From IMG/VR virus record IMGVR_UViG_3300036790_000500, positions 1-64,000 of that record: a stretch of 64,000 bases of DNA. One strand, 5' to 3'. How positions within the stretch are numbered: the stretch's first letter is position 1; each line of letters begins with the position of its first letter. The notes beneath the pieces are model-generated. The model was not told where the DNA came from. It worked only from the letters and a program-made list of their open reading frames with translations, and did no database searches. This document shows positions 1 through 64,000 of this stretch, one piece after another. Source of the DNA: a virus. A program made the translations under genes and the position numbers.

Positions 1-14
1 CTAAACATCACCTC

Positions 15-416
15 TTAGTCACGTCGGGCCGGACAGCCCTCACCGTATCCCGGTGCGTGGATGACCGCGAGGAACCCGACATATGACTTCCCGCCGCAGC
101 GGACGCATACGTGTGGGTACTCGTCAATCTGCTTCTTGCTCGTGACCTCGCCGCATGGGTTCTGTGAACGTCGCCGGATACGGGCCCACCAATTTTCCTG
201 AGGCTGAGAATCGAGGCGAGAGAACACGCGACCGGAAGCCTCCATGATTTTATCCCCTTGTCGCTGCCCGATTTCGATGCCGTCTTCCTTCCAACAGTTC
301 CCCCATCGATTGCGGCTCGCTTGGTCTTGTCCCCAGTCGACAACAACGTCACCGGGAAGAAGTTCTTCGAACCTGAACACTTGGTCGTCGTCTAGGTACG
401 GCGCAGCGTTACTCAT
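15..416 (-). CDS. hypothetical protein with C-terminal Zn-finger-like module (PHxCxRCGGxxYVGF)
   Basis: Start re-set to MSNAAP, overlapping the stop of the upstream gene; C-terminal motif shared with 13872..14537. Confidence 0.7.
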   Translation of the reverse strand: MSNAAPYLDDDQVFRFEELLPGDVVVDWGQDQASRNRWGNCWKEDGIEIGQRQGDKIMEASGRVFSRLDSQPQENWWARIRRRSQNPCGEVTSKKQIDEYPHVCVRCGGKSYVGFLAVIHAPGYGEGCPARRD

Positions 417-655
417 TGGCTCATCCCCTCCGGAACCTCGCTGTTCCGAATCACCGCTGCCCAAGGCGCGTCGACCGGGCAGTTCTGCGGCACGGTCCCC
501 AACATGTACTGGGCCTCGAGCCCACGCTCGAAATTGGGCAGGGCCTGACACGCCAACTCCTCGGAGGCGAAGGCATAAACCCTCATCCCCGCGGGTAACG
601 TACAGGCCATCTTAACGACCCATTCAGGACGTCGTTCTTCCACTTCGATTCCCAT
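413..655 (-). CDS. hypothetical protein
   Basis: AGGAGG RBS inside leader hairpin copy 1. Confidence 0.75.
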   Translation of the reverse strand: MGIEVEERRPEWVVKMACTLPAGMRVYAFASEELACQALPNFERGLEAQYMLGTVPQNCPVDAPWAAVIRNSEVPEGMSQ

Positions 656-661
656 GGATGC

Positions 662-699
662 CTCCTGCTTCGGCCACTGAACCGTGGCCGCAGTCGAAG
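662..699 (-). promoter_or_regulatory. SD-sequestering leader hairpin, copy 1
   Basis: CTTC-GA-CT-G-CGGCCAC-ggttca-GTGGCCG-A-AG-CA-GGAG, then ATG at 655. Confidence 0.85.
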
Positions 700-732
700 A
701 CCCCTCACGCTAGGGGGAGAGGGTAATGCTTT

Positions 733-972
733 TTACTTCTTAGAAACGTAGCGCCACTTGGACCACGTCATCTCGAATCGAAGGCTCTCGGGCAAGGCCT
801 TAATAACCTCATCACGAATGCTGAGTTTTCCCTGGGCTGGGCCGCCCGTTAACTTGTCCAATGCCTCGGCGTCATCGAGCAGGTCAACCGCTCGGGACAT
901 CACATAGACGTCCCAACGCTCGGGCGGCGCGGTGTCGAGGCACCCGAGCGGTTCACCCTCGACTCGACTCAC
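733..972 (-). CDS. hypothetical protein
   Basis: GTGA overlap with upstream gene. Confidence 0.65.
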   Translation of the reverse strand: MSRVEGEPLGCLDTAPPERWDVYVMSRAVDLLDDAEALDKLTGGPAQGKLSIRDEVIKALPESLRFEMTWSKWRYVSKK

Positions 973-1208
973 TTGAGCGAGTCCAAGTAACTGAGGATGG
1001 CTCGGCGGCAGAACTCCTTAGCACCGAGCGGTCCCTCTGAGGCGTCAGCGCTGGCGTGTAGAATCCGCCTGTACTCATCCGTGCTGAACGTGAGCGTCAG
1101 TTTCTCTTTGAGTTCCGTCGGTGGTCGACCGACCTTGCGCTTGCCGGAGTCCGCCGCGGATGACGCGTCGATGTGCTTGTCGTTCATGCGTTGTTTATTG
1201 GCTCCCAT
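969..1208 (-). CDS. small DNA-binding protein, ribbon-helix-helix/CopG-like with KVGRPP motif
   Basis: KRKVGRPP followed by strand LTLTF and two predicted helices; RBS in leader hairpin. Confidence 0.55.
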   Translation of the reverse strand: MGANKQRMNDKHIDASSAADSGKRKVGRPPTELKEKLTLTFSTDEYRRILHASADASEGPLGAKEFCRRAILSYLDSLK

Positions 1209-1214
1209 GTTCTT

Positions 1215-1253
1215 CTCCTGTTAGGGACCGGACAGACCCGCCTCCAATCGAAG
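1215..1253 (-). promoter_or_regulatory. SD-sequestering leader hairpin, copy 2 (degenerate inner stem)
   Basis: CTTC-GA-TT-G-...-T-AA-CA-GGAG, then ATG at 1208. Confidence 0.7.
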
Positions 1254-1286
1254 CCCGCTCAGAGAAGCGGGATGGCGCAGGCTCGC

Positions 1287-1727
1287 CTAATCGAGGTACT
1301 CGGCGGCCTTGCGAAGCGCGGCCGCAACCCGACATGACCGGGAGCGATACGCCTCGTATCTATTGATACCGCCAGTGCCAACGTGGTGGTCGTTGATGTC
1401 GGCAATCGAACCGATGATTTCCTCGAATTCTTCGGACTTGCATTGGCTGAGTGTTACGGCCATCTTCGTAACATCTCTCTCAAGGACATAATCAGTCTCG
1501 GGATGACGTCCTGTCATGGCGAAGTAGAGTTCACCGAGGCCGCAATGCATCGTTCGGACCCCGTTGGTCGGGTCAGGTCCGTTCTGTAACAGACCGTAAC
1601 AGAGCCGAATGAACGTTCGCTTCTTTGGGTCGTAGATTTTATCGGCGAGTTTCAGCATCCACTCGCGAGTGAGTTTCTTCGGGGGCTTTGCCAGGGGCCG
1701 AATCGAACATGAATTTGATTGCGCCAT
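1287..1727 (-). CDS. hypothetical protein (MHCGLG motif), probably leaderless
   Basis: TTGCGGTAGGAT -10-like element 7 nt before the ATG. Confidence 0.7.
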   Translation of the reverse strand: MAQSNSCSIRPLAKPPKKLTREWMLKLADKIYDPKKRTFIRLCYGLLQNGPDPTNGVRTMHCGLGELYFAMTGRHPETDYVLERDVTKMAVTLSQCKSEEFEEIIGSIADINDHHVGTGGINRYEAYRSRSCRVAAALRKAAEYLD

Positions 1728-1729
1728 GA

Positions 1730-2146
1730 CTAGCATCCTACCGCAACGTCGGCCGGCCAGGTCAGGCCGAAGTTCTCCGAGACTCGCTGTAGTTGTGAGA
1801 CCATCAAGTTCGGTGAAGTCCCGCGGTCGTGTGCCTTCTGCAGTTCGATAGCAAAGCCGTCGAGTGGAAGGTCGCCATTGTTGACCTCGACGTCGTCGTC
1901 CGAAAGTTCCGCGGCCAACCCTATGCCTCTAAGCCTCAGCCAGTAGACGTCACCAGCGAACGCGCTCTCCGCGGCCCCCGCACCCTCGGTGTCAACCCAG
2001 CCCCAAGCGCAATGCATGACGAAGCCGTCCTCCCTGACCTTACGGTACACGTAATTGACGCCACCGGCGCCAATCCTGCAGCGCTCGAAGCCCTGGGAGG
2101 CGAGGCCGCGGACGGCCCGGTCGAACATCTCCTGATGTGTCATCAT
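1730..2146 (-). CDS. phage hypothetical protein, paralog of 9300..9692
   Basis: QEMFDRAVRGLASQG and MHCAWGWVD identical in both. Confidence 0.8.
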   Translation of the reverse strand: MMTHQEMFDRAVRGLASQGFERCRIGAGGVNYVYRKVREDGFVMHCAWGWVDTEGAGAAESAFAGDVYWLRLRGIGLAAELSDDDVEVNNGDLPLDGFAIELQKAHDRGTSPNLMVSQLQRVSENFGLTWPADVAVGC

Positions 2147-2430
2147 TTAATCTTCTCTCCACTGGTCCCGATGTAGTACTCGCATCCCGGTTCCGAGCAG
2201 ACATGGAAGAAGCCGCCGCTCGGGTTGGCTCTCATCTCGAGTCGACCGTCGCACATCTGACACTCGCCGCCGCCGGTGACCTCGAGGTAATACCGCTGCG
2301 TGACCGGTCGGGTCTTGCGGTCAGCCATCGACTTGCCGTGGGCCCGGGCGTTGTACGTGCCCTCTCCGTTGCGGCGCTTGAATTCCGCCATCAGTCGCTC
2401 CCGCTCGTCTCCGTCAGGTTGCTGTGACAT
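2143..2430 (-). CDS. Zn-ribbon protein
   Basis: CQMC...CSEPGC; RBS in leader hairpin. Confidence 0.7.
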   Translation of the reverse strand: MSQQPDGDERERLMAEFKRRNGEGTYNARAHGKSMADRKTRPVTQRYYLEVTGGGECQMCDGRLEMRANPSGGFFHVCSEPGCEYYIGTSGEKIK

Positions 2431-2439
2431 GTCTTCACT

Positions 2440-2477
2440 CTCCTGTTTCGGGTCCGAGAGTGGACCCGTAAGCGGAG
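2440..2477 (-). promoter_or_regulatory. SD-sequestering leader hairpin, copy 3
   Basis: CTCC-GC-TT-A-CGGGTCC-actctc-GGACCCG-A-AA-CA-GGAG. Confidence 0.9.
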
Positions 2478-2522
2478 GCCGGTGATACGCCCGGCCCGTG
2501 AGCCGCTGTCGCTCTGCTTTCT

Positions 2523-2858
2523 CTACTGCCGCTGTTGGACCTGCAGGGTCGAACCCACGCGCTCCGCGTCCTCCTGCGGAAGCGCCGATGAACCGCCCTC
2601 GTCACGGGCCGAGCAACTCTGGCCCGATGGGTCGCACTCGGCTTGGCACCCACCGCATCCCTCGCTCTCGGCCTCGTCACAGAACTCGTTGACGGAGTCC
2701 TGGGCATCCGCGGCCGTGCCGCAACCCGACCAGTCGGCGCCACCGCAGTACTGCGTCTCACCGGAGCAGTCATAGACTTGGTCTGGGTTGACGGGCGCCG
2801 CCGTACAGCCTCCGACGCAAGCGACCATGAGGGACATGAACATGATTTTTTTCAGCAT
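2523..2858 (-). CDS. Cys-rich lipoprotein, leaderless
   Basis: MLKKIMFMSLMVACVGGC signal/lipobox; TGTGGTATGAT 6 nt upstream of the ATG. Confidence 0.75.
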   Translation of the reverse strand: MLKKIMFMSLMVACVGGCTAAPVNPDQVYDCSGETQYCGGADWSGCGTAADAQDSVNEFCDEAESEGCGGCQAECDPSGQSCSARDEGGSSALPQEDAERVGSTLQVQQRQ

Positions 2859-2894
2859 GCGTCCATCATACCACAAAACAACCGCACCTCCTCC

Positions 2895-3143
2895 TTAGGA
2901 GGCGTTCGTGCCCTCTTCGAGTTGCCGTTGCAGGCGCTCGGTCCAGTGCTCGTGAACTCGGTCGGCCTCGCTGTCCAACTCGAGGCGCTTGCGGTCAAGC
3001 GCCGCCTCGAACGAGGCCAGCGAGCGTGCTCCGTTCAACTGCGCCTGTACTACTCGCAGCGCTGTATCTGGGCAGGTGTCCATCTCGCTGAAGAACTCGT
3101 CGGACTCGTCGAGGTCCTGCTGCGTAACATAGAATGTTGCCAT
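2895..3143 (-). CDS. hypothetical coiled-coil protein
   Basis: Start MATFYVTQ follows leader hairpin copy 4. Confidence 0.75.
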   Translation of the reverse strand: MATFYVTQQDLDESDEFFSEMDTCPDTALRVVQAQLNGARSLASFEAALDRKRLELDSEADRVHEHWTERLQRQLEEGTNAS

Positions 3144-3150
3144 CGGTATT

Positions 3151-3188
3151 CTCCTGTTTCGACCGCGAAGATGCGGTCGCAAGCGGAA
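3151..3188 (-). promoter_or_regulatory. SD-sequestering leader hairpin, copy 4
   Basis: TTCC-GC-TT-G-CGACCGC-atcttc-GCGGTCG-A-AA-CA-GGAG. Confidence 0.9.
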
Positions 3189-3214
3189 CAATGTCTGAGG
3201 ATTGAGTGTTTGAT

Positions 3215-3565
3215 TTACTGCGACCGCGACCCAGACCACGACCCCGACCCAGACCCCGACCACGACCACGACCACGACCCCGACCACGACCGCGACCGCG
3301 ACCCCGACCCCGACCGCGACCGCGACCCCGACCACGACTCCGGCCGCGACCCCGACCACGACTCCGGCCGCGACCCCGACCCCGACCGCGACCGCGACCC
3401 CGACCACGACTCCGGCCGCGGCCCCGACCAAAAAATCCATTCATCTTCAGGAATGACCGTCCCGTGGTCAAGACAGAAGTCATAGAGGACATCCCGTGCC
3501 TCTAGACCCTCCGTCATGAGCGCATCGAACATTCGAAGCGTCTCCGCCGTCGGCGGCGCGTTCAC
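3215..3565 (-). CDS. protein with Ser-X low-complexity tail (SRSGSW repeats)
   Basis: Coupled to 3562..3810; hexamer repeats encode SR/SG/SW dipeptides. Confidence 0.7.
   Translation of the reverse strand: MNAPPTAETLRMFDALMTEGLEARDVLYDFCLDHGTVIPEDEWIFWSGPRPESWSGSRSRSGSGSRPESWSGSRPESWSGSRSRSGSGSRSRSWSGSWSWSWSGSGSGSWSGSRSQ
3220..3429. repeat. hexamer tandem repeat (CGACCC/CGACCG/CGACCA) with higher-order units
   Basis: Directly visible. Confidence 0.95.
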
Positions 3566-3810
3566 GCCAACCCCGAAACGACGTGTTCATACGGCGCGAT
3601 GAAGACCCCACCAGAGAGCGGCACGAGGACCCCGTCGGGAAGCCGTTCATGCTTCTTGATTTTACCCGCGTAGTACTCGACGTTCGGTCCGGTCTCGAAG
3701 ACCTCCGTGGCGTCAGACAGCCGCGCATGCGACGGCCAGAGTTCCGTCACGGTTCCGATGTAATAGAAAGTTGGGGTCTTGAACGAGTACGTCTTACCGA
3801 CCTGTAGCAT
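3562..3810 (-). CDS. small beta-rich (Sm/SH3-like) protein
   Basis: GKTYSFKTPTFYYIGTV...LSDA..VFETG pattern; family call is an inference. Confidence 0.65.
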   Translation of the reverse strand: MLQVGKTYSFKTPTFYYIGTVTELWPSHARLSDATEVFETGPNVEYYAGKIKKHERLPDGVLVPLSGGVFIAPYEHVVSGLA

Positions 3811-3816
3811 CTGCGT

Positions 3817-3856
3817 CTCCTGTCTCGGCCGCTATTAATTGCGACCGCGGTCAGAG
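3817..3856 (-). promoter_or_regulatory. SD-sequestering leader hairpin, copy 5
   Basis: CTCT-GA-CC-G-CGGTCGC-aattaata-GCGGCCG-A-GA-CA-GGAG. Confidence 0.85.
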
Positions 3857-3977
3857 ATGCGGTTCACCCGCCGAACCCGTGGACGGGCGAATCAGTTCAT
3901 GTTTCGGCGGTCGAACCGAGCGAGCGTGGCCACGATGAGCCACGCGAACTCGAAGGCCCGGCGGCGGTGCCAAGCCG

Positions 3978-4190
3978 TCATATGCCGAGGTTCTCAGCGA
4001 GCAGCGTGAGGGCCTCCCAGTAACTGTCCGACCACATCCAATACGGCGGACTCCAAGGGCCGGTAAGGACCTCCTTCTCATGGGAGTCAGGAACCACGAG
4101 TCCCGGACCCCAGTACGTGTCACGGAACCACTGGGTCCAGCGCCTGATGTCCAGGAGCGGCTCAAGCGTCAGCGCTTCAGGCTTCATCAC
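3978..4190 (-). CDS. hypothetical Trp-rich protein
   Basis: AAGGAG RBS, in operon. Confidence 0.65.
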   Translation of the reverse strand: MMKPEALTLEPLLDIRRWTQWFRDTYWGPGLVVPDSHEKEVLTGPWSPPYWMWSDSYWEALTLLAENLGI

Positions 4191-4293
4191 TCTTCTCCTT
4201 TCCCTCTGAAAGAGGTTTAATCGGTTCGACCGCCGGCGGGTACGCCATGGCGAAGCCGAGCACCGCGAGCAACCCGAGCGCGACCCAGGTCAC
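4177..4293 (-). CDS. small membrane protein
   Basis: GTGA overlap; hydrophobic WVALGLLAVLGFAM. Confidence 0.55.
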   Translation of the reverse strand: MTWVALGLLAVLGFAMAYPPAVEPIKPLSEGKEKSDEA

Positions 4294-4526
4294 GACGTCA
4301 CCTCCGTCGAGTCCACGTCGATGGAGCCGACGTACATCACGACCTCGGTCATAATCATCTTGCGAATGCGGCGGGCGTCCAGGGCCATGCCCATGCGGGT
4401 CTGGGAGACCCGAAAGTGACCGCGCCCGGCTGCCTCGTTTGCTCGACGCTCCCAGAGAAGCGCCGCGTCCTCGAGAGCGTCGGCGACTGTCATCTGGTCG
4501 AGCATATCGATTTCCTTGGGACCCAT
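4290..4526 (-). CDS. hypothetical protein
   Basis: RBS in leader hairpin copy 6. Confidence 0.7.
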   Translation of the reverse strand: MGPKEIDMLDQMTVADALEDAALLWERRANEAAGRGHFRVSQTRMGMALDARRIRKMIMTEVVMYVGSIDVDSTEVTS

Positions 4527-4533
4527 AGCGTTC

Positions 4534-4572
4534 CTCCTGTTGGAGCCCGCGAAACTGCGGGCCCAATCGGTG
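4534..4572 (-). promoter_or_regulatory. SD-sequestering leader hairpin, copy 6
   Basis: CACC-GA-TT-G-GGCCCGC-agtttc-GCGGGCT-CC-AA-CA-GGAG; TTGCGATAGGAT promoter-like element at 4606-4617. Confidence 0.8.
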
Positions 4573-4633
4573 GGGCGGTAAGAAGCCGCCGCCGTTGGCT
4601 TTTACATCCTATCGCAACTTTATCGGGCCGCTA

Positions 4634-5032
4634 TCAATCTTCAGTCGCATCGATGTCCTCCGGACTGAGTCCGTTGTGACACACGGGGCAGTCCTCGGTG
4701 CCGGTGCATTCGTGCTCGGGATACGTTTCCGCGTACGGAACGTTCGGAAAGTAGACCACGTATCCGAGACCCATGTTGTCCTCGGTCCAACCGCGACCGA
4801 GGGCATCGATGGCCGCAGTCAGTCCATCGAGCCTCGCGTTGTTTTCGTCATCATGAGTGTCGGCGATTTCCTCGACGCTCGCCTGCACGGCATGCAGCAG
4901 CCGAGCCACGTTCCGACCCGTGCGACCCAAGAACGCAACGCAGGTCCGGCCGAACATGCCGCGACCCGAGTACGAGAAAGGCTCGAGGACGGCATCCTCG
5001 AGTAGCGTCTGAAGCGGGTGTTTGTTATGCAT
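4634..5032 (-). CDS. phage hypothetical protein (YSGRGM..R.C and DNMGLG motifs)
   Basis: Motifs typical of a common phage family; Cys/His-rich tail. Confidence 0.75.
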   Translation of the reverse strand: MHNKHPLQTLLEDAVLEPFSYSGRGMFGRTCVAFLGRTGRNVARLLHAVQASVEEIADTHDDENNARLDGLTAAIDALGRGWTEDNMGLGYVVYFPNVPYAETYPEHECTGTEDCPVCHNGLSPEDIDATED

Positions 5033-5240
5033 GGCTCTTCTGTTCCTCCCGGGTCAGAAGCCGAATGGTCTCCGTCACCGTGTCGACCTCGACGGTCAAC
5101 AGGTCCGACTTCGGACCGACGTACCTCTCGAAGGCGAGATGGATGGCGGAGTTCGTGGCGCTATCGACGCCCTCCTCCGCCTCGAGGTCGATGTCCTGTC
5201 GCAGGTCGGCCAACTCGATGGTCATGATATGCTTTCCCAT
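5025..5240 (-). CDS. hypothetical protein
   Basis: RBS in leader hairpin copy 7. Confidence 0.7.
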   Translation of the reverse strand: MGKHIMTIELADLRQDIDLEAEEGVDSATNSAIHLAFERYVGPKSDLLTVEVDTVTETIRLLTREEQKSHA

Positions 5241-5245
5241 GCCTT

Positions 5246-5283
5246 CTCCTGTCTCGGGTCCGAGATTGGACCCGCGAGCGGAG
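5246..5283 (-). promoter_or_regulatory. SD-sequestering leader hairpin, copy 7
   Basis: CTCC-GC-TC-G-CGGGTCC-aatctc-GGACCCG-A-GA-CA-GGAG. Confidence 0.9.
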
Positions 5284-5304
5284 GGCCTCGAAGAGGCCGA
5301 CCTC

Positions 5305-5547
5305 CTAGACTAACTCTCCCTCAATCATCAGACCGGGAATGCCCGATTTTCGGAGCCACGCCATGAACCCGTCCAGGTCACTGACGCGGTCGACGAGAAA
5401 CGACACCGTGATGTCCGCGTCGTTCTTCAGCCTTCCGACGAAGGCCGGCTCGGCCGACCACTCGAGAACCTTGAAGTGGTCGTACGCCGCCTCAAGCAGC
5501 GGCCTGACGTGCGGATAGTCAGGCACATAGAACCAAGGCCTTCTCAC
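5305..5547 (-). CDS. hypothetical protein
   Basis: GTGA coupling with 5544..5855. Confidence 0.6.
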   Translation of the reverse strand: MRRPWFYVPDYPHVRPLLEAAYDHFKVLEWSAEPAFVGRLKNDADITVSFLVDRVSDLDGFMAWLRKSGIPGLMIEGELV

Positions 5548-5855
5548 GATGACGCCCACCCGAAGAAGACGAACCAACGCTCGCCCGGCTTCTTCTCGTT
5601 CGGACCCATGCAGATGCAGGCCGCCGGACCCCACTTGTCGTCCGACCAGTGGTCGGGGTCGTCGGTCAACCGCTCCAGACACTCGGCCGGTGACTCACCT
5701 TCGTCCGGGGTGACCATCTTGAAACTGCTCTTCTCGGCGATGGTTCCGGTGTACCCGCCGTGCCCGTGCTCGTATCGGGCGGCGGTGACGGCCTTCTCGA
5801 AGGCCGCCGGTGACGTCGTGGCGCTGACTCGATTCCTGAATTGATTGGCTCCCAT
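5544..5855 (-). CDS. phage hypothetical protein (YEHGHGGYTGTIAEK...DKWGPA...FFGWASS)
   Basis: Recognisable phage family motif; RBS in hairpin copy 8. Confidence 0.8.
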   Translation of the reverse strand: MGANQFRNRVSATTSPAAFEKAVTAARYEHGHGGYTGTIAEKSSFKMVTPDEGESPAECLERLTDDPDHWSDDKWGPAACICMGPNEKKPGERWFVFFGWASS

Positions 5856-5861
5856 GTCCTT

Positions 5862-5899
5862 CTCCTGTTTCAGCACCGGAATTGGCGCTGCAATCGGAG
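5862..5899 (-). promoter_or_regulatory. SD-sequestering leader hairpin, copy 8
   Basis: CTCC-GA-TT-G-CAGCGCC-aattcc-GGTGCTG-A-AA-CA-GGAG. Confidence 0.9.
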
Positions 5900-5934
5900 C
5901 CCGGCATTCGTCCGGCTCGGTCTCCCCTCTTATT

Positions 5935-6639
5935 CTAGCAGTAGAAGTCTGCCAGGGTCGGCCCGCCGTCCTGGAGGGCGTTCACGGCGGCCATGAACTC
6001 ATGGGCCTCCGACACCGTTCCGGGCGCCAGGTCCAACTCGTGGATGCTCTCGAGGTCCGGGTCGTCATCCTCGAGACGCTTTAGGAAGCCAGCCAGGCCG
6101 GTCAGACCCATTCGGGTCCAGCGATACGGCTGTTCACCCTGTGACCGCAGCCAGTCCGCCTCGAACGCGCTGAACAGTTCGTAGTCCCCCTCGATGCTCT
6201 CGTAGTGATGGGCCTCGGCCTGCTGCCTGGCGCTGGCGAGCATGCAGTCCGTGGCCGAACGAACCAAGTCCGCAGCCCGTTCCTGGTCACCCCCACAGAA
6301 CTCCAGGACGACCGGCCAGACGTCGGCCGTCTCGCACTGGGTCTCATAGTCCAGGGTCTTCTCGATTTGCAGAAAACCCTCGTCGTCCTCCTCATAGGAG
6401 AGGGACCGAAGCCGGCCGTCGCTCCAGACCTCGTTCTGTCCGGGAAAATCGTCGTCTGCCGACTTGTGCCTCGTCGGGTCGGCCGGCGCCGGCGGAGCCC
6501 CGTCTTCGACCCTGAAGTAGCCGGCCAGCGTCGCGGGCGGGTTCAGTTCGTCCACGAAGTTCGGGCCCCTCCACTTCTCTGGAGTGTAGAGCCGGCCGTG
6601 TTCCTCTCGCTTCAGGTCTCGCTCGAATTTGATTGTCAT
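5935..6639 (-). CDS. hypothetical acidic protein
   Basis: Start re-set to MTIKFERD after AAGGA. Confidence 0.7.
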   Translation of the reverse strand: MTIKFERDLKREEHGRLYTPEKWRGPNFVDELNPPATLAGYFRVEDGAPPAPADPTRHKSADDDFPGQNEVWSDGRLRSLSYEEDDEGFLQIEKTLDYETQCETADVWPVVLEFCGGDQERAADLVRSATDCMLASARQQAEAHHYESIEGDYELFSAFEADWLRSQGEQPYRWTRMGLTGLAGFLKRLEDDDPDLESIHELDLAPGTVSEAHEFMAAVNALQDGGPTLADFYC

Positions 6640-6652
6640 TTGTTCATTCCTT

Positions 6653-6943
6653 TTAGAACGGCGCCTTCTCATCGGCGATGATGGCCGCCACGACACAGCC
6701 CCAGTACTCCGCTCGAGCCTGGGCGACTTCCAGGGTGATGAGGGTCCACTTGTCCCCGTTGTTCCACTCGCCCCAGTACTCGTCGTTCCCGTCATCGAAC
6801 AGAGCGGTGAACGCCTCATCGTATATGGCGCTGCCCTTCTTGTTGGTACCGACGATGTCGGCCATCGCCGCGTCGACGTCGTCGTACGTCCGAAGCGTCG
6901 GTGAGTTGTGTCCGTCCTCGAACTCGAGATAGACGTTAGCCAT
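6653..6943 (-). CDS. hypothetical acidic protein
   Basis: Start MANVYLEF follows hairpin copy 9. Confidence 0.75.
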   Translation of the reverse strand: MANVYLEFEDGHNSPTLRTYDDVDAAMADIVGTNKKGSAIYDEAFTALFDDGNDEYWGEWNNGDKWTLITLEVAQARAEYWGCVVAAIIADEKAPF

Positions 6944-6951
6944 GTTCCGTT

Positions 6952-6992
6952 CTCCTGTCTCGGTCGCTGTTGATTTGCGACCGCGGTCGGAG
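6952..6992 (-). promoter_or_regulatory. SD-sequestering leader hairpin, copy 9
   Basis: CTCC-GA-CC-G-CGGTCGC-aaatcaaca-GCGACCG-A-GA-CA-GGAG. Confidence 0.9.
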
Positions 6993-7019
6993 GGACCCGC
7001 TCTGCCGGGTCCTTGCATT

Positions 7020-7373
7020 TCATTTCAGAACCGCCACCTTGATGAGCGCCTTGGCGCGGGGGAGGGAGACCTTGGCCGCCGTCGCGACCGGCGCCTCGAC
7101 CACCAGGCTCCGGAGTTCGCACGTTCCCTCCTCCTCGCCGCTGTCGTCCAGGAACACCAGCCACGCATGGCCCCGCTCCCCCTCCACCCGGGCGGCCATT
7201 CCCTCGGCCGTGACCGTGCAGTCGTTCGTGGTCGCCGTCCCCACGCCGACCAGGGCGTAGACGTTCGCCGAGGCCCGGAACGCCATGGGGACGTCGATGG
7301 GCCGCTGGGAGGCCGGGGACGCGTGGACGCTGGAGGCCCAACACACGGCCGCAAAGATGAGCGATTTCTTCAT
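7020..7373 (-). CDS. secreted protein
   Basis: MKKSLIFAAVCWASSVHA signal peptide. Confidence 0.75.
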   Translation of the reverse strand: MKKSLIFAAVCWASSVHASPASQRPIDVPMAFRASANVYALVGVGTATTNDCTVTAEGMAARVEGERGHAWLVFLDDSGEEEGTCELRSLVVEAPVATAAKVSLPRAKALIKVAVLK

Positions 7374-7384
7374 GTCTTTAGATT

Positions 7385-7422
7385 CTCCTGTTTCGATGCC
7401 GGGATTGGCATCGCAATCGGAG
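7385..7422 (-). promoter_or_regulatory. SD-sequestering leader hairpin, copy 10
   Basis: CTCC-GA-TT-G-CGATGCC-aatccc-GGCATCG-A-AA-CA-GGAG. Confidence 0.9.
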
Positions 7423-7443
7423 GGCCGGAGACCCGGCCTTGAT

Positions 7444-7761
7444 TCACCCCCAAAACGATGTCTTCCTCCAGACCACCGACAGCGGAACTCTGCGGTCGAA
7501 GTGCAAGACCCATCGGTAATCATCCAACTGCGCAAACGGCAAGAAGACAACTCCTAGCATGGAAGAATTTTCCCATTCCCAGACCCGACATATCGGCGTT
7601 CGGTCTGCGAGACAGCACTCGAGGCAATGCCTTCCGAACTCCTCCGCCGCATCCCGGTCCCAGGCGACGTGCGCATTCGAATGCATCCGTTTCAAGACGT
7701 CCTCAAAGTCCGCATCTCGAGCGTGCTTAGCGAGGTCACCGTACAGCTCGATGACCCTCAC
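7444..7761 (-). CDS. hypothetical protein
   Basis: GTGA coupling with upstream gene. Confidence 0.65.
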   Translation of the reverse strand: MRVIELYGDLAKHARDADFEDVLKRMHSNAHVAWDRDAAEEFGRHCLECCLADRTPICRVWEWENSSMLGVVFLPFAQLDDYRWVLHFDRRVPLSVVWRKTSFWG

Positions 7762-8018
7762 AGTCCCCTCTGCCCGAGCGTCAGGTACTCGTCTCCGAGC
7801 GGCCCGGCGGCGACTCCGATTGCCACCCACTGGAGGCAGAAGGCCGCCCAGGCGAGGTCCGCCACCATGTCGTTCATGGGGAGTCCCATGGGGTGACCCG
7901 CATACCTGAACCGCTCGTGTATCCAGTCGCGGTACAGAGTGGAGAACGGATGACTGCGGGTGTCGCGGGCCGCCGCGGTTCCGCACCGCGACCAGAGGCG
8001 ATACGGGCGCTCGCTCAC
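7758..8018 (-). CDS. hypothetical protein
   Basis: GTGA coupling to the RNase III gene. Confidence 0.6.
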   Translation of the reverse strand: MSERPYRLWSRCGTAAARDTRSHPFSTLYRDWIHERFRYAGHPMGLPMNDMVADLAWAAFCLQWVAIGVAAGPLGDEYLTLGQRGL

Positions 8019-8470
8019 GGCAGCGCCCCCGTCCCCCGGGCCACCCAGGGGAGCAGCCCCATCGCTCCGGCCACCCACTCCGCCACCGGGAGCCCGCCCG
8101 CCGCGAAGCCGGCCCCGACCAGCGCCTCGACCCCGTCGCAGAGGGCCTTCTCGCTGTTGCGGACCTCCGCGGGCCGGGCCGAGCCCCCCACCGAGAGCCG
8201 CTCTCCCAGCCCGAGCCGCCGGGCGTGCCCGGCCAGGGCGGCCGTGCAGACCAGCCGGGCCCGCTCCTGCGACAGCCGGCCCTCGTCCCACTCGGGCCGG
8301 AGCCGGAGCAGGCGCTCGGCCACCAGGAGGTCCAGGACGCTGTCTCCAAGCCACTCCAGTCGTTCTGAGTGAGGCCCGGAGCGGTCGGACCGGTGCCTCA
8401 AGGCCTGACGGAAGAGGGCCTCGCCTAGACGACCCTGCAACTCCGCCCAGACGACGGCCGGCGCCGTCAC
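8015..8470 (-). CDS. rnc: ribonuclease III, catalytic domain only (no dsRBD)
   Basis: ALRHRS, signature ERLEWLGDSVL, EGRLS..RARLV and KALCDGVEALVGA; all four catalytic acidic residues present; ends after about 151 aa. Confidence 0.92.
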   Translation of the reverse strand: MTAPAVVWAELQGRLGEALFRQALRHRSDRSGPHSERLEWLGDSVLDLLVAERLLRLRPEWDEGRLSQERARLVCTAALAGHARRLGLGERLSVGGSARPAEVRNSEKALCDGVEALVGAGFAAGGLPVAEWVAGAMGLLPWVARGTGALP

Positions 8471-8667
8471 AGGAACACCGCCGCGATGGAGTTGCGGTGC
8501 CGCTTCATGACCCGGACGGCCCGGGGGACGACGCCGATGCGGCGGCACAGGGCCCGCGGCGACTCCACGGACGTGTTGGTCAGGCCGCAGACCTGGCTCC
8601 AGGCGTCCATGTGGTCGTGGGCCTCGACAATCCAGACGTCGGTCTCCGTCTCAACGGCGTACATCAT
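8467..8667 (-). CDS. hypothetical protein
   Basis: GAGGAG RBS; first gene of the RNase III operon. Confidence 0.65.
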   Translation of the reverse strand: MMYAVETETDVWIVEAHDHMDAWSQVCGLTNTSVESPRALCRRIGVVPRAVRVMKRHRNSIAAVFL

Positions 8668-8709
8668 GTCAGGGTCTCCTCTCGCTGTTTGCTGTGTGCT
8701 TTGCTCGGC

Positions 8710-8774
8710 GGCTCCCGGGGGACTCGAACCCCCGCGGGCTATCATCCGGCGGGCTCCTGTGCCCGCGGGGAGCC
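8710..8774 (-). ncRNA. tRNA-like RNA: acceptor stem plus T arm, with D/anticodon arms replaced by a hairpin with an ACAGGA loop
   Basis: GGCTCCC/GGGAGCC 7 bp; GGGGG-TTCGAGT-CCCCC; GCGGGC-ACAGGA-GCCCGC. Confidence 0.7.
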
Positions 8775-8808
8775 GAAAACGACTAGGACGGAAACGGACT
8801 CGCTCGGC

Positions 8809-9303
8809 TTACGGCGGCGGGGAGCCGCTCCCGAGGCAGGCCCCGACGCCCGCCAGGGTGACCGCCACGGAGACCGGGCCGCAGGCCAGCCCGTCGACCC
8901 CGAGTATCACCGCGTGGGAGGCCGAGCCCCAGCGGAGGTCGTCGGGGGACCCGTCGGACCCGACCCCGACGAAGAGGGTGCTCCCGGCCGCGTCGCTGAA
9001 GGCCGCCCAGAAGCGGGGGGCGAGGCCGCCCGTCGGAACGTCCGCGGCCGGCGGAAAGAAGAGGGTCGCGTCGACCTCGCAGGTCGGGGCCGCGGACCCG
9101 ACCGGCTCCATCCCATAGAACGTAAGGGACACGGAGCACAGGGGCGCGGCATCGCCGGAGCCGGAGCCCCTGTCGGAGCCGGAGCCGGAGACGCCCGAGT
9201 CCGGGCAGGGAGCATCCGCGCCCGCCACGCCCCCGCACGCGCCGCCGCCGGCCGCCGACAGGAGGGCAGAACACGCGAGACCGAGCGTCGTTCGAGCCCT
9301 CAC
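8809..9303 (-). CDS. lipoprotein/secreted protein
   Basis: Signal peptide ending ...GGGAC; GS linker. Confidence 0.65.
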   Translation of the reverse strand: MRARTTLGLACSALLSAAGGGACGGVAGADAPCPDSGVSGSGSDRGSGSGDAAPLCSVSLTFYGMEPVGSAAPTCEVDATLFFPPAADVPTGGLAPRFWAAFSDAAGSTLFVGVGSDGSPDDLRWGSASHAVILGVDGLACGPVSVAVTLAGVGACLGSGSPPP

Positions 9304-9692
9304 GACGCCACGTCCGGATACATCGCGGCGTCGCTCAGTCCGTAATCCGCGGCCAGTTTCCGGAAGTCCTGCCGGAGGTTCGCGTTGCTGGACTCGTCAT
9401 GGGTCCGCTGGAGGGCCAGGGCGAACTCCCGGTCCCCATCGGACGTCAGTTCGGCATAGACCGGGCTCCGGACCGTGGAATTCGCGACCGAACCCACACC
9501 GGCGGTCGCCGGGTCGACCCATCCCCAGGCGCAGTGCATGACCCCGCCGCCGGGCGGCCAGAGCGTGTACTCGCAATTATTATAATAATAATCTTCGAGC
9601 CCATTCGAACCGCGTTGCACACAGCGGCGCCAGCCCTGGGAGGCGAGGCCGCGGACGGCCCGGTCGAACATCTCCTGCTTCGTGAGACCCAT
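9300..9692 (-). CDS. phage hypothetical protein, paralog of 1730..2146
   Basis: Shared motifs; RBS in hairpin copy 11. Confidence 0.8.
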   Translation of the reverse strand: MGLTKQEMFDRAVRGLASQGWRRCVQRGSNGLEDYYYNNCEYTLWPPGGGVMHCAWGWVDPATAGVGSVANSTVRSPVYAELTSDGDREFALALQRTHDESSNANLRQDFRKLAADYGLSDAAMYPDVAS

Positions 9693-9698
9693 TGCATC

Positions 9699-9738
9699 CT
9701 CCTGCTTGACCCGCGAAAAGCCGCGGGCCCAGTACGAG
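9699..9738 (-). promoter_or_regulatory. SD-sequestering leader hairpin, copy 11 (variant)
   Basis: CTCG-TA-CT-G-GGCCCGCG-gctttt-CGCGGGTC-A-AG-CA-GGAG. Confidence 0.75.
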
Positions 9739-9804
9739 ACGGCAAGGGCGGTACGAGACGGCAAAAGGCCGGCCCGCAAACACACCAATATCAGAGGGAC
9801 TTGC

Positions 9805-10122
9805 CTAGAGAATGACCTCGACCTGATGACCCCAGAGCCGGGGCCCCACGTGGCCAACGTACCCCTCCCCGAGCAGCGCCTCGAGGTCGTCGCTCCGGTC
9901 GTAACCCGAGAGCCAGAGGCCGGAGCCGAGGCCGTTGGGAGAGAGGGCCCGGACGAGGTACGTGAGGCCGTCCGGCACGACGGAGACCCCGTCGGCGTAC
10001 TGGTCCCGTAGGTTGAGTTGCAGGAGCCGGGCCGCCCCCCCGGGGGAGTGCGAGGCCACGACCAGGTAGCCCCCGGGGGCGAAGTCGGGGCAGGTCACCA
10101 GATAGACGCTGAGGAGTTGCAT
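9805..10122 (-). CDS. hypothetical protein
   Basis: AGAAAGG RBS before MQLLSVYL. Confidence 0.65.
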   Translation of the reverse strand: MQLLSVYLVTCPDFAPGGYLVVASHSPGGAARLLQLNLRDQYADGVSVVPDGLTYLVRALSPNGLGSGLWLSGYDRSDDLEALLGEGYVGHVGPRLWGHQVEVIL

Positions 10123-10321
10123 GTGTCTTGCCTTTCTCTGGGTGTTTCTGGGTGTCTCTGGGTGCCCCACGCGCGCGTGCACGGGGGATACGTATGCCCC
10201 GCGGACATCCGCGGGACGGGGAGGTCGCGAGCGAACGGGAGGGAACCCAAGGCGCGGGAGGCGCATGGGAGGGGGGAGCGGGGTGCCCCTAGGCCCTGGG
10301 CAAAAGCGAACTCGCAGAGTG

Positions 10322-10355
10322 CCTTGAAAGCGACCTTGAAAGCGACCTTGAAAGC
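10322..10355. repeat. 12-bp tandem repeat CCTTGAAAGCGA, three copies
   Basis: Directly visible, just downstream of a leftward TGTGGTATGAT at 10371-10381. Confidence 0.85.
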
Positions 10356-10424
10356 CGCCCCTAAGTGCCCATCATACCACAGCAAATCACAGCAAATCGC
10401 GTCTCGCCGCGAGCGCCGCGTCGC

Positions 10425-10547
10425 CTAATACGTTCCGTCGAACAGGCCCCGCAACAGGAGCCAGAGGCCGTAGAGCACGAGGCCCAGGCCCTGGACGACG
10501 TACAGGAGGGAGAGGGACGCCAGCAGGACGAAGAGCAGGGTCAGCAT
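10425..10547 (-). CDS. small membrane protein
   Basis: 40 aa, almost entirely hydrophobic. Confidence 0.5.
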   Translation of the reverse strand: MLTLLFVLLASLSLLYVVQGLGLVLYGLWLLLRGLFDGTY

Positions 10548-11017
10548 TGGGACACTTTCGCTTTCCGGTGCGCGAGGCACCCGCTTGGGACGGCTTGGCC
10601 GTAGCCTGAAGACGTGATGGGTGGCCCGCAAAGCCAAGAGTACGTTGGACGTTTTCGTCCTGGGTCAAGAGTACCCAAGGCTCTTGACCGGGCCCAATAG
10701 TTGCATTCAGTTGCTCTCTAAGTGCCTGCAAGAGCACAGAGCGCTTCAAGAGCACAGGTTTGAGAGTCGTGGTCTGGAGTCAGCGCTCGCGCCGAACGTT
10801 CAACGCACACCGTTACGTGTTACGTCGCTCGTCGCGAGCGCTGACTGCAACCCACGAGCGCATGGCTCTCTCTCAACAACTCTCTCCTCGGTTCGCTCCG
10901 TCTCCCGTCCCGATGGGACGGGAGTGGGGGAGACGGAGCGGAGCGAAGAGGGGAGGACCCGGCGAGCCGGCCTCCCGACTTCCTCAGAGAACCAGAGACT
11001 CCGAGACCCAGAGACCC

Positions 11018-11461
11018 CTAGAGGCCGGCCGTGAGGAGGGCCACGGTCTCCTCGTCGGTCAGGACGGGAGTCGAGCCGCCGGTCGCCTCAGAGGCCTTGC
11101 GGGCGGGCTGGGCCACGGGGCGCTTGGAGGCGCCCCGGAGGCGGACCAGGCAGTCGTCGGTGAGGCGGCCCGGCTGGATGCGGCAGACCACCCGACCGTT
11201 CGTGGTGACCGGCTCGGAGTCCGGGAGTTCGATGTGGCTCTCGACCCACTTGACCCCCCCGACGGACTTGGGGACGATGAAGGCCGCGGTCGAGCCCACG
11301 GCCCGGACGAAGGCGTAGTCCTTGTTCTGGGGGAGCCCGGTCTCGGTGGGCGCGGCCTCGAGTTCCAGACCCAGGGCCTGGGCACGGGCGGCGAGTTCGT
11401 GGCAGAACGCGACGTAGGCGGGGACGGGCTTCTGGTTATTGGTGCTGGCGGCGTTCGACAT
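11018..11461 (-). CDS. hypothetical protein, first gene of the leftward block
   Basis: ACAGGAG RBS; TTTGGTATAAT promoter at 11570-11580. Confidence 0.75.
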   Translation of the reverse strand: MSNAASTNNQKPVPAYVAFCHELAARAQALGLELEAAPTETGLPQNKDYAFVRAVGSTAAFIVPKSVGGVKWVESHIELPDSEPVTTNGRVVCRIQPGRLTDDCLVRLRGASKRPVAQPARKASEATGGSTPVLTDEETVALLTAGL

Positions 11462-11558
11462 GTTTCGATTCTCCTGTGTTTTTGGTTGCGTTGCGCGTGG
11501 CTTGGGACGGCCCGACTCGGGTGGGTGGGGACGCGAGTGGGCCTGGGACCGCGTCCCC

Positions 11559-11777
11559 TTATAAGAACTATTATACCAAATAATGAGTTATTATAATAAT
11601 GTTTTATTTATTTGTTATTTTTATTTGATGAGTTTATTATAATAAATAATGAGTTATTATAATAATGTTTTATTTATTTATTTATTTATTCCTTTCCTTT
11701 TTCCTTATGAGTTTATTATATCAAATAATGTTTTATTATAATAATGAATAATGGGTTCCCCATAAAACATCATTAGA
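11559..11777. repeat. AT-rich repeat tract (ATGAGTT(T)ATTATAATAA units) at the strand switch; promoter array/origin/terminus candidate
   Basis: Almost only A/T in a GC-rich genome; multiple TATAAT on both strands. Confidence 0.85.
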
Positions 11778-11978
11778 TTCGGGCCGGCTTACCCCGCGCG
11801 GGTCGGACGGGAGAGTTTCCCGTGAAACCGTCGCAACTCCGTGCCCGTCACCGGACCGCGCCGCCGGCGACCCGCGCGAGAGAAGACCGAAGAAAAACCG
11901 GAGGAAACCCGACGGGACCGTCGCAACTCCGCGCGTCACTGGCCGCGGCGGACCCACGCGCCATAGTTTGGTTCATCA

Positions 11979-12836
11979 ATGCCGCCGGTCCTTCCGCCCC
12001 TTGCCCTCTTCGTCCCCGGGACGCTCGTCTCGGGCCTCGCCGAGGCCGGACCGCGCGGTCACACGGCGCCCCTGTCCCGTCTGGACCCCGAGGCTCAGGT
12101 GGCCTGGGACCGCGACGTCGCGGACTCGCTCGCCGCCGGTCAGGCCCCCACGTTCAGGCCGGGTCCCGACGGCTCCGTCTCGGCCTCGCTCTCCAACGGC
12201 GGCGGACAGCGGGTCTATGACCCGACGACTAGGAGTTGGTCCCGCCCGGCGCCGGGCGCCGGGGACCCGAAGGACCGAGACGACGCGCGCTCCCGCCCCG
12301 CGGGCTTCGGCGGTCACGGGCTATCGCCCGTCGAGCGCGGGGACGCGTACCTCCTCGACCGCTTCTCCCGGACTGAGGCGGAGCAACGGAGCAGCGTCGA
12401 GCGGGCGGCGGACGTCGCGTTCGGGCGGGGCTGGCGCAGCCTCATCGACTCCGTCTACGGCCCGGGCGCCGTCACGCGGCTCCTTCGGGACCTCTGGCGG
12501 AACTTCTACTCCGACCACGAGGCAATCGGCGAGGTCTACCACTACTACGACGTCGCCCAGCGGGCCGCGGACCAGGTCGCCCATGACCGCAGCGGCGGTG
12601 CGCGCGGGGCGGACGCGGCCGGCGGACGACAGCGGGGTGCCTGGGACGACGCCATGAGGGCCCAGGCCCGCGACGCGATAGGCGCCTATCCGATGCGGGT
12701 CGAGCCGCGATACGACCACGTCGGGCGCGACTCCCGAGTCCGAAGCGAGCACCCCCTGTCTCCCGAGTTCTTTGCCGGTGTCTGGTCGATGAGTTATCCC
12801 AACGAAGAGGAACCGGACTGGGAACAGGACTACTGA
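11979..12836 (+). CDS. hypothetical protein
   Basis: 285-aa ORF abutting the PolX gene. Confidence 0.65.
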   Translation: MPPVLPPLALFVPGTLVSGLAEAGPRGHTAPLSRLDPEAQVAWDRDVADSLAAGQAPTFRPGPDGSVSASLSNGGGQRVYDPTTRSWSRPAPGAGDPKDRDDARSRPAGFGGHGLSPVERGDAYLLDRFSRTEAEQRSSVERAADVAFGRGWRSLIDSVYGPGAVTRLLRDLWRNFYSDHEAIGEVYHYYDVAQRAADQVAHDRSGGARGADAAGGRQRGAWDDAMRAQARDAIGAYPMRVEPRYDHVGRDSRVRSEHPLSPEFFAGVWSMSYPNEEEPDWEQDY

Positions 12837-12837
12837 G

Positions 12838-13455
12838 ATGGGGAGCGGTCCGCGGCTTCCCCGGGAGTACGCCCTCACGCGCGCCCTCCGGCTCCTTGAG
12901 GCCCTCGACGGCCGGGCGGTCCTCTGCGGCTCCCTCCGCCGCGGCCGGGACGAGGTGGGCGACATCGACCTGGTGCTCTCCGGAGTCTCCCTGTCGGAGG
13001 CCCTCTCCCGCGTCGCGGCCCTCGGCGTTCCGGTTCCGGCGCGCCCCCCGGCGGCCGCGGAGTCCCGCGGCCCGCGAACGGGGTTCCACGTCCCGACCTG
13101 GGGCATCGGGGTCGACCTCTGGGAGCCGGACCCGGTCGGCGGGCTCGGGGCCTGCGTCCTCCATGCCACGGGGTCCGGACCCCACAACACCCTGATGCGG
13201 CGCTGGGCCCGGGTGGTCCACGGCCGCTCCCTCACCTGGTCCGGCGTCGTCGACCTGGCCACGGGGGCGCGCCTGGCTCCCCCCGGGGACCCCGCCTCCG
13301 AGGACTCGACTCGGGCCCTCGTTCCCGGCTGGCCCCTCCTGCCTCCCGAGGAGCGCGAACTCGACCCGTTCGACCCGCCGGCCTGGCTCCGTCCGCTCCT
13401 GGCGGAGATGAACGAGCGCGAGGCCCGACGGTCCCCGGCCTCGTCTGAGGAGTGA
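12838..13455 (+). CDS. minimal X-family DNA polymerase (palm/thumb only)
   Basis: CGSLRRGRDEVGDIDLVL, VDL and LHATGSGPHN..MR motifs. Confidence 0.88.
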   Translation: MGSGPRLPREYALTRALRLLEALDGRAVLCGSLRRGRDEVGDIDLVLSGVSLSEALSRVAALGVPVPARPPAAAESRGPRTGFHVPTWGIGVDLWEPDPVGGLGACVLHATGSGPHNTLMRRWARVVHGRSLTWSGVVDLATGARLAPPGDPASEDSTRALVPGWPLLPPEERELDPFDPPAWLRPLLAEMNEREARRSPASSEE

Positions 13456-13503
13456 CCTCCCGCCTCTGGCCATGGCTTCCGTGGCCGGGCGCTCGGGCCT
13501 CCC

Positions 13504-13875
13504 TCAGACGCGCCGGCGGCCTCTTGGACGGTTCATGAGCGGCACGGCTGGCCACTCGGTCCAGGAGCCCGCGTCCCCGTTCGGGACCGGATTATAACTC
13601 CAGTGTCGCACGGTCCAGTGACCGAGCGCGCCGGCGCCGGGAGGCTCCTCGTCCGCCCAGAGGAACTGCTCGAGGAGGACCGGCGGTGAGAGCGGCTGCG
13701 CCGCCGACACGGCCGCCGACACCAGCGTCCTCCGCTCGATTCGGAGTCGCACGACCGGCGGGTCCCCGCGCTCGAACTCCGCGTCCCAAGCGACGCCGCA
13801 GCCGGGAAGCATCCGCTCCGCCCACTCCCAGGTCAGGTCCCTTAGGGTCTCATGGATGACCTCGGGACCGGTCAT
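13504..13875 (-). CDS. hypothetical protein
   Basis: ATGA overlap with 13872..14537. Confidence 0.6.
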   Translation of the reverse strand: MTGPEVIHETLRDLTWEWAERMLPGCGVAWDAEFERGDPPVVRLRIERRTLVSAAVSAAQPLSPPVLLEQFLWADEEPPGAGALGHWTVRHWSYNPVPNGDAGSWTEWPAVPLMNRPRGRRRV

Positions 13876-14537
13876 CCGGAGCAGCCCGGGGACGAGCACT
13901 CCACCGTCGAGAACCCCACGTAGGCCGGACCGCCGCAGCGGGGGCAGGCATGGGGAAAGCGCCCGGCGACAAGGGGGGGACCCGACGGCATGAACTCCCG
14001 CGTGTGTGTGGGAGGCGTGGGCCATTGAAACGTCGGCAGGACGCTGATGCGAAGTCGCGACGGATTAACGTCCATGGGGGCCGCCCCGCTCGGAACCAGG
14101 GGATGAGTGACCCGAGCGAGCCAGTCGACCCAGGGCATGGGCTCCACGGCGCTGCGGTCGGCCGGCTCGGTTCCGGCCGGGAACGTGTACGAGCGGAGCC
14201 GCCACGGACTCTTGACGACGACGGGGCCGAAGACGGCGCCGAAGCCGTGGCTGATGTCGGTCCACTCGACGCTCATGACGTAGTGGACGCCCGGTCGCTG
14301 CAGGGCAGTCGCAACGTCCGAGAACTTGTCGAAGTCCTGTGCTGCCGTGCTGAAGGGGACCGCACACAGGCTCAGACCGGCGTCGTAGTAGTAATGGAGG
14401 CCGCACTGGTCGGGGGCCGGAACGCAGGCGCTGTGCAAATGGCTGCTGAGGTCCACCAGTTCGTCGCTCTGGTGACGCGTTGACCCGTACTCGTCGTATC
14501 CCCATGCGGTCACGGGACGGGGGTTGGGGCTTACCAT
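13872..14537 (-). CDS. hypothetical protein with C-terminal Zn finger (PHACPRCGGPAYVGF...C...C), leaderless
   Basis: TGTGATACGAT 6 nt upstream of the ATG. Confidence 0.7.
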   Translation of the reverse strand: MVSPNPRPVTAWGYDEYGSTRHQSDELVDLSSHLHSACVPAPDQCGLHYYYDAGLSLCAVPFSTAAQDFDKFSDVATALQRPGVHYVMSVEWTDISHGFGAVFGPVVVKSPWRLRSYTFPAGTEPADRSAVEPMPWVDWLARVTHPLVPSGAAPMDVNPSRLRISVLPTFQWPTPPTHTREFMPSGPPLVAGRFPHACPRCGGPAYVGFSTVECSSPGCSG

Positions 14538-14543
14538 GCTTGC

Positions 14544-14605
14544 ATCGTATCACAGCCGCAAAACGCGGCCGGCAGCATTGATGCCGCAACTTGTTGCGGT
14601 ATGAT
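14544..14605. promoter_or_regulatory. divergent extended -10 promoters with a palindromic operator-like site ATGCCGCAAC-TT-GTTGCGGTAT
   Basis: TACGAT (-) at 14544-14549, TATGAT (+) at 14600-14605; inverted repeat 14581-14602. Confidence 0.65.
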
Positions 14606-14611
14606 GTTGCC

Positions 14612-14926
14612 ATGCAAACCCTAAGTTCCGCCGAGCGCTACGTCGTGATGTGCTTCCCCGAGGGCAGGGCGGCGGCCACCGTCGACCGGGTCGTGGGGCG
14701 GGCCGCCGCGGTCCTGGTCGTGCACCGCCGCTCGGGCAGCCTCGGCCTCCGTCACGAATCGTGGCGCGCGGTCCGTCGCTTCCTCATGGGAGAGGGGGAG
14801 CGGGTCGTGGCCCACGGGCGACGGACCCCGATGCCTGTCGCCCTGATTAGACGTGAGGCGAGCCCCTGGCCGCCGCCGCTTCCTAAGTTGAAGGGTGCCG
14901 AAGACCCCGCTGACCCGCCTGTATGA
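14612..14926 (+). CDS. hypothetical protein, leaderless
   Basis: TATGAT 6 nt upstream of the ATG. Confidence 0.6.
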   Translation: MQTLSSAERYVVMCFPEGRAAATVDRVVGRAAAVLVVHRRSGSLGLRHESWRAVRRFLMGEGERVVAHGRRTPMPVALIRREASPWPPPLPKLKGAEDPADPPV

Positions 14927-16436
14927 GATGCCCCGCACAGCGGGTGCCGTGGCTCCCGCCTTCCGAACCGCGTTGGACGCGGCGCGTCGGCATCGGGCCG
15001 ACTTCTCGGCCGATGAGTTCGCGGAGTGGTACGCCGACGCCGGCGGCCGGTCGTCCGAGGCCGGGAACATTGGCCAGGGCCTGAAGAGGTACGTGGCGCC
15101 CGCGGGGCAGAAGCCGGACGCGCTGCACCCCCTCATCGTCACCCGACAGGGAACCCGCGGTCGCGGCGGGAACAAGTCGCTCTTTCGGTATGCCTTCAAC
15201 GGTGAGAGCGTCCCGCGGAAGACGCCCCTGCCGCAGGAGCCCGGTGACGAGGGGAACGACGACGACCTCACTCCCGGCGAGTTCTCCTCCGAGCCGTGGG
15301 AGCCGGACGCGGACGACCCGACGGACGGCGGGGAGCACCAACCGGACGAGCAGCGGCCGCGGGCGCTTCCGGGCAACGACAAGATAAACAACGAGCCGGC
15401 CGGAGACGCGGACCAAGACGCCGGTGACGAGCCGAAGCCGGACGACGATGATGATGACTATGACGACGAGGAACCCGACGAGCCGGACGACGAACCGACG
15501 GACGCGGAGACCCAGTGGCTGCCGCAACCCGACCAGGACGGCAACTACGCCGAGAGTTCGATGTTCAAGTGCGCGGCCAAGGGCATGGGTCCGGAAAATC
15601 CCGTCTGGACGGAGATATCGAGGACGAACAACGACGTGGAGGCGCATCGCGTCGTTCGCAACAGGTTTCCAATTCAACTCCAACGACCGGCCATGGCCAT
15701 CGCCAAGGCCATCTTCCAGAACCTAAACAAGGACTGGGACAACGGCAAGGCGGAGACGCTCATTCGCACATGGGCAGGTCTCTTGGAGATGTACGGGCTC
15801 GGCGAGGGACCGGAGCGAGCAGAGCCGCTAAAGAAGCTAGTGGCGAAATGGGGTGAGGAGCCCTTCATCTACGCTGACCAACACTGGCCCAACGGCGGCG
15901 TCCAGTTCAAGCAAGACTACAATCGAGACCGACTCGTCGCAAACGTCAAGGGCGACGGTTGGTTCGAATGGACCAGCCGTCCCGGAGTCTTTCACAATTC
16001 GGAAGCGACTTGGGTGAAAATTGACAAGCCGAGTGTGGGTCGGGGAGAGCGCCATCGCCTCTACAACCAGCACATGAACGACTCCAACTACTGTCCTGAA
16101 TGCGGATACTACGGTAACGAGCACCTTCCCGAGGAGTGTCCCAACTGCAGTCCTGACGTTTGGGAGAGGCTCTACGGCGAACCCGAGGACGAGGGCAACG
16201 AGGGACTGGGAGAGGGCTTCTCTCTCCTCGAGGACTCGCCGGACGACGATGAGGTCCCGTCTCCCGAGAAGCGGGGCCGAATCTCCGTGGGTCGCGTCCT
16301 GCCGAACTACGGCCTCGATGAGTTCGTCGATGGAATGGACGAGCAACTCGGCATGTACACAGGCATCAGCGAGCCCGTTGACTTCGCTCAACGCGACGGC
16401 GAGAAGCGGGCCACCAAGCGCGGGTCGGGTCGCTGA
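14895..16436 (+). CDS. large acidic protein with Asp/Glu-rich linker and CPECG...CPNC Zn finger
   Basis: 513-aa ORF. Confidence 0.75.
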   Translation: MPKTPLTRLYEMPRTAGAVAPAFRTALDAARRHRADFSADEFAEWYADAGGRSSEAGNIGQGLKRYVAPAGQKPDALHPLIVTRQGTRGRGGNKSLFRYAFNGESVPRKTPLPQEPGDEGNDDDLTPGEFSSEPWEPDADDPTDGGEHQPDEQRPRALPGNDKINNEPAGDADQDAGDEPKPDDDDDDYDDEEPDEPDDEPTDAETQWLPQPDQDGNYAESSMFKCAAKGMGPENPVWTEISRTNNDVEAHRVVRNRFPIQLQRPAMAIAKAIFQNLNKDWDNGKAETLIRTWAGLLEMYGLGEGPERAEPLKKLVAKWGEEPFIYADQHWPNGGVQFKQDYNRDRLVANVKGDGWFEWTSRPGVFHNSEATWVKIDKPSVGRGERHRLYNQHMNDSNYCPECGYYGNEHLPEECPNCSPDVWERLYGEPEDEGNEGLGEGFSLLEDSPDDDEVPSPEKRGRISVGRVLPNYGLDEFVDGMDEQLGMYTGISEPVDFAQRDGEKRATKRGSGR

Positions 16437-16439
16437 TTA

Positions 16440-17015
16440 CTAGAAGAGAGAGCGGTACAGGTCGCGAGTGGCTCCCTCGCCGCTGCACTTCGGCTTAAAG
16501 TCACGAAGCAGTCCGCCCCAACCGACGGCGTAGGCGCAACGTGTGTAGAGCCCCAGGCGCTCTGGATAGCCAGCGAGGACCTCCGTGATGCACTCGTGCG
16601 GCTGCGTGTACCAGCAGTCCATCACGTGTGTTCCGTCCGGGTGCTTGATGCGTCCCGCGCCGAACGCGTTGTCTGCCGCCGTGAAGCCTCCGATGACGCC
16701 CCCTGGCATTCCTCGATTCAGACGCGTCACGGCGTTGGCCACGAATGCCTCACAGTCTTCCCGGGTCGGGAAGACCAAGTCAAGGTCCCCGTTTCTCGAC
16801 GGCTTCTCGAGGAACGCGGCTGGCAACCAGCACGCCGAGCCTGTGAGCCAGACGGGGCCGCAGATGACCTTCGGTTTATGACACTCCCGTAACAGCGACG
16901 TCAGGCTGTCGTCACAGAGCCGAACCCTGGGAGTTCGCACGACCCGTTCCAACATCTGAACCGCCTCACTGAGAGGCGGCAACTGCTTCGGTGACGGTCG
17001 AATCGGTTGGGTCAT
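16440..17015 (-). CDS. Pol-beta-superfamily nucleotidyltransferase (CCA/polyA head-like)
   Basis: WLTGS...GDLDLVF...MDCW motifs. Confidence 0.65.
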   Translation of the reverse strand: MTQPIRPSPKQLPPLSEAVQMLERVVRTPRVRLCDDSLTSLLRECHKPKVICGPVWLTGSACWLPAAFLEKPSRNGDLDLVFPTREDCEAFVANAVTRLNRGMPGGVIGGFTAADNAFGAGRIKHPDGTHVMDCWYTQPHECITEVLAGYPERLGLYTRCAYAVGWGGLLRDFKPKCSGEGATRDLYRSLF

Positions 17016-17017
17016 TC

Positions 17018-17440
17018 TCAGTCTTCCTTTCCCTTGTTCGCGAGTTTCATGAAGTTTATCAGTTGCGGAAACGGTAGCGCGCGGACGATGGGTCGGGCCG
17101 GGTGGCCGGCCAGGCGCTGCACCATCGCCACCGCGGCGGCCGGGTTACAGGTGTGAACGAAAATCTCCCGCGGCGGCGTCGCCATCGTCATGATGTGGTC
17201 GACCACGGCCATACCGGTGGCGACCTTGGTGGGAGCGCCCGGAACACTCATGATGTCGTCCTCGCTCAGGTCGTGGTCGAGGAACACCTGGTCGATGTCG
17301 CTCGGGTCCTGCAGGTCGCGAATGGCGTCCGCGGCCGTGAAGCACGCGTGCACGTTTAGTTCCTGGTCGACGGGTGTGTTCGCCATGAAGGCCTTATGTC
17401 GAGCGAGCATGTCGTCAAGGAAGAGCACAGTGGTGGCCAT
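17018..17440 (-). CDS. cyclic-phosphate-processing receiver-like domain protein, leaderless
   Basis: LFLDD..R, FLDHDL, TG, VHTCNP...M motifs; GTGGTATGAT 7 nt upstream. Confidence 0.8.
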   Translation of the reverse strand: MATTVLFLDDMLARHKAFMANTPVDQELNVHACFTAADAIRDLQDPSDIDQVFLDHDLSEDDIMSVPGAPTKVATGMAVVDHIMTMATPPREIFVHTCNPAAAVAMVQRLAGHPARPIVRALPFPQLINFMKLANKGKED

Positions 17441-17511
17441 GTTCAACATCATACCACGTAAAAATTGATGTACCAACCGCAACTTATTGTCATATAATGG
17501 TAGTTGCCAAT

Positions 17512-17826
17512 ATGATGGTAATTGAAAAGATGAAAGACGCGACCTATGACGCCGTTTGCGCCGTGGGCGCCGAGTTCGTGAAGGAACTCGTGCTCCTGCT
17601 GAAGTCCTTGGAACTCGGCATGGACAACGCTCCCGCCATCGTCGCGGTGGCCGCCGCCGGCATCACCAAGGGCTTCAACATCGACCCGGAGCAATTCGCT
17701 CAGATGGTGGCGAAGGCGCAGCACATGTGGCGCCTCGACGGCGACGGCAGCGTGAACTTCGACCCGCCGCACCTGCGGCCGGACTACGTGGCGCCGGCCC
17801 CGGCCCTCGTCAGCGCTGGAAACTGA
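17512..17826 (+). CDS. hypothetical protein
   Basis: TATAAT at 17493-17498; start uncertain. Confidence 0.65.
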   Translation: MMVIEKMKDATYDAVCAVGAEFVKELVLLLKSLELGMDNAPAIVAVAAAGITKGFNIDPEQFAQMVAKAQHMWRLDGDGSVNFDPPHLRPDYVAPAPALVSAGN

Positions 17827-17829
17827 ATC

Positions 17830-18153
17830 GTGACCGATGCTGCCGACGACGTCGTCAAGGTCGACTGGGGGGACGGCGTCAGCGCCCTCGACCGCGTGAT
17901 GCGAACCATCACAATGGCTGCAGACGGTGCCATCAAGGAACTCATCAATCGTGGATATGACCGCGCGGCCGACCACATTACGATTGAGCAGCACTCCGAG
18001 GACACGTTTCCCGTGTGGATTAGATGCCGGGGTCGACGCGTCTACGAAATCAACATCGCGAACGTCGATGGGGTCGTAGCCGTTCGCGGCAGTTGGCTGA
18101 GGCTTGGGCGATGGGCCCGCTGGAGAATGCGCGTGCAGGGCCGGGATGCCTGA
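17830..18153 (+). CDS. hypothetical protein
   Basis: In operon. Confidence 0.6.
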   Translation: MTDAADDVVKVDWGDGVSALDRVMRTITMAADGAIKELINRGYDRAADHITIEQHSEDTFPVWIRCRGRRVYEINIANVDGVVAVRGSWLRLGRWARWRMRVQGRDA

Positions 18154-18955
18154 ACTTCCAGAGGTAGACGCCATCACCGGTGTGGTTCGGAAATACGCCG
18201 TGGGTGACGTCATTCGAAGGGTTCAGGTGCTGCGGGGTCCTCACTACTTCAGTGACTCGCCGGGACTCCACGTCACCCAGTGGCCCGTCGACTCGGTTTA
18301 TCGCATCGGTAAGCAAGTTGTAATGCAGTCGTCGTGGGGCGGGTTCGAGGACAACGTCAGTTACGTCGTCACCCATAACGCGATGACGGGATACTTCGAT
18401 TGGGAACACGAGCCGTGGACCTTCGACTACGTCGAAGGCAAGCGTTCGTCGACCCCGTCGGACGTTCGTGTCCTTCTCACGTTTGAGAGCGGTCGAGTAC
18501 TTCGATTCCATGACGTTCGACTGTTCGGTCGGATGGACTACAGCGAGAGCCTTCCTTCCGGCGTCGGTCCTGAACTCATGAGAACTCCGAACATGATGCC
18601 GGGGCTTCGAGTAATCACGCTTCGACAGTTCGCGACGCTGCTGGAGTCGAACTGGCCCGTGAAGTCACTGCTGATGCAGCAGTCATTCGTCGCGGGCCTC
18701 GGCAACATCTACGCCAATGAGGGCTGTCACCTCGCGGGACTGGACCCTCGAACCCGAGCCTGCGAGGTCCGGCCCCACCTTGTTCCGGTGCTGCTGGAGG
18801 CCCTACGGTGTGTCGTGTCCCACTCCATCCCGACCGTGAGGTATGACTGGCTGAACGTATACCGGCGCACTCGATGTGGGACGTGTGACCGTCAGGTCAC
18901 GCGAATAAACCTCAAGGGACGAGCCACTTTCATTTGCGAAGGATGTCAATCATGA
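18146..18955 (+). CDS. mutM: Fpg/Nei family DNA glycosylase/AP lyase
   Basis: MPELPEV, RIGK, H.AMTG, FHDVRLFG, GLGNIYANE and C-terminal C4 Zn finger. Confidence 0.93.
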   Translation: MPELPEVDAITGVVRKYAVGDVIRRVQVLRGPHYFSDSPGLHVTQWPVDSVYRIGKQVVMQSSWGGFEDNVSYVVTHNAMTGYFDWEHEPWTFDYVEGKRSSTPSDVRVLLTFESGRVLRFHDVRLFGRMDYSESLPSGVGPELMRTPNMMPGLRVITLRQFATLLESNWPVKSLLMQQSFVAGLGNIYANEGCHLAGLDPRTRACEVRPHLVPVLLEALRCVVSHSIPTVRYDWLNVYRRTRCGTCDRQVTRINLKGRATFICEGCQS

Positions 18956-19158
18956 AAAAAGAAGCGCGTATTCATCTCAACAGGCATGCTCCGCTTCATC
19001 GACCGTCCGCAGTCCTCGGTTTCACGCTTGAAGAGGGTGACGAGTTGCGGGAGACCGATGTCTATGACAGCACCTCGGGAAACTGGGAGTCCTGCCCCTG
19101 TCCGGGTAATAAAGTCGGCGCTGGCATGGTGACTGTCTGGGTCCGCCCGGAGCAGTAG
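18952..19158 (+). CDS. hypothetical protein
   Basis: ATGA overlap with the Fpg gene. Confidence 0.6.
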   Translation: MKKEARIHLNRHAPLHRPSAVLGFTLEEGDELRETDVYDSTSGNWESCPCPGNKVGAGMVTVWVRPEQ

Positions 19159-19308
19159 AGGCCGTGCGAACCGATGCCTGGTGGGTCTGTCACTGCGGCG
19201 TTCCCGTCTCTAGGGTCGGGAAGAAGGCCTTCGGCGACAAGTGGCGAGAGCACCTCAGGGTTTGCACAGGCCCTTCGGGCTGCTCTATTCAGCAGGTTCC
19301 CCAGCGCC

Positions 19309-19719
19309 GTGACCAGCACTGAGTTCTCGCCGCTAAATCTCTTTCAGGAGCGCTATCGAGGGGAGCCCTGGCGGGTGCTTTGCTGCTGCATCTGCTTGAA
19401 CCTCTGCACGGGCACCGCGTTTGAGGCGGTTCACGAGGACCTCTTCGCGCTATGGCCGACTCCGGAGCGAATGGCACTCGCGAGCCCAGACCTCGAGGTC
19501 CTGCTCAGCCAACTCGGATTACAGAATAGACGGGCTCGCTCCCTTCGCAGTATGTCAGCGGCCTATCCACTCTGGGATAGAGTGGACCCGACAGTTCTAC
19601 CGGGAATAGGTGAGTACGGCGCCCACTCCTACCTCATATTCATCCGAGGACAACTGGATGTCCTTCCCAAGGATAAAGAGTTGAGAAAGTTCCTCGAATG
19701 GATGAAGAGCAGAAGTTAA
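19309..19719 (+). CDS. MBD4-like HhH DNA glycosylase domain
   Basis: SPLNLFQE...PWRVL...LN.CTG, LGLQNRRA, LPGIGEYGAHSY.IF and PKDKEL parallel the MBD4 glycosylase domain. Confidence 0.85.
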   Translation: MTSTEFSPLNLFQERYRGEPWRVLCCCICLNLCTGTAFEAVHEDLFALWPTPERMALASPDLEVLLSQLGLQNRRARSLRSMSAAYPLWDRVDPTVLPGIGEYGAHSYLIFIRGQLDVLPKDKELRKFLEWMKSRS

Positions 19720-19976
19720 ACCCGCTGGAGACCGTTGCTGCGGAGATGACGCAGCACTCCGGTATGACTGAGGATGAGATGAGAGTCGCCTTGACCGGCG
19801 TCCTTAATCACCTCCAGCGTCGAGCCCAGATAGCCCTAAGAGCACACCCTGACTCAGACGACGCGACGCGTATGGCCAATGAATACCGAGCGGTGTCTGA
19901 GGTCGTGAACGTCTTCGGAACGCAACTCATAGCGTTCGAGGACATCGAGCGTCATGCCGCAGGAATCCCGAACTAG
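19698..19976 (+). CDS. hypothetical protein
   Basis: In operon. Confidence 0.6.
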   Translation: MDEEQKLNPLETVAAEMTQHSGMTEDEMRVALTGVLNHLQRRAQIALRAHPDSDDATRMANEYRAVSEVVNVFGTQLIAFEDIERHAAGIPN

Positions 19977-20292
19977 GCTCGAGCAGCACAGGGAGTCCTT
20001 TACCCTCGCGGGTGGCGTCGGCGAACTGCTGCGGGTCGATGACCTCCACGACGACGAGTTAGCGATTATTAACCGCACGTTCTTCGAACGAATCCGGGAG
20101 ATTGCGCCGGACGACCTCAGCGGCATCTACGCCGCGTACCTCCAGACGCTACATGAGTGGGGCGTCATGTGCCCCCATCCACGTGAGTTGCGGTTGTATG
20201 ATGGATGGCGGAAGAGCGACGTCCCCCTTCCCTCCACCGAGTCCCGGTGGTACGAGTGCGGCCTCTGTCGGGCCGCGGTCATCAACGCGTGA
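19954..20292 (+). CDS. hypothetical protein with CPH...CGLC Zn site
   Basis: In operon. Confidence 0.65.
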   Translation: MPQESRTRLEQHRESFTLAGGVGELLRVDDLHDDELAIINRTFFERIREIAPDDLSGIYAAYLQTLHEWGVMCPHPRELRLYDGWRKSDVPLPSTESRWYECGLCRAAVINA

Positions 20293-20301
20293 GGAGTTGC
20301 C

Positions 20302-20757
20302 GTGGCTGAGCGAACCTTCATCATTCAACGTTACAGCGGCGAGAACTGGTCCATGGTCATGGGTGAGTTGCCGTTCCTCGTTACCGGACCGAATTTCAAG
20401 AGCATCGTCGTGCCGGGCTCCTTGGCCCAACACCTTGAGTATCGCTTCATTCAACCGTTCGTTCTGCTCCTCCGTGACCTCGAGGACATCGGTGACCCGT
20501 TGCTGCAGCGTGAGGCGGCCGCTGAGTTCCTCCTAACGGAGGGGTTCGTACAGGCCCTTTGGTCCGTGGACCCGACGACGGTCTGCTCACCTGAGTTGCG
20601 ATGGAAGGTGGCGAACGACCAACTCGCTCGGGAGATTCCCCGCGCTTGGCCCATCGCTCGCTCGGTCGTTGAACTGCTTTCAGGCATGTCGGCTCCGGAG
20701 TATCGCCGCTCGTACGTCTCAGAGGACGGCCTTCGGCTCGAGGCCATGGAGCCATAG
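20302..20757 (+). CDS. hypothetical protein
   Basis: GAGGAG RBS. Confidence 0.7.
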   Translation: MAERTFIIQRYSGENWSMVMGELPFLVTGPNFKSIVVPGSLAQHLEYRFIQPFVLLLRDLEDIGDPLLQREAAAEFLLTEGFVQALWSVDPTTVCSPELRWKVANDQLAREIPRAWPIARSVVELLSGMSAPEYRRSYVSEDGLRLEAMEP

Positions 20758-20760
20758 AGC

Positions 20761-21018
20761 CTGCTGCCGTACCTTCTCATCTTCCTCTGTGCAACCGTCC
20801 TCGAGGTCGGTTGGGTCGCGTCGGTTCGACTGGTCGGTCAACGGAACGCGGCGGTGCTCGTGCTGTCCGCGATGCTGATGCAGGGCATCGCTTACTACTC
20901 CATGCTAATCCTAGTCCATGACAGTTTTACCATGTGGTCAGGAGTGCTCGGGGCCGGTGTGGGAGCGCTTGTCGGGTTGCGGATTCCCGAGCGCTGGCTA
21001 AGCCACGAGCGAAACTAA
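20761..21018 (+). CDS. small 3-TM membrane protein missing from the ORF track (probable CTG start)
   Basis: Open frame LLPYLLIFLCATVLEVGW...GAGVGALVG...; GGAG 9 nt upstream of the CTG. Confidence 0.6.
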   Translation: MLPYLLIFLCATVLEVGWVASVRLVGQRNAAVLVLSAMLMQGIAYYSMLILVHDSFTMWSGVLGAGVGALVGLRIPERWLSHERN

Positions 21019-21055
21019 TGTTGTTTTTCGTCGTCCAGCGACATATAATAGTCCT

Positions 21056-21227
21056 GTAACCCGATGTTGCTCTCAGTCACATATACGCTGTCGACCAATT
21101 GCCGGTCGTGGTCCCCCATGGGGATTACCGACAAGCACGGCGAACAGCGCCTTGTGAACGCCTTCACGGCGTGACTTAGAGAGCCCGGGAGACCAACACA
21201 TCTTTCCATCCCGGGCAACACCGGGAT
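21056..21227 (+). ncRNA. structured rod-like RNA, 6S-like
   Basis: TATAAT at 21044-21049; nested pairings CCCG/CGGG, TGTTG/CAACA, AGTCAC/GTGACT, CGCTGT/ACAGCG, GGTCCCC/GGGGATT around a central bubble. Confidence 0.55.
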
Positions 21228-21263
21228 AGGATGGTCCTGTAACCCTTTGATGAGGAGGACGAT

Positions 21264-21800
21264 GTGCTGGAGAAGAAGTGGAAGGCCCTGACGGGCGCTG
21301 AGGTTGACCTGAAGCGGGTCGTCGAGGAGGAACTCGCGCTCTATCCCGGTGCCGAACTCCACGTCGGCTCTGACAGCCAGCAGGTGGGTCAGAACACCGA
21401 GTACGTCACCGTGGCGGTCATCCATCGCCCGGGAAAGGGCGGTCGGGTCTTCTTCTGCCGTGAGCGCATTCCACGAGTAAAGGAGTTGCGTGAGCGACTA
21501 TGGAAGGAGGTCTGGCGGTCGACGGAACTCGCGATGGAACTCACCGCGACGCCGGACATCGGAACGGCTCCTGAGGTGGTTGTGGCGGCCATCCACATCG
21601 ACGCCAACGTCGACCCCCGGCACAAGTCCTCGAAGTACGTGGAGGAACTCGTGGGGCTCGTCATGGGCCAGGGCTTCAACGCCATGGTCAAGCCGGAGTC
21701 ATGGGCAGCGAGCCACGCGGCTGACCACGCGGTGAAGGGAAAGAACGAGGCCTCTCACAGGAAGCCGCACTCGCAGCCACGAAGGAACACTGGAAGGTAA
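21264..21800 (+). CDS. ribonuclease H-like YkuK (DUF458) family protein
   Basis: HVGSDSQ, IHIDAN...HKSS, KPESWAASHAADH. Confidence 0.85.
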   Translation: MLEKKWKALTGAEVDLKRVVEEELALYPGAELHVGSDSQQVGQNTEYVTVAVIHRPGKGGRVFFCRERIPRVKELRERLWKEVWRSTELAMELTATPDIGTAPEVVVAAIHIDANVDPRHKSSKYVEELVGLVMGQGFNAMVKPESWAASHAADHAVKGKNEASHRKPHSQPRRNTGR

Positions 21801-21877
21801 GAGCCGAACGGGTCGGCTTCCGCTCTCGAAAAGCGGCTACCCCTAAGACGGGTCGGGTTCAATCCCTGTATCTTCCG
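21792..21877 (+). tRNA. tRNA-Ser(CGA)
   Basis: Cloverleaf, CCGCT-CTCGAAA-AGCGG, long variable arm. Confidence 0.8.
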
Positions 21878-21937
21878 CGTCTCTCTGAAAACTGAATAGA
21901 TGACATGCATCGCGGTCCAGAGAAGGACCGCAAACTT

Positions 21938-22014
21938 GGTGGTACTGGTGTAGCGGCCCTGCACACCTCACTGTGACTGAGAAGGTACCGGTTCGACCCC
22001 GGTGTATCACCCCA
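21938..22014 (+). tRNA. tRNA-His(GTG)
   Basis: G-1:C73, CCA encoded. Confidence 0.9.
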
Positions 22015-22015
22015 A

Positions 22016-22087
22016 GCGGACGACGAGACAGGCCTACGGGTCGACCTCAAACGTCGACTGATGCCGGTTCGAATCCGGCCGTCCGCA
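22016..22087 (+). tRNA. atypical tRNA-Leu(CAA): short variable arm, degenerate D arm
   Basis: GCGGACG/CGTCCGC; TCGAC-CTCAAAC-GTCGA; canonical T arm. Confidence 0.7.
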
Positions 22088-22092
22088 CGATT

Positions 22093-22169
22093 GCCCTCGA
22101 AGTTCAGTCTGGTAGAACACACGCTTGGTAAGCGCGAGGATGCCGGTTCAATGCCGGTCGAGGGCTCCA
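22093..22169 (+). tRNA. tRNA-Thr(GGT)
   Basis: Cloverleaf, CCA. Confidence 0.9.
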
Positions 22170-22170
22170 T

Positions 22171-22246
22171 GGGTCATTGGCGTAACGGACAAGCGTACTC
22201 GGCTTTTACCCGAGCGGTGGGGGTTCAACTCCCTCATGACCCACCA
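22171..22246 (+). tRNA. tRNA-Lys(TTT)
   Basis: Cloverleaf, CCA. Confidence 0.9.
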
Positions 22247-22252
22247 TTTCAT

Positions 22253-22326
22253 GCCCACGTAGTTCAACGGAAGAATGTCCGTTTCGTAATCGGACGACGC
22301 CGGCTCAACTCCGGCCGTGGGCTCCA
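22253..22326 (+). tRNA. tRNA-Thr(CGT)
   Basis: Cloverleaf, CCA. Confidence 0.88.
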
Positions 22327-22401
22327 AAAGTGATACGACCCGTCATGAGACGGCCGGGGTCAACTTCACCGTTGCGGTCTTTACCCTTGGGACCGCACCA
22401 T

Positions 22402-22475
22402 TGAGGAGTGGTGTAATTGGTAACACAGTACCCTCTGAAGGTAACAGATTGTGGGTTCAAATCCTACCTCCTCAA
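22402..22475 (+). tRNA. tRNA-Gln(CTG)
   Basis: Cloverleaf. Confidence 0.88.
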
Positions 22476-22486
22476 CTAATTACCCT

Positions 22487-23182
22487 GTGCCAACCTGTGA
22501 ACATTGCAGCAACGAGCATGATGGGTCTTATGCGACTGGAAGATTCTGTGCTGAATTTTGTTACAGACAGTTCGTCACGGCCAAGGGGAATGCAAAACTG
22601 TCCCAGAAATGGGACTCGATTCATGCTTCATACGATTCGAATCCGAACCGTTGTAAAGAATGCGATGAAGCATTGTCTTTTAGACGACGAAACAAACCCT
22701 TCTGCAGCAAGAAATGCTCATCGAAGCACAGTAACAAAGGGAAATTCTGGGCTAAACCGAAACAGTGTCGACGCTGCAGTAATCCAGCAACAAAAGGCAG
22801 CGTACTCTGTGAAAGGTGCAGGGATTCTCATTTGAAGAGGACGAGCCCAGACAAAAAGTTCATCGTGGCTAAAAAGGGTGGAAAACCACCACGAAATGCC
22901 TTGCTGATGATTCGCGAATATCGATGCGAAGGCGAAGGCTGCGGACTGACTGGTATGTGGCTCGGAAAACCACTCACACTCCACTTTGACCACATAAACG
23001 GTGATAGACGAGACCACCGCTTGGGAAACATTCGCTGGCTCTGCCCAAACTGTCATAGTCAGACAGAAACGTACGCAGGGAGAAACATTGCTTCCGCAAG
23101 ATTGAAACGCTTTTCAGGTGTACAGGCACAGACCCACGACTTTGAATCGACGGCGTCAGAGGGTTCGACTCCTTCCACCTGA
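22487..23182 (+). CDS. free-standing HNH homing endonuclease with N-terminal Zn-finger repeats
   Basis: LHFDHINGDRRDHRLGNIRWLCPNCHSQT; FCSKKC motifs; lower GC than flanks; start uncertain. Confidence 0.88.
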   Translation: MPTCEHCSNEHDGSYATGRFCAEFCYRQFVTAKGNAKLSQKWDSIHASYDSNPNRCKECDEALSFRRRNKPFCSKKCSSKHSNKGKFWAKPKQCRRCSNPATKGSVLCERCRDSHLKRTSPDKKFIVAKKGGKPPRNALLMIREYRCEGEGCGLTGMWLGKPLTLHFDHINGDRRDHRLGNIRWLCPNCHSQTETYAGRNIASARLKRFSGVQAQTHDFESTASEGSTPST

Positions 23183-23186
23183 ACCA
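23114..23186 (+). tRNA. atypical tRNA-Gln(TTG), overlapping the HNH 3' end
   Basis: TCAGGTG/CACCTGA + ACCA, T arm, CTTTGAA loop; weak D arm. Confidence 0.65.
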
Positions 23187-23194
23187 ATTTTTTT

Positions 23195-23267
23195 GCTGAC
23201 GTGGTATAGTGGCAATTACTTCTGCCTTGTAAGCAGCACAACCTCGGTTCGAGTCCGAGCGTCAGCT
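23195..23267 (+). tRNA. tRNA-Thr(TGT)
   Basis: Cloverleaf. Confidence 0.88.
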
Positions 23268-23274
23268 TAGTTCT

Positions 23275-23352
23275 GTACTCCTAGCGTCACTGGTGAATTG
23301 CATTAGTCTGTTAAACTAAGAGAGGTGGGTTCGATTCCCACGGAGTACGCCA
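23275..23352 (+). tRNA. tRNA-Asn(GTT)
   Basis: Cloverleaf, CCA. Confidence 0.85.
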
Positions 23353-23359
23353 AGTTTAT

Positions 23360-23473
23360 GTCGTCGAGACGAAAGCCAAGCGAGTGACGTTGCGTGCTTG
23401 GAACTCTTTCCTCCGTCCCTAGTACGAAGTACAAGGAGCGGGATGGGTCCTGGTGCGAGTCCGGGCGGCGACA
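23360..23473 (+). ncRNA. tRNA-scaffolded RNA carrying a sarcin-ricin-loop-like helix
   Basis: GTCGTCG/CGGCGAC acceptor, CCTGG-TGCGAGT-CCGGG T arm, CCGTCCC-TAGTAC-GAAGTACAA-GGA-GC-GGGATGG. Confidence 0.7.
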
Positions 23474-23485
23474 CCTTTCATCTTT

Positions 23486-23557
23486 GGGCCATTAGTGATA
23501 ACGGGAGCACACCGCACTTGCAATGCGGAGGCAGGAGTTCGACACTCCTACGGTCCA
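23486..23557 (+). tRNA. tRNA-Ala(TGC)
   Basis: G3:U70, cloverleaf. Confidence 0.88.
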
Positions 23558-23568
23558 CTTTACGAAAT

Positions 23569-23639
23569 GCTTCATTAGTTCAATGGTAGAACTCGCGGCC
23601 GATAACCGCAAGACGGAGGGTCGGTACCTCTATGAAGCA
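23569..23639 (+). tRNA. tRNA-Ile(GAT), divergent T loop, C33
   Basis: Cloverleaf. Confidence 0.8.
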
Positions 23640-23644
23640 CGACT

Positions 23645-23725
23645 GCGGTCAACGACTCGATACCTGCCGAAACGCAGGGACCCACGAGCAACGTGCCGGA
23701 ACCATCTGGAATACCGGTGGCCGCA
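23645..23725 (+). ncRNA. unknown structured RNA closed by an acceptor-like stem
   Basis: GCGGTCA/TGGCCGC-A; CTCG/CGAG, CCTGC/GCAGG, CCGG/CCGG helices. Confidence 0.5.
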
Positions 23726-23733
23726 ATCACTAT

Positions 23734-23804
23734 GCCCCCATGGCGTAACGGTAGCGTATCGTTCTTACAAATCGAAGGCCCAGGCTCGACTCCTGGTGGG
23801 GGTA
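23734..23804 (+). tRNA. tRNA-Val(TAC)
   Basis: Cloverleaf. Confidence 0.85.
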
Positions 23805-23812
23805 CTGTCCAT

Positions 23813-23888
23813 GTCTCTGTAGCACAGACGGTGAGTGCGACCGGTTGAAACCCGGAAGACGGTGATTCGATTCCACCCAGAGACGCCA
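23813..23888 (+). tRNA. tRNA-Phe(GAA)
   Basis: Cloverleaf, CCA. Confidence 0.85.
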
Positions 23889-23889
23889 T

Positions 23890-23966
23890 GCACCCGTCGC
23901 CCAATGGATAGGGCACATGATTACGAATCATGACAAGTGGAGGTTCGAGTCCTCTCGGGTGCACCA
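23890..23966 (+). tRNA. tRNA-Arg(ACG)
   Basis: Cloverleaf, CCA. Confidence 0.92.
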
Positions 23967-23967
23967 T

Positions 23968-24042
23968 GTGTCTATAGCCCAACGGATAGGGCAGCAGTTT
24001 CCGAAGTTGCAGATACAGGTTCGATTCCTGTTAGACACACCA
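23968..24042 (+). tRNA. tRNA-Arg(CCG)
   Basis: Cloverleaf, CCA. Confidence 0.9.
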
Positions 24043-24044
24043 AT

Positions 24045-24118
24045 CGAGATGTAGCCTATTGGAAGGCCCACGCTTTGGGAGCGTGCTCACGCTGGTTCGA
24101 ATCCAGTCATCTCGACCA
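24045..24118 (+). tRNA. tRNA-Pro(TGG)
   Basis: Cloverleaf, CCA. Confidence 0.9.
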
Positions 24119-24122
24119 GTTT

Positions 24123-24196
24123 GCCGGCCTAGCCCAACGGTAGTAGGCACCTCATTTAAACTGAGTCCAGTGAGGGTTCGAGTCCCTCGGTCGGCA
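24123..24196 (+). tRNA. tRNA-Leu(TAA), short variable arm
   Basis: Cloverleaf. Confidence 0.85.
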
Positions 24197-24202
24197 CTGC
24201 AT

Positions 24203-24275
24203 ACGTCGTGTGAGATGGTCTCGGCCGCGGCTCCAACCCGTTGGCGAAGGGGTTCGATTCCTCTACGGCGTGCCA
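24203..24275 (+). tRNA. tRNA-Trp(CCA), miniature D loop
   Basis: Acceptor, T arm, CTCCAAC loop, CCA. Confidence 0.75.
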
Positions 24276-24281
24276 ATGTTT

Positions 24282-24356
24282 GCCGACGTTCCCAGCGGTG
24301 AGGCAGCACGTTTAGAGCGTGATTAGTTGTAGGTTCGAATCCTATCGTCGGTACCA
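24282..24356 (+). tRNA. tRNA-Leu(TAG), short variable arm
   Basis: Acceptor, T arm, TTTAGAG loop, CCA. Confidence 0.75.
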
Positions 24357-24361
24357 GGTTT

Positions 24362-24434
24362 CGAGTTGTAGTTCAGTAGGTAGAACGCACCGTTCGGGAC
24401 GGTGAGGTCGCTCGTTCGAATCGAGTCAACTCGA
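24362..24434 (+). tRNA. tRNA-Pro(CGG)
   Basis: Cloverleaf. Confidence 0.9.
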
Positions 24435-24439
24435 CAAAC

Positions 24440-24512
24440 GCCGCCGTAGCCCAATGGCAGAGGCAATGGTTTGAGAGGCCATCCAGTGACGGTTCGAGTC
24501 CGTTCGTCGGCA
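24440..24512 (+). tRNA. tRNA-Leu(GAG), short variable arm
   Basis: Cloverleaf. Confidence 0.85.
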
Positions 24513-24517
24513 CAACG

Positions 24518-24528
24518 TGTGGTATGAT
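24518..24528 (+). promoter_or_regulatory. extended -10 promoter TGTGGTATGAT inside the tRNA array
   Basis: Same motif as at 2865, 10371, 17448, 25508, 27043. Confidence 0.65.
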
Positions 24529-24541
24529 TGCTTCAGCAACT

Positions 24542-24630
24542 GCTCCTGTAGTTTAACGGCAAAACCCCGGCCTTATACTCCGGTCGCGCTGGATTAGCGC
24601 AAGTTCTCGGTTCGAATCCGAGCGGGAGCA
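24542..24630 (+). tRNA. tRNA-Ile(TAT)-like with long variable arm
   Basis: Cloverleaf, CTTATAC loop, GCGCT-GGATT-AGCGC extra arm. Confidence 0.75.
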
Positions 24631-24634
24631 CCGT

Positions 24635-24711
24635 GACCCCGTATCCCCTCGACCTCCTAAGTCGGTGAAAGGGTAACCGGACACATGCAGGTTCAATTCC
24701 TGTCGGGGTCG
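24635..24711 (+). tRNA. rearranged tRNA-Arg(CCT)-like RNA with no 5' D arm
   Basis: GACCCCG/CGGGGTC, CGAC-CTCCTAA-GTCG, long 3' insert, canonical T arm. Confidence 0.65.
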
Positions 24712-24718
24712 CTTTTTT

Positions 24719-24803
24719 TGCAGGGACAAGCACCGGGCGCTGGTCGGGCTCATAATCCGACGCCGAGAGGCACAGTGGGTTCGATTCCCATCCCCTGCTA
24801 CCA
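24719..24803 (+). tRNA. tRNA-Met(CAT), initiator-like, with extra arm
   Basis: 1:72 mismatch, GGG in anticodon stem, GCC-GAGA-GGC arm, CCA. Confidence 0.7.
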
Positions 24804-24805
24804 AT

Positions 24806-24890
24806 GGGAGTGTAGACGGTTAAGGAGACCGCCCCGGCTGTAACCCGGGAGCCCCAACGGGCCAGCCAGGTTCGATACCCGGCACTCTCA
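24806..24890 (+). tRNA. tRNA-Tyr(GTA)
   Basis: Cloverleaf with long variable arm. Confidence 0.85.
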
Positions 24891-24893
24891 CTA

Positions 24894-24973
24894 GGATACG
24901 AAAGCGGCGATTCGCGCCGGTAGGCTTGCAGGCCTGCGAGGTTCCCGCTGCAGGGAAGGGACTTTCGTATCCA
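24894..24973 (+). ncRNA. unknown four-way-junction RNA
   Basis: 11-bp closing stem GGATACGAAAG/CTTTCGTATCC with three internal hairpins. Confidence 0.6.
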
Positions 24974-24980
24974 TTGCCTT

Positions 24981-25057
24981 GGGTCTCTGGCGAAATCGCG
25001 TATCGTACCTCCCTCTTAAGGAGCGAGTTCTGGGTTCGAATCCCAGGAGACCCACCA
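24981..25057 (+). tRNA. tRNA-Lys(CTT)
   Basis: Cloverleaf, CCA. Confidence 0.88.
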
Positions 25058-25063
25058 TCACCT

Positions 25064-25136
25064 GCTTCGTAAGTCCGCTGGCGCGGACAGGCGATTGTCT
25101 ATCGTCTCAAGATGGGTTCAATTCCCATACGAAGCG
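25064..25136 (+). tRNA. tRNA-Asp(GTC)
   Basis: Cloverleaf. Confidence 0.85.
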
Positions 25137-25140
25137 CTCA

Positions 25141-25213
25141 GGGAGAAGACGCGGTTCAATTCCGCGGCACTGGAGGTGACTCCGGTGTGAGTGTGACGGC
25201 TACGCACGCTCCC
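25141..25213 (+). ncRNA. circularly permuted tRNA mimic (YrlA Y-RNA-like arm order: T arm, closed acceptor stem, D arm)
   Basis: GGGAG-AAGA-CGCGG.TTCAATT.CCGCG-GCACTGGAG.GTGA.CTCCGGTGT-GA-GTGT.GACGGCTAC.GCAC-G-CTCCC. Confidence 0.75.
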
Positions 25214-25220
25214 GCTCTAT

Positions 25221-25291
25221 GGCGCATTCGGTCAATGGTAGGCCGCCCGGTTCTCAGCCGGATAACATGAGTTCGATTCTCATATGCGCTA
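25221..25291 (+). tRNA. tRNA-Glu(CTC)
   Basis: Cloverleaf. Confidence 0.88.
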
Positions 25292-25295
25292 CTTA

Positions 25296-25416
25296 GTCGT
25301 AGAACTACCCGCGTAGTCGCGTGCGGGGGGCAGGGGAGGTTACGGCGCGTTCAGGGCGCCAAGAACAGAACCTCCGTAGTCGGTTGGGCACTGAACCGCA
25401 ATCGGCGAACGGACAC
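25296..25416 (+). ncRNA. unknown multi-hairpin RNA
   Basis: CCCGC/GCGGG, GGAGGTT/AACCTCC with GGCGC/GCGCC, GTCGGTTG/CAATCGGC helices; no ORF. Confidence 0.5.
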
Positions 25417-25421
25417 TTTTC

Positions 25422-25495
25422 GCGGGCTTGGCCGATTGGTTAGGCGCTGGATTTCCACTCCAGTCAGAGGGTTTCGATTACCCTAGTCCGCTCCA
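25422..25495 (+). tRNA. tRNA-Gly(TCC)
   Basis: Cloverleaf, CCA. Confidence 0.88.
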
Positions 25496-25520
25496 ATTCC
25501 GAAGTGGTATGATGCATGCC

Positions 25521-26294
25521 ATGAAACTGCCGCTAATGCTTGCTACGTTGGGGGCCCTCGTCGCCCCCGTCCACGCCGACGGAATGTCGTCGGGTGTAAC
25601 GAACCGGGGGGACTGCCCTCACGTTAAGAAGAGCGTCGTCGTTCACCGGCGAAAGCGAGTTGCTCCGCCGACGAAGCCATCGACGCCGGTGAGTCCTCCC
25701 GTGCGTTTGGCCTGTAGTTGTCCTCCCGGTCTCCAAGGCCCTCCGGGACCGAAGGGACCTCCGGGTGAGACCGAGGTCGTTATCCGGGTCGTACACGAAG
25801 TCATTCGTGAGCAGGCTCCAAGCATCATGCTTCGCCTCGGTGTGATGGGCCAGGCGTATGGACCTCACGGTGACTGGGCATGGGGGCCGGCACTGCAACT
25901 GGCCGTTCCACTCGACCATCGTGACCGAAACGAACTCGTAATCGACGCCGGCCTGGCCGACATCGCTAACGGTGCCTCGTGGAGTCCGGGTCGGGAACCG
26001 GGACTCATGCTCCACGTCGGATACGCCCACTACCTCAGGTCCGTCCCCTGGCTGGGCGTTACCGGCGGCGTGGTTTACACGGCGATTAACGGCTCACCGC
26101 AGAACGGTCAGGTCGAGGGGCGTTACCTCTCGGGAGACATCGGGCTGGTGGCCCGGAAGTCCCTCGGTCGGTCACTCAGCCTTCGAGTTGAGGTCGGACC
26201 GACGGTCGGTGGACTCAGGGACACCCACGACCCCAATGACACGCAACTCGGAATCGGAGCGCAAGGCGCGGCTTTCCTGGGAGTAAGGTTCTAA
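25521..26294 (+). CDS. secreted protein with short collagen-like stretch and outer-membrane beta-barrel-like C-terminus, leaderless
   Basis: Signal peptide, GLQGPPGPKGPPG, amphipathic strands, terminal Phe; GTGGTATGAT 7 nt upstream. Confidence 0.75.
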   Translation: MKLPLMLATLGALVAPVHADGMSSGVTNRGDCPHVKKSVVVHRRKRVAPPTKPSTPVSPPVRLACSCPPGLQGPPGPKGPPGETEVVIRVVHEVIREQAPSIMLRLGVMGQAYGPHGDWAWGPALQLAVPLDHRDRNELVIDAGLADIANGASWSPGREPGLMLHVGYAHYLRSVPWLGVTGGVVYTAINGSPQNGQVEGRYLSGDIGLVARKSLGRSLSLRVEVGPTVGGLRDTHDPNDTQLGIGAQGAAFLGVRF

Positions 26295-26297
26295 GAC

Positions 26298-26639
26298 ATG
26301 AAATCAATCCTTCTCTCCCTTCTCATTTGCCTGGCGGCATGCGCTAGCCTCGACCGCAGTGACAACCCCCAGGCCGCGCCGCCCGCTGACGCTGAATCCA
26401 GTCCGGTCGGTTCTGATGCGAGCATGCCTCCTCCGCCGCCCCCTCCTCCCATCGATGCCTCGATTCCCGAGGACGCTCCCGAGCAGCCGGACGCGGGGTG
26501 CCACACCGGCTGTACCTGCGACAGCGACTGCTCCCACGGAGAGTACTGCGTGAGCGGGACCTGCGAGCGGAAGTGCGGTTGCATGGAGGACTGCCCGTCG
26601 GGGTACTCCTGTGACCGCGGCTACTGCGAACTCAAGTAG
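26298..26639 (+). CDS. Cys-rich lipoprotein (CxxDxDCxxGxxC repeats)
   Basis: LAAC lipobox, Pro/DA linker, two Cys-rich repeats. Confidence 0.8.
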   Translation: MKSILLSLLICLAACASLDRSDNPQAAPPADAESSPVGSDASMPPPPPPPPIDASIPEDAPEQPDAGCHTGCTCDSDCSHGEYCVSGTCERKCGCMEDCPSGYSCDRGYCELK

Positions 26640-26707
26640 CCGTTGACGGTCTCCGGCCCGGCTCCCACGTGAAGACCGTGTGGGATGAGAAAAACCGGGT
26701 TAACTCT

Positions 26708-26776
26708 GCGGGTGGCGTAAGGTACGCCGCGACGTTGCCAACGTAGCACCAGCCGGTTCGATTCCGGTCGCCCGCT
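26708..26776 (+). tRNA. tRNA-Gly(GCC), atypical D-arm junction
   Basis: GCGGGTG/CGCCCGC-U73, TTGCCAA loop, T arm. Confidence 0.75.
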
Positions 26777-26787
26777 CCGCTCTCGAT

Positions 26788-27036
26788 TCAGTTCGCCGTT
26801 TCGATGCTCTCGGCCTCACCCAGGACGCAACCGAAACTCGCCGCGAAGTGCTCCATCGACGAGTATCGAACTCCCTCGGCCTCGAACGTCCCGTCCTCCT
26901 TCTCCCAGACGATGAAGGAGGGAGAACCACAGAACGGTCCGGTGGAGTGCAACTCGAACATGTACTCCCGACCGCTGGGAGTGGAGAGCAACACGCGGTA
27001 CTTCTTTCCGACTGCGGTTGAAATCAGGACCGGCAT
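26788..27036 (-). CDS. hypothetical protein, leaderless, antisense within the tRNA array
   Basis: TTGCGGTATGAT 6 nt upstream of the ATG. Confidence 0.65.
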   Translation of the reverse strand: MPVLISTAVGKKYRVLLSTPSGREYMFELHSTGPFCGSPSFIVWEKEDGTFEAEGVRYSSMEHFAASFGCVLGEAESIETAN

Positions 27037-27061
27037 TCCCTCATCATACCGCAACACTTTT

Positions 27062-27141
27062 GGCGTCGTCGTTCAACGGACAACAAGGACCGCGGCCTTT
27101 CACCCCGCAGATGCAGGGTTCGACTCCCTCCGACGCCACCA
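27062..27141 (+). tRNA. tRNA-Glu(TTC)
   Basis: Cloverleaf, CCA. Confidence 0.85.
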
Positions 27142-27160
27142 CCAGCAGCATCACCATCAC

Positions 27161-27234
27161 GCACGGCACCTGGCGGCCAGGCTAACGGTTGCAACCCGTT
27201 AAGGACTCGGTTCGACCCCGAGGCTCGTGCTCCA
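27161..27234 (+). tRNA. tRNA-Cys(GCA), bulged acceptor
   Basis: AACGG-TTGCAAC-CCGTT, U73, CCA. Confidence 0.75.
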
Positions 27235-27235
27235 T

Positions 27236-27310
27236 GCCTCCGTCGCCCAACGGACAGGGTCCCGCTCTTCTAAAGCGGCAGTGGGGGTTCGAGTCCTCCC
27301 GGAGGCGCCA
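27236..27310 (+). tRNA. tRNA-Arg(TCT)
   Basis: Cloverleaf, CCA. Confidence 0.9.
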
Positions 27311-27320
27311 CTTAACTACG

Positions 27321-27770
27321 ATGCGTTACCAAGAGAAGTCCTGGAGTTGCGGAGCGGCCTCGCTGGCGAACGCCTGCCGGGCCCTCGGTAAGCGGGTCTC
27401 GGAGCGTCGCATGCGGGCCCTCTGCGGAACGAACGAGAACGGGACCGACGAGGCGGAGTTGATTCAGGCGGCGCGGGCCCTCGGCCTCACCGCTACGGAG
27501 TTCAAGGGAGCCGACAAGGGGGCCGCCTGGGCCTACGTCAGAGCACAACTCCTAGAGGGTCGGCCCTCCCTCCTCTGCGTCGAGCAGTGGCAGCACTGGA
27601 TTGCAGCGGTCGGCATCGTCGGTGACAAGGTCATCGTGATTGACCCCGCGAACACGGTCAGGAACATCGCTGAGAACGGTGTCTGGACGATGAACCGCAA
27701 CGAACTCGGAAAGACCTGGCGGTCCAGGGACCCCCAGGAGCCCTTCTATGTGCTTACCGTAGGAAAGTGA
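27321..27770 (+). CDS. stand-alone C39-like cysteine peptidase
   Basis: Q....SCGAASL, HW and VIDP catalytic motifs. Confidence 0.85.
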   Translation: MRYQEKSWSCGAASLANACRALGKRVSERRMRALCGTNENGTDEAELIQAARALGLTATEFKGADKGAAWAYVRAQLLEGRPSLLCVEQWQHWIAAVGIVGDKVIVIDPANTVRNIAENGVWTMNRNELGKTWRSRDPQEPFYVLTVGK

Positions 27771-27832
27771 CTACCTCATAGGGGCAGCGTTTCCATCACC
27801 TCTCAGACAAAACGAGAGTGGCTACAGAGCAA

Positions 27833-27903
27833 GCCAGCGAGGCCCGGGCGGCCTGGCCTGTTTCATAAGCAGGACCGCAGCGGTTCGACTCCGCTCGTTG
27901 GCA
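27833..27903 (+). tRNA. tRNA with CAT anticodon (Met or Ile2), degenerate D arm
   Basis: GCCAGCG/CGTTGGC, CCTGT-TTCATAA-GCAGG, T arm. Confidence 0.7.
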
Positions 27904-27912
27904 CGAAGACTC

Positions 27913-27994
27913 GGATGGTAAACCCACGCGGCGTGGGGCGCGCCCGCTAAGCGACGCAAGGCGAAAGTCAGGGGTTCGATTCCTCTACCATCCG
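27913..27994 (+). tRNA. tRNA-Ser(GCT)
   Basis: GGATGGT/ACCATCC-G, long variable arm. Confidence 0.78.
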
Positions 27995-28096
27995 CAAACC
28001 AATAGAACAGCCGCGATGCACAAAAAGGCGTCCTCACGCGTCCTCTACTTAACTACTTAAAACATACTAACTCCCAAGAGATAGACGAACCAATAC

Positions 28097-28125
28097 CGGC
28101 CCGGTCCAAAAGACCGGGCCGTTGC
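28097..28125 (+). terminator. GC-rich hairpin, possible terminator
   Basis: CGGCCCGGTC-caaaa-GACCGGGCCG; weak U tract. Confidence 0.45.
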
Positions 28126-28168
28126 TGTCCATATGGACTATAGACGCGGGTGAGGCTACGTACCCCGC

Positions 28169-28501
28169 ATGCCCACTACTGAGAACGAAGTGAAGACCGA
28201 GACTGTGAACCCCCTTGAGACGAGAGTCCGTGAACTCGAGGCGGAACTGAAGTCCGTGAGGGACAAGCACGACTACCAGGAGCGCCGAGCCGACGAGGCC
28301 GAGAGGAAACTGAAGGCCAAGCCGACGGCAAAGGGAGTCACCGAGGACAACGTGGTCATCCTCGATGGGAAGGTCCATCCCATCGTGAACACCTATCGCG
28401 CCGACAACACAAACGCTGACGTCAAGCGCGGCTACGTCCCCGAGAACGAGACCCTCGTTCACATCGGGGTTCAGCACGCCGGCTTCACCAGACGGAAGTA
28501 A
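28169..28501 (+). CDS. hypothetical protein with N-terminal coiled coil
   Basis: ORF, phage-like codon use. Confidence 0.7.
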   Translation: MPTTENEVKTETVNPLETRVRELEAELKSVRDKHDYQERRADEAERKLKAKPTAKGVTEDNVVILDGKVHPIVNTYRADNTNADVKRGYVPENETLVHIGVQHAGFTRRK

Positions 28502-28510
28502 GATACCGGG

Positions 28511-29458
28511 GTGACCCGGGTCCATCTTCCGTTATACGGCCAACTCAAAGAACACGTCTCCTTCAGTGAACTTCGGCTCTTCAACGAGTGCAACTGGAAG
28601 TGGTTCCTCAGGAAGGTCGCCGCTGTCGTGGCGGACGACGACCGCTCGTTCCAGATGGATTTCGGCAAAGCGGTCCACGCAGGTATGGAACTTCTATACT
28701 CCAGTGGACCGAAGGCCGGCGACGCTGTCGAGGCGAGCCTCTTAGCCTCGAAAATCTACGATGAGGCCCTGGTCCAGTACGGCCTGGGTTCCGTTCCTGA
28801 GTTGCATCCCTCCGACCTCAAGGAGGCTCTTAGGATTAGGGACCTGCTCCCGAAGATATTCGCGGACGCTCTGCTCTGCCCCGACCTTCAGGACATCCGT
28901 CCGCTGAGGTCTGAGTTACAGTTGATGGAGCCCATTCAGCGGACGGATGGGCTCGAGGTGAAGTTTAAGGGCTTCATCGACATCATCTACGTCAAGAAAC
29001 TGAAGACGAAGTCGGTCATCTACATCGCTGACTTCAAGACCTGTCAGTGGGGATGGCAGGCCGGGAAGTTCGATGACATCGAGGTCATCTCACAGATACT
29101 TCTCTACAAGCACTTCTTCTGCAAGTTGACCGGGGCCGACCCAAGGAACGTGACGGTGGCCTTCATCCTCCTCAAGAAGAGACCCAAGAGGCTCTCAAAG
29201 AAGGGCGAGGAGCCGGTGGTCTATGACCTGAGCGTCGACGTCTGCAAGGTCGGTGGCGGTCCCAAGGCAACGAACAGGGCCTTGGACTACCTGCAGACCT
29301 CAGTCACCGCGATGCACTCGTACAGTTACGAGCAGAACTTTAACGTCTGTAAGCGTGTCTGGACGGACCAGGAGACAGGAGAGGAACGGAAAGCAGTCTG
29401 CCAGTACCTGGGCACTGACGACTGTCCGGGGTCTGCGGAGGTTCGGTCGGTTACTTAG
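28511..29458 (+). CDS. PD-(D/E)XK RecB/Cas4-like exonuclease
   Basis: HVSFS...C, FGKAVH, E, KGFID, IADFKT, Q..LY and C-terminal Cys residues. Confidence 0.85.
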   Translation: MTRVHLPLYGQLKEHVSFSELRLFNECNWKWFLRKVAAVVADDDRSFQMDFGKAVHAGMELLYSSGPKAGDAVEASLLASKIYDEALVQYGLGSVPELHPSDLKEALRIRDLLPKIFADALLCPDLQDIRPLRSELQLMEPIQRTDGLEVKFKGFIDIIYVKKLKTKSVIYIADFKTCQWGWQAGKFDDIEVISQILLYKHFFCKLTGADPRNVTVAFILLKKRPKRLSKKGEEPVVYDLSVDVCKVGGGPKATNRALDYLQTSVTAMHSYSYEQNFNVCKRVWTDQETGEERKAVCQYLGTDDCPGSAEVRSVT

Positions 29459-29461
29459 GAC

Positions 29462-30097
29462 GTGGCTCTCATCTACTGTTTAGTTGACCCTCGTGACGGT
29501 GCGATTCGTTACATTGGACAGACGTACAACGAGGCTCGTCGACGCAAGGAATACGGTGGATACCGTCGTGCTGGCGGCGGACACGTTTGGAACTGGTTGC
29601 GTTCCGTCAAGGATGGCGGATTGCAACCGACGTTCGTCCCTGTCGAGTACATCGATGACGCAACCGATGACATCCTTGACGATGCTGAGATAGGTTGGCA
29701 CTCGCTTTTCGCGGAACACGGTTACGACCTGACCAATGACATTCGAGCACTCGGTCGGTCGAATGGGAAACGTCGTGGAGCCGCCATCAAGGCAGCAAAG
29801 TCTGGTTCTGGCTGGGACAAAACGACCAAGAACTATGCTCGTGGAGAGCGCAATCCAAGGACGGGTAAACCCGGTACCATGCTTGGCAAGACGCTTTCGC
29901 TGACTGCACTCGTGAAGATACGTAAGAGGGTTCGGTGTGTCGAGGACGGACTCACATTCTCTCACGGACAAACCGCAGGTGAGTTCTATGGAATCCACCC
30001 TGCCTCCGTGAAGTGGTCTGCTCGTCATCGAAGACGGACCAAGACCGAAAACGGTCAATGGATACACTTCGAGTACGTTGAGGACGGTGCAGAATGA
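29462..30097 (+). CDS. GIY-YIG homing endonuclease with NUMOD-like C-terminus
   Basis: IYCLVDPRDGAIRYIGQT...R, E..W, LTN; KRVRCVEDG.TF. Confidence 0.85.
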   Translation: MALIYCLVDPRDGAIRYIGQTYNEARRRKEYGGYRRAGGGHVWNWLRSVKDGGLQPTFVPVEYIDDATDDILDDAEIGWHSLFAEHGYDLTNDIRALGRSNGKRRGAAIKAAKSGSGWDKTTKNYARGERNPRTGKPGTMLGKTLSLTALVKIRKRVRCVEDGLTFSHGQTAGEFYGIHPASVKWSARHRRRTKTENGQWIHFEYVEDGAE

Positions 30098-31425
30098 GTG
30101 AGCGGAGGAAACTATTGTGGCTGGCCGACCATGCCCTGATACCGAGCGGCGTCGGGATACAGGTCAAATATGCGATGGAAGGTCTCATCAAGACTGGGAA
30201 GTATCAGGTCTTCCAACTCGGCGGAGCCATCAAGCATCACGACTATCGTCTTCAGTGCGTGGCCCCTGAGGTTTACGGCGACGGTACATGGCTCATCCAA
30301 CCGGTCGACGGGCACGGAAACAAGGAGATACTGCGGAAACACCTTGCGGAGTACAAGCCTGATGCGTTAGTCCTCACGACCGACCCGCGCTTCTTCTACT
30401 GGGTTTGGGAGATGGAGGACGAGATTCGAGCCGTCTGTCCCATCGTCTATTGGCACGTCTGGGACAACGACCCCATCCCCGAGTTCAACCGACCAATCTA
30501 CGAAGCGACCGACCACATCATTTCTCTTAGTCTGAAGACCCACGGCATCATGCAGGGCCTCGGTCTCCCAGCCGAACGCTTCAGTTACGTTCCGCATGCA
30601 GAACCGAGTGAGTTGTTCAAGCCGTTGCCCGATGATGAGGTGATTCAGGCTAGGCAGAAGAGTTTCGGTCCGTTCGCGGACAGGGAGTTCATCGTGATGT
30701 GGAACAACCGGAATGCCCGCCGAAAGATGACCGGTGATGTGATTGAGAGTTTCGCCAGGCTGACCAAGAAGGTCGGCCGACACAAGTGCGCTCTCCTCAT
30801 GCACACGGCGGCCGGTGACCAGGAGGGCCAGGACGTTCATTCCGTCGTGAGGAAACTCGGCGTGGAGGACCTCCTCATCATGTCAGAGGCGCGGGTCACA
30901 CCGGAGCAGTTGAACGTGATGTACAACTGCGCGGACGTCGTGCTCAACATCTCGTCTAACGAGGGGTTCGGTTTGGGAACGCTTGAGGCCCTGTACGCTG
31001 GCACTCCCATCGTGGTAAACATGACGGGCGGCCTGCAGTTTCAGGCCGGCGACTGGTGGTGTGACCTCGAGGACTTCAGTGACCAGGACAAACTCACGAA
31101 GGTCGCTCGCTCTCGCCGGTCCAGTCACCGCTGGTGGGGTGAACCGGTCTTTCCGGCGGCTCGTAACCTCGTGGGCTCGCAGCAGGTCCCGTACATCTAC
31201 GACGACCGCGTCAACGACCAACAGGTCGCCGATGCCCTTGAGAAGGTCTTCAAGTTGGGTCGAAAGGGCCGGAAGAAACTGGGTCTCGAGGCTCGAGAGT
31301 GGGCCCTCAAGGCCTTCGGTATGCAATCAATGATTGAGGGATGGGACAGGGCCCTGACATCGGCCATCGACCGGCACGCTGATGTCCGTGGTAAAATGGG
31401 TCAGGTCCGTGTCGCTGCTCTCTAA
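30094..31425 (+). CDS. glycosyltransferase, GT-B (GT4-like)
   Basis: NRNARRK, SSNEGFGLGTLEA. Confidence 0.9.
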   Translation: MSERRKLLWLADHALIPSGVGIQVKYAMEGLIKTGKYQVFQLGGAIKHHDYRLQCVAPEVYGDGTWLIQPVDGHGNKEILRKHLAEYKPDALVLTTDPRFFYWVWEMEDEIRAVCPIVYWHVWDNDPIPEFNRPIYEATDHIISLSLKTHGIMQGLGLPAERFSYVPHAEPSELFKPLPDDEVIQARQKSFGPFADREFIVMWNNRNARRKMTGDVIESFARLTKKVGRHKCALLMHTAAGDQEGQDVHSVVRKLGVEDLLIMSEARVTPEQLNVMYNCADVVLNISSNEGFGLGTLEALYAGTPIVVNMTGGLQFQAGDWWCDLEDFSDQDKLTKVARSRRSSHRWWGEPVFPAARNLVGSQQVPYIYDDRVNDQQVADALEKVFKLGRKGRKKLGLEAREWALKAFGMQSMIEGWDRALTSAIDRHADVRGKMGQVRVAAL

Positions 31426-31434
31426 AGGAAATCC

Positions 31435-31728
31435 ATGAAATACACGCTCGAACCCAAGAACAAACTCCTCGTGATTAAGCCGCTTGAGAGCGACAGCAAG
31501 ATAGGAGCCCTGTTCATTCCGTCGACCGCTAACCACGGCGCCTATCGCCAGGCCGTCATCGTGGCGGTTGCCGATGACGTGGAGCCGGCCCTCAAACTCA
31601 ATCCCGGTGATAGGGTCATCTACGATACCATCGGTCAGATTGATGTGCGGGTCGGAAACCAGGGCTTCTCGCTCGTTTCATCGAAGAACGTGCAGTCGGT
31701 CATCCACCAAACGCACGGGGACGAGTAA
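31435..31728 (+). CDS. groES: co-chaperonin GroES-like
   Basis: LEPKNKLLVIKP...GALFIP...IVAV...GDRVIY. Confidence 0.75.
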   Translation: MKYTLEPKNKLLVIKPLESDSKIGALFIPSTANHGAYRQAVIVAVADDVEPALKLNPGDRVIYDTIGQIDVRVGNQGFSLVSSKNVQSVIHQTHGDE

Positions 31729-32706
31729 ATGGCCGTCCTCGTGACCGGCGCCGCCGGCTTCATAGGCTCCAACCTCGTCGATGAGTTGATGACCCAAGGC
31801 TTTCAGGTTCTCGCTCTTGATGACCTCTCCGAGGGCAGGATGGAGAACCTTGAGCGCTGGCGCGGCCACAAGAACTTCCAGTTCATTCGTGGGTCGATAC
31901 TGGATTACGATACAGTCCGTCGTGCCGCCGATAACACGGCCTGCGTCTTCCATTTGGCAGCGGATTCTCGAATTCAGACAGGAATCGCAGACCCTCGTCA
32001 CTCGATTGAAACGAACGTCGTGGGAACGGCCAACGTGGCCGAGGCGGCCCGACAGGGTGGTTGTCCGCGCATCGTTTACTCAGCCAGTTCCTCGGCCTAC
32101 GGTCGTAAGAACGAGCCACCGATGGTCGAGGACATGCCGACAGACTGTCTCAACCCGTACTCGATGTCGAAGAAGGCGGGCGAGGACGTCATGGACGTCT
32201 ATAATCGCCTCTATGGAATCAGCACCGTCAGCCTCCGGTACTTCAACGTTTACGGTCCCCGTCATCAGGAGGAGGGCCGGTACGCCACCGTCATCGCCAT
32301 TTTCCGACGGCAGTTGCGAATGGGGCAGATGATGACCGTAGTCGGCGACGGTACCCAGCGCCGGGACTTCACCTTCGTCGGGGACGTGGTCCGGGCCAAC
32401 ATGCTCGCCATGATGAACCGAGAGGCGACCGGCGTCTTCAACATCGGAACCGGTACAAACTTTAGCGTGAATGAACTTGCCGCGCTCATCGATGGCGACA
32501 AGTACGGGACCAACTGGATGAACAAGGTCGAGTACGTCCCTCCTCGTCTGGGCGAGGCCAGCGTCACGCTGGCAGATAACACCAAGGCCTGGAACGTCCT
32601 CGGCTGGAAGCCGCAAGTGTCACTCGAGCAGGGCCTCGATGTCATCGATGTGTATGAGAAGAAGATGGGTGCCGGCTCCAGTCGCATCATCCTGGCGGGG
32701 CGCTGA
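31729..32706 (+). CDS. NAD-dependent nucleotide-sugar epimerase/dehydratase
   Basis: VTGAAGFIGS, YSMSK, LRYFNVYGP, RDF. Confidence 0.93.
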   Translation: MAVLVTGAAGFIGSNLVDELMTQGFQVLALDDLSEGRMENLERWRGHKNFQFIRGSILDYDTVRRAADNTACVFHLAADSRIQTGIADPRHSIETNVVGTANVAEAARQGGCPRIVYSASSSAYGRKNEPPMVEDMPTDCLNPYSMSKKAGEDVMDVYNRLYGISTVSLRYFNVYGPRHQEEGRYATVIAIFRRQLRMGQMMTVVGDGTQRRDFTFVGDVVRANMLAMMNREATGVFNIGTGTNFSVNELAALIDGDKYGTNWMNKVEYVPPRLGEASVTLADNTKAWNVLGWKPQVSLEQGLDVIDVYEKKMGAGSSRIILAGR

Positions 32707-35700
32707 TGGCGAAGAGGAAACGGCTTCTTTTCACGGGTCCCGTTCTCACAGCCTCAGGCTACGGTGTGCATGCCCGTCAACTCCTGGCCGGTCTGGTGGA
32801 ATCGGACCAGTATGACGTCTACGTTGAGAGCCTGAAGTGGGGTGAGACCCCCTTCCTCACCGACCCGAGCCTCGAATGGATTCGACAACTAGTCGCTAAG
32901 CAGGCGCCGGCGCAGCCGGACGTGCACGTCCACGTCACCATTCCCAACGAGTTCAAGCGCCGCGCGCCGCTGGAGATTGGCGTCACCGCCGGCATCGAGG
33001 TCGACCGCGTCTCCCCGCAGTGGCTCCTGAAGTGCAACTCCGAGGTCGATGTAGTCGTCGTCCCCAGTGAGCACTCGAGGGTCGCCTTCGGAGTGCAGTA
33101 CCAGGGCTCGAACGGTCAGCAACTCAAACTTGAGAAGCCAATCCTCGTGATTCCTGAGGGAGTGGACACCGCTTGGTTCAAGCCGGCGCGAGCAGAGTCT
33201 GAACTCTTGAATCGAGTCGAAGTGCCGGATAGGAACTTCGTCTTCACGGGACTCGGGTTGGACAAGCCCCAAGGCCGTGACCGAAAGAACGTCACTCGCT
33301 TGATTGAGTACTTCTGCAAGGCCTTCAGCGGAAGCAAGGGCATCGGTCTAATCCTGAAGACCTCCGTCGTCAACGGCTCCTCGCTCGACTATGAAATCTG
33401 TAAGAAGCGAATAAAGGAAATCAAGACGTCGGCTGGGTTTCCTGACGCACCGGTCTTCCTTGTCCATGGACGGGTCTCTGAGACCGAGATGGCCGGGATT
33501 TACAACGACCCTCGGGTGCTCGCCGCGGTTAGCCTGACGCACGGTGAGGGCTACGGACTTCCGTTGATTGAGGCAGCCGCCTGCGACCTCCCTGTCATCG
33601 CGACCGACTGGTCGGGTCACCTAGACTTTCTTACCCACCCCGATGGACGTAAACTCTTCGTTCCTGTGGAATATGACCTGACCGAGGTCTGGCAGGAGTG
33701 TACCTGGGACGGCGTCATCGAGCCGGGAACCCGCTGGGCGGTTGCCCGTGAGGCCGACGCAATCACCAAACTGCAGAAGATGGCGCTCTCCTCCGAGACT
33801 CCCCGTAAGTGGGCCCAGGAACTCGGCCAATCTATTCGTGAGCGCTTGAACCTAAAGGCCACCCAGGACCTCTTCAACGCTGTCGTGGCGCAGGCCTGTC
33901 GGGAAATCGACAGCGCTAGGCCGTCCCAAGACCGGGATGCCTTCGTCGCTGCGCTGCGGTCACAGGTCTCCGCCAGGGGCCTCAGCCTCGTCTATACGAT
34001 GCCCATGTCAGCGGGTGACGTGTTCCTTAGCACCGGTGTCGTGAGTGCCCTCCGACGTCGCCATCCAGGCCACCGGGTCTACTTCGCCACCCAGGGTCGA
34101 TACTTCGACATCATCAAGGACCTAAGGCTTTCAGACGGAACGCTGTTGGTGGATGAGTTGCTGGAGTACCAACCCTGGATGCAGGAGGTAGCGGTCCTCG
34201 AGGACGTCTTCGATGAGGTCTACACCCCGAACCTAGCCGTACAGATGCTTTGGTCGAACTGGGTCCACAAGGGCAATGGTCGACACCTCCTGGACGAGTT
34301 CGCGGTCCAATGCGGGGTGAACGCCCTGGAGCCGGTCCTCCCGGACATGGAGCCAATCGATGTCCTGAGCGTGGGAGACACGTGGGTCGCCGTCCACTCC
34401 GGAGGACAGAAGTCCGCCCGCGGCTACGCCCACTGGCCGGAACTGGTCAAGAACATCAGGTCCGCCGGACTAAAAGTCGTCCAAGTCGGCGCTTCCGATG
34501 ACCTCTCCGTGGGGGAGGTTGACTTAGACGTCCGGGGGAAGACCGACCACCGGCATTTGGGGATTTATCTCTCGAACTGCGCTGCATTCGTGGGAATCGA
34601 CAGTTACCCGATGCACGTTGCCGCGGCCTGTGGGACCAACGTCGTAGCCCTCTTCGGAAGTTCCTACGCGACCACGACCGGCCCGCGCAAGTCCGGGCGA
34701 GGTAAACTCAGGGTCATGGAGACCCCCGACCGGAACGGCTGTGACCGGGCCTGCTACAAGGACGTCTGCAAGGTTGACGCGGGGAATCCCTGCATCAACA
34801 ACATCAAGCCGATATACGTCTATCTCGACCTGATGAAGTCACTCGGTATCACCGACGCACCGTTCTACACGGAGCATCACCCTAGGATTGGCGGCTACAT
34901 TCATTTGATGAACCCGAAGAGGAACGGGTACCCATTCGTTCAAAGCATCAATAGCATGCTTGGGTTCTGTGCGGAGGTCATCGTCGTCGACGGCGGCTCC
35001 ACCGACGGAACCAAGGAGGAACTCGAGGCGATGTCCCTGGCTGACCCGCAACTGAAGGTCATCACCCGTGAGTGGGACCCCGAGGAGCCCGGGATGGACG
35101 GGATGCAGAAGGCCTTCGGTCGAGCCATGGTCTCCCCTGACTGCGAGTTCCTCTGGCAGCAGGACGCCGACGAGGTCGTGCACCCTGACGATTGGCCGAA
35201 GATTGTGCAACTCTGCAAGCGGTTCCCCGCCGACGTGGACGTCATGCACCTCCCCGTGATTGAACTCTGGGGCGACGACCGTCACGTTCGCACCGACCGG
35301 CACAGTTGGAAGTGGCGGCTCTCCCGGAACAACCTCCGGGTGACGCACGGCATCAACACCCAGGCTCGGCAGTTGGACCCCAAGACGGGTCGGGTCTTCT
35401 CGAAGCCCGGCCAATCGGACGGCTGCGAGTACATCGACATCGTGACCGGTAACCACCTGTCGCATCGCGGCTTCTACAACCAGGAACTCGAGCGCCTGCG
35501 ACGGGAGGACCCCGAGGAATACGGTCGACAGATGAATCGGGTCTTCGCGACACTGCCCAGCGTCTGGCACTACAGTTGGGCCGACCTACCGCGGAAGGTG
35601 CGGAACTTTCGAGACTTCTGGAACGCTCAGTGGTCAGTCCTCTACCAACAACCCGTCGAGGCCCGCTTCGCGGACGTGGTGTCGGAGGAGGACGTCCAAC

Positions 35701-35801
35701 GAAAGGCCAAGGAGTTATTGGAGCGCGGCGGGGAGCATAGCCCCGCTCCAACGTTCCTAATTGACCGTGAACCACCTGCAAGCATGAAGGAAAGACAATG
35801 A
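32706..35801 (+). CDS. three-domain glycosyltransferase (GT4 + GT9 + GT2)
   Basis: HGEGYGLPLIEA; SAGDV...GIDSYPMHVAAA; VVDGGSTDGT...DADE. Confidence 0.88.
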   Translation: MAKRKRLLFTGPVLTASGYGVHARQLLAGLVESDQYDVYVESLKWGETPFLTDPSLEWIRQLVAKQAPAQPDVHVHVTIPNEFKRRAPLEIGVTAGIEVDRVSPQWLLKCNSEVDVVVVPSEHSRVAFGVQYQGSNGQQLKLEKPILVIPEGVDTAWFKPARAESELLNRVEVPDRNFVFTGLGLDKPQGRDRKNVTRLIEYFCKAFSGSKGIGLILKTSVVNGSSLDYEICKKRIKEIKTSAGFPDAPVFLVHGRVSETEMAGIYNDPRVLAAVSLTHGEGYGLPLIEAAACDLPVIATDWSGHLDFLTHPDGRKLFVPVEYDLTEVWQECTWDGVIEPGTRWAVAREADAITKLQKMALSSETPRKWAQELGQSIRERLNLKATQDLFNAVVAQACREIDSARPSQDRDAFVAALRSQVSARGLSLVYTMPMSAGDVFLSTGVVSALRRRHPGHRVYFATQGRYFDIIKDLRLSDGTLLVDELLEYQPWMQEVAVLEDVFDEVYTPNLAVQMLWSNWVHKGNGRHLLDEFAVQCGVNALEPVLPDMEPIDVLSVGDTWVAVHSGGQKSARGYAHWPELVKNIRSAGLKVVQVGASDDLSVGEVDLDVRGKTDHRHLGIYLSNCAAFVGIDSYPMHVAAACGTNVVALFGSSYATTTGPRKSGRGKLRVMETPDRNGCDRACYKDVCKVDAGNPCINNIKPIYVYLDLMKSLGITDAPFYTEHHPRIGGYIHLMNPKRNGYPFVQSINSMLGFCAEVIVVDGGSTDGTKEELEAMSLADPQLKVITREWDPEEPGMDGMQKAFGRAMVSPDCEFLWQQDADEVVHPDDWPKIVQLCKRFPADVDVMHLPVIELWGDDRHVRTDRHSWKWRLSRNNLRVTHGINTQARQLDPKTGRVFSKPGQSDGCEYIDIVTGNHLSHRGFYNQELERLRREDPEEYGRQMNRVFATLPSVWHYSWADLPRKVRNFRDFWNAQWSVLYQQPVEARFADVVSEEDVQRKAKELLERGGEHSPAPTFLIDREPPASMKERQ

Positions 35802-36124
35802 GTAGTCACTGGGAACAAGGAAAGATTGACAGAGCACTTCGAGGCGAAACTCAGAAGCGAATCCAGAAGACTGAGAAGAGACCGGGTCCGGTCAAGCGGG
35901 CCTTCAGTCGAATCAAGCGAATGTTCTTCTCCTTGTTCTTCCGTGTTCGATGGGTTCTCCTCGACCGCAAGCGGACGTATGCGCGGATGCGTCAGTTGAC
36001 CGGCGTCGACGAACCGAAGCGGAAGCGTGAGCCAATACACATCGCGGTCGGCCCCACTATCACGCCCGCCGACATGCACGAGCCTGCGCCGGCTCTGAGC
36101 CAGAGACGCTGGAAGGACAACTGA
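35798..36124 (+). CDS. basic hypothetical protein
   Basis: ATGA coupling. Confidence 0.6.
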   Translation: MSSHWEQGKIDRALRGETQKRIQKTEKRPGPVKRAFSRIKRMFFSLFFRVRWVLLDRKRTYARMRQLTGVDEPKRKREPIHIAVGPTITPADMHEPAPALSQRRWKDN

Positions 36125-36127
36125 CCG

Positions 36128-36892
36128 TTGTCCCTGATTGCAGACATCTTCGTTACGATACGGGGTGGAAGAGAGGACCTCACTGCTCGTTCCCTGCGTT
36201 CACTTCGGGAGAACACGACGCACGGTCAGTATCGCCTTACACTCTGCTTCGACGGGACGTCTCGGGGGGAGCGACACGACCTGGAGACGGCCTTCAATCC
36301 GGCCTATTCCCTCTCCTCAGACTTGAATGAGGGTCTCGGTCCGACCATCAATCGAGCCGTGGCTCACATCAAGTCCGTCAATGATTGGTACTCCGACCCG
36401 AAGGCATCGAACATGGCGCTTGTGGCCCCGTACCTCTGCATGGTCCAGGACGACGTCCAATACTCGAAGGACTGGCTACCCGTCCTTGCGTCACGATTCA
36501 GGGCCTACGGCATGCAGTACAAGTTGGGGTTCGCCTCGGGCATTGAGTGCGTCGAGCATCCGGTTCGTCAGTCCCTGATGCATGACGGAAGCATCGTTCT
36601 CAAGGACTGGCTTCGCGCTACGATGATGCTCTCGACCCGGGAGTACTGGGAGAGCATGATGCCGATTCCCCGTTTCGACCCGGAGACGGGTCAGGTACGG
36701 GCCAAGCCGAACGACGGCATGGGCAGCGGGGTGGATTGGTGGGTCATTCGTGACCACGAGAACTCCGTTTGTAGGACCGGACGCACGAACCTCGTGTTGC
36801 CGGGGCTCTGCCAGCACATGGGATATGCTCAAAGCACATGGTTGAAGCGGGAGATGCCGGAGAGCGACAGCGACAAGGAGAAGATTGGATGA
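36128..36892 (+). CDS. GT-A fold (GT2-like) glycosyltransferase
   Basis: NEGLG..IN, QDD, DW, QHMG. Confidence 0.7.
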   Translation: MSLIADIFVTIRGGREDLTARSLRSLRENTTHGQYRLTLCFDGTSRGERHDLETAFNPAYSLSSDLNEGLGPTINRAVAHIKSVNDWYSDPKASNMALVAPYLCMVQDDVQYSKDWLPVLASRFRAYGMQYKLGFASGIECVEHPVRQSLMHDGSIVLKDWLRATMMLSTREYWESMMPIPRFDPETGQVRAKPNDGMGSGVDWWVIRDHENSVCRTGRTNLVLPGLCQHMGYAQSTWLKREMPESDSDKEKIG

Positions 36893-37938
36893 GGAGGCTC
36901 ATCACTGTCTCCTACACCTCTCTGAACGCCTCGGGGGGTGTGCCGGCCTTCAACCGAGCCCTACACTCGGCCTTTCCTGACCGGGAGTGTAAGCACTTCT
37001 GCTGGGAGGACTTTCCATGGCATCCGGAGGTCGACGCCCAGGGAGAGACCGAGTGGGGCAAGGCCCGTCGCTTGAACGAGTACCTGGTCCGCTCCCGGCT
37101 CATCGGCACGGACGACGTCGTGGTGGCCGACGGCTTCTGGGCGGCCGGCCTCGAACATCTCCCGAAGGCGATTAGCGTGGCGCACGGCATCTGGTCGCAC
37201 CTCACCCTTGAGGACGTCCAGGCCGGGAAGCAGCCGGACATGCCGTATCACCATGCGGCCCAAGTGGAGTTCCGTCGACGCTGGTGTGGCCTCGGCAAAC
37301 GCATGACGGCAGTCTCTGATTTCATCGCCAATGAGATGAAGCGGCAGTGGGGGTTCGAGGTCGACCGGGTCATCAACAACGGCGTTGACACGGAACTTTG
37401 GAAGCCGATGACAAATCGCCTCCCTCGGGCACGCCCTCTCGTCCTCCACGGAGTTAACGACGCTTCTAATCTCAACAAGGGCGGTGACCACGTGGTTCTG
37501 CTCGCAAAGGAACTCGATGCAGACGTCCTCTCATTCGATGATGGAGTAGACAGATATCGATTCGCTGGGAAAGATTTCACTAGACCTGAAGCACTCGCTC
37601 AGGCAGACATTTTCGTCCATCCCTCCGGTTACGAGGGAAATTCCATGATGGTGGCTGAGGCCTTGGCTTGCGGTGTCCCTGTCATCGGCTATGACGTCGG
37701 CTACCTCTGGTCCATCAAGGACTGCTACGGCTCCGTCATCGATAGGACCAAGCGGTCACCGGAGTTTACGCTTGCGGCCGCTCGAGACCTGCTCTCTAAC
37801 GAACCGCTGCAGACCAGGCTTCGTGGTCAGGGTCGTGACCTGGCAACCAGAGACCTCAGCATCGTTTGCTTCCGGGACAGTTGGCGGGAGTACATTGATT
37901 TTGTTGAAGGGAGGCGTCGTGATAAGGGTTCGCGTTGA
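36889..37938 (+). CDS. glycosyltransferase GT4
   Basis: AVS, INNGVD, PSGYEGNSMMVAEALACGVPVI. Confidence 0.88.
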   Translation: MRRLITVSYTSLNASGGVPAFNRALHSAFPDRECKHFCWEDFPWHPEVDAQGETEWGKARRLNEYLVRSRLIGTDDVVVADGFWAAGLEHLPKAISVAHGIWSHLTLEDVQAGKQPDMPYHHAAQVEFRRRWCGLGKRMTAVSDFIANEMKRQWGFEVDRVINNGVDTELWKPMTNRLPRARPLVLHGVNDASNLNKGGDHVVLLAKELDADVLSFDDGVDRYRFAGKDFTRPEALAQADIFVHPSGYEGNSMMVAEALACGVPVIGYDVGYLWSIKDCYGSVIDRTKRSPEFTLAAARDLLSNEPLQTRLRGQGRDLATRDLSIVCFRDSWREYIDFVEGRRRDKGSR

Positions 37939-38596
37939 CGACTATCCTAGGACTTCTAAACACGAGCCCCAGCACACGCGGTCGACCTTTCGGGACTTCC
38001 ACCGTGTTCTGAGTGAGGGCATCGGAGGCAAGCGGTATCTCCTTGGGGTGGTGCCAGGCCAGTGTGACCCAGACGACCTCCTGCTCATACGAAATGAGTT
38101 GGATGTGGTCGTCGGCATGCACGGGACGGACCACGATGAGGAGCGGTTGACTAGGAACGGCGGCAACCAGTTCGAACCCTATTTGACAGCCAATCAAATC
38201 TCTCAGGCTCTTGATGAGCATCGAAAGGCCTTAGGGTCTGCCCTCGGTCAGTGGGCGACCGTCTACATGCCACCGCGAAACGTCATCGACGAACGTACTG
38301 TCACAGCGGCCTTAGCGTGCGGCTTTCACTACTTCACATCCGGACCCGAAACGTCCGCTGACGTTCGAGAACGCCATCCGTTGATGTTCATCCACAGTGA
38401 GAAGCCACACGAGTACGGGCGCTCGGATGAGATGTTCGCGGCTCGCAGCCACCTTACATTGGCCGAGCGGGCCGCCGAAGGCCGCGACATCACGCTGTGT
38501 CTTCACTGGACGTGGGAAACGAACGTGGGACTGGGCCAACTTCGGAGGTTCCTAAATCAGATACCCAAGGCCCTCTTCGCGGACTTCGACGGATGA
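37919..38596 (+). CDS. polysaccharide deacetylase-like (NodB fold)
   Basis: RVDD, MHGTDH, PPRN, LH. Confidence 0.75.
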   Translation: MIRVRVDDYPRTSKHEPQHTRSTFRDFHRVLSEGIGGKRYLLGVVPGQCDPDDLLLIRNELDVVVGMHGTDHDEERLTRNGGNQFEPYLTANQISQALDEHRKALGSALGQWATVYMPPRNVIDERTVTAALACGFHYFTSGPETSADVRERHPLMFIHSEKPHEYGRSDEMFAARSHLTLAERAAEGRDITLCLHWTWETNVGLGQLRRFLNQIPKALFADFDG

Positions 38597-40104
38597 CCGA
38601 CGTCTGCCTCGTCATACCGCCGTCCATCTTCCTGCTGGACGAGCGGGTCTTCGCATCGCTGGGCATCCTAAAGGTCGCTTCATCGCTCGAGGCCGCCGGT
38701 CATCGGGTCGAAGTCCTCGACCTCTCCGGCATCGCCAACTACGAGGAGGTGGCGGCCCTGCACGCCCGAGGGTCCCGTTCCACGGTCTTCGGAATCACCA
38801 CGACGACACCCCAGATGCCGGCGACCACCAAGGTCCTAGCCGCCATTCGCAAGGTCCGGGCGGACGCTCGGGTCATCATCGGCGGGCCCCATCCCACCCT
38901 CATTGCCGCTGCCCGACGTATGGAGGCAAAGCGGGGGACGGTGGCGCGTGGGCATGCGGCCTTCGACGTCCTGATGGGCATGTTCGACGCAGTGGTCTCA
39001 GGGGACGGGGAGTTGGCCATCCACGAGGCATTGACGACCGATGGCTTCATCGACGCCGATGACCCGAAGGGTCCGCTCTTCCTGACCAATGCAACGCTGG
39101 AGGAGACCGCCTGGCCGGCCCGGCATCTCATTGACCTTGGCTCATATCACTACGACGTGCATGGGTACAACGCGACGAGTCTCATTGCACAGTTGGGATG
39201 CCCATTTAAATGTTCGTTCTGTGGTGGCCGAAACTCCAGCATGCTTCGACGCATCCGTACTCGCTCCACGGAGAGCATCGTCGATGAACTTGAGCACCTA
39301 CATCGAACGTACGGTTATCGCGGCTTCATGTTCTATGACGATGAATTGAACGTCAACAAAGACATAATCCAACTCATGGACGGCATCTCTAACCTGCAGG
39401 AACGTCTAGGAGTGGATTTCCGGCTCCGCGGCTTCGTTAAATCTGAACTCTTCACTCCCGAGCAGGCACAGAGCATGTATCGGGCTGGATTTCGGCAACT
39501 TCTCACGGGTTTCGAGAGCGGTTCGGAACGCATCCTGTTAAACATTAACAAGAAGGCCACCAGGGACGAGAACACTCGTTGCGTTGACACCGCACGGGCC
39601 GCCGGTCTCAAGGTTAAGGCCCTGATGTCGGTCGGACACGCCGGGGAGAGCCTGGAGACCGTCGAGGCCACTCGGGACTGGCTTCTCGAGGTCCAGCCTG
39701 AGGACTTCGATTGCACCGTCATCACGACGTACCCGGGCACCCCCTACTACGACGAGGCCGTGAACACGTCACCCAACGTCTGGACCTACACAGCCAAGAA
39801 CGGGGACCGACTGCACGCCCGGGAGTTGGACTACAACACGACGGCGGACTACTATAAGGGCGCCCCCGACGGCGGCTACGCGGCCTACGTCTTCACCGAC
39901 CACATCACGTCGGACGACCTCGTTCGGGCTCGCGACGACCTTGAGCGTGAGGTCCGGGCGAAGTTGAGCATTCCGTTCAATCAATCTGCAGTATCAGTGA
40001 ACTTTGAGCACTCCATGGGACAGGGCCCGGCCCTCCCACCGAGCATCCTCCGGACATCGGATGGAAGCGTCAAGAGGGTGGTGAGGCTCAGTGTCGTCCG
40101 CTAG
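38593..40104 (+). CDS. B12-binding radical SAM protein (class B methyltransferase-like)
   Basis: IIGGPHPT, GCPFKCSFC, YDDE, GFESGS. Confidence 0.92.
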   Translation: MTDVCLVIPPSIFLLDERVFASLGILKVASSLEAAGHRVEVLDLSGIANYEEVAALHARGSRSTVFGITTTTPQMPATTKVLAAIRKVRADARVIIGGPHPTLIAAARRMEAKRGTVARGHAAFDVLMGMFDAVVSGDGELAIHEALTTDGFIDADDPKGPLFLTNATLEETAWPARHLIDLGSYHYDVHGYNATSLIAQLGCPFKCSFCGGRNSSMLRRIRTRSTESIVDELEHLHRTYGYRGFMFYDDELNVNKDIIQLMDGISNLQERLGVDFRLRGFVKSELFTPEQAQSMYRAGFRQLLTGFESGSERILLNINKKATRDENTRCVDTARAAGLKVKALMSVGHAGESLETVEATRDWLLEVQPEDFDCTVITTYPGTPYYDEAVNTSPNVWTYTAKNGDRLHARELDYNTTADYYKGAPDGGYAAYVFTDHITSDDLVRARDDLEREVRAKLSIPFNQSAVSVNFEHSMGQGPALPPSILRTSDGSVKRVVRLSVVR

Positions 40105-41134
40105 CGGCAAGGTCCTCGTCATCTCCACTCGAGAGGGCAGTGACTTCTCGATGGACCTGGTCTACGCGGGGCTCTGTCGGCGCTTTGGGTTCGACCGGGT
40201 AGTTGATTATCCGGCCCACGCCAAGCACCGCCGGGGTCGGCCCGTCCTAACGGGAGACCCAGAGCGGGACTACGGCCTCGAGCGGGGGTCCCTTTGCTAC
40301 GTCTCCGGCTGCGAGGCCACCCCGGCCCACTCCCTTCAGGAGGTCGCCTCCATGGCGCTCGCCGGCGAGTTCGACTACGTCTTTCTCGACGAGACGGACG
40401 AGGCGTTCGTCCGCTTCATCTCCGTCTTCGCGACCGGTCATCGTCGTACTAGGGTCGTGGTTGTCGCGGGGCATGACCGATTTCGCGGGGACCCGGCCGC
40501 GGTCCAGATGCGCTTCGGCCAACGCCTGGCAGCCATGTTCATCGACGATTGGCTGCCCCAGTACGACGGCCTCCCACGCACGCACCTGATGAACCTCTCC
40601 ATCAACTTCGACCACCTCTGGACGTCGGACCGGCGGGACGAGTTCCTTGCGGACAAGCGGTATGACGTCTGTTTCGTGGGATACAACAGCCATCCGGTTC
40701 GGAAGTTGGTCGTCGACCACGTTCGGATGCGATGGGGTCACCTGAACAACCACATCGTCCTCGAGGAGCGTCCGGACACGTTCTCAGACTTCGTTCGTCA
40801 CGACCGGCTTTTCGAAACCATGGCGCGGTCCCGGGTCTGCCTCAACCTCCCCGGAGCCTCGACCGGCGGCCGGGCCCTTCGCTTCTATGAGACGCCTTAC
40901 GTCGGTTCGTTCATGCTCTCTGCCCGTTTTCCAGCAAAACTCATAGACCCTCCCGAGGAGGACCGCCATTGCGCCTTCTTCGATTCCCTGGCCGAGTTGG
41001 ACCGCAACATCGGTTGGGCCTTGGAAGAGGAGTTGACCCGTGAGATGATGGCCGCTGAGTGCCATGACCTCTTCCTGAGGAAGCATTCGGTTGACGCGCG
41101 AATGGACTACGTCTTCAACATCCTTGAAGGGTGA
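40091..41134 (+). CDS. glycosyltransferase (CgeB-like GT-B)
   Basis: YDVCFVG...R, SRVCLN, RFYE. Confidence 0.75.
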   Translation: MSSASGKVLVISTREGSDFSMDLVYAGLCRRFGFDRVVDYPAHAKHRRGRPVLTGDPERDYGLERGSLCYVSGCEATPAHSLQEVASMALAGEFDYVFLDETDEAFVRFISVFATGHRRTRVVVVAGHDRFRGDPAAVQMRFGQRLAAMFIDDWLPQYDGLPRTHLMNLSINFDHLWTSDRRDEFLADKRYDVCFVGYNSHPVRKLVVDHVRMRWGHLNNHIVLEERPDTFSDFVRHDRLFETMARSRVCLNLPGASTGGRALRFYETPYVGSFMLSARFPAKLIDPPEEDRHCAFFDSLAELDRNIGWALEEELTREMMAAECHDLFLRKHSVDARMDYVFNILEG

Positions 41135-41149
41135 TAGGATGGACCACAC

Positions 41150-42052
41150 GTGAGGGTCCTTTACGCGAAATGCTTCGGGCTGGGAAACGCTGTGATGAGC
41201 GTTCCAGCCATCAAGGCATTGGCCTCTGTCGCTAGGGGTCCGATTGACGTGCTCGTGGGTAGCACCCCCGACGACGGCGGGGCCCTCGAGGTCATGTTAG
41301 AACTGCAGAAGTACTATGACTGCGTCGGTGATGTCTTCGTCGACCGGGCCGGACTTGACGTCGTTTACGACGTAGCGGTGTTAGCCATTCCCTTCGACGG
41401 CCGCTGGTCGAACGGGACCCACTTTCGCGCTCAGTCCGTCGTGGACGCTCGGCCCAGGCCCGGTGACCCGAACGTCCTCGGCCTCAACTCATGGAAGAAA
41501 CATGAGATTGAGTACCAGATGGACAACGCTCGTGGGCTCGGATATAGCGGTCGCACCATGTCATCGTGCTTCACCCTCTCTCCCTGGAAATGTGATGAGG
41601 ACCTGGTCTATGTCGGCCTCGGCTTCAAGCGGGACCCGTCGGGGTTTTGGTCTAAGAAGCACTGGGGTAACGGTCGCTTCATTGGCTTCATGGAGTCTCT
41701 GAAGGAACTCAGGCCCCAGACGCGCTTCATCACCACCTGCGGCTCCGTGGACATGCCGGTGGTGACCGACGTGCATCGTGGTTTCCCGGAACTGAAAGCC
41801 GTCTTCGCTTCTATTAGGATGTCGTTCCCCGACGTGGCTCGGGCCGGCAGTTTCTTCGGAAACGACACAGGCATGGCCCATGTGGCGGCCTCGTTCGGTC
41901 GGCCGACGTACATGATGACGGCCTTTGAGGGCTCGGAGATAAAGAATCCCCCGGCCTGTCCGAGGTCGAAGTGCAACCCGTTTCACACCGTCGCCATGGA
42001 CCCCAAGGCCGTGGCGGCTGACTTCGCTGACTTCGTATGGGGGAAACAGTAG
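41150..42052 (+). CDS. GT9 heptosyltransferase-like
   Basis: GLGNAVM..P, KHW, GNDTGMAHVAAS. Confidence 0.85.
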   Translation: MRVLYAKCFGLGNAVMSVPAIKALASVARGPIDVLVGSTPDDGGALEVMLELQKYYDCVGDVFVDRAGLDVVYDVAVLAIPFDGRWSNGTHFRAQSVVDARPRPGDPNVLGLNSWKKHEIEYQMDNARGLGYSGRTMSSCFTLSPWKCDEDLVYVGLGFKRDPSGFWSKKHWGNGRFIGFMESLKELRPQTRFITTCGSVDMPVVTDVHRGFPELKAVFASIRMSFPDVARAGSFFGNDTGMAHVAASFGRPTYMMTAFEGSEIKNPPACPRSKCNPFHTVAMDPKAVAADFADFVWGKQ

Positions 42053-42703
42053 ATGCTCGACCAGTTGGGAAAGATGCTCCTGGCGTTCATAGAGATGGCC
42101 ACGCGTCCGGGGTTGGCGGAGGATACCCACGGAAACCTCTCGTGTCGTGACGTCAATCTCGACGATTGCATCCTCATCAAGCCCTCCGGAATTCCATATA
42201 TCCAGATTGAGCGGCCCGACGTTCGTCGGGTCCGGCTCTCCGACGGGTCGACGTTTCGGGAGGACGGATGCATTCCGTCCGTCGACACCCCTCATCACCT
42301 CAGTATCTATCGACGTTATCCTGACGTCAGTTCAATCTGTCACACTCACTCTCCGTATGCCACGGCCTGGGCCATCACAGGAAACACGATGCACGTTTGC
42401 TGCACGGAGCACGCGGACTACTTCGGACACAGAATACGCTGTCTACCGTTTGCCTCGTTGGACGTCTGGGGGGACCGGGTCTCTCTCTTGCCGGGGGAGC
42501 AGGCTGTCCTATTGGGACAGCACGGGGTCCTGGTCCTCTGTCGGGACCCCGACCCGAGGAAGGCCGTCGCCCTTGCCGCGGCCGTAGAAAGCATTGCCAA
42601 GAAGTATACCCTTGCGTCCTCGCTGTCAGACGTGCTATCAATCATGGACCACGACGAGGTCGAGAAGTGGCATGACCGGTACACGAATAGGTACGGCCAA
42701 TGA
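42053..42703 (+). CDS. class II aldolase / L-ribulose-5-phosphate 4-epimerase-like
   Basis: GNLS, IKPSG, PS.DT..H, HTHS..ATAWA, HG, YGQ end. Confidence 0.88.
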   Translation: MLDQLGKMLLAFIEMATRPGLAEDTHGNLSCRDVNLDDCILIKPSGIPYIQIERPDVRRVRLSDGSTFREDGCIPSVDTPHHLSIYRRYPDVSSICHTHSPYATAWAITGNTMHVCCTEHADYFGHRIRCLPFASLDVWGDRVSLLPGEQAVLLGQHGVLVLCRDPDPRKAVALAAAVESIAKKYTLASSLSDVLSIMDHDEVEKWHDRYTNRYGQ

Positions 42704-43164
42704 GCAAGTGGGTCCACGTCGCCAGCGACCACAACGGCAACGCCGCCCGGGCTTGGGTTCTAGACGTGCTTAAGACCATCCCGGACGTCACGTCGGTGAC
42801 GGACCACGGACCGACCGAGGCCGACGGAAAAGTCGACTATCCAGACTATTCAGAGAGGGTCTGCTTCGGCATCGATTTCTCCTCCAACCCCCTGACTTAC
42901 GGCATCCTCATCTGCGGCACCGGCACCGGCATGTGCATCACGGCCAATAAGCACTGGGGCATTCGAGCCGGGCTGGCGACGGACCGGGCCACCGCGTTGT
43001 TGATGCGTCAGCATAATGACTGCAACGTCCTGGTCATGGGGCAGTGGCGTAACTCCCTTAGTGAGATGGAGGAGATGGTGCGAACGTTCCTTGCAACGCC
43101 GTTCGGTGAGGGTCGTCATGCCGCTCGCGTGGATAAGGTTTGGCGGCTGGAGCGTCGTCCGTGA
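42700..43164 (+). CDS. rpiB: ribose-5-phosphate isomerase B
   Basis: SDH, DYPD, ICGTGTGM...ANK, HNDCN, GRH..RV. Confidence 0.92.
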   Translation: MSKWVHVASDHNGNAARAWVLDVLKTIPDVTSVTDHGPTEADGKVDYPDYSERVCFGIDFSSNPLTYGILICGTGTGMCITANKHWGIRAGLATDRATALLMRQHNDCNVLVMGQWRNSLSEMEEMVRTFLATPFGEGRHAARVDKVWRLERRP

Positions 43165-44048
43165 GACTCACCGTCATCGGCGACGCCATCGAGGACGAGG
43201 TCGTTGACCTCGAGGTCCTGCATGAGGGAGCCGAGGGCCAACCCACGTATCGAGAGGTTCGTCGACGTCTCATGGCCGGTGGGGCCGCGAACGTTGCTAA
43301 GCACTGCGCTCGTCTCGGGGCCCATGTTTACCTCGTTCACAGCGGAAAGCCGGAGACGTTCAAGGACGACCTCACGCTGCGAGAGTCGCTGCAAATCATG
43401 CAAAACTACGAGGTCGGTCAGGGGTCGGGTCCCCGTGCCGTCATTCGCAAGACGCGGTATTATTGCGGTGACAGGAAGGTGTTGAAGGTCAACCATCCAC
43501 CCGAGTGCGAGACGCAGGGGCCCGATGTCACCAGTCAAATGTTGCTCTATGGACACACTGATGCCGTGCTTGCCTGTGACAACGGTCACGGCTTCTTTAA
43601 CCAAGAGAATGCCCAAGAATTGGTCCGCCTGTGTGACCGCCGAAGCATTCCTTTGTTTGTAGACTGTCAGGCATCCAGCGGGAGTCCATGCTTCGAGCGA
43701 TGGTTTGGAGCCAACTCTGTCTTCGTTAACAAGGATGAGGCGGAGCACCTCGGGGCGGCGTGCTCTCGGTTTGAGAACGTTCACTATAAGTGCGGTTTTG
43801 CCGGTTCACGCCTCGTCAACCGGAGTACCCCTCCATATGTTCGCGAAGTATGCGGCGGATACTCGGTCAAGGTCGTTGATGCAGTCGGGGCCGGCGACGC
43901 CTACATGGCCGCCTGGGCTGTCCATGGAAACCTGAACCTCGCTAACGCCTGGGCGGCCCTCTCCTGTAAGCGAAGGGGAACCGAGTTGCCGGAACTCTCT
44001 GAGATTGGAGAAATAGATGCGTCTCTTGCTCGATACGGCGAACCTTGA
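43161..44048 (+). CDS. PfkB family sugar kinase (HldE kinase-like)
   Basis: VIGD...D, GGAANVA, DAVGAGD. Confidence 0.85.
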   Translation: MRLTVIGDAIEDEVVDLEVLHEGAEGQPTYREVRRRLMAGGAANVAKHCARLGAHVYLVHSGKPETFKDDLTLRESLQIMQNYEVGQGSGPRAVIRKTRYYCGDRKVLKVNHPPECETQGPDVTSQMLLYGHTDAVLACDNGHGFFNQENAQELVRLCDRRSIPLFVDCQASSGSPCFERWFGANSVFVNKDEAEHLGAACSRFENVHYKCGFAGSRLVNRSTPPYVREVCGGYSVKVVDAVGAGDAYMAAWAVHGNLNLANAWAALSCKRRGTELPELSEIGEIDASLARYGEP

Positions 44049-44682
44049 TGACGTCAAGCGCTTTGCACAGAATGATGCCATAGCCGGCGTTACCACTAAC
44101 CCGTCCCTTGTCGCGAGGGAGCAACGGGCCAACTACTTCTCACTCCTGCGTTCAATCGCTGACGTATTGGGACCGTCTCCGCATCTGAGTGTCGAGGTCA
44201 TTACCCTTGACCCGGACATAATGTTAAAGCAGGCGGACAGCCTCCATGAACTCATTCCTTGTGCGGCAATCAAGGTCCCAGTCCTCCCTGAAACGCTTCG
44301 GGTCATCACTCGTTTGCATGACATGAAGATAGCCGTGAATGCGACCGCCTGCTTCACAGCGCTTCAGGCAAAGATTGCTGAGGATGCGGGTGCGGACTTC
44401 GTCTCGTTTTTCTTCAATCGAATGATAGATGCAAAAAGCGGGCAGAGTAATCCACGTGAGCACGCTCTCGCTGAGATTTCGACATACAAGCATCGCTTCT
44501 GTAGACAGGCCAAGGTCATTTGCGGTAGCATCAGAGAGCCGCTCGACATTCAGGACTGCTGGGCAAACGGTGCAGACTTCGTGACGGCATCGGCCAAGGT
44601 TATCGACCGCGCCGTCACACACGTGAAGACGACCGAGAGCGTGCAGCAGTTTCAGAAGGACATCGAAGCATGGCTCGCATAA
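44017..44682 (+). CDS. tal: transaldolase (TalC/FSA family)
   Basis: LDTAN, GVTTNPSL, IKVP, VNAT. Confidence 0.9.
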   Translation: MRLLLDTANLDDVKRFAQNDAIAGVTTNPSLVAREQRANYFSLLRSIADVLGPSPHLSVEVITLDPDIMLKQADSLHELIPCAAIKVPVLPETLRVITRLHDMKIAVNATACFTALQAKIAEDAGADFVSFFFNRMIDAKSGQSNPREHALAEISTYKHRFCRQAKVICGSIREPLDIQDCWANGADFVTASAKVIDRAVTHVKTTESVQQFQKDIEAWLA

Positions 44683-45050
44683 GCAAGAGGACGCTGGCAG
44701 AGCGTCATATCCAGGCCCGCGGATGGGGCCGAGAGCATTGGATTGAGAACCTTCCAGAGTATTGCGGGAAGATACTCGTGATTGACCCGGGAAAGCGCGG
44801 CTCATTTCACTTCCATCAAAACAAGATGGAAACGATGCTGGTTATTAAGGGAGCAATGCGGCTCAGGCTGCTCGACACCGACACGGCAGAGGAGTACTTT
44901 CAGGTGCTTATAGAGAACGAAAGCATTCTGCTTAAGCCAGGCCAACCCCATCAGATAATCAACGATTACAGTGACGAGGAGTTGGTGGTCATCGAGTTCA
45001 GCACCATCCATGAGGAGACCGACAGTAAACGCATTCAGAAGGGGGACTGA
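44670..45050 (+). CDS. cupin-fold sugar isomerase
   Basis: RGWG.E.W, SFHFH..K.ET, PH, EFST. Confidence 0.85.
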   Translation: MARISKRTLAERHIQARGWGREHWIENLPEYCGKILVIDPGKRGSFHFHQNKMETMLVIKGAMRLRLLDTDTAEEYFQVLIENESILLKPGQPHQIINDYSDEELVVIEFSTIHEETDSKRIQKGD

Positions 45051-45053
45051 GGA

Positions 45054-45977
45054 ATGCGTTTCAATATGGTGGGAGCCTTTCTTCGCAACTTCCCGTTTGG
45101 GACGGAAATCGCCTTCGCGAAGGGCCTCGAGCGCCGCGGCCACACGGTCCATCGCATCGACCCGGGATATCCGAACCAGGTCTGGGACGATGACGCCGAC
45201 GCCACGATAGTCTTCAAGTGGATTGACCTCGGTCTGAAAGACGTCTACGAGCGGCTCGAACGCTGTGCCGGTCTGAAGGTCGTCTACCAGCCCGACGACG
45301 CCAGGTTTCCACACATCAAGGAGATGATAAGGGGGATGCGTGGCTTCTGTACGCACCTGCTGTCGTTCGATGACTACGGCGCGGAATACGCGTTGACCGT
45401 CGGATACCTCGATGCGGAGACGCTGCGAGTGACCGCCGATGATGAACTGTACTGTCCCGACTCGAATGTGGAGCGGGACATCGACGTTTCGTTCGTGGGT
45501 AGCCTGACCGCTGGCCCGAACCACGCCTCCCGCATGGAGATGTGTCGCCTGGTACAGGCCTGGGCGAACGCTAACGGTAAGACCACGTGGTTCGGGGAGA
45601 CGTACTTCAGCGTTCCCGGCTACCCCTCTCCACTCGACATCTACAGGCGCTCCAAGGTCGTTCTTAATCATGCGACGGACGTTGGTCAGCCGTTCGGATG
45701 GGGGCACGGTTTTCAGTGCAGACACTTTGAGGTGGGGATGGCCGGAGTGTTCCTGCTCTCGAACATGGTGTATGGGGAACGGTTTGAACTGCTCCATACC
45801 CAGTATGGAAACGAGACCCAGTTAATCAACAAGTTGGAAACATACCTCGGCACCGGTGGAGGGGTTCTCTTTGACCGAGAGGTCCTCGCAGGCTTCCATC
45901 GCAATAACATTCTTCGTGAACACATGCCGGAGCATCGCGCTGACCAGATAGTGAGTTTCGTCAAGAGGAACACGTGA
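45054..45977 (+). CDS. glycosyltransferase (CgeB-like GT-B)
   Basis: DVSFVGS...R, SKVVLN, RHFE. Confidence 0.78.
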   Translation: MRFNMVGAFLRNFPFGTEIAFAKGLERRGHTVHRIDPGYPNQVWDDDADATIVFKWIDLGLKDVYERLERCAGLKVVYQPDDARFPHIKEMIRGMRGFCTHLLSFDDYGAEYALTVGYLDAETLRVTADDELYCPDSNVERDIDVSFVGSLTAGPNHASRMEMCRLVQAWANANGKTTWFGETYFSVPGYPSPLDIYRRSKVVLNHATDVGQPFGWGHGFQCRHFEVGMAGVFLLSNMVYGERFELLHTQYGNETQLINKLETYLGTGGGVLFDREVLAGFHRNNILREHMPEHRADQIVSFVKRNT

Positions 45978-46606
45978 GGAACATCGCAGACACTGGGGTT
46001 GGTTGTAAACTGAATCTCGGTTGCGGGGACGACGTGCGAGAGGGACACGTTAACGTCGACTTTAGGCAGACCCATCCGAACGTCATCATCGCCGACCTCT
46101 CCAGGTTTCCCTGGCCGTTCGCTGATGCTTGCGCCTCACAGGTCCTGATGCTGGACTTTCTTGAGCATTTCCCATGGGCCCAGACGGCGCAGATACTACT
46201 TGAGTGCTATCGGGTGCTTGAGCCGAGTGGGGTCGTGGTGGTCCAGGTCCCGGACGCCCTTCATACGACCCGGGCCCTGACGCAACGGGGGCACTACCGC
46301 TGCAACCGATGTGGCGCGGGGTTCCATGACGGCGAGGTCACGGGCACACGACCTGGGTGCCCTGGGTGTGGACAGACCAGGGACGAGGTCTCCGAGGTCG
46401 CCATGCGAAGGTTCTACGGCGGTCAGGACTACCCGGGAAACTGGCATCAGACCTGTTTCACGGAGCAGATGTTGAGGTCGAAGGCCAAGGCCGCAGGCCT
46501 GGAGCAAATCGAGCGTGGAACACACGACGCTAAGGCCGGCGACGACGAACATTACTGGGCGAACTGGACGCTGCACATGACGTTCAGGAAGGGTGACTTG
46601 TGGTAG
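45974..46606 (+). CDS. SAM-dependent methyltransferase with CxxC...CxxC insertion
   Basis: LNLGCG, FLEH, ECYRVL..G...VP. Confidence 0.85.
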   Translation: MRNIADTGVGCKLNLGCGDDVREGHVNVDFRQTHPNVIIADLSRFPWPFADACASQVLMLDFLEHFPWAQTAQILLECYRVLEPSGVVVVQVPDALHTTRALTQRGHYRCNRCGAGFHDGEVTGTRPGCPGCGQTRDEVSEVAMRRFYGGQDYPGNWHQTCFTEQMLRSKAKAAGLEQIERGTHDAKAGDDEHYWANWTLHMTFRKGDLW

Positions 46607-47670
46607 AAGACCGCTCCCGAAACCTCCGCGTCGCCTTCGTCGGTCAGTCCCGCTCCCCTAACGACATGCCTGAGGGGTATTGGCCAACGTTCTTGAAGTT
46701 CCATATGGAACTCCCGTATTACTTTGCCATGAACGCTCCGATGGACGTGACCGTCACCACGACGGAGCCGGTCACGCACGAGTTCGAGAGCAATCTAGGC
46801 TCACTTCGCTGCATCACTGAGGATGAGTTCTGTGACAATCCGCAGACCGGGATGAACTACGACGTCGTCGTGCACTGGCGGAAGTGGTTCGAGTCCCTGT
46901 ACTGCATGGGCGGACGGAACGTCATCCTCTCCCAGGACCACTCGTACTCCCGTGACTGGTTGGAGACGGCCAAGGACGCCTATGTCGATGGCCTACTCGA
47001 CGGCGTCCTGGTCTTCCCGACTTGGCATCGACGCAACACGGAACGCGAACTGACCGGGGTCCTGCCCTCCAGCCGCCTCTACGAGGGTCTGACCTTCGGC
47101 GTGGACACCTCTGTCTATTACCCCATGGAGAAGGACCCCTTCCATCTCCTGTGGGCCTCCGACCCCGGCAGGGGCCTCGATGACTTCATCAACCCGTTCC
47201 TAAGGCTCTGGCAGCGCGACCGCCGGTTCCGCCTGACGGTGACCTATCCGGACTACGTGAGGCCCGAGGCAGTCGCTCGGTTCTCAAGTTTTCTATCGCA
47301 TCCGGCCGTTAGCCATCGGCCGAGACTACGCAACGGCCCTGAACTCTGGAACCTCTTCAACTCGGCCGGCTTCCTGCCGTATTCCTCCAATTTTCCAGAG
47401 CCGTCGAGCCGTTGCCATCGCCAGGCCATGGCCGCCGGCTGCTGCGTGCTCTATCCCCCGAACATGGGAACGCCGTCCGAGACCATCGAGAGCGGTTTGA
47501 CGGGAGTAATCGAGAGTCCTCGGCTCTGGTCTGACGTGATACCTACGCTTGTGAAAACCGGACAGTGGGAGGAACTCGGGCATAACGCTCGCGTGTTCGC
47601 TCACTCCGAGAGGTGGGCGGTCCAGGCCCAGCGTTTCTACGACTTCTTCTCCAGGGGACTCCAGCAGTGA
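46600..47670 (+). CDS. glycosyltransferase GT-B
   Basis: WASDPGRGL, YSSNFPE...QAMAAG. Confidence 0.8.
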   Translation: MVEDRSRNLRVAFVGQSRSPNDMPEGYWPTFLKFHMELPYYFAMNAPMDVTVTTTEPVTHEFESNLGSLRCITEDEFCDNPQTGMNYDVVVHWRKWFESLYCMGGRNVILSQDHSYSRDWLETAKDAYVDGLLDGVLVFPTWHRRNTERELTGVLPSSRLYEGLTFGVDTSVYYPMEKDPFHLLWASDPGRGLDDFINPFLRLWQRDRRFRLTVTYPDYVRPEAVARFSSFLSHPAVSHRPRLRNGPELWNLFNSAGFLPYSSNFPEPSSRCHRQAMAAGCCVLYPPNMGTPSETIESGLTGVIESPRLWSDVIPTLVKTGQWEELGHNARVFAHSERWAVQAQRFYDFFSRGLQQ

Positions 47671-48656
47671 TTGACATCCAAGCCGAGGACTTCGTCCAGG
47701 CATTCGACATGACCCAGGCCACGGTCGGCCAGGTCGGTTACGGCTTCATTGGAAACGCAGTCGTTGAGTTGTTTCGACCGCACTGTCAAGTTGCGGTTTA
47801 CGACAAGGCCGGCTACGGGGGCAAGGAGCGTCCACCCAATGTCACGCTTTGCGAGGACCTCGACGGCGTCGTGGCTAACGCTGAGGTCGTCTTCGTGGCC
47901 GTTCCGACCCCGATGAAGCCGTCGGGTGAGTGTCACACGGGCATCGTCGAAGCGGTGCTTCAAGACATCCAGAACTCCGCCGTTCGCATCGGTCGGGATG
48001 TGATGTCGTTCATCGTGGTCATCAAGAGCACGATGCCACCGGGCTTCACGGCGCGGATGCAGGAGAGGTACGCGCTCCGCATCCTCTTCTCTCCCGAGTT
48101 CCTGACGGAGGCGAACGCGGTCCAGGACTTTAAGAAGGCCAATCGCGTGATTCTCGGCGGTGAGGTAGAGGACGCTCGGGTCGTCTTCAAGTACTTCGAG
48201 GGAGTGTGGCCGGACCGCCAGCCGAACACTTGGATAAACGGCGAGGGAGGCCACCCAGACGGACCGGTACAGGTCATTCAATGCGACAGCACCGAGGCCG
48301 AGATGGTCAAGTTGTCGACTAACGTTCACCTGACGGCAAGGGTAATGGTCTCCAACGAACTCTATCAAATCTGTCAGAAACTGGGAATCGACTACGACAC
48401 CGTGCGACTGCTCACGCAACTTGACCGTCGCATCGGTCTCAGCCACATGAATGTGCCGGGTCCGGACGGTTCCCTGGGGTTCGGAGGCCATTGCTTCTGG
48501 AAAGACACACAGAGCCTTAAGTTCATTACGGAAAATCTGGGGACTCTCGGTCTATCTGGTCGCTCTATCTTTCACACTCTCGTTGAGAGAAATCTTGAAA
48601 TTCGTGAAGACCGTGACTGGGAAAAGCAACCCGGCAGGGCGGTCATCAATGAGTGA
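47667..48656 (+). CDS. UDP-glucose/GDP-mannose dehydrogenase (lacks C-terminal domain)
   Basis: GYGFIG, VPTP, IKST, PEFL, AEMVK, GFGGHCF.KD. Confidence 0.9.
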   Translation: MIDIQAEDFVQAFDMTQATVGQVGYGFIGNAVVELFRPHCQVAVYDKAGYGGKERPPNVTLCEDLDGVVANAEVVFVAVPTPMKPSGECHTGIVEAVLQDIQNSAVRIGRDVMSFIVVIKSTMPPGFTARMQERYALRILFSPEFLTEANAVQDFKKANRVILGGEVEDARVVFKYFEGVWPDRQPNTWINGEGGHPDGPVQVIQCDSTEAEMVKLSTNVHLTARVMVSNELYQICQKLGIDYDTVRLLTQLDRRIGLSHMNVPGPDGSLGFGGHCFWKDTQSLKFITENLGTLGLSGRSIFHTLVERNLEIREDRDWEKQPGRAVINE

Positions 48657-49122
48657 GCGGTTTACGATTAACCTCGATGAACTCGAGTTCAACGGAGAGG
48701 CTGGGCTGCTGACCAACGTTCGTGGCCGCTGCATCGTGGCCAACGGCTGCTTCGACATCATCCATCCCGGTCATCTCTCTCTCCTCGCTAGCCTCGACAC
48801 GCTGGCCTACCAGATGAAGTTGCGGCCCATCGTGGCCATGAACTCGGACGCTTCAGTTCGACGATTGAAGGGCGACGCCCGACCGATAGTCCCCCAGGAG
48901 AGCCGGTCCCTCCTCATCAACTCCCTGAAGTGGCCCCTGACGGTGGTCCTCTTTGACGAGGACACACCGCAACGGTTGATGGACGTGTTGCAGCCGGCCG
49001 CCGTTCTCAAGGGCTCCGAGTACCCGAAGGAAGCCGTGATACGATGGAGGGACAGCCAGGTCGTCACGGTGGACATGGTCCCCGGGTGGTCGACCTCAAG
49101 GATAGTCGGCGATACGAGGTAA
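48649..49122 (+). CDS. D-glycero-D-manno-heptose-1-phosphate adenylyltransferase (HldE C-domain-like)
   Basis: NGCFDIIHPGH, NSDASVRRLKG..RP, FDEDTP, KG..Y, STS. Confidence 0.9.
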   Translation: MSERFTINLDELEFNGEAGLLTNVRGRCIVANGCFDIIHPGHLSLLASLDTLAYQMKLRPIVAMNSDASVRRLKGDARPIVPQESRSLLINSLKWPLTVVLFDEDTPQRLMDVLQPAAVLKGSEYPKEAVIRWRDSQVVTVDMVPGWSTSRIVGDTR

Positions 49123-49123
49123 G

Positions 49124-50080
49124 TTGAAGAGGGTTCTGGTCATCGGGGACGTCATCAAGGACGTCTACACCGACTGCGTTTTTAGAAAGATGTGTCCGGA
49201 CGCGCCGACGGTCCCCGCGGCTCTCGTCGACCGAACTTCCTTCCGGCCCGGGGGTGCAGCGAACGTTGCCCTGAACATCGCCCAATTGGCACCCGGCGTC
49301 CACGTCGACCTAATCGGCGTCGTCGACGTGGACCTAAAGCGAACCATCGGAGCCATTTCTGAACAGATGGTTGCAATGGATTGGGCGGTCCTCGGGAGCC
49401 CCCTCGAGAAAAACCGTGTCTCCGTTGACGGTGAACTTCGGTTGCGTCTCGACGACCAGGGAAAACTAAACCCCTGGTACGGCAGCCACATCGCCCTCAA
49501 CCTGAGGGACTACCTCGGCTACGTCACTCCAGACCTCATAGTCTTGTCTGAGTACGCCGGAGGGACGGTGGATGACCAATCCCTGGACCTTCTGCTTGAG
49601 CATCGCTCGAGGCTCCTGGTGGACACTAAGCGGACGGACCTATCGGTCTTCGCCGTGGGGGGCCAGTCCACCCTGCTTTGCAAACTGAACCATGAGGAGT
49701 GGATGAACGTCGTCAAGACCGATTCGACCCCTGAAGGCCACTTCAAGTACCTCGTCGTGACGGAGGGTCGAGCCGGGTCCGTCCTCCGTCGAATGGAGCG
49801 GTTGCTCGCGTCCCAGACAGGGGTCACCGTTGCCCGACACATCACCCATACGCTTCGAGTCTCGGCCGTCATGGCCGAGACGGTTGACGTCTGTGGCTGC
49901 GGGGACACGTACCTAGCCGGCATGGTCGCATCGCTCCTGGACAACGCGGACCCGTACACCGCCATGCAGTTCGGTGCCGCCGCCGCGGCCACCGTCGTCA
50001 CGAAGCCTCGGGTCGCTGTGGCGGACCGCGCACTCACCCTGCAGATACTTGGAAGGACTCACGAAGATGAAACTCTCTAA
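49124..50080 (+). CDS. HldE/RfaE-like heptose-7-phosphate kinase (PfkB)
   Basis: VLVIGD, CPDAP.VP, PGGAANVALN, VDTK, DVCGCGDT. Confidence 0.85.
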   Translation: MKRVLVIGDVIKDVYTDCVFRKMCPDAPTVPAALVDRTSFRPGGAANVALNIAQLAPGVHVDLIGVVDVDLKRTIGAISEQMVAMDWAVLGSPLEKNRVSVDGELRLRLDDQGKLNPWYGSHIALNLRDYLGYVTPDLIVLSEYAGGTVDDQSLDLLLEHRSRLLVDTKRTDLSVFAVGGQSTLLCKLNHEEWMNVVKTDSTPEGHFKYLVVTEGRAGSVLRRMERLLASQTGVTVARHITHTLRVSAVMAETVDVCGCGDTYLAGMVASLLDNADPYTAMQFGAAAAATVVTKPRVAVADRALTLQILGRTHEDETL

Positions 50081-50240
50081 CGAAGCCCTGGTGTCAATCA
50101 TTGAGGCATTGCGTCTCGGTCTCACCGAAGGCGTGGACGTCTCCGAGTTGCTGAAGCGGCTCGACCTCGAACCAAACTCAGAGAACAGGCTCACACCAAT
50201 AAAACCAGTGAATGAGGTTTTCACGCTGAAAACGGAGTGA
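50067..50240 (+). CDS. small hypothetical protein
   Basis: AAGGA RBS. Confidence 0.65.
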   Translation: MKLSNEALVSIIEALRLGLTEGVDVSELLKRLDLEPNSENRLTPIKPVNEVFTLKTE

Positions 50241-50443
50241 CCGTGGCTCGCTTTGATTACGAGTGTCAGAAGTGTAAGAGGGTCGTTGAGATTGAGCGGT
50301 CGGTCCATGACGAGTCTGACGTTCTTTGCTGCGAGCCCGACTGCGGTGCGATACCGATGCTTCAACTGATTAGCAGGTCTACCTTCCACTTGAAGGGCCT
50401 CGGCTGGGCAGCCGAGGGATACTCGAAGAACGGAGTTGATTGA
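50237..50443 (+). CDS. FmdB-like zinc-ribbon protein
   Basis: DYECQKC...C..CG...F.LKG.GW..GY. Confidence 0.8.
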   Translation: MTVARFDYECQKCKRVVEIERSVHDESDVLCCEPDCGAIPMLQLISRSTFHLKGLGWAAEGYSKNGVD

Positions 50444-50751
50444 TGATTCTGCTCGCTTGCTCCGTCGCATTGAACGTCGGCCTGGCTTTTCTCCTAGTTC
50501 GAATCGGTCGTCGACTACTGCAGTTCGATGAGGCCCTAGCGATTCTCACCGAGCCGATGCAGGACTACGCGGAGTACCTGAAGAAAGTGATGGACGCAGA
50601 GGGCGTGCTTCATGACAGTCCTGAGATTGTAGCCTTCCATAAGGCGAATCGAAACGCACTGAAACTGATTGAGGGAGTCATCCAGGAGTCCTTCGCCGAT
50701 AGGCCCAAGAAGCCGCGGCTGTCTAAGCTTCCCCGACCAGTCGTGAGGTGA
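50443..50751 (+). CDS. membrane-anchored hypothetical protein
   Basis: N-terminal TM segment. Confidence 0.7.
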   Translation: MILLACSVALNVGLAFLLVRIGRRLLQFDEALAILTEPMQDYAEYLKKVMDAEGVLHDSPEIVAFHKANRNALKLIEGVIQESFADRPKKPRLSKLPRPVVR

Positions 50752-50755
50752 CGCA

Positions 50756-51430
50756 ATGCCAATGTACTTCGGCCCCGAGGTCGACGCCAAGATATCGGAA
50801 TACGTCAAGGAGACTGACGTCCCCACGAAGAACAAGATTTTCGAAGACAGCATCCGACCGGCGCTGCTCAAACTAATCGAGAGTCAACTCTACATGTACG
50901 GGTTCTATAAGATTGATGACCCGGACATGCTCAAGAACGAGTGCCTGTCAAACCTATACGAGATTCTTCCCAAGTTCGACCCAAACAAGGGCAAGAAGGC
51001 CTTCTCGTACTTCAATGTCGTCGTCAAGAACTGGTTCATCTGGAAGATTCGCGACAAGAACAAGCGGCTAAGGCAGCAGTCTGAGAACTTCTACGGCATC
51101 GACCACGACGTCGTCCGCAACGACCCATCGCTGATATCCGCCTCACACGAGGATAACATCGTAGATGCGGAGTTCCTGCTCTCTCTTCATCGGGACATGG
51201 ACAAGTGGCGACCGCTCCTTCAGAAGGACCAGGAACGAAAGGTCCTGGATGCCATTCGGTTTCTCCTTCAGAATCCAGACCTGGTGACTATCTTTAACAA
51301 GAAGGCCGTCTTCTTTTACATTCGTGAAATCACGGGGTTGACCATGAAGCAGGTCAACCATAACATGAATAGATTGAGGGCCTTATACTCGGAGTTCCGA
51401 GAGAGGTTCCACAGTGGGGAAGAAGAGTGA
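50756..51430 (+). CDS. phage sigma-factor-like protein (probable late sigma)
   Basis: KFDPNKGKKAFSYF region-2-like motif; C-terminal HTH-like IREITGLT.KQV. Confidence 0.7.
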   Translation: MPMYFGPEVDAKISEYVKETDVPTKNKIFEDSIRPALLKLIESQLYMYGFYKIDDPDMLKNECLSNLYEILPKFDPNKGKKAFSYFNVVVKNWFIWKIRDKNKRLRQQSENFYGIDHDVVRNDPSLISASHEDNIVDAEFLLSLHRDMDKWRPLLQKDQERKVLDAIRFLLQNPDLVTIFNKKAVFFYIREITGLTMKQVNHNMNRLRALYSEFRERFHSGEEE

Positions 51431-51728
51431 AAAGGACTTGCTTGCAGAGAAGGTCGCCAAGGTCCTCGCCGATGCAGGCGACGACCGCGACCGAATCTCA
51501 AAGTTTCTCGACGACCTAATCAACTCGGTCTCGGGAACCGAGGTCATTGGCATCGCGGAGTACGTCTCTAAGATTGCTGACGCTCTGACACGGCAAAACC
51601 AACTCCGCGTGGCCGCCCTCAAGGTGGAGCAGAAGGCCGGCGCGGCTGTATCTGATGATGACTCCGATGACATCGCTGGCGAGATTGGTCTGCCGTTCGA
51701 GCAGGAACTCGATGAGAGTTCGAACTGA
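51414..51728 (+). CDS. hypothetical protein
   Basis: In operon. Confidence 0.65.
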   Translation: MGKKSEKDLLAEKVAKVLADAGDDRDRISKFLDDLINSVSGTEVIGIAEYVSKIADALTRQNQLRVAALKVEQKAGAAVSDDDSDDIAGEIGLPFEQELDESSN

Positions 51729-51886
51729 TGGTGGACCGCTCCCGCGTCGATAGGTTGCAGAAGATTGCCATCGAGATGGACGAGATTGTCCGTGAGATAG
51801 GTCCGAAATGGATTAAGTTGGCTCACCTTCGTAAGGAGAGCCAATCGATAATGGAGGAGTTGAGGGACGATGCCGAAAAGTTTTGA
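51728..51886 (+). CDS. small coiled-coil protein (below ORF-track cut-off)
   Basis: TGATG coupling; 52 aa MVDRSRVDRL... Confidence 0.55.
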   Translation: MVDRSRVDRLQKIAIEMDEIVREIGPKWIKLAHLRKESQSIMEELRDDAEKF

Positions 51887-52469
51887 TTGGTATCGTCGGC
51901 CCGAACTCATCATCGCGGACCTGGTGCAGCGCGCCGGTCGCGGCGAACTCGAGGGTCGTCGGCAGTATTATCGTGCCGTCGTACTCGCGGTGGACCTTGA
52001 GGGAGGACTGCTTCAGAACAAGGGCGGCTCCGGTTCAATCACTGTGAAGCGCTCCGACGGGTCCTCCCAGACGTATAGCGCCGCTCCAGGGCTCGAGAAC
52101 CCACGCGGTTCCGTGAAGGCCCGGATTCTAACTGATGGGTTCGACCGCCTCATCACGGACGATGAGACTCGGGTCTTCTGGCCCATGTTTCCCACCGACC
52201 AGTTGGGCGTTCCCGTGGCTCCCGGTGAACACGTCTACGTGACCTTCGAAGGGAAGGGGACTGAGCACGGCCTCTGGCTCTCGCGGGTGTCTGGACAGGA
52301 CTCCGCAGGCAGTTTTCAAGGCGTCGATTCGTACACGGCCCCCTCTGCGCAACAGAGCGCGATGGACAACTTCGAACCGAATGACCCAGAGTACCAGCGA
52401 ACGGACGCGTCGGCCGGCATGGCCCCAGGGGTGAGTGCCATGCGGTTCTTCGACGGCGGAGACGACTAA
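51870..52469 (+). CDS. baseplate hub/spike N-terminal OB-fold-like protein
   Basis: P.FP.....PVAPGEHV.V pattern; position before baseplate genes. Confidence 0.55.
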   Translation: MPKSFDWYRRPELIIADLVQRAGRGELEGRRQYYRAVVLAVDLEGGLLQNKGGSGSITVKRSDGSSQTYSAAPGLENPRGSVKARILTDGFDRLITDDETRVFWPMFPTDQLGVPVAPGEHVYVTFEGKGTEHGLWLSRVSGQDSAGSFQGVDSYTAPSAQQSAMDNFEPNDPEYQRTDASAGMAPGVSAMRFFDGGDD

Positions 52470-53047
52470 TGGGACAGGACATGGTCTACGAGGTCGTTCC
52501 GAGGCTGCAACGTCGAGTGGGTGACGCGGTCCTGGCCAACCAGAACAATGCGACTATTCTTCTCGGTCGTGACCGCCCGGGAGGCGTCGACAGCGGCTAC
52601 GGCAGCGGTCCTGGAGCGGGGGCCGTTCATGCGATTGCGGGACGAGCGAACGCCGATGACCCCTCCATCGCTGACGATTCCGTCACGCTTTATCTGTCTG
52701 CGAAGTCAGACCCGGACGACAACTCAGGAACGACCTCCGTGGGAACCGCGGTTAAGGGCGTGCCCACGGCCGTCCTGCGGGCTGACTGCGTCCGCATCGT
52801 GCCGCGCCGCGACTTCAAACTCTCAGTCGGCTCAGCATACCTCATCATGCAGAGCGACGGTACGGTCGTGATTGAGGGAAACGTTTCACTCGGAGTGGGT
52901 GCCGCCCAGCGGCTCATCCGCGGCGACCTCTTCAACCTAGCGTTCGCGGCCCACACCCACGTGTCCGCGGCCCCAGGAAACCCGACTTCGCCACCGACAG
53001 CCCCCCTTCCGGACTCCCTCTTCAGTTCTAAAGTCCTGGTCTTCTAA
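52469..53047 (+). CDS. baseplate spike (gpV/gp5 C-terminal-like)
   Basis: C-terminal HTH metal motif followed by PTSPP. Confidence 0.7.
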   Translation: MGQDMVYEVVPRLQRRVGDAVLANQNNATILLGRDRPGGVDSGYGSGPGAGAVHAIAGRANADDPSIADDSVTLYLSAKSDPDDNSGTTSVGTAVKGVPTAVLRADCVRIVPRRDFKLSVGSAYLIMQSDGTVVIEGNVSLGVGAAQRLIRGDLFNLAFAAHTHVSAAPGNPTSPPTAPLPDSLFSSKVLVF

Positions 53048-53096
53048 GGCAGTAGAGCCGCCTCGGCTTTGCTGAGGCGCCGCTACCTATAGCCTG

Positions 53097-53483
53097 ATGA
53101 GTTACGGAGTTTCCTTTCCGCTCGCCTATGCGACCGGTTCGGTCGGTTACCTAGAGCCAACAAACGACATCGTTTCGGCCCTTCAGTCGAACGTCCGTTG
53201 CCTCCTCCTCACCAACTGGGGAGAGCGCGTCATGCACGCGGACATGGGTGGCAACTTCCGCGGCTTTCTGTTCGAACCGATGACGAACACCCTGCGCGCC
53301 GCCGTCGCCGCTCGGGTCAAGCAGCAACTATCCAAGTGGCTGCCGTTCCTTACCCTGACAGGCCTCACCGTCACGTTCTCCTCTGAGGACGCCTCGATTT
53401 CCGACCCTGGGTTTCGCGTCGAGATGGCAATGTCGTACGGCAACGTGCCCGTCAACCTCTCCCTGCTCTATCCGCCCTCCTGA
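53097..53483 (+). CDS. baseplate wedge gp25-like protein
   Basis: LLLT..GERVM....G....LFEP...WLP. Confidence 0.88.
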   Translation: MSYGVSFPLAYATGSVGYLEPTNDIVSALQSNVRCLLLTNWGERVMHADMGGNFRGFLFEPMTNTLRAAVAARVKQQLSKWLPFLTLTGLTVTFSSEDASISDPGFRVEMAMSYGNVPVNLSLLYPPS

Positions 53484-53491
53484 GGTCACCG

Positions 53492-55327
53492 ATGGCAAGC
53501 ACTCCCGCACCGCCGAACGTCTATAAGCAGCGCATCGTCAGCCTCCTCAACCGTGACTTCCGCTCGTTCAAGCGGGACCTCCTCACGTACAGTTCGGCCT
53601 ATGCCACGGCGTCCTTCTCGGACTACAACGAGTCCTCGCCAGGCATGTCCTTTCTGGAGATGGGTGCGTACATCGGCGACGGTCTGAGTTACATGCTCGA
53701 CCAGGCGTTCAATGAGGGCACCGACGCCGCGACGCAGATGAAGAACGTCCAGGCCAACGCTAAGATGCGCGGCTATCGACCGCTCGGCAAGCGTCCCTCG
53801 GTCGGTCAACTTGCCTGGGCCGTCGAGGTTCCGGCCACCGTCGACAACACGGGGGCCGTGGTTCCCGACGACAGTTACACGCCGGCGCTTCTCAAGGGCT
53901 CACAAGCCATATCCCAGAATGGAACGCCGTTCGAGACCCTTGCTGACGTCTACTTCACCGCTTCACTCGGGAGAATGGTGACCGGTTCGGCCTTTGACCC
54001 GACCACCGGTGTGCCGACCTCGTTCGCAATTCAATGCACAGTGGACGTGGTGGCCGGCAAGACCGTCACTGACTCCGTTGCAGTCACCGACTTTCAGCAG
54101 TTCCGGCGCATCGACCTCGGACAGACGGACGTCATTGAGGTGATTGACGTCTTCGACAGCCAGGGCAACGAGTGGTACGAGGTCGACTACCTCGCGCAGG
54201 ACTGGGTCTTCGTCGCTGAGACGAACACCAACGATGACTCCGACACCGTTCCGTACGTAATGAAACTCCAGACGGCGCCGTATCGCTTCGTCATCGACCG
54301 CGACATCACGACGGGCGTCTCCACGTTGGTGTTTGGGTCCGGAGACGGTCTGAACTTCGACGATGAGTTGGTCCCGAACGTGGGGTCATATGCCTTGCCG
54401 CTGGCTGGGAGACAGACCTATAGCACCTTCTCCATAGACCCCCAGAACTTCCTGCGAACGAGAAGCCTGGGGCTCTCACCGCACAACACGACCCTGACGA
54501 TAAACTACCGCGTCGGCGGCGGCTCGGCCACCAACGTCCCCGCTCGTTCCGTGCGTCAGGCCTCGAACGCCGTCCTGTCGTTCCCGAGTACGAACCTGAA
54601 CACCACCACACTCGGTGCAGTAGAGGGTTCAATCGGGTGCCTCAACCTCGCGTCCATGACGGGCGGCGGTGAGTCCGAGACCATTCGAGAAATCAAGGCC
54701 AATGCCGCGGCCTTCTTCGCTGCCCAGAACAGAATCGTGACCCGCGAGGACATCATCGCGCGAGCCTACTCGATTCCGGCCCCGTTCGGCATGCCGGCCC
54801 GTGTCTATGCAAAGCCGAGCCTGAGCGGCCGGTATGCGTTCGACCTGCACATGCTCTCGTACGACAGCACCGGAAACCTGGTCGTGGCCACGCCGACCCT
54901 GAAGTCGAACATGGCCACCTACCTCAGTAAGTTCAAAATGCTGACGGACGGAATCAACATCCTTGACGCGGACATCCTAGACCTGCGGGTCTACTTCGGC
55001 GTGACGGTCACGGCGGGCTCGAACGCCTCCCAGGTGCTCTTGAACTGCACGAACGCCTTGACCAGTTACTTCGCTCAGGGAAACCTCCAGATAGGTCAGC
55101 CGATTGTCGTGTCTAACGTCGTCGCCGTCCTCGACGGCCAGACCGGCGTCCAGGCGGTGACCGACGTCTCGTTCACGAACGTCTACGGCATCACCGATGG
55201 GCTCCAGTACTCGGACGACCGCTTTAACATCTCCCAAAACCTGCAGAACGGCATGCTGGTCTGTCCCCCTGAGGCGACCTTCCAGGTCAAGTTTCCCACG
55301 AAGGACATAGTCGGGAGCGCTTCGTGA
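53492..55327 (+). CDS. baseplate wedge protein (gp6/J-like)
   Basis: NRDF, DYNESSPGM, YRVGGG...NV, GG...E, QNRIVT.ED. Confidence 0.88.
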   Translation: MASTPAPPNVYKQRIVSLLNRDFRSFKRDLLTYSSAYATASFSDYNESSPGMSFLEMGAYIGDGLSYMLDQAFNEGTDAATQMKNVQANAKMRGYRPLGKRPSVGQLAWAVEVPATVDNTGAVVPDDSYTPALLKGSQAISQNGTPFETLADVYFTASLGRMVTGSAFDPTTGVPTSFAIQCTVDVVAGKTVTDSVAVTDFQQFRRIDLGQTDVIEVIDVFDSQGNEWYEVDYLAQDWVFVAETNTNDDSDTVPYVMKLQTAPYRFVIDRDITTGVSTLVFGSGDGLNFDDELVPNVGSYALPLAGRQTYSTFSIDPQNFLRTRSLGLSPHNTTLTINYRVGGGSATNVPARSVRQASNAVLSFPSTNLNTTTLGAVEGSIGCLNLASMTGGGESETIREIKANAAAFFAAQNRIVTREDIIARAYSIPAPFGMPARVYAKPSLSGRYAFDLHMLSYDSTGNLVVATPTLKSNMATYLSKFKMLTDGINILDADILDLRVYFGVTVTAGSNASQVLLNCTNALTSYFAQGNLQIGQPIVVSNVVAVLDGQTGVQAVTDVSFTNVYGITDGLQYSDDRFNISQNLQNGMLVCPPEATFQVKFPTKDIVGSAS

Positions 55328-56685
55328 TTTACAGAATTTATCCAACGGCCGACACGTTCCTAACGGACAACTACGTCTACCCGAACTACACCCCGATGAC
55401 CGGCGCGAACGTGGGTGCCGCTCCTGAGTTGCAGGTCTTCAAGCGAGCGGGGGTTTCGGGCGCGGTCGGTTCAATCGGTTCATCGAGCCTCGGTCGAATC
55501 CTGATGCAGTTCGACCTAACCCAGTTTTGTTCATTGACCGGTTCCGGCGACCTCCCCTCGAACGGCACGTTCACGCTGCAACTGAACCACAAGACGACCG
55601 GCGGCCGCCGTCCCACGAGTTTTGACCTCGTCGTGAGTCCGGTCCAGGCTCCATGGGACGAGGGCTCGGGCCAGGACGTTGAGCAACTCCAAGACGCAGG
55701 CTGGGCGAACTGGACGATGCGTGATTCCCAGAACTACTGGGGCACGCCGGGCGGCGACTTCTGGACCGACATCACCGCCTCCCAGCACTTCGATACGGGC
55801 CTTGAAGACCTCAGCGTCGATGTCACCTCGATGGTTGGAGACTGGCTGGGGAGCGAGTTCGCCAACTACGGCTTCGGGATTATGCTTACCTCGTCCATTG
55901 AGTCGAACTCGGTGTACATCGACTACTACAAGAAGGTCTTCTATGCGCGTGAAACGCAATACCAGGACCGCGCCCCATATCTCGAGTATCGAGCCAATGA
56001 CTTCACTCATGACGACCGTGTGAACGCGCAGTGGGGCCAACCGGTCACCCTGTACCTGTATAACGTCATCGGCGGCGTCTTTGCAGACATCCCGCAGCCG
56101 ATTCTGATGTCCGTCTCGGACGCCTCTGGAACCCTAACGAGCGTCACCGCAAGCCGCGGACTCGTTCCCGGGGTGTATAGCGCCTCCTTCGTGTTGCCCA
56201 CTGGCTCCTATAGCGGCTCTGTCTTCTATGACTTATGGGGTAGCGGTTCGTACGCCTATTCCACTGGAACGTTCTCCCTCGTGGGTGGACTGCCCATCAA
56301 CTCGATTCAACGCCCGCAACTCACGGCTCGGGTCCGGAACCTCCAAGACGAGTACTCCTGTGAGGACTCGCCTGTCTTGGAGGTGTTCTTTCGGAAGCGT
56401 CCATTGACGGTCCAGGTCGTGCAGACGGCCTCGCTCAGTCCAACTCCGTACATCGTGGAGCACGGCTACTGGGCCATTGAGAACGACAGCACCGGCCAAC
56501 GGGTGATTCCGTTCGGGACCGGTTCGCTCCAAGAGACGCGCCTCTCGTACGGGGCTGACGGCAACCAGTTTCGGCTCTTCATGTCAAACCTGCACGCAGG
56601 CAACGCCTACCGGGTCCTCTTCCTCGTGAACGACAACGGGGCCCAGCAGGTCATTGACAATCAGATTCTCTTCAAAGTCGTGTGA
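55324..56685 (+). CDS. virion structural protein (DNRLRE-like beta-sandwich)
   Basis: WDEG.G, DVT..V..W, NYGF, FY.RE...P.LE. Confidence 0.65.
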   Translation: MIYRIYPTADTFLTDNYVYPNYTPMTGANVGAAPELQVFKRAGVSGAVGSIGSSSLGRILMQFDLTQFCSLTGSGDLPSNGTFTLQLNHKTTGGRRPTSFDLVVSPVQAPWDEGSGQDVEQLQDAGWANWTMRDSQNYWGTPGGDFWTDITASQHFDTGLEDLSVDVTSMVGDWLGSEFANYGFGIMLTSSIESNSVYIDYYKKVFYARETQYQDRAPYLEYRANDFTHDDRVNAQWGQPVTLYLYNVIGGVFADIPQPILMSVSDASGTLTSVTASRGLVPGVYSASFVLPTGSYSGSVFYDLWGSGSYAYSTGTFSLVGGLPINSIQRPQLTARVRNLQDEYSCEDSPVLEVFFRKRPLTVQVVQTASLSPTPYIVEHGYWAIENDSTGQRVIPFGTGSLQETRLSYGADGNQFRLFMSNLHAGNAYRVLFLVNDNGAQQVIDNQILFKVV

Positions 56686-56690
56686 GTTAA

Positions 56691-59615
56691 GTGACCGACA
56701 TCTTTCAACTCTTTGATGGCACGATGGGCGCGGGTGCGGCCGCGTCCGTCTCTAATCAAAGCGCCGGTTCGTTCTCAAGTGTCACGACCGATAACGACCT
56801 CATCTCGACGCTGGCCTCCGGCAGCGACGCGGTGTCCCTGCTCGTCGATTACTCAGACTTCGCGAACTTCGTCACGTTCAACTCAGCCCAGAGTTACGTG
56901 ACCGTGACGGCCGACCAGGTCGTCAATGAGTATCCGATGGGCGGCTCCGCCAACGACCTGCAGGTCTTCATCAACTCGCTGGACGGGTACCAACAGTACT
57001 TTCTGACGAATTGGCCGTCATGGGCCGGTCACCTGCGGCTGAACCCCGCCGTCTCCGCGTCGTACGTCAGCATCTCTGACAACGGAGTCCAGGACGGCGT
57101 GGCCCGAACGGCCATGCTCAGTCCCGGTACCGGGTCAATCACCGTCCAGGCGTGGATTGATGTGCCGGTCCTGACCGGGAGCAGCGACGTGCAGGTGGTC
57201 TTTCAGAAGGCCGCTCCCGGTGGGACTGACGGCTATACCGCCTTCGTCTCCGGCTCAGCGGTCTACTTCCAGGTCTCGTCCGGCTCTACGCTGGCGACGG
57301 TCTCGGGTTCCCTATCGCTGATGCCGTCGTTCTTCTCGGCCGTCCTCGACCGCGGCTCTGCGACGGGTTCACTCTCGATGTACGTCGGTACCTCGGGCAC
57401 GTACCCGGTCCGCACCGACTTCACGTCGGTGCTCCTCGGGTCTCGCTTCGACCTCGCGTCCGGCTCGTTCTACATCGGCTCCGGCTCAGTGGTGAGTAAG
57501 GTCGTGCGACCGTTCACGGGCTCGTTGGACGACGTCAGCGCATGGTTCATTCCGCGGGCCTGCCAGGACATCACCGGCTCGTACAACAGGAGAACGTTCG
57601 CGCAGTACGGACTAACGGGGCTTTGGCGTTTCAATGACGCATCACCGAGTACACCGTCCGTCATCGGCGGAGTAATTCACGATTCGTCCGGTAACAGGCT
57701 GGACGGCCGAGTCCAGATGTACTTCTCGGGTTCCAGGGGCTCGGGGTCGCTGACCAACGATTCGGTCGACCCAATTCTCTCGTTGGATGACCCGACCGTC
57801 GTGAGTTACGTCGTGAACGCGCAGGTCACCGGCGCTCTCTACGACCGAAATAACCAGAGTTTAATCTTCAACCTCTTTCCGGACGCGTTCTCGAGCGTCG
57901 ACCCCGCGTCACAAGCGGTGTTCGAGAGTTTTACGTTGATTCTGGCACGGCACTACGACCGGCTCAAACTCTACATTACGCAACTGCCGAACCTTCGTCG
58001 GGTGAACTACGACGAGTTCGACCAGGCACCGGACGAACTGCTGGACCAGGTCGGCGACTTCATGGGTTGGAACCTCCAGGGCAGTTTCGTGACGACTGAC
58101 GCCCTGAAGTACTTCCTCGGTCGAAACGTGACCCTTGGGCCCGAGGGCAACGCTCCGCTCGACACTCAACTCTTCGACATCAAGGCCCAGTTCTGGCGTC
58201 GAGTGCTGCAGAACCTGGTGTATCTGTACAAGACGAAGGGAACCCGAGAGGGCGTTGAGGCCCTGATGCGGGCCTATGGCGTCGATGATAACTTCGTTCG
58301 TCTGAAGGAGTACTCGAATCGAAACGAGCAGCAACTCGTTCTCAATCGAGTAGAAGCCGAGAAAAGCGTGTTCGCGCTTCAGGTCTCCGGGTCCGTGGCC
58401 GTCTCAGCGGCGGCGTTAAACTCCTCGCTTACGTCCGACCGCGGCGACTTCTCAATCGAGGCCCGCGTGCGGTTTCCTCTCCCGGATGATGACCTGATGC
58501 CGCCGACGCAACTGTCGGGGGTCATTGCGTCGCTCTCCTCTGGCTCATCGGCGGTCTCCGTCTGGTACAGCAAGCCCCTGGCCACGTCGCTCACCGGAAA
58601 CATCTACGTCTCGAGTTCCGCGGGAGTTCTGCAACTCACGTCGGCGTCCGTGTTCGACGATAACTTCTACAACCTGAGCGTGGTTCGCGAACACGTCACC
58701 GGTACGATGACCCTCGACGCCCGGCGGTACTCGAACGGTGACTTGGTCTTCGTGACCAGTTCCGTGGCCGTGAGCGGGTCCGGAGCCTACCCCGGTTTCG
58801 TTCCGTACACGGGCTTCGCCGTCGGCTCCACGAACACGAACGGTGAGTTTTGGGTACAGGAGACCCGTGCTTGGTCATCCCATCTTCTGGCGGATGAGGT
58901 CGATGCGCATGCGCAACACTTTGAGAGTTACGGGCGCGACGAGAGCCATAGGAACGACGACCTTCGAGTACACTGGCGGCTCGCCGACGGAGCATACGTC
59001 ACCGCGACCGGAGCACTCACCGTTCTAGACTCGACTCCGTACGGCGTCAACGGCTCAGGCACGAACTTCGTCCCTAACACCCAGCCGTTCACGAAGTTCC
59101 TCGTCGACTACGCGTATATTCCGAGCGTCGATTGGAACGGGCAGAAGGTCAGAATCTTCTCTGGCTCGACAATCGACCCGCAGGACGCCTGGCACGACGA
59201 CCGGTTCGTGGCCCTCGAGTTCAACATGTACGACGCTCTAGACGAGGACATCTCTCATCTAATGACCTCGTATCAGGAGTTGAATAACGTGCTCGGTCTT
59301 CCGGTGAATCGGTATCGGGAGGAGTACGAGGGCCTGCAGCAGATGCGGGAGACGTACTTCAAACGGCTCCAAGGCCAACTCAACTTTAGAGTATTTGTGG
59401 ACATGCTGGACTTCTTCGACACGTCATTCGTCACGATTGTGCAGAGGATGCTGCCGGCCCGGGCCCTCTTCAAGGGTGATGAGTTGGTCGTAGAGAGCCA
59501 CATGCTCGAGCGGCCCAAGTACCAGTATCAACTTCGACCCGTCCATGAGGGTCTGATTGACATCTCTGGGTCCATTTCGGTGACGGACCTCTATGATATC
59601 TACTGCTCACGATGA
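56691..59615 (+). CDS. large baseplate/tail protein with LamG-like domains
   Basis: FTGSLDDV..W, LWRFND; WRR.L.NL.YLYKTKGT wedge motif; ESHMLERPK. Confidence 0.78.
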   Translation: MTDIFQLFDGTMGAGAAASVSNQSAGSFSSVTTDNDLISTLASGSDAVSLLVDYSDFANFVTFNSAQSYVTVTADQVVNEYPMGGSANDLQVFINSLDGYQQYFLTNWPSWAGHLRLNPAVSASYVSISDNGVQDGVARTAMLSPGTGSITVQAWIDVPVLTGSSDVQVVFQKAAPGGTDGYTAFVSGSAVYFQVSSGSTLATVSGSLSLMPSFFSAVLDRGSATGSLSMYVGTSGTYPVRTDFTSVLLGSRFDLASGSFYIGSGSVVSKVVRPFTGSLDDVSAWFIPRACQDITGSYNRRTFAQYGLTGLWRFNDASPSTPSVIGGVIHDSSGNRLDGRVQMYFSGSRGSGSLTNDSVDPILSLDDPTVVSYVVNAQVTGALYDRNNQSLIFNLFPDAFSSVDPASQAVFESFTLILARHYDRLKLYITQLPNLRRVNYDEFDQAPDELLDQVGDFMGWNLQGSFVTTDALKYFLGRNVTLGPEGNAPLDTQLFDIKAQFWRRVLQNLVYLYKTKGTREGVEALMRAYGVDDNFVRLKEYSNRNEQQLVLNRVEAEKSVFALQVSGSVAVSAAALNSSLTSDRGDFSIEARVRFPLPDDDLMPPTQLSGVIASLSSGSSAVSVWYSKPLATSLTGNIYVSSSAGVLQLTSASVFDDNFYNLSVVREHVTGTMTLDARRYSNGDLVFVTSSVAVSGSGAYPGFVPYTGFAVGSTNTNGEFWVQETRAWSSHLLADEVDAHAQHFESYGRDESHRNDDLRVHWRLADGAYVTATGALTVLDSTPYGVNGSGTNFVPNTQPFTKFLVDYAYIPSVDWNGQKVRIFSGSTIDPQDAWHDDRFVALEFNMYDALDEDISHLMTSYQELNNVLGLPVNRYREEYEGLQQMRETYFKRLQGQLNFRVFVDMLDFFDTSFVTIVQRMLPARALFKGDELVVESHMLERPKYQYQLRPVHEGLIDISGSISVTDLYDIYCSR

Positions 59616-59648
59616 TGTGGCCATGGGGGCCTAGGTAAAGAAACACAG

Positions 59649-60398
59649 ATGGCAGACAACACCATACTCAACCTCGGAACGGGCGGCGACACCCTTCGCA
59701 CTGAGGACGTCGGCGGCGGCGTCAAGGTTCCCGTTTCGAAGATTCACACGGGAGCCTCGGACGTGGACGGCGGTCCCGTCACGACCGCTAATCCGTTTCC
59801 CGTGCAAGTCGTCTCCGGCTCCCAGACAAGCCTGTTGCAGGGAGGCGTGCTCGCGGGACCCGCGAATCCGATTTCGACGCAGACAGTGTCCGGTTCCCTA
59901 GTCAGTCTGCTACAGGGTGGGCTCGCCGTCTCGGCCGGCAACGCCGTTCCGGTGCAGGTCGAGAATCCGGTGAGCATCACGGCGAACGGAAGCACCGTTT
60001 CGTGGACCGCACAGTTACCGGTCATTGAACCATGCGGCCAGGTCGTCTCCGGTTCAACGGTCTCGACGGTCAACTACGCCTTCGGTGACTTCAGTACGTC
60101 GGGCTCCGCCAATCAACTCGTGGGACAGCAGGGAACAGGCGCAGGCAAGCGCATTCGCGTGCTTTCGGCCGTCCTCTCCTCGGCGAACGCCGTGAACGTA
60201 CGCTTCACGACGGCGAACCCAAACGGTTCGACCGGCAGCATCAGCGGTCAGTTCTTCGTGGCGGCATCGGGCGGCTTCGTCCTGCCCTTCAACCCCCACG
60301 GTTGGTTCCAAACGAACGTCAGCGAGAGCCTGAACGTCGCCACGACGGGTGGCACCGACGTCGGAATCGGAATTACCTGGGTCCTTGCGGGGCAGTAA
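59649..60398 (+). CDS. virion/tail accessory protein
   Basis: ANPFPV-like repeats, GGFVLP.NP.GWF. Confidence 0.7.
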   Translation: MADNTILNLGTGGDTLRTEDVGGGVKVPVSKIHTGASDVDGGPVTTANPFPVQVVSGSQTSLLQGGVLAGPANPISTQTVSGSLVSLLQGGLAVSAGNAVPVQVENPVSITANGSTVSWTAQLPVIEPCGQVVSGSTVSTVNYAFGDFSTSGSANQLVGQQGTGAGKRIRVLSAVLSSANAVNVRFTTANPNGSTGSISGQFFVAASGGFVLPFNPHGWFQTNVSESLNVATTGGTDVGIGITWVLAGQ

Positions 60399-60408
60399 GG
60401 AGTAAGCG

Positions 60409-61926
60409 ATGCCCCTCTCCAGCGTCACCCGGGACGCCCTCGGCGGCTGGTACTTTCCGTCGGGCTCGACCGAGTGGGCGACCCTGCTCGCCGGGTCCGG
60501 CCTCGGGCTGCCGGTCTCCGTCTGGTCGCTCCAGGAGAGGTCCGGCGGCGTCTTCGGCGACAGCGTGCAGGGGAACGGGAACAACGACCTCGTCGTCGGT
60601 ACCTCGACGGCGGAGTACGTCCCTGGATGGTCTCGCATCGGCATCATTCCCAGCTTCAGCAACACCACCAATCCGAACCTGAATATCGCGGTCAGCAGCT
60701 CACTGCTCCTCACGGTCGTGAGGCCGAGGGCCCTCCAGACTGCCTCTACCGGGACCGTCGTTGGCCTCGGGGTCAATACCTCGTATCGGGCCATTGCCTT
60801 TACCGGCGAGGTCGGCGTACAGCCGGGTCACACCGGTTCCTGGATGTACGCCACCATCGACGGCTCGGCCCAGCCCACCGGGTCTCTGCCTGTCACGTCG
60901 GGCCAGGTCTATCTCGTCGCTCTGCGTGTCAACCTGACGGCCGGCTCGACCGGACTCGTCACCGAGTACGAGACGATAACCCAGACGCCGTACACGGTCC
61001 CTCCGAACACGGGCGCCGGAATACTCTGGGGAGCGGCGTTGACGAATACCGCGAACGTCGACTTCCTCTACGGCGCCCTCTGGCAGGGCCCCACGGCGGA
61101 GATGACGGACACGCAGGTCCAGTCGCTCTTCAACCTGATGAAGTACGGGACGGTGGCCCGCGGCGTCACCCAGGACACGACCTCGGGCTGGCGCGCCCCG
61201 CGGGACCCCACCGAGTGGGCCCTGCTGCTCACCGGCTCCGGCGTTCCCGTCCCGAGCGCGGCCTACAACATGACCGAGACGAGCAGTCCGACGGCGGACA
61301 ACGTGGGCCAGGACATGTTCTACAGCGACCACCTGACCGCCGGCACCGTCGGCGTCGGCGGGACGTTCCCCGGTTGGTCGCGACCGGGATTCCAGACGTA
61401 CGACGGCGGCGCGTACGGTGTGCAGACCGCGAACACCCTGACGGGCGCCTCCCGGGCCGTCCTCATGTACTACGGCATCAGCGGCTCCGCCGAGCTGCTC
61501 AACATGCTCAACTACATGGGCAACGGCCTCGACGTCTCCCTCGTCTCGGGGAGCATCTACGCCGTCGGCGGAAACCGAGTGGGGACCGGCGTGCGGGGGT
61601 CCGTCCCCGCGGCGTTGCCCAGCGTTCGGCCCTTCCTCTACGTCGTCAACGACACGGCCGGCACCAACAAGTACTACTCGACCGTCGAGAGCGTGGTCGG
61701 CTCGGCCGGCATCGTCGACGCGAACACCATCACCCTCGGCTCGAACGTCAGTTCCCAGCCGGCCCCCTCCGGCACGCTCCTCTACGCCGCCGTCTGGACC
61801 GGCAGTTACGCGGAGATGACGGACACCCAGGCGGCGACCCTGCTGCGGCTGGCGCAGTTCGGCACGCTGTCGAGCGGGTCGGCGGTGGCGCGCAATCTCC
61901 TCATGCTCATGGGTTACGGGAGTTGA
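60409..61926 (+). CDS. virion protein built from two tandem homologous domains
   Basis: VT.D...GW..P...EW..LL.GSG, PGWSR and LY.A.W.G..AEMTDTQ each occur twice. Confidence 0.78.
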   Translation: MPLSSVTRDALGGWYFPSGSTEWATLLAGSGLGLPVSVWSLQERSGGVFGDSVQGNGNNDLVVGTSTAEYVPGWSRIGIIPSFSNTTNPNLNIAVSSSLLLTVVRPRALQTASTGTVVGLGVNTSYRAIAFTGEVGVQPGHTGSWMYATIDGSAQPTGSLPVTSGQVYLVALRVNLTAGSTGLVTEYETITQTPYTVPPNTGAGILWGAALTNTANVDFLYGALWQGPTAEMTDTQVQSLFNLMKYGTVARGVTQDTTSGWRAPRDPTEWALLLTGSGVPVPSAAYNMTETSSPTADNVGQDMFYSDHLTAGTVGVGGTFPGWSRPGFQTYDGGAYGVQTANTLTGASRAVLMYYGISGSAELLNMLNYMGNGLDVSLVSGSIYAVGGNRVGTGVRGSVPAALPSVRPFLYVVNDTAGTNKYYSTVESVVGSAGIVDANTITLGSNVSSQPAPSGTLLYAAVWTGSYAEMTDTQAATLLRLAQFGTLSSGSAVARNLLMLMGYGS

Positions 61927-61929
61927 TGG

Positions 61930-62247
61930 ATGGCGCTCGGCGGCATCATCATTTACATCCAGAACCTGCAGGACGCGACGCCTCCTGCGCCTCCCGTAGT
62001 CCCGTCTCGGCTCTTTAATCGCAGAAATTGGCTCTATCGTCCGAGACGCGGAATGATGGTGTCTGGGCGTCAGCCAGCGAGTGTGCCGACCGGCATGTTC
62101 ATTGGCTCCGCCGCAGTCACGCGGACACGATGCACGCCGCTGAAGAAAACGTTCGTGATTACGACCACAGACAGCCTAGACATCGGTGGCGACGTGATGA
62201 CCTCGGCCGTCGGTCCGAGCGGTTGCATCTCAAGGTCCGGTCCCTAA
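61930..62247 (+). CDS. hypothetical protein
   Basis: In structural operon. Confidence 0.55.
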   Translation: MALGGIIIYIQNLQDATPPAPPVVPSRLFNRRNWLYRPRRGMMVSGRQPASVPTGMFIGSAAVTRTRCTPLKKTFVITTTDSLDIGGDVMTSAVGPSGCISRSGP

Positions 62248-62249
62248 CA

Positions 62250-64000
62250 ATGAGACTCAGTAAGACCGTCTTCACATCATCGATTTACCTTGATGGAGCA
62301 ATTTCCACGGGACGTCGATACGAGGTCGCGAAGTACAACGCTAAACTCCTCGGCCTATCTGCGAATTCGATTGGAATTCCTCCGGGTCCATCGACCGTGG
62401 TCGTCGATGCCGTGTCGACAGGCACGCTGACGAGCCCCTCGTGGACCCATGCGTCGGTCGGCTTCAACCAAGCGTTCGTTGGGATGTCGCTCTCGGCCAG
62501 TTTCTACGAGGCGAAGGAACTCAACTACTACTTCTCCGGTACCGAGGTCCTGGAGCAGACCCCTGCTCCAGTGAGCGCCCAACTCTATTACTCGAAGCAG
62601 ACCAAACTTCAGACAATCATCATCAAGCACACGGCGTCGTTCCTTGACACAGTTGTTCCGGTCGGCTCCCAGTTTTCCGGCGTCTTCAACACGTACACTC
62701 CAAGAAGTTTTTTTCCAGGAACCGGAACGCTCTGTTATCCGAATACGAACCCGAACTTCGGGTTGCCCGATGTCATCGGACCCACGAAGTTCTTCCTTAA
62801 CGTGCCGCAGTCAGGCAAACTGGTCGACATTAAGGTCTGGATTGAGTTCGTTCAGGCGAGTGCTTCGGGGCTTATCGGAAACTCTCCGCTCGCTAACGTG
62901 GCCATCTCGCTTCGCAGTCCGAACGTGAGTTGGAACGGCGCTCTCGGTTTTGGCCACGCGCATCCCATTCTGAACAATTCGACGCTCATAAACCAAATCG
63001 GTAATTTAAACGGGGTTGTCTTTCCTAACGCTGAACTCTATGCGAATTCGTTTCTGCTGTGGGAGGGAAGGAACCAGACCCCCTCGGCTCCCTTCGGTCT
63101 TATAAACTGGCCGGGCGGCGGCCGCGTCTCAGACCTTCCGACATGGGATTACGACCGCGGAATGCGCGTCGTCTTCTCCGATGGAGGGATTAACAATCCG
63201 CGACGACTAACTCTTGATGTCTCCACTTCAGGAAACTTCGTTGGTTCGCCGAACTCATCCGGAAGCACTGTGACCGGCAGCGCGTGGGGCGCCGGTGTCC
63301 CCTGGACGTCTGATGTGACCGCCGTATCCGCTAGTCACACCGCCTCGGGCTCACCGCCACCCGGCTGGCTGACGGGACCGGGCGGAGTCGCGAGCGTCAA
63401 TGAGTGGCCGACGACGGGAGTCAATTACGGTGCGAACTACCTGCAACCGGTGTACCCGCTTCTTGACCCCATTCTCGTGAAAAAGAGAATGACGGGAGTA
63501 GGATTCTCGTATGATGACACCGGAAATTACGCAAATCCCCAGGTTTCCATGGCTCAAATTCCGACGCCGTCGGCGTGGCTGGGTGCTCGCCCCGGGCTAA
63601 GGGGTTCAGAAATTAGCGGCACTTGGGTGTTGATGTTTTCCGAGATTGGCTATGCATGGTACGATGGAAATTGGGCCGCCACAGGAACGATTTTCTTCCG
63701 TCAGGCTCGCCTCGAGATTACGTACGAGACACCGCAGTGGACGGCCCCGGCACGCGTTAGACGCACCAGTGCCGGAGCCCAAGCGATTGGAGAAACGTCG
63801 TATAAGTACGAAATCTCTGGGACTGACACGATTTGCTGTAATTTTTTTGACTTGCAATACGAATATCCGTTTAATCCGATTGGCGGCTACTTTACCAGTA
63901 AGACCGTGACGGAGGTCTGGGTGAATCCGCCGCCGCTGGCTCAGGTCGGGCGAACGTTCGGGGTCACATACAACACTGGGTCTACAGGCGCCGGCGCGAA
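62250..64000 (+). CDS. large tail/virion protein, truncated by the window end (P-domain-like segment)
   Basis: Frame from MRLSKTVF; GKLVDIKVWIEF...ISLRSP; absent from the ORF track, consistent with no stop in the window. Confidence 0.75.
   Translation, partial: MRLSKTVFTSSIYLDGAISTGRRYEVAKYNAKLLGLSANSIGIPPGPSTVVVDAVSTGTLTSPSWTHASVGFNQAFVGMSLSASFYEAKELNYYFSGTEVLEQTPAPVSAQLYYSKQTKLQTIIIKHTASFLDTVVPVGSQFSGVFNTYTPRSFFPGTGTLCYPNTNPNFGLPDVIGPTKFFLNVPQSGKLVDIKVWIEFVQASASGLIGNSPLANVAISLRSPNVSWNGALGFGHAHPILNNSTLINQIGNLNGVVFPNAELYANSFLLWEGRNQTPSAPFGLINWPGGGRVSDLPTWDYDRGMRVVFSDGGINNPRRLTLDVSTSGNFVGSPNSSGSTVTGSAWGAGVPWTSDVTAVSASHTASGSPPPGWLTGPGGVASVNEWPTTGVNYGANYLQPVYPLLDPILVKKRMTGVGFSYDDTGNYANPQVSMAQIPTPSAWLGARPGLRGSEISGTWVLMFSEIGYAWYDGNWAATGTIFFRQARLEITYETPQWTAPARVRRTSAGAQAIGETSYKYEISGTDTICCNFFDLQYEYPFNPIGGYFTSKTVTEVWVNPPPLAQVGRTFGVTYNTGSTGAGA

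Follow-up and report, generated by a model that had tools for sequence, protein, structure and literature searches.

Eleven covarying leader hairpins enclosing the Shine-Dalgarno sequence in an uncultured T4-like phage

In an uncultured, divergent T4-like phage we describe a family of eleven leader hairpins, each of which ends at its 3' side in the Shine-Dalgarno (SD) sequence GGAG, 5–11 nt before an ATG. The elements (40–43 nt) precede eleven groups of small genes on the minus strand, between positions 662 and 9740 of the window, a stretch of 64,000 nucleotides (positions 1 to 64,000 of IMG/VR record IMGVR_UViG_3300036790_000500). The best overall explanation, to which we assign a probability of roughly 0.55, is that they are cis-acting RNA signals in a long polycistronic transcript, running leftward and probably early, and are recognised by one trans-acting factor. 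The contig analysed is a linear fragment of 107,053 bp, estimated by CheckV to be 52% complete, and the leftward block reaches its left end, so that the family has at least eleven copies. The hairpin region is full of ORFans, and the contig carries a cluster of 31 tRNAs.

All eleven minus-strand elements were located where the original prediction had placed them. A covariance model (R1) made from their alignment (A1) and scanned across the full contig matched exactly these eleven (39.9–52.5 bits; E-values 8e-12 to 3e-8), sharply separated from the next best match at only 19.1 bits. Numbered from the right, copy 1 (9699..9740; 41.2 bits) is diverged; it precedes a 130 amino acid ORF (ATG at 9692) and has no adjoining G+C-rich hairpin (9-nt gap). 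Copy 2 (7385..7424; 52.3 bits) precedes a secreted-type ORF of 117 amino acids (ATG 7373), and a GC hairpin at 7423–7438 abuts it. Similar hairpins abut copy 3 (6952..6994; ATG 6943; hairpin 6993–7012; 47.9 bits), copy 5 (5246..5285; ATG 5240; hairpin 5284–5298; 51.9 bits) and copy 10 (1215..1255; ATG 1208; hairpin 1254–1271; 39.9 bits), the last having an irregular inner stem. Copy 4 (5862..5901; ATG 5855; 52.5 bits) and copy 7 (3817..3858; ATG 3810; 46.2 bits) have upstream hairpins at 5901–5915 and 3860–3894, respectively. Copy 6 (4534..4574; ATG 4526; 40.7 bits) is in a shifted register, with an 8-bp stem and a bulged C, and its GC hairpin ends at 4575. Copy 8 (3151..3190; ATG 3143; 50.1 bits) is without a stable upstream hairpin. 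In copy 9 (2440..2479; ATG 2430; 48.1 bits) the GC hairpin lies at 2477–2496, with a stated overlap of 1 nt, and in copy 11 (662..701; ATG 655; 51.3 bits) it lies at 701–716. A second hairpin 5' of most elements had been predicted, with four examples whose coordinates proved exact; we find it in eight of the 11 copies, ending –1 to +2 nt from the CUCC box. These clamp hairpins could be terminators in the host, in which case each element would need a promoter.

The proposed structure has 13 pairs, and 93.7% of its cells are paired, compared with 75.1% in column shuffles (none of 500 reaches the observed value); sliding the partners lowers the figure to 32–50%. Both-side (compensatory) changes occur in nine of the 13 pairs. 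The upper stem drifts freely while its pairing is kept, and in the 2-bp middle helix each pair has changed on both sides (UA to CG), much as the original prediction had it. For the outer CUCC/GGAG helix (4 bp) the pairing stands, but it has no double changes, since GGAG is fixed in all copies; changes on its 5' side are mainly C-to-U and retain a G.U pair. The R.A mismatch, expected throughout, is present in the eight well-aligned copies (G.A, once A.A), while the three others (4534, 1215, 9699) are in a shifted register. The lower helix is conserved in sequence (CUCC, then G.A and A.C, two pairs, and R.A), with an invariant unpaired C and A, so that GAYYGC/GARA persists beneath a varying upper stem; CAGGAG is invariant in 11/11 elements. 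The 5' strand CUCC copies the core of the anti-Shine-Dalgarno sequence. Wobble cells number nine for G.U against three for A.C, which indicates the sense-strand RNA. Some copies are close sister pairs (identity up to 86%), so the independent compensatory events are fewer than the counts above, and since the family is found on this one incomplete contig, its evolutionary support is limited to paralogous copies. Together these observations support a real family of covarying hairpins that folds as sense-strand RNA.

Do these hairpins bury the ribosome-binding site? In-silico folding agrees that they do: the predicted probability that the SD is unpaired averages 0.13 for the eleven leaders versus 0.44 for 14 further genes of the block whose SD could be located. 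The two-hairpin units (clamp plus leader) have fold z-scores of –4.1 to –5.6. Such stable tandem structures might act passively, with no dedicated factor, blocking exo- and endonucleases (for instance, RegB-type cutting at unpaired GGAG) and lowering and equalising first-cistron translation. In T4, early-gene SDs in which GGAG runs into an A-rich stretch are cut by RegB, and secondary structure is protective (PMC3014915); in our leaders, too, the sequence after GGAG is purine-rich and mostly A. A passive role would leave unexplained the invariant unpaired C and A, the kept R.A mismatch and the conservation of the lower helix under a free upper stem, and the contig, about half a genome, yielded no RegB homologue in a search whose controls were also silent. 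We regard it as unlikely.

The same conserved features, unpaired nucleotides together with an invariant CAGGAG, are reminiscent of protein operators; the early genes could be shut off by a translational repressor, whether RegA-like, coat-protein-like or the host's CsrA, bound to the lower helix and ACAGGAG. CsrA/Rsm sites have a core resembling the CAGGA seen here. However, CsrA sites usually come in twos and display GGA in a hairpin loop, and neither the apical nor the clamp loops of these elements contain GGA. With RegA and CsrA homologues not found in the contig (the RegA controls were again silent) and no candidate protein, a repressor operator seems highly improbable.

The position of the elements is consistent with a cis-acting RNA signal. 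Genes within a module overlap (ATGA/GTGA) and carry no leader hairpin; every intergenic gap of the block of at least about 65 nt has one. The sole exception, the block's one long hairpin-free gap, is filled by a tRNA-like element (acceptor stem plus T arm; 8710..8774, minus strand) just upstream of the RNase III unit discussed below; it has a weak mascRNA-like match in Rfam and a fold z-score of –2.6, and ARAGORN makes no call. The block resembles an early polycistron served by separate sigma-70-type promoters. It is headed by an AT-rich island, its divergent control region (11570..11775), which contains repeated extended –10 promoter-like units on both strands, including TGGTATAAT at 11578 and TGATATAAT at 11723 on the minus strand. 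A TGGTATGAT extended –10 site at 10371..10379 (minus strand) faces the block and is the likely start of a polycistronic transcript, and a second (2865..2873, minus strand) lies inside the block, before a lipoprotein gene at 2858 that has no leader hairpin. Exact TGGTATGAT sites occur five times in the contig, all facing genes, where base composition leads us to estimate about 0.3; on the block strand, promoter-like TGGTATGAT/TGGTATAAT sites occur only at 11723, 11578, 10379 and 2873. None of the 11 copies contains a sigma-70-like –35/–10 pair, by promoter rules from which the host's may differ. We thus rejected the element as a sigma-70 promoter, there being no promoter match in any copy and the TGGTATGAT-type promoters lying apart. 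Separate promoters and the polycistronic appearance of the block make a role at the RNA level, at module boundaries, likelier than a promoter role.

The layout does recall the PeSL cassettes of T4-like phages, which are repeated before ORFans in plastic regions, G/C stem-loop first and SD and start codon 3' (PMC2839356, PMC4122927). PeSLs, however, carry sigma-70-like –35/–10 sequences between stem-loop and SD, where our elements have a covarying hairpin with no promoter match. The elements could nonetheless be mobile DNA cassettes of this type (terminator stem-loop, promoter, SD) that shuffle ORFans by recombination, the 40 nt being a promoter for a modified polymerase or one of unfamiliar specificity. 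The order of stem-loop, conserved segment, SD and start codon and the ORFan-rich setting in a T4-like phage fit (PMC4122927); the sister copies compared (e6943, e3810) are alike only within the element, with differing flanks, and between the copies at 5855 and 1208 the shared sequence extends over the first four codons (ATGGGAGCCAAT). Against this, clear TGGTATGAT promoters stand elsewhere in the block and no copy has a –35/–10 pair; the distance from clamp hairpin to SD, only about 30 nt, is too short for promoter plus leader; the middle of the element varies but stays paired, and its G.U pairs are confined to the sense strand; by eye, GG-N10-GC (sigma-54 spacing) suits just two of the four copies checked; and the T4-type late promoter TATAAATA is absent from the entire contig. 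We consider a DNA-level cassette distinctly unlikely; as a side effect of the repeats, recombination could still occur.

If a trans-acting factor recognises the elements, is it the phage's own RNase III? The original prediction held that a phage-encoded RNase III lacking the double-stranded RNA-binding domain (dsRBD) is the dedicated enzyme of the eleven sites, so that its accumulation would unlock or destroy translation of each module, a self-contained timing switch. The gene is present, in a single copy in the contig: a 151 amino acid ORF (8018..8470, minus strand; its GTG start overlaps the upstream stop) matches Pfam PF00636 (1.3e-19) and PF14622 (3.4e-19), and acidic residues in ERLEWLGD and CDGVEAL align with those of classical RNase III, so that by sequence the domain appears catalytically complete. 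No dsRBD was matched by Pfam in this ORF or the next two. The NCBIfam TIGR02191 match covers positions 13–133 of 219, and the best homologues are rnc proteins of 222–240 amino acids with a dsRBD (41–50% identity). Mini-III (MrnC) and truncated E. coli RNase III are likewise stand-alone catalytic domains (PMC3867540, PMC4357697), but the phage protein groups by sequence with classical RNase III; on the TIGR02191 match and best homologues we rejected membership of the Mini-III lineage and take it as a truncated classical enzyme. Its gene stands second in an overlapping unit of four (8667 to 7444), which is among the few without a leader hairpin and, lying after the tRNA-like element, has an SD predicted to be accessible (0.53 unpaired), as would suit an enzyme needed first.

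Lack of a dsRBD need not preclude activity or site specificity (PMC3867540, PMC4357697). Many cellular RNase III substrates are shorter than about 20 bp, and internal loops lead to single-strand cuts (PMC3867540); the helix dimensions and internal loop here are compatible with such substrates, although the lower stem is just 4 bp. The hairpin family, the in-silico masking and a dsRBD-less RNase III in the same leftward block all stand; the pairing of enzyme with sites does not follow, co-location being what connects them. Co-occurrence of the motif with this RNase III clade was not recovered outside the contig: no copy was found flanking any of 160 RNase III homologues (80 viral, 80 metagenomic), in five related phage records or in 151 Patescibacteria genomes, pattern scans gave no further copy, and no close relative with a homologous early block came to light. 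Of the short homologues, the nearest (P0002, P0004) have N at the second catalytic Asp, so the small clade is not uniformly catalytic. RNase III genes are frequent in viral contigs (more than 560 matches), so the presence of this one is explicable without a private substrate set; turnover of double-stranded RNA or processing of the tRNA cluster would suffice. In all likelihood the host has an RNase III of its own, and it is the host enzyme that serves T7, lambda and SP82. A dedicated phage enzyme is thus improbable.

The closest parallels are the RNase III signals of T7 (R0.3, R0.5, R1, R1.1, R1.3) and SP82, similarly irregular hairpins in the intercistronic gaps of early transcripts, shortly upstream of a start codon. 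In T7, as here, an internal loop lies beneath an upper stem of about 10 bp, and a hairpin would be left at the end of the upstream product; folded, R0.3 to R1.3 have upper stems of 9–12 bp, and in our elements a comparable 10 bp-equivalents lie above the C-A loop. The T7 cuts reportedly mapped by Dunn and Studier in 1983 fall just 3' of these T7 upper stems. In contrast, the T7 upper stem is conserved in sequence (AAGGUC.../...GGCCUU), whereas here it is free and the lower helix conserved; the T7 SD is outside the helix or loosely within it, and here it is the 3' strand; and our helix is shorter (16 bp-equivalents). The T7 enzyme is the host's, tuned by a T7 kinase (PMC4858673), while cleavage here is only proposed. 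In T4, from the same phage group, hairpins masking the SD or AUG of genes e, soc, 49 and I-TevI silence early read-through transcripts, which are poorly translated (PMC3014915). Those are single unrelated hairpins, each relieved by an internal late promoter, unlike the one conserved family of eleven found here with no T4-type late promoter. The SAS/ESAS repeats of Cluster K mycobacteriophages are also conserved, asymmetric and overlap the SD before some starts, with 11–19 copies per genome, half with inverted repeats immediately upstream, and a role thought to be translational (PMC3203893). The SAS consensus GGGATAGGAGCCC differs from our element, and the ESAS inverted-repeat arms are conserved in sequence, where ours vary with covariation and show an explicit anti-SD pairing.

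Returning to cis-acting RNA signals read by one factor, each small-gene module boundary would consist of a G+C-rich clamp hairpin followed directly by the conserved hairpin, whose CUCC strand would sequester the GGAG of the next gene, so that translation of all eleven modules may be held down together. The upper stem would need only pairing, and the conserved lower helix with its unpaired C and A would be the recognition surface for a single trans-acting factor. The leading candidate would be a double-strand-specific nuclease, of host or phage, with a binding repressor as the alternative. The likeliest outcome of recognition would be 3'-side cleavage at the internal loop, which lies some 10 bp beneath the apical loop; the upstream message would then end in stable hairpins and the downstream message begin at a free SD, as at the T7 R sites. 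The leader hairpin is a real and uncatalogued element, of a general kind of control already known in other phages.

Reading the minus strand and anchoring on CAGGAG, we recover all eleven leader hairpins (40-43 nt each, between 662 and 9740) at the positions assigned to them by the original prediction. The layout they share reads CUCC, GA, YY, G, a 7-bp stem closed by a loop of 6-9 nt, then A, RA, CA and GGAG, the last being the Shine-Dalgarno (SD) sequence of the next gene, whose ATG lies 5-11 nt past it. The stem consists of a near-constant C-G pair and six variable pairs, the loop usually starts with A, and the 3' consensus is GARACAGGAG(A/G). When the eleven copies are aligned with MAFFT (43 columns; alignment A1), 93.7% of the cells in a 13-pair structure are paired, compared with 75.1% in column shuffles (the observed value is reached in 0 of 500) and only 32-50% when the partners are slid. 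The predicted covariation is borne out: both sides change in nine of the 13 pairs, including both pairs of the 2-bp middle helix, in a family of paralogous copies that all come from one incomplete contig and some of which are close sisters. In the outer helix, the invariance of GGAG leaves no room for double changes; of the six departures from CUCC, four are C-to-U and keep a wobble pair. Since G.U cells outnumber A.C cells (nine versus three), the fold is that of the sense RNA rather than of the DNA or the antisense strand. The covariance model derived from this alignment (R1) retrieves exactly the eleven copies from the whole contig at 39.9-52.5 bits, with the next match at 19.1 bits. None of the eleven matches Rfam 15 at E-values up to 1.

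As had been proposed, a second G+C hairpin abuts the 5' side of the element (the clamp hairpin; 5-7 pairs, ending -1 to +2 nt from CUCC), in eight of the 11 copies, and the four examples originally singled out lie exactly where they were placed. The two-hairpin units are far more stable than shuffled sequences (z from -4.1 to -5.6). The element helix itself amounts to 16 bp-equivalents (13 pairs and three non-canonical positions); stacking on the clamp hairpin would be needed to bring it to 21-23. We reject intrinsic terminators, since the coding strand shows no U tract at the clamp hairpins. A kink-turn is rejected by reading, the required 3-nt bulge followed by GA being found on neither strand. 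The same holds for an integron attC site: GTTRRRY/RYYYAAC cores are missing, the element is only 40 nt long, and it is tied to the downstream start rather than to the end of the upstream gene.

In a folding window of 70 nt of leader and 20 nt of coding sequence, the mean probability that GGAG is unpaired is 0.13 for the eleven leaders (range 0.002-0.31) and 0.44 for the remaining block genes with an identified SD (14 genes). This difference supports, in silico, masking of the ribosome-binding site (RBS) by the elements. The predicted masking depends on the 4-bp helix that closes the 2x2 loop.

Among the hairpin-led genes, eight of 11 start with ATGG and six with ATGGG. Two gene starts, at 5844-5855 and 1197-1208 (both minus strand), have ATGGGAGCCAAT (Met-Gly-Ala-Asn) in common, so the repeated unit reaches the first codons in some copies. 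Two minus-strand ORFs, 9303-9692 and 1733-2146, are paralogous (39% identity, E-value 2e-23, phrog_17693). One of them is hairpin-led and the other internal to a module, so duplications do not track element boundaries.

The window is the first 64 kb of a single viral contig. This contig (107,053 bp, 61% G+C, classified as linear in IMG/VR) has an estimated CheckV completeness of 52%. Its large terminase is T4-type and matches about 2,500 T4-like records; none of the matches listed is a cultured phage with more than 37% identity. There are 31 tRNA genes on the contig. The plus strand carries nearly all genes from approximately 10.8 kb on. Some 30 small genes, nearly all ORFans by Pfam and PHROGs, make up a distinct leftward block in the first 11.5 kb. 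As this block reaches the left end of the contig, it may extend past it. All eleven elements sit on one strand in the gaps between modules; neighbouring genes inside one module overlap or abut (ATGA, GTGA), with no element. Every intergenic gap in the block of at least about 65 nt contains an element, with the single exception of the gap before the four-gene unit that includes the RNase III gene. There, in place of a leader hairpin, is a tRNA-like element (8710-8774, minus strand) whose acceptor stem has 7 bp and whose T arm is canonical; it lacks D and anticodon arms and has ACAGGAG in its central part. It lies about 40 nt ahead of the RNase III operon, is not called by ARAGORN, and may be a punctuation signal for RNase P/Z.

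The block has other peculiarities. A long, nearly perfect and very stable hairpin at 10880-10955 (-49.7 kcal/mol, z -5.1) follows the first leftward gene (11461-11021); it gave spurious miRNA-like Rfam matches on both strands and may be a terminator or a processing stalk. Short direct repeats occur in untranslated leaders on the minus strand: three copies of GCTTTCAAGG spaced 12 nt apart, a tandem array of three CACCCAGARA units, and two copies of GCCGTCTCGTAC (10322-10355, 10135-10164 and 9732-9762, respectively). The C-terminal half of ORF 3215-3565 (minus strand) is a low-complexity Ser/Gly/Arg/Trp repeat with SWSGSRS-type units, encoded by a GGTCGG/GGTCGC tandem repeat.

Are the elements promoters rather than RNA signals? 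An RNA role, as originally suggested, agrees with the sigma-70 scan, which gives no match at any copy. A -35/N17/-10 arrangement between stem-loop and SD is absent from all eleven copies, and across the region the scan totals are what chance would give. The interval between clamp hairpin and SD, about 30 nt, is too short to hold both a promoter and a leader. Real-looking promoters are found elsewhere: the extended -10 9-mer TGGTATGAT has five exact sites in the contig, at 24520(+), 25505(+), 17456(-), 10379(-) and 2873(-), where base composition predicts approximately 0.3. Each faces a gene or the tRNA cluster, none has a visible conserved -35, and together they likely represent the host-type promoter class of this phage. 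An AT-rich island at 11570-11775, with repeated AACATTATT...TGGTATAAT / TGATATAAT units on both strands, resembles a group of strong divergent promoters at the head of both the leftward block and the rightward genes. The only promoter-like sites on the minus strand are those at 11723, 11578, 10379 and 2873. Most simply read, a small number of host-type promoters would serve one long leftward transcript that contains the eleven elements, and we infer polycistronic transcription of the block. A sigma-70 promoter within the elements is rejected.

Other promoter classes fare no better. The T4-type late promoter TATAAATA is absent from the whole contig, although this consensus is that of T4 and may not be that of this phage; outside the AT island there is neither TATAAATA nor a near variant of it, and we reject a late or middle promoter of T4 within the hairpin. 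The sigma-54 pattern GG-N10-GC fits two of the four copies read and one copy has no GC, and it is rejected as well. The 5' arm motif CCGAYYGC is not enriched upstream of plus-strand genes.

Elements of this general kind are already familiar. Like the RNase III signals of T7 and SP82, they are hairpins in the intercistronic gaps of a phage early transcript (here, a transcript presumed to be polycistronic). Signals of the T7/SP82 type are irregular helices of about two turns with an internal loop where they are cut. The T7 R sites fold with upper stems of 9-12 bp and are cut just 3' of these stems. Our elements differ from the T7 sites in that their upper stem varies and the SD forms part of the helix. 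The RBS-sequestering hairpins of T4 also pair the SD within a helix (PMC3014915), but they carry an internal late promoter, of a type that our elements lack, and our elements form one conserved family. In the SAS/ESAS of Cluster K mycobacteriophages (PMC3203893), a 13-bp consensus, GGGATAGGAGCCC, is found at gene starts, where our elements have GARACAGGAG(A/G). A rival reading is that the elements are DNA cassettes similar to the PeSL of T4-like phages (PMC2839356, PMC4122927). The layout is the same, with a G/C stem-loop upstream and an SD and start codon on the 3' side, before ORFans. However, the defining feature of PeSL, a sigma-70-like promoter between stem-loop and SD, is missing here.

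Which enzyme or protein might act on these elements? ORF 8018-8470 (minus strand) matches PF00636 (E-value 1.3e-19) and PF14622 (approximately 1e-19), as expected for the RNase III nuclease domain first noticed there. The predicted catalytic residues are in place: ERLEWLGD and the second acidic pair D..E (CDGVEAL) align with invariant columns. The dsRBD is absent, with no PF00035 match in this ORF or in the two ORFs downstream, and the protein stops about 20 amino acids past the catalytic domain. The gene is present in a single copy in the contig. The public gene call (P0001, 102 amino acids) starts too late, at an internal GTG, and omits the ERLEWLGD signature; a start at the GTG at 8470, which overlaps the upstream stop, is supported because homology begins at residue 17-18. 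The sole NCBIfam match is TIGR02191 (model positions 13-133 of 219), the classical family. The nearest relatives are three short proteins (145-159 amino acids, 45-46% identity), followed by ordinary bacterial RNase III of 222-240 amino acids with a dsRBD (41-50% identity). We therefore reject the Mini-III (MrnC) lineage: by its sequence, the phage protein is a truncated classical (class 1) enzyme that has no C-terminal dsRBD. In the RNase III alignment (A2), the second catalytic Asp is replaced by Asn (LGNALEAL) in two of the three closest dsRBD-less homologues (P0002 and P0004), and this small clade may include inactive members that only bind RNA. Lack of a dsRBD need not keep an RNase III from being active and site-selective, and internal loops direct single-strand cuts by RNase III (PMC3867540, PMC4357697).

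The proposed link between this enzyme and the hairpins remains a candidate, favoured by their co-location, and finds no counterpart at other RNase III loci, none of which belongs to a relative with a homologous block. RNase III homologues are common in IMG/VR (more than 560 confirmed matches, giant viruses and jumbo phages included), and the loci retrieved by tblastn are mostly full-length rnc with a dsRBD. R1 has no match in the 10-kb flanks of the best 80 viral RNase III loci (1.29 Mb) and nothing real at the best 80 metagenomic loci (0.70 Mb; one match of 20.7 bits, E-value 0.036). Nor does it match any of five whole records related by terminase, among them the two nearest phages (64-68% identity), which are fragments of 19 kb and 52 kb. 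A search of 151 Patescibacteria genomes with R1 likewise gives no match. Strict pattern scans of IMG/VR and of 185,579 species-representative genomes give only single chance matches that lack the central stem. In IMG/VR, neither the RNase III nor one motif-led ORF finds a match when searched as a single protein, and none of these searches yields a relative with a homologous early block.

Within the element, the upper stem varies freely, whereas the lower helix is conserved in sequence, with an invariant unpaired C-A and a retained R.A mismatch. Such a difference points to a single trans-acting factor, which would read the lower helix. Passive protection or attenuation by the elements is a rival explanation, as is their use as the operator of a repressor. 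CsrA is absent from the contig in a search with positive controls; phage RNA polymerase, RegA and RegB have no Pfam match in the contig, which covers about half of the genome, in a search whose controls were silent. Our main reading, to which we give a probability of roughly 0.55, is that the elements are RNA-level intercistronic control elements that would keep translation of each module's first cistron low.

Cleavage of the elements by some RNase III-type enzyme is a tentative and rather unlikely extension of this reading. A cut on the 3' side, at the C-A loop, would yield two products, an upstream RNA with stable hairpins at its end and a downstream one starting at a free SD, which is the T7 logic. 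That the phage RNase III is the enzyme dedicated to this task seems improbable to us, although its gene is co-located with the elements, the geometry is compatible (about 10 bp-equivalents above the conserved internal loop), and its own operon is unlocked. It is tempting to imagine a private regulon in which a dsRBD-less RNase III of bacterial origin has co-evolved with at least 11 hairpins that mimic an anti-SD; the enzyme would cut the C-A loop as it accumulates and free the RBSs of all early modules together, the tRNA-like element exempting its own operon. We regard this scheme as a long shot as well.

The elements extend a series that runs from the T7 R sites through the T4 RBS hairpins and PeSL to SAS/ESAS, and their conserved core is an RNA structure, not a promoter. 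If our reading is true, a clamp hairpin and an anti-SD hairpin would together make up a compact, portable module of about 60 nt that insulates cistrons within a long phage transcript and places many unrelated genes under one post-transcriptional control. Such a module would be of interest for the timing of phage expression and as a component for synthetic biology. What would be really new, if true, is the tie to an RNase III encoded by the phage itself.

Follow-up and report, generated by a model that had tools for sequence, protein, structure and literature searches.

RNase III is a central RNA-processing enzyme whose domains act as homodimers, and the textbook phages T7, lambda and T4 use the RNase III of their host. 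To our knowledge, Mini-III is so far the sole recognised natural form of the bacterial enzyme without a dsRNA-binding domain (dsRBD). A gene for an RNase III catalytic domain that stands alone on a phage contig raises the questions of whether it encodes a complete enzyme, to which class that enzyme belongs, and which RNA it might cut. The phage gene described here encodes an RNase III that is intact, lacks a dsRBD and belongs to a lineage other than that of Mini-III. A second lineage of dsRBD-less enzymes, independent of the first, would be a new natural experiment in target choice by a catalytic domain alone, and the enzyme, if site-specific, could serve as an RNA tool, as Mini-III does.

Genomic setting of the RNase III gene

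The whole stretch of DNA analysed (the window) covers the first 64 kb of an IMG/VR virus record that is 107 kb long and comes from soil. The phage sequence was present, as fragments, in DNA sequencing runs of two soil-metagenome studies, one of which may represent the sample of origin, and the search of sequencing runs for it listed no RNA run. The contig is that of a tRNA-rich myovirus: 31 tRNA genes lie in the window, and the baseplate-wedge protein shares 35% identity with its counterparts in Microcystis phage Mel-JY01 and the Flavobacterium 'immuto' myoviruses.

The genes from ~11.5 kb down to position 1 run leftward from an AT-rich region with a minus-strand sigma-70-like promoter. Many imperfect inverted repeats of 20-35 nt lie in this region (11559-11940), and sigma-70-like promoters face both ways, at 11618-11590 on the minus strand and at 11612-11640 on the plus strand. 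The RNase III gene had been assigned to a phage early region in an earlier note made from the sequence; it does lie in the leftward phage operon near the sigma-70-like promoter, and it is from this layout only that early expression is suggested.

Two orphan ORFs flank the gene on the minus strand. The one upstream (66 aa, 8467..8667) has an acidic N-terminal half, a basic C-terminal half, a GC content at third codon positions (GC3) of 0.96 and an AGGAG 8 nt ahead of its ATG at 8667, and the one downstream (86 aa, 7758..8018) has a hydrophobic stretch and a GC3 of 0.84. For each, the sole database match was the ORF itself, and no match was obtained in Pfam, PHROG, NCBIfam or PADLOC. A tRNA-like element, recognised by sequence and fold, lies at 8710..8774 on the same strand and comprises an acceptor-type stem and a T arm (GGGGGUUCGAGUCCCCC); the order in transcription is the tRNA-like element, then the AGGAG, then the ATG of the 66-aa ORF. 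Farther upstream, a lipoprotein-like ORF of 164 aa (ORF164; 8809..9303, minus strand; GC3 0.92) encodes a signal-peptide-like stretch followed by a Cys and has no family match. PADLOC gave no match for the RNase III protein or its neighbours, and the neighbours between 4.6 and 11.5 kb had no Pfam or PHROG match.

The RNase III gene and ORF164 both have a GC content of 0.77, as compared with 0.68 for the 66-aa and 86-aa ORFs and 0.58-0.64 for most neighbouring genes. Because of this raised GC, the block at ~7.76-9.3 kb, headed by ORF164, looks like later cargo.

Coordinates and coding frame

The RNase III gene occupies 8015..8470 of the minus strand, stop codon included, and reads from a GTG at 8470 to a TGA at 8017..8015 (151 codons). 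Its start codon overlaps the TGA of the 66-aa ORF as GTGA, and its own TGA overlaps the GTG of the 86-aa ORF, again as GTGA; because of these start/stop overlaps the three ORFs are translationally coupled, in agreement with the coupling to the two small ORFs that had been proposed for the gene. The phage would make RNase III from the leftward operon, as the middle gene of this coupled trio. In the RNase III frame, GC3 is 0.91-0.98 and GC is lowest at second positions, a pattern that is expected for a real gene.

A 177-aa version beginning at GTG 8548 was rejected on account of an 80-nt overlap with the upstream gene, and none of the in-frame codons next after GTG 8470 is a start codon. GTG 8470 is the sole usable start that preserves the conserved N-terminal helix. 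The public gene call (P0002; 102 aa, 8015-8323) begins only at V50, an internal GTG, and lacks the catalytic ERLEWLGD signature. This call is too short, since homology to relatives begins at about residue 15, and an automated annotation that leaves out ERLEWLGD would overlook the fact that the enzyme is intact.

Catalytic domain and predicted fold

The 151-aa protein matched PF00636 (Ribonuclease_3) with an E-value of 1.9e-19 (70.7 bits against a cut-off of 27) and PF14622 (Ribonucleas_3_3) with an E-value of 5.5e-19. The ORF, the motif positions and the Pfam matches thus substantiate the earlier description of a protein of about 151 aa with ALRHRS (residues 23-28), ERLEWLGD (36-43) and CDGVEA (111-116, within CDGVEALVG at 111-119), and both parts of the RNase III superfamily signature, (E/Q)RLE(F/W/Y)LGD and D..EA(L/V/I).G, are present. 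In a gapless alignment with E. coli RNase III (7r97), residues E36, E39, D43, E63, D112 and E115 correspond to E38, E41, D45, E65, D114 and E117 of the E. coli enzyme, and the metal ligands equivalent to E41, D45, D114 and E117 are all retained. The position of E. coli F42, which we take to be the aromatic 'ball' of the dimer interface, is a Trp (W40) in the phage protein and F, W or Y across the family of short relatives described below. Among the seven conserved acidic residues of bacterial RNase III listed in PMC8708148, six are retained, while the E100 position is occupied by Ala.

An AF2 model obtained with a 14-row alignment (pLDDT 93, pTM 0.87) has nine helices and a disordered end comprising the final 14 residues. 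The best PDB matches of Foldseek were the enzymes of E. coli (7r97), C. jejuni (3n3w and 3o2r) and M. tuberculosis (2a11), with a probability of 1.00 and TM of 0.76-0.82; the fold, as modelled, is that of an all-helical RNase III domain. The phage protein ends ~35 residues past the catalytic E115, whereas classical enzymes run on into a linker and a dsRBD. A PF00636 domain, intact catalytic residues and no dsRBD bear out its description as a stand-alone RNase III catalytic domain.

The protein is probably a working dsRNA endonuclease that acts as a homodimer by means of its catalytic domain alone. Paired catalytic domains would share a single cleft that contains two metal sites, and the dimer would cut a double-helical RNA in both strands or, at an internal loop, in one. 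Mini-III shows that an RNase III can be active without a dsRBD, as does an E. coli enzyme from which the dsRBD was removed (PMC3867540). This engineered E. coli protein has the same architecture as the phage protein; its domain alone is described as cleaving canonical sites and as requiring low salt and Mn2+ (Sun et al. 2001, cited in PMC3867540), and because of the latter requirement the activity of the phage protein without a partner may be weak. The E. coli deletion is an artificial enzyme, however, whereas the natural short family has a tail of its own and may have adapted.

Because RNase III dimerises via its catalytic domain and the interface aromatic is retained, the phage protein might instead pair with the host RNase III and alter or poison it, and specificity could shift in a dimer that combines a single dsRBD with a foreign half-site. 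Activity has been described for artificial heterodimers in which one subunit is functional or one dsRBD is present (refs 39 and 40, as cited in PMC3867540). Nevertheless, no cellular Rnc is more than ~50% identical to the phage protein, and all of the catalytic residues are retained, although a subunit that served only as a poison could do without them; we consider pairing with the host enzyme quite improbable, and homodimeric action is the preferred reading in what follows.

Absence of the dsRBD

A gene that ends where the linker and dsRBD would begin could also be a non-functional remnant of a captured rnc, its dsRBD having been lost by truncation, and both the compositionally foreign block and the public annotation as a 102-aa fragment would be in keeping with such an origin. 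The protein scored 98.1 bits with TIGR02191, for which the cut-off is 166.25, and matched model positions 13-133 of 219. A dsRBD profile built from the linker-plus-dsRBD part of 107 full-length relatives, run with HMMER filters off against the stop-to-stop frames of 6500-9500 (51 frames), gave no match (best E 0.28), and Pfam dsrm (PF00035) gave no match at E<=1 in the 107-kb record, whereas 10 of 14 control genomes were matched; since the completeness of the record is put at 52%, a dsRBD protein could lie elsewhere in the phage. The 86-aa ORF was rejected as a dsRBD (tblastn E 0.055 with a 3-kb database, unconfirmed by the profile search), and tblastn alignments extending past the RNase III stop codon were likewise discarded, as they held no real similarity.

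With no dsRBD remnant in any frame of 6500-9500, the gene is not a visibly decayed rnc. The earlier note had stated that the protein lacks a C-terminal dsRBD and had pointed to a frameshifted dsRBD in the downstream sequence as the mark of a decayed rnc; the lack was confirmed for the protein, the 6500-9500 frames and the record, and the profile search for a frameshifted domain was negative. A non-functional remnant is further argued against by the intact catalytic residues, by a C-terminal tail that is common to equally short proteins, by the strong coding signal and by the coupling of the gene to its neighbours. We regard a dead remnant as very improbable.

A lineage of short relatives

When 1.84 billion representatives were searched exhaustively with HMMER, 12,111 relatives were obtained. 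The closest of these, at 45-52% identity, include many metagenomic proteins of 130-165 aa, and several of the short relatives lie on contigs of 13-207 kb and were therefore not shortened by contig ends. In the ESM Atlas, the nearest clusters were RNase III-domain proteins of 147-177 aa. The short relatives end 20-31 residues after EA..GA with Gly-hydrophobic-hydrophobic-(Pro), and this G-h-h-(P) tail was found in 15 of 17 short relatives as opposed to 1 of 180 dsRBD-bearing relatives. The C-terminus of the phage protein, ...GLLPWVARGTGALP, fits both the length of the short tail and its motif.

With the tail columns included, the short proteins formed one group in a catalytic-domain tree (SH-aLRT 86, core 94). 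When the tail columns were removed, the short proteins required three changes instead of one and were still strongly clustered (0 of 500 shuffles gave as low a number); 116-135 columns were used in the trees. On these alignments a single origin of the short-tail group is likely, although monophyly is not firm, and we propose that the group is a distinct short lineage, marked by the G-h-h-(P) tail, with the classical bacterial enzyme rather than Mini-III as its origin.

Residues E39, G42, D43 and E115 are invariant in the short relatives at only 40-52% identity, and their constancy despite this divergence argues for purifying selection. The position of D112 (equivalent to D114) is N or S in 3 of 14 family members (P0003, P0148 and P0166), in which the other three ligands are retained; not every member need be active, therefore, and some of those with N or S may be nickases or RNA binders instead of full nucleases. 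The median pI of the family is 6.0 versus 5.4 for canonical catalytic domains, such that charge has not been raised to offset the missing dsRBD.

Actinomycetota were surveyed in 301 species genomes, 11 of which are unpublished (G149, G083, G089, G240, G269, G175, G002, G227, G019, G049 and G121). One RNase III match was found in 299 genomes and two in just one genome, from which it follows that a short paralogue is not a normal cellular gene in this phylum. The second RNase III match of G193 is on a 1.8-kb contig. The search for the relative P0157 yielded two contig fragments only, of 1.3 and 1.8 kb, and the small ORFs on them had no PHROG match; judged by its tightly packed small ORFs without family matches, this context looks phage-like. 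P0166, searched for in species genomes and plasmids, led to ordinary rnc only, and family alignments run against IMG/VR retrieved only dsRBD-bearing or giant-virus genes. On contig L112, the one context of a family relative that was analysed, a 95-aa Cys-rich ORF with a lipoprotein-like signal (1463-1750) is located directly upstream of a short RNase III and overlaps its start; a lipoprotein-like ORF is found near a short RNase III both there and in the window (ORF164), possibly by coincidence.

Comparison with known RNase III classes

Classical Rnc (class 1; 7r97, 3n3w and 2a11) provides the best sequence and structure matches of the phage protein. The two have in common the ALTHRS-like, ERLEFLGD-like and D..EA motifs, the acidic residues and the length of the alpha5-alpha6 loop, which is classical in the phage protein because the E. 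coli alignment is gapless there. Classical Rnc has a linker and a dsRBD, whereas the phage protein has neither and ends in the short G-h-h-P tail; unlike classical Rnc, moreover, the phage-borne protein scores under the TIGR02191 cut-off. Helical structure in the loop region of the AF2 model is limited to short turns (88-91 and 100-104).

Mini-III is a cellular enzyme that matures 23S rRNA with the help of ribosomal protein L3. It consists of a single RNase III domain without a dsRBD (MrnC/YazC, class 4 in PMC5141509), as does the phage protein, which for want of a dsRBD must, like Mini-III, bind RNA via its catalytic domain alone. In place of the long alpha5-alpha6 loop, however, Mini-III has helix alpha5b and a short loop (PMC5141509). 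No Mini-III PDB chain was retrieved at E<=10, either by phmmer with the protein or by hmmsearch with the family profile, and the same searches returned Rnc, Drosha and Dicer at 1e-15 down to 1e-51. At the level of sequence, then, the phage protein is not a member of Mini-III and no specific kinship with it is detectable; the ALRHRS element of classical RNase III, to which the earlier note had drawn attention, is indeed part of an Rnc-like and not a Mini-III-like protein.

Class-1 RNase IIIs are also carried by viruses, and those of SPCSV (CSR3), ascoviruses, iridoviruses and giant viruses are the structural neighbours of the phage protein in BFVD, where the significant matches were RNase IIIs of eukaryotic viruses only, with no phage entry. 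These enzymes are all from eukaryotic viruses, are 185-865 aa in length as opposed to 151 aa here, and act against RNAi, as has been described for SPCSV CSR3 (PMC7280029). Their example suggests a counter-defence or housekeeping nuclease that clears long double-stranded or structured RNA; such RNA could come from divergent and convergent transcription of the large phage genome and might trigger or feed host immunity. The location of the gene in a cargo-like block of differing GC, together with other orphan genes, is consistent with this role. On the other hand, neither the protein nor the ORFs around it matched a defence or anti-defence family in PADLOC, nothing at the locus points to bacterial dsRNA sensing, and an enzyme without a dsRBD is a poor general dsRNA scavenger. 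We therefore think a clearing role unlikely.

Occurrence among phages

No match to the 151-aa protein was found by tblastn against 50,697 deposited phage records or by scanning IMG/VR and JGI metagenomes, the phage sequence had no nucleotide match among deposited phages, and no close relative of the gene from another phage was found. When a full-length RNase III served as query, 14 of the 50,697 records were matched; many of these were short and unannotated, and several were fragments of 1.4-15 kb that may be host DNA. The matches in INPHARED include OR845599.1, OR845485.1 and fragments named 'Listeria phage LM' and 'Enterococcus phage', and two deposited records share 94-96% identity with the RNase III ORF on IMG/VR contig L003. 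Such records resemble host rnc DNA under phage names, and counts of phage RNase IIIs in collections of this type are therefore inflated. At least 556 contigs in IMG/VR carry RNase III genes, many of them in giant-virus bins; each of the 41 IMG/VR RNase III ORFs examined continues for 83 aa or more beyond the match, and the dsRBD profile matches every one of them except one. No paper on an RNase III encoded by a phage emerged from the literature searches, and the 'phage-encoded RNase' of PhiKZ was rejected as a precedent, being an RNase H. Bona fide phage-encoded RNase III seems, on these searches, to be very rare.

Leader hairpins as candidate substrates

The heptamer ACAGGAG occurs 22 times as compared with an expected 9. 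Within the first 11.5 kb the minus strand has eleven of these sites, 9 of which are ribosome-binding sites with a preceding hairpin. Folds and alignment delimited 11 leader hairpins on the minus strand, at positions 662, 1215, 2440, 3151, 3817, 4534, 5246, 5862, 6952, 7385 and 9699. The hairpin nearest downstream of the RNase III gene (7385..7426, minus strand), whose fold buries a ribosome-binding site, is a candidate substrate by inference only, and the nearest upstream (9699..9742, minus strand) belongs to the same family according to alignment and pair counts.

Each hairpin has a 4-bp CUCC/GGAG helix, two pairs in an apparent internal loop, a 7-bp stem and a loop of 6-9 nt. In the alignment of the 11 elements, 93.7% of cells were paired and 9 of 13 pairs showed compensatory changes; the covariation score was 0.62 versus 0.25 in shuffles (0 of 500 reached the observed score), and slid controls of the alignment were 32-50% paired. 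Pairing and covariation together indicate that the hairpins are real structured RNAs that sequester the Shine-Dalgarno sequence. The extra pairs in the apparent 5x5 internal loop (alignment columns 11:39 and 12:38) change from U-A to C-G, and two covarying pairs at this place give a nearly continuous, irregular helix of 16 layers, a size of helix that is compatible with RNase III-type cleavage.

The RNase III gene lies inside the hairpin array, with 9 of the 11 hairpin-led genes transcriptionally downstream of it, and no hairpin of this kind precedes the RNase III unit itself. This geometry is suggestive of a link between enzyme and hairpins, for which position is the only connection. Our leading guess for the substrate is a tentative one: the protein may be a dedicated processing enzyme that nicks or cuts the 11 leader hairpins in which GGAG is paired with an upstream CUCC. 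In T7, host RNase III cuts early mRNAs at intergenic hairpins and leaves a protective 3' hairpin on the upstream message. A nick in the 3' strand between the stem and GGAG would in a similar manner free the ribosome-binding site here and leave a 3' hairpin upstream, the analogy being limited in that the T7 enzyme is the host's. Alternatively, cleavage would destroy the ribosome-binding site, as does T4 RegB, which PMC5141509 mentions as a phage endoribonuclease that cuts GGAG ribosome-binding sites; RegB is thus a functional analogy, a phage-encoded cutter at GGAG, but not an RNase III.

Several observations weigh against hairpin cleavage. The GC content of the enzyme gene (0.77) differs from that of most hairpin-led genes (0.58-0.64), which suggests that the enzyme joined an existing hairpin system later, and the leader helices fall short of the ~20 bp found in many substrates of the cellular enzymes (PMC3867540). 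Other readers of the hairpins, namely the ribosome, temperature, an RNA-binding protein or the host RNase III, are equally possible. Whatever probability the readings set out above leave over falls to some other phage or host RNA as the substrate.

If hairpin cleavage is taken further, the locus could be a self-contained RNA-processing regulon, in which an early dsRBD-less RNase III, made from a leader-free mini-operon flanked by the tRNA-like element, would cleave the 11 hairpins that lock ribosome-binding sites and so time the translation of the surrounding small genes. We offer this fuller scheme as speculation, to be given less credence than hairpin cleavage as such; were it true, the short-tail lineage would be an enzyme of mobile elements with a specialisation for helices that are short and irregular. 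The phage enzyme with its 11 candidate sites would offer a compact system for the question of target choice, and the interest of the locus would be much greater if the link between enzyme and hairpins were shown.

Other features of the window

A second block of very high GC (0.74) extends over 12001-14000, across the AT-rich divergence region, while the rest of the window has a GC content of ~0.60. On the plus strand, a glycosyltransferase cluster at 30094-40104 encodes a GT4-type protein of 443 aa and a multi-domain GT1/GT9/GT2 protein of 1031 aa, and also holds a gene for a B12-binding radical SAM protein (535 aa).

Follow-up and report, generated by a model that had tools for sequence, protein, structure and literature searches.

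A probable tRNA-framed small RNA gene without an anticodon arm in the tRNA array of an uncultured phage

Introduction

Phage tRNA clusters have yielded tRNA-like stable RNAs without an explained function since the species 1 and species 2 RNAs of T4. In the tRNA array of a virus from the IMG/VR collection (record IMGVR_UViG_3300036790_000500), a 114-nt unit between tRNA-Asn and tRNA-Ala raises the same question: what kind of RNA does it encode, and what is its inner arm for? The original prediction took the inner arm for a mimic of the sarcin-ricin loop (SRL) of 23S rRNA, mounted on a tRNA scaffold and serving as a decoy for ribosome-targeting toxins or as a sponge for elongation factors. We analyzed the window, a 64,000-nucleotide stretch comprising the first 64 kb of a 107-kb record estimated to be ~52% complete, together with contigs of related phages, reached via the RNase H-like gene (PF04308) that immediately precedes the array.

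Setting and anatomy of the 114-nt unit

ARAGORN identifies 31 tRNA genes in the window, located at 21939-27904 and all on the + strand. The RNase H-like protein has >500 relatives, and the order of its gene followed by the tRNA array is kept in the readable relatives (about a dozen loci). The features that frame the unit are:

21264-21800, + strand: RNase H-like gene (PF04308, YkuK/DUF458), directly upstream of the tRNA array
23275-23352, + strand: tRNA-Asn (ARAGORN)
23360-23473, + strand (the array strand): the 114-nt unit, 7 nt past tRNA-Asn and 12 nt ahead of tRNA-Ala
23486-23558, + strand: tRNA-Ala (ARAGORN)

Only one sequencing run covers the unit, a soil metagenome that probably comes from the source sample, and it showed no variants; among the runs listed as containing this DNA, none is of RNA. 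The + strand next to the unit shows no promoter-like or terminator-like site, which fits joint transcription with the tRNAs.

Sequence and ARAGORN calls agree with the predicted acceptor stem and T arm between the two tRNA genes, and the inner arm at 23413-23446 reads exactly as described, CCGUCCC-UAGUAC-GAAGUACAA-GGA-GC-GGGAUGG. We refer to it as the cargo arm. The parts of the unit, with their state in three syntenic phages and in a further contig, L003 (both described below), are:

23360-23366, + strand: 5′ strand of the acceptor stem, GUCGUCG, pairing with 23466-23472
23367-23370, + strand: junction AGAC, of which AGA is invariant in an alignment of the three syntenic units
23371-23410, + strand: two-tier arm in the D-arm position, present in the minimum-energy fold
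23413-23419, + strand: 5′ strand of the helix flanking the cargo arm, CCGUCCC, pairing with 23440-23446
23420-23439, + strand: 20-nt core UAGUACGAAGUACAAGGAGC, conserved and identical at 19/20 positions in L003
23440-23446, + strand: 3′ strand of the flanking helix, GGGAUGG, covarying in L003
23449-23465, + strand: T-type arm CCUGG-UGCGAGU-CCGGG, its stem 100% paired in three phages
23466-23473, + strand: 3′ strand of the acceptor stem, CGGCGAC, and discriminator A23473, with CC next at 23474-23475

The arms describe a four-arm cloverleaf in which no anticodon arm (5-bp stem, 7-nt loop with U33) can be drawn. In the two-tier arm, GAAAG/CUUUC (23371-23375 with 23406-23410) encloses CCAAGCG...UGCUUGG (23376-23382 with 23395-23401). 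The T-type loop UGCGAGU keeps U54, C56, R57, A58 and the closing pair G53-C61 and carries G at position 55; within the window's array it occurs in this unit only, and it is also found in a predicted tRNA-Leu of L070. The unit shares with canonical tRNA (RF00005) the 7-bp acceptor stem, the discriminator, the 5-bp T stem with its 7-nt T-type loop and the position in the array, whereas it lacks an anticodon arm and a D arm with GG, has A at position 8 and G at position 55, is 114 nt long, and is missed by both ARAGORN and RF00005. With these two bases at positions 8 and 55, a tRNA-like elbow is not assured.

None of 4227 Rfam families matched the unit, even at E up to 10, and permissive Rfam searches with the unit and its homologs returned chance-level matches only (5S on the wrong strand, FTHFS and permuted tmRNA). 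Three further identities were rejected. A tRNA gene interrupted by a short intron, or bearing a bulge-helix-bulge motif, would need a helix beyond the second bulge, which is absent. A small ORF from the AUG at 23443, behind AAGGAG, crosses two tRNA genes, and L003 lacks it. For a miniature RNase P RNA, suggested by AGUCCGGGC and a few 8-mers, there is no match among the Rfam RNase P models.

The tRNA-like frame in syntenic phages

Two related uncultured phages, L006 and L063, share the gene order Thr-TGT, Asn, unit, Ala with the window, their units measuring 152 nt (L006, 13156-13307) and 130 nt (L063, 11921-12050) between Asn and Ala. All three units have the T arm CCNGG-UGCRAGY-CCGGR and the AGA junction after the acceptor strand. 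The acceptor stems differ in sequence yet pair in each phage: GUCGUCG/CGGCGAC in the window, GGGACCG/CGGUCCC in L006 and GGGACCG/CGGUUCC in L063. Counting acceptor and T stems together, 12/12 frame pairs are formed in all three units, and four of them change on both sides (three in the acceptor stem, one in the T stem). When the partner strand is slid by 1-3 columns, frame pairing falls to 27-61%. This covariation is drawn from three sequences, and 8/500 shuffles reach the observed values, so that the statistics are thin for a family of only four members. As read by eye, L006 and L063 can also form an analogous two-tier arm, tipped by GGAA and GAAA, respectively.

Strict and relaxed descriptor scans of all loci recovered only the 114-nt unit, L006 (= L061) and L063, and the arrays of the more distant relatives L054 and L069 lack the unit. 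In L069 most of the spacer between Asn and the next gene is filled by a tRNA-Ala(UGC) with G3-U70 (L069:4943-5013), missed by ARAGORN. BLAST searches with the three units returned no homolog among 50,697 phage records; a 25-nt match of the L063 T arm to T4-like tRNA-Met genes has E about 1. Pattern searches of IMG/VR with the T arm alone, or with junction and T arm, produced only coding or chance matches beyond the known members. Single-sequence fold z-scores are weak (-1.5, -0.7 and -0.8, the first for the 114-nt unit as a whole), so that the case for the unit comes from its homologs, not from folding energy. Judged from these homologs, the 114-nt unit is a real RNA gene, and its family is so far confined to uncultured phages.

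The cargo region in close relatives

Between the D-side arm and the T arm, the syntenic units hold other structures. L006 has an extended hairpin whose loop is anticodon-like (CCCGA-CUUUGAA-UCGG), a small hairpin CCU-CGCG-AGG and a third, GCGGG-AGUAGCUGA-CCCGC. L063 has three different hairpins, the last being ACGAG-CGCAAUAU-CUCGU. The UAGUAC and GGA strands of the 114-nt unit are kept in neither. The 185-kb record behind L006 (G002, 91% complete) contains no match to the 18-nt core within three mismatches. By sequence comparison, the sarcin-ricin-like arm is outside the conserved frame of the family.

A 20-nt core shared with an unrelated phage

An exact search with an 18-mer of the core identified a second carrier, the 38-kb IMG/VR contig L003, in which the core lies within a structured RNA of 144 nt that stops 4 nt short of the phage's only tRNA gene (Val) and is located upstream of a family A DNA polymerase gene. 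The two cores are identical at 19/20 positions, the sole change being G to A opposite A62. The flanking helix is CCAACGG/CCGUCGG in L003 against CCGUCCC/GGGAUGG in the window, which amounts to three compensatory changes and one broken pair, and the core arm is followed in L003 by a T-like hairpin with GGUGnnAGUCCG. No proteins are shared between the two phages at E below 1e-4. About 1 or 2 chance matches to the exact 18-mer are expected in the IMG/VR collection, and one further match, in L002, lies in coding DNA and was rejected as chance. We regard L003 as a real relative because the T-like hairpin, the helix and the tRNA neighbor extend the resemblance beyond the 18-mer.

Searches of IMG/VR, 185,579 species genomes, 50,697 cultured-phage records and 359 kb of related arrays yielded no further carrier of the core. 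Relatives of the L003 phage, found via its DNA polymerase, are without the element. Among 185,579 species genomes the 18-mer has four matches, all in coding or Shine-Dalgarno contexts. An IMG/VR pattern combining the core, with a free 9-nt loop, and a T arm gave only coding or chance matches beyond the known members. A covariance model of core arm and T arm recovered the 114-nt unit and L003 and no others in 359 kb of related arrays. The match in L003 supports a clearly constrained core and a cargo arm that appears to be under selection.

An alternative is that the unit has no function of its own, being a spacer with structure or a tRNA gene that is decaying or has expanded, and that the SRL-like word arose by chance. 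This would fit the high variability of the inner part in close relatives, the L054 and L069 arrays that lack the unit, the weak fold z-scores and the several further odd tRNA-like units in the array. We consider it quite unlikely: a dead gene would not hold 12/12 frame pairs through compensatory changes in three phages, nor would its 20-nt core be kept at 19/20 positions, within a helix that covaries, in an unrelated phage. Given how far the cargo has diverged among close relatives, some of the unit may be drifting.

Two competing folds of the core

The core can be folded in two mutually exclusive ways. In the bulged-G (loop-E) option, C66 pairs with G76, A65 with G77 and U64 with A78, G63 is bulged, A62 lies opposite G79 (A in L003), U61 is set against C80, and the cap is the 9-nt loop GAAGUACAA. 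In the alternative, GUAC-GAA-GUAC forms a hairpin that leaves UA and AAGGAGC unpaired. ViennaRNA ensembles prefer the hairpin, with pair probabilities of 0.97-0.99 in the 114-nt unit and 0.71-0.72 in L003, for a gain over the open loop of 0.7-1.1 kcal/mol in a model that gives the loop-E pairs no credit. An extra register that lowers the minimum-energy fold of the 114-nt unit is impossible in L003. The core is invariant, so it offers no covariation for either fold, and energy models cannot separate the two at a difference of ~1 kcal/mol.

If the hairpin is the true structure, the RNA would be a tRNA-framed molecule whose binding partner, a protein or the 16S rRNA 3′ end, contacts the unpaired AAGGAR(C), a Shine-Dalgarno-like element, or the hairpin itself. 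The hairpin appears in both the minimum-energy and the centroid folds of the 114-nt unit and of L003, AAGGAG is a perfect Shine-Dalgarno word, and the only Rfam near-match of L003, which is not significant, aligns this stretch with the ribosome-binding end of the FTHFS motif. Set against this are the small energy gain, the AAGGAA of L003, which makes a weaker anti-Shine-Dalgarno partner, and the outcome of an IMG/VR search for hairpin-compensating variants (pattern TAGYRCGAAGYRCAAGGA), which besides L003 gave only coding or chance matches. We rate this reading as unlikely.

Resemblance to the sarcin-ricin loop

The E. coli helix 95 (H95) sequence to which the arm had been likened is correct: a 37-mer containing it matched the 23S rRNA of 5426/5426 genomes at 100%. 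The arm shares with H95 (E. coli 2647-2673) the UAGUAC 5′ strand, the 3′ GGA and the closing Watson-Crick helix, all in register, which makes the sequence compatible with a bulged-G module. It differs from H95 in that the 9-nt GAAGUACAA stands in place of the GAGA tetraloop, the position of A2654-C2666 is A-G in the 114-nt unit and A-A in L003, a competing 4-bp hairpin takes the same bases, and the motif is not kept in the syntenic homologs. When the 107-kb record was scanned for a descriptor made of UAGUAC, 4-12 nt, GGA and 2 nt, enclosed by a helix of ≥5 bp, a single occurrence was found, where shuffles predict 0.03; as the motif was picked after the sequence was read, this rarity is suggestive rather than decisive. 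A loose AGUA/GA descriptor turns up often by chance and carries no information.

In the GAGA tetraloop, A2660 is the target of ricin and the bond between G2661 and A2662 is the site of alpha-sarcin and VapC20; the tetraloop also contacts EF-G and EF-Tu. The 3′ strand of the rat SRL reads GGAAC. An arm that imitated H95 could act as a cleavage-resistant decoy for SRL toxins (VapC20-type enzymes or ribotoxins) or as a sponge for translational GTPases. The identity of UAGUAC with E. coli H95 and the register of GGA and closing helix speak for such a role, as do the GGAAC 3′ strand of L003, the 19/20 core across unrelated phages with its covarying helix, the rarity of the descriptor (0.03 expected per genome) and the compatibility of the loop-E fold with nearest-neighbor energies. 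The part of the SRL that toxins attack and factors contact is, however, the part that GAAGUACAA replaces; in addition, the syntenic units of L006 and L063 hold other hairpins there (with AGUAGCUGA and CGCAAUAU loops), the 91%-complete G002 lacks the core within three mismatches, predicted ensembles prefer the GUAC hairpin, and the invariant core gives no covariation to show the loop-E pairs. Without the recognized tip, the arm could act as a decoy only toward partners that read the bulged G. Taken together, an SRL mimic serving as decoy or sponge seems very unlikely.

What stands of the original prediction is the scaffold, whose stems covary in three syntenic phages, and an arm that appears to be selected; the identification as mimic or decoy is not supported, given the missing GAGA tetraloop, the absence of UAGUAC/GGA from L006 and L063 and the absence of the core from G002. 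Two findings that would have counted against it are each present in part: AGUA/GGA is not kept by the homologs in L006 and L063 while L003 keeps 19/20 of the core, and the minimum-energy fold uses the GUAC-GAA-GUAC hairpin, yet by only ~1 kcal/mol.

Comparison with known tRNA-like RNAs

In design, the closest precedent that we found by comparison is T4 RNA C (rnaC, species 1 RNA; NC_000866 70908-71046). Like the 114-nt unit, it is encoded inside a phage tRNA cluster, and it has an acceptor-like closing stem beside a T arm, two long arms between them at the sites of the D and anticodon arms, and no anticodon. It differs in its canonical UUCGAAU T loop, in two U-U mismatches in the closing stem, in lacking a UAGUAC...GGA arm, and in host range and phage lineage. 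No BLAST match links the two (50,697 phage records), and model R1 is silent on the T4 locus (L110). RNA C and RNA D of T4 are described as "RNAs of yet unknown function" (PMC9697503).

YrlA-type Y RNAs (RF02553) are likewise small phage or bacterial RNAs with a tRNA-like module and no decoding function. The Ro60-binding stem of Y RNAs is built from the 5′ and 3′ ends, with the tRNA-like part lying inside the molecule (Chen et al. 2014, PMC4201824), whereas the ends of the 114-nt unit form an acceptor stem. RF02553 has no match on the unit, and no TROVE/Ro60 gene was found in the 107-kb record, which is ~52% complete. Searches of the same record for a CCA-adding enzyme, Ro60 and RtcB were negative, which says little for about half a genome.

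Entry into the ribosome, or aminoacylation, as a miniature tmRNA-like or chargeable tRNA-like domain is hardly credible. The L063 unit has G3-U70 and discriminator A, the identity elements for alanine, a permuted-tmRNA acceptor piece gives a weak, non-significant match (12 bits, E 0.8), and true tmRNA genes occur in the arrays of the distant relatives L055, L056 and L084. The corresponding pair is C3-G70 in the 114-nt unit and G3-C70 in L006, and the unit has no tag reading frame and no ARAGORN tmRNA call and is far shorter than known tmRNAs.

A putative processed carrier with variable cargo

We consider it probable that the 114-nt unit is an anticodon-less, tRNA-framed small RNA gene of the T4 RNA C kind, a processed carrier with a conserved frame and variable cargo. 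The RNA is most likely transcribed together with the surrounding tRNA array, and its place there makes maturation by tRNA-processing enzymes plausible. Stacking of the acceptor stem on the T arm is what RNase P and the 3′-end enzymes recognize, so the unit should be excised like the neighboring tRNAs: RNase P would release the 5′ end, and trimming at the 3′ end and completion of the encoded A-CC would fall to the usual tRNA 3′-end enzymes. The frame, comprising the acceptor stacked on the T arm and the long arm in the D position, would provide a stable, correctly processed carrier. This frame is conserved, and what lies between its D-side arm and T arm, one arm or several, varies from phage to phage. 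In this phage the cargo is a single arm with a strictly conserved 20-nt core, to which a protein or RNA of the host or the phage most likely binds.

What is new in this family is that the frame is conserved and the cargo varies by lineage, and that unrelated phages share one cargo sequence, which suggests a specific binding partner common to their hosts. A frame that is kept, an arm that is swapped and a core shared without shared proteins point to a specific, probably host-side partner, and the 20-nt core could serve as bait for finding it. Should the partner be a ribosome-targeting toxin or a translation factor, the unit would represent a new kind of RNA counter-defense; at present it is a new small family of known design whose sarcin-ricin resemblance is unproven. 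A broader idea is that phages display interchangeable hairpins of the translation machinery on a tRNA frame, such as a sarcin-ricin-type bulged-G module in this phage and L003 and the anticodon-like CGA-CUUUGAA-UCG in L006, as decoys or sponges against RNA-targeting host toxins. It would explain the quick turnover of cargo between close relatives, and we consider it improbable.

Other RNA features of the arrays

Full tmRNA genes lie within the tRNA arrays of L055 (10404-10777), L056 (14703-15073) and L084 (15351-15721), which show ~50% identity in the RNase H-like protein; no tmRNA was called in the window, L006 or L063. Weak tRNA-Sec matches (31 and 27 bits, below threshold) at 24720-24798 and 27913-27993 (+ strand) fall in array gaps without ARAGORN calls and are probably long-arm tRNAs. 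ARAGORN calls no tRNA-Ser in the window, and the arrays of relatives begin with two or three.

Three further loci in the window have tRNA-like or structured features. At 23641-23733 (+ strand), between tRNA-Ile and tRNA-Val, a second non-tRNA unit has a 7-bp closing stem (UGCGGUC/GGCCGCA), inner hairpins, a fold z-score of -3.3 and no Rfam match. At 8709-8771 (- strand), a tRNA-like 3′ half with the T arm GGGGG-UUCGAGU-CCCCC scores 17.7 bits with model R1 and lies within a stretch (8-16 kb) of 66-70% G+C, against about 60% elsewhere. At 23114-23186 (+ strand), a tRNA-like gene encoding A-CCA has a 7-bp acceptor stem (UCAGGUG/CACCUGA), a canonical T arm (GAGGG-UUCGACU-CCUUC) and the anticodon loop CUUUGAA (UUG, Gln); it is without a normal D arm, was missed by ARAGORN and RF00005, and is overlapped by the 3′ end of an HNH-like ORF (22451-23182).

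This Gln(UUG)-like gene has 13 nucleotides in its anticodon arm (23137-23149) that are identical to CGA-CUUUGAA-UCG in L006 (L006:13208-13228); the L006 hairpin differs from the stem of L006's own tRNA-Gln(UUG) (CGGGG/CCCCG). T4 rnaC (L110:1409-1547) carries GAGUAGCGU twice, once per long arm, and its resemblance to the L006 loop GAGUAGC and to UAGUACG of the 114-nt unit may be chance.
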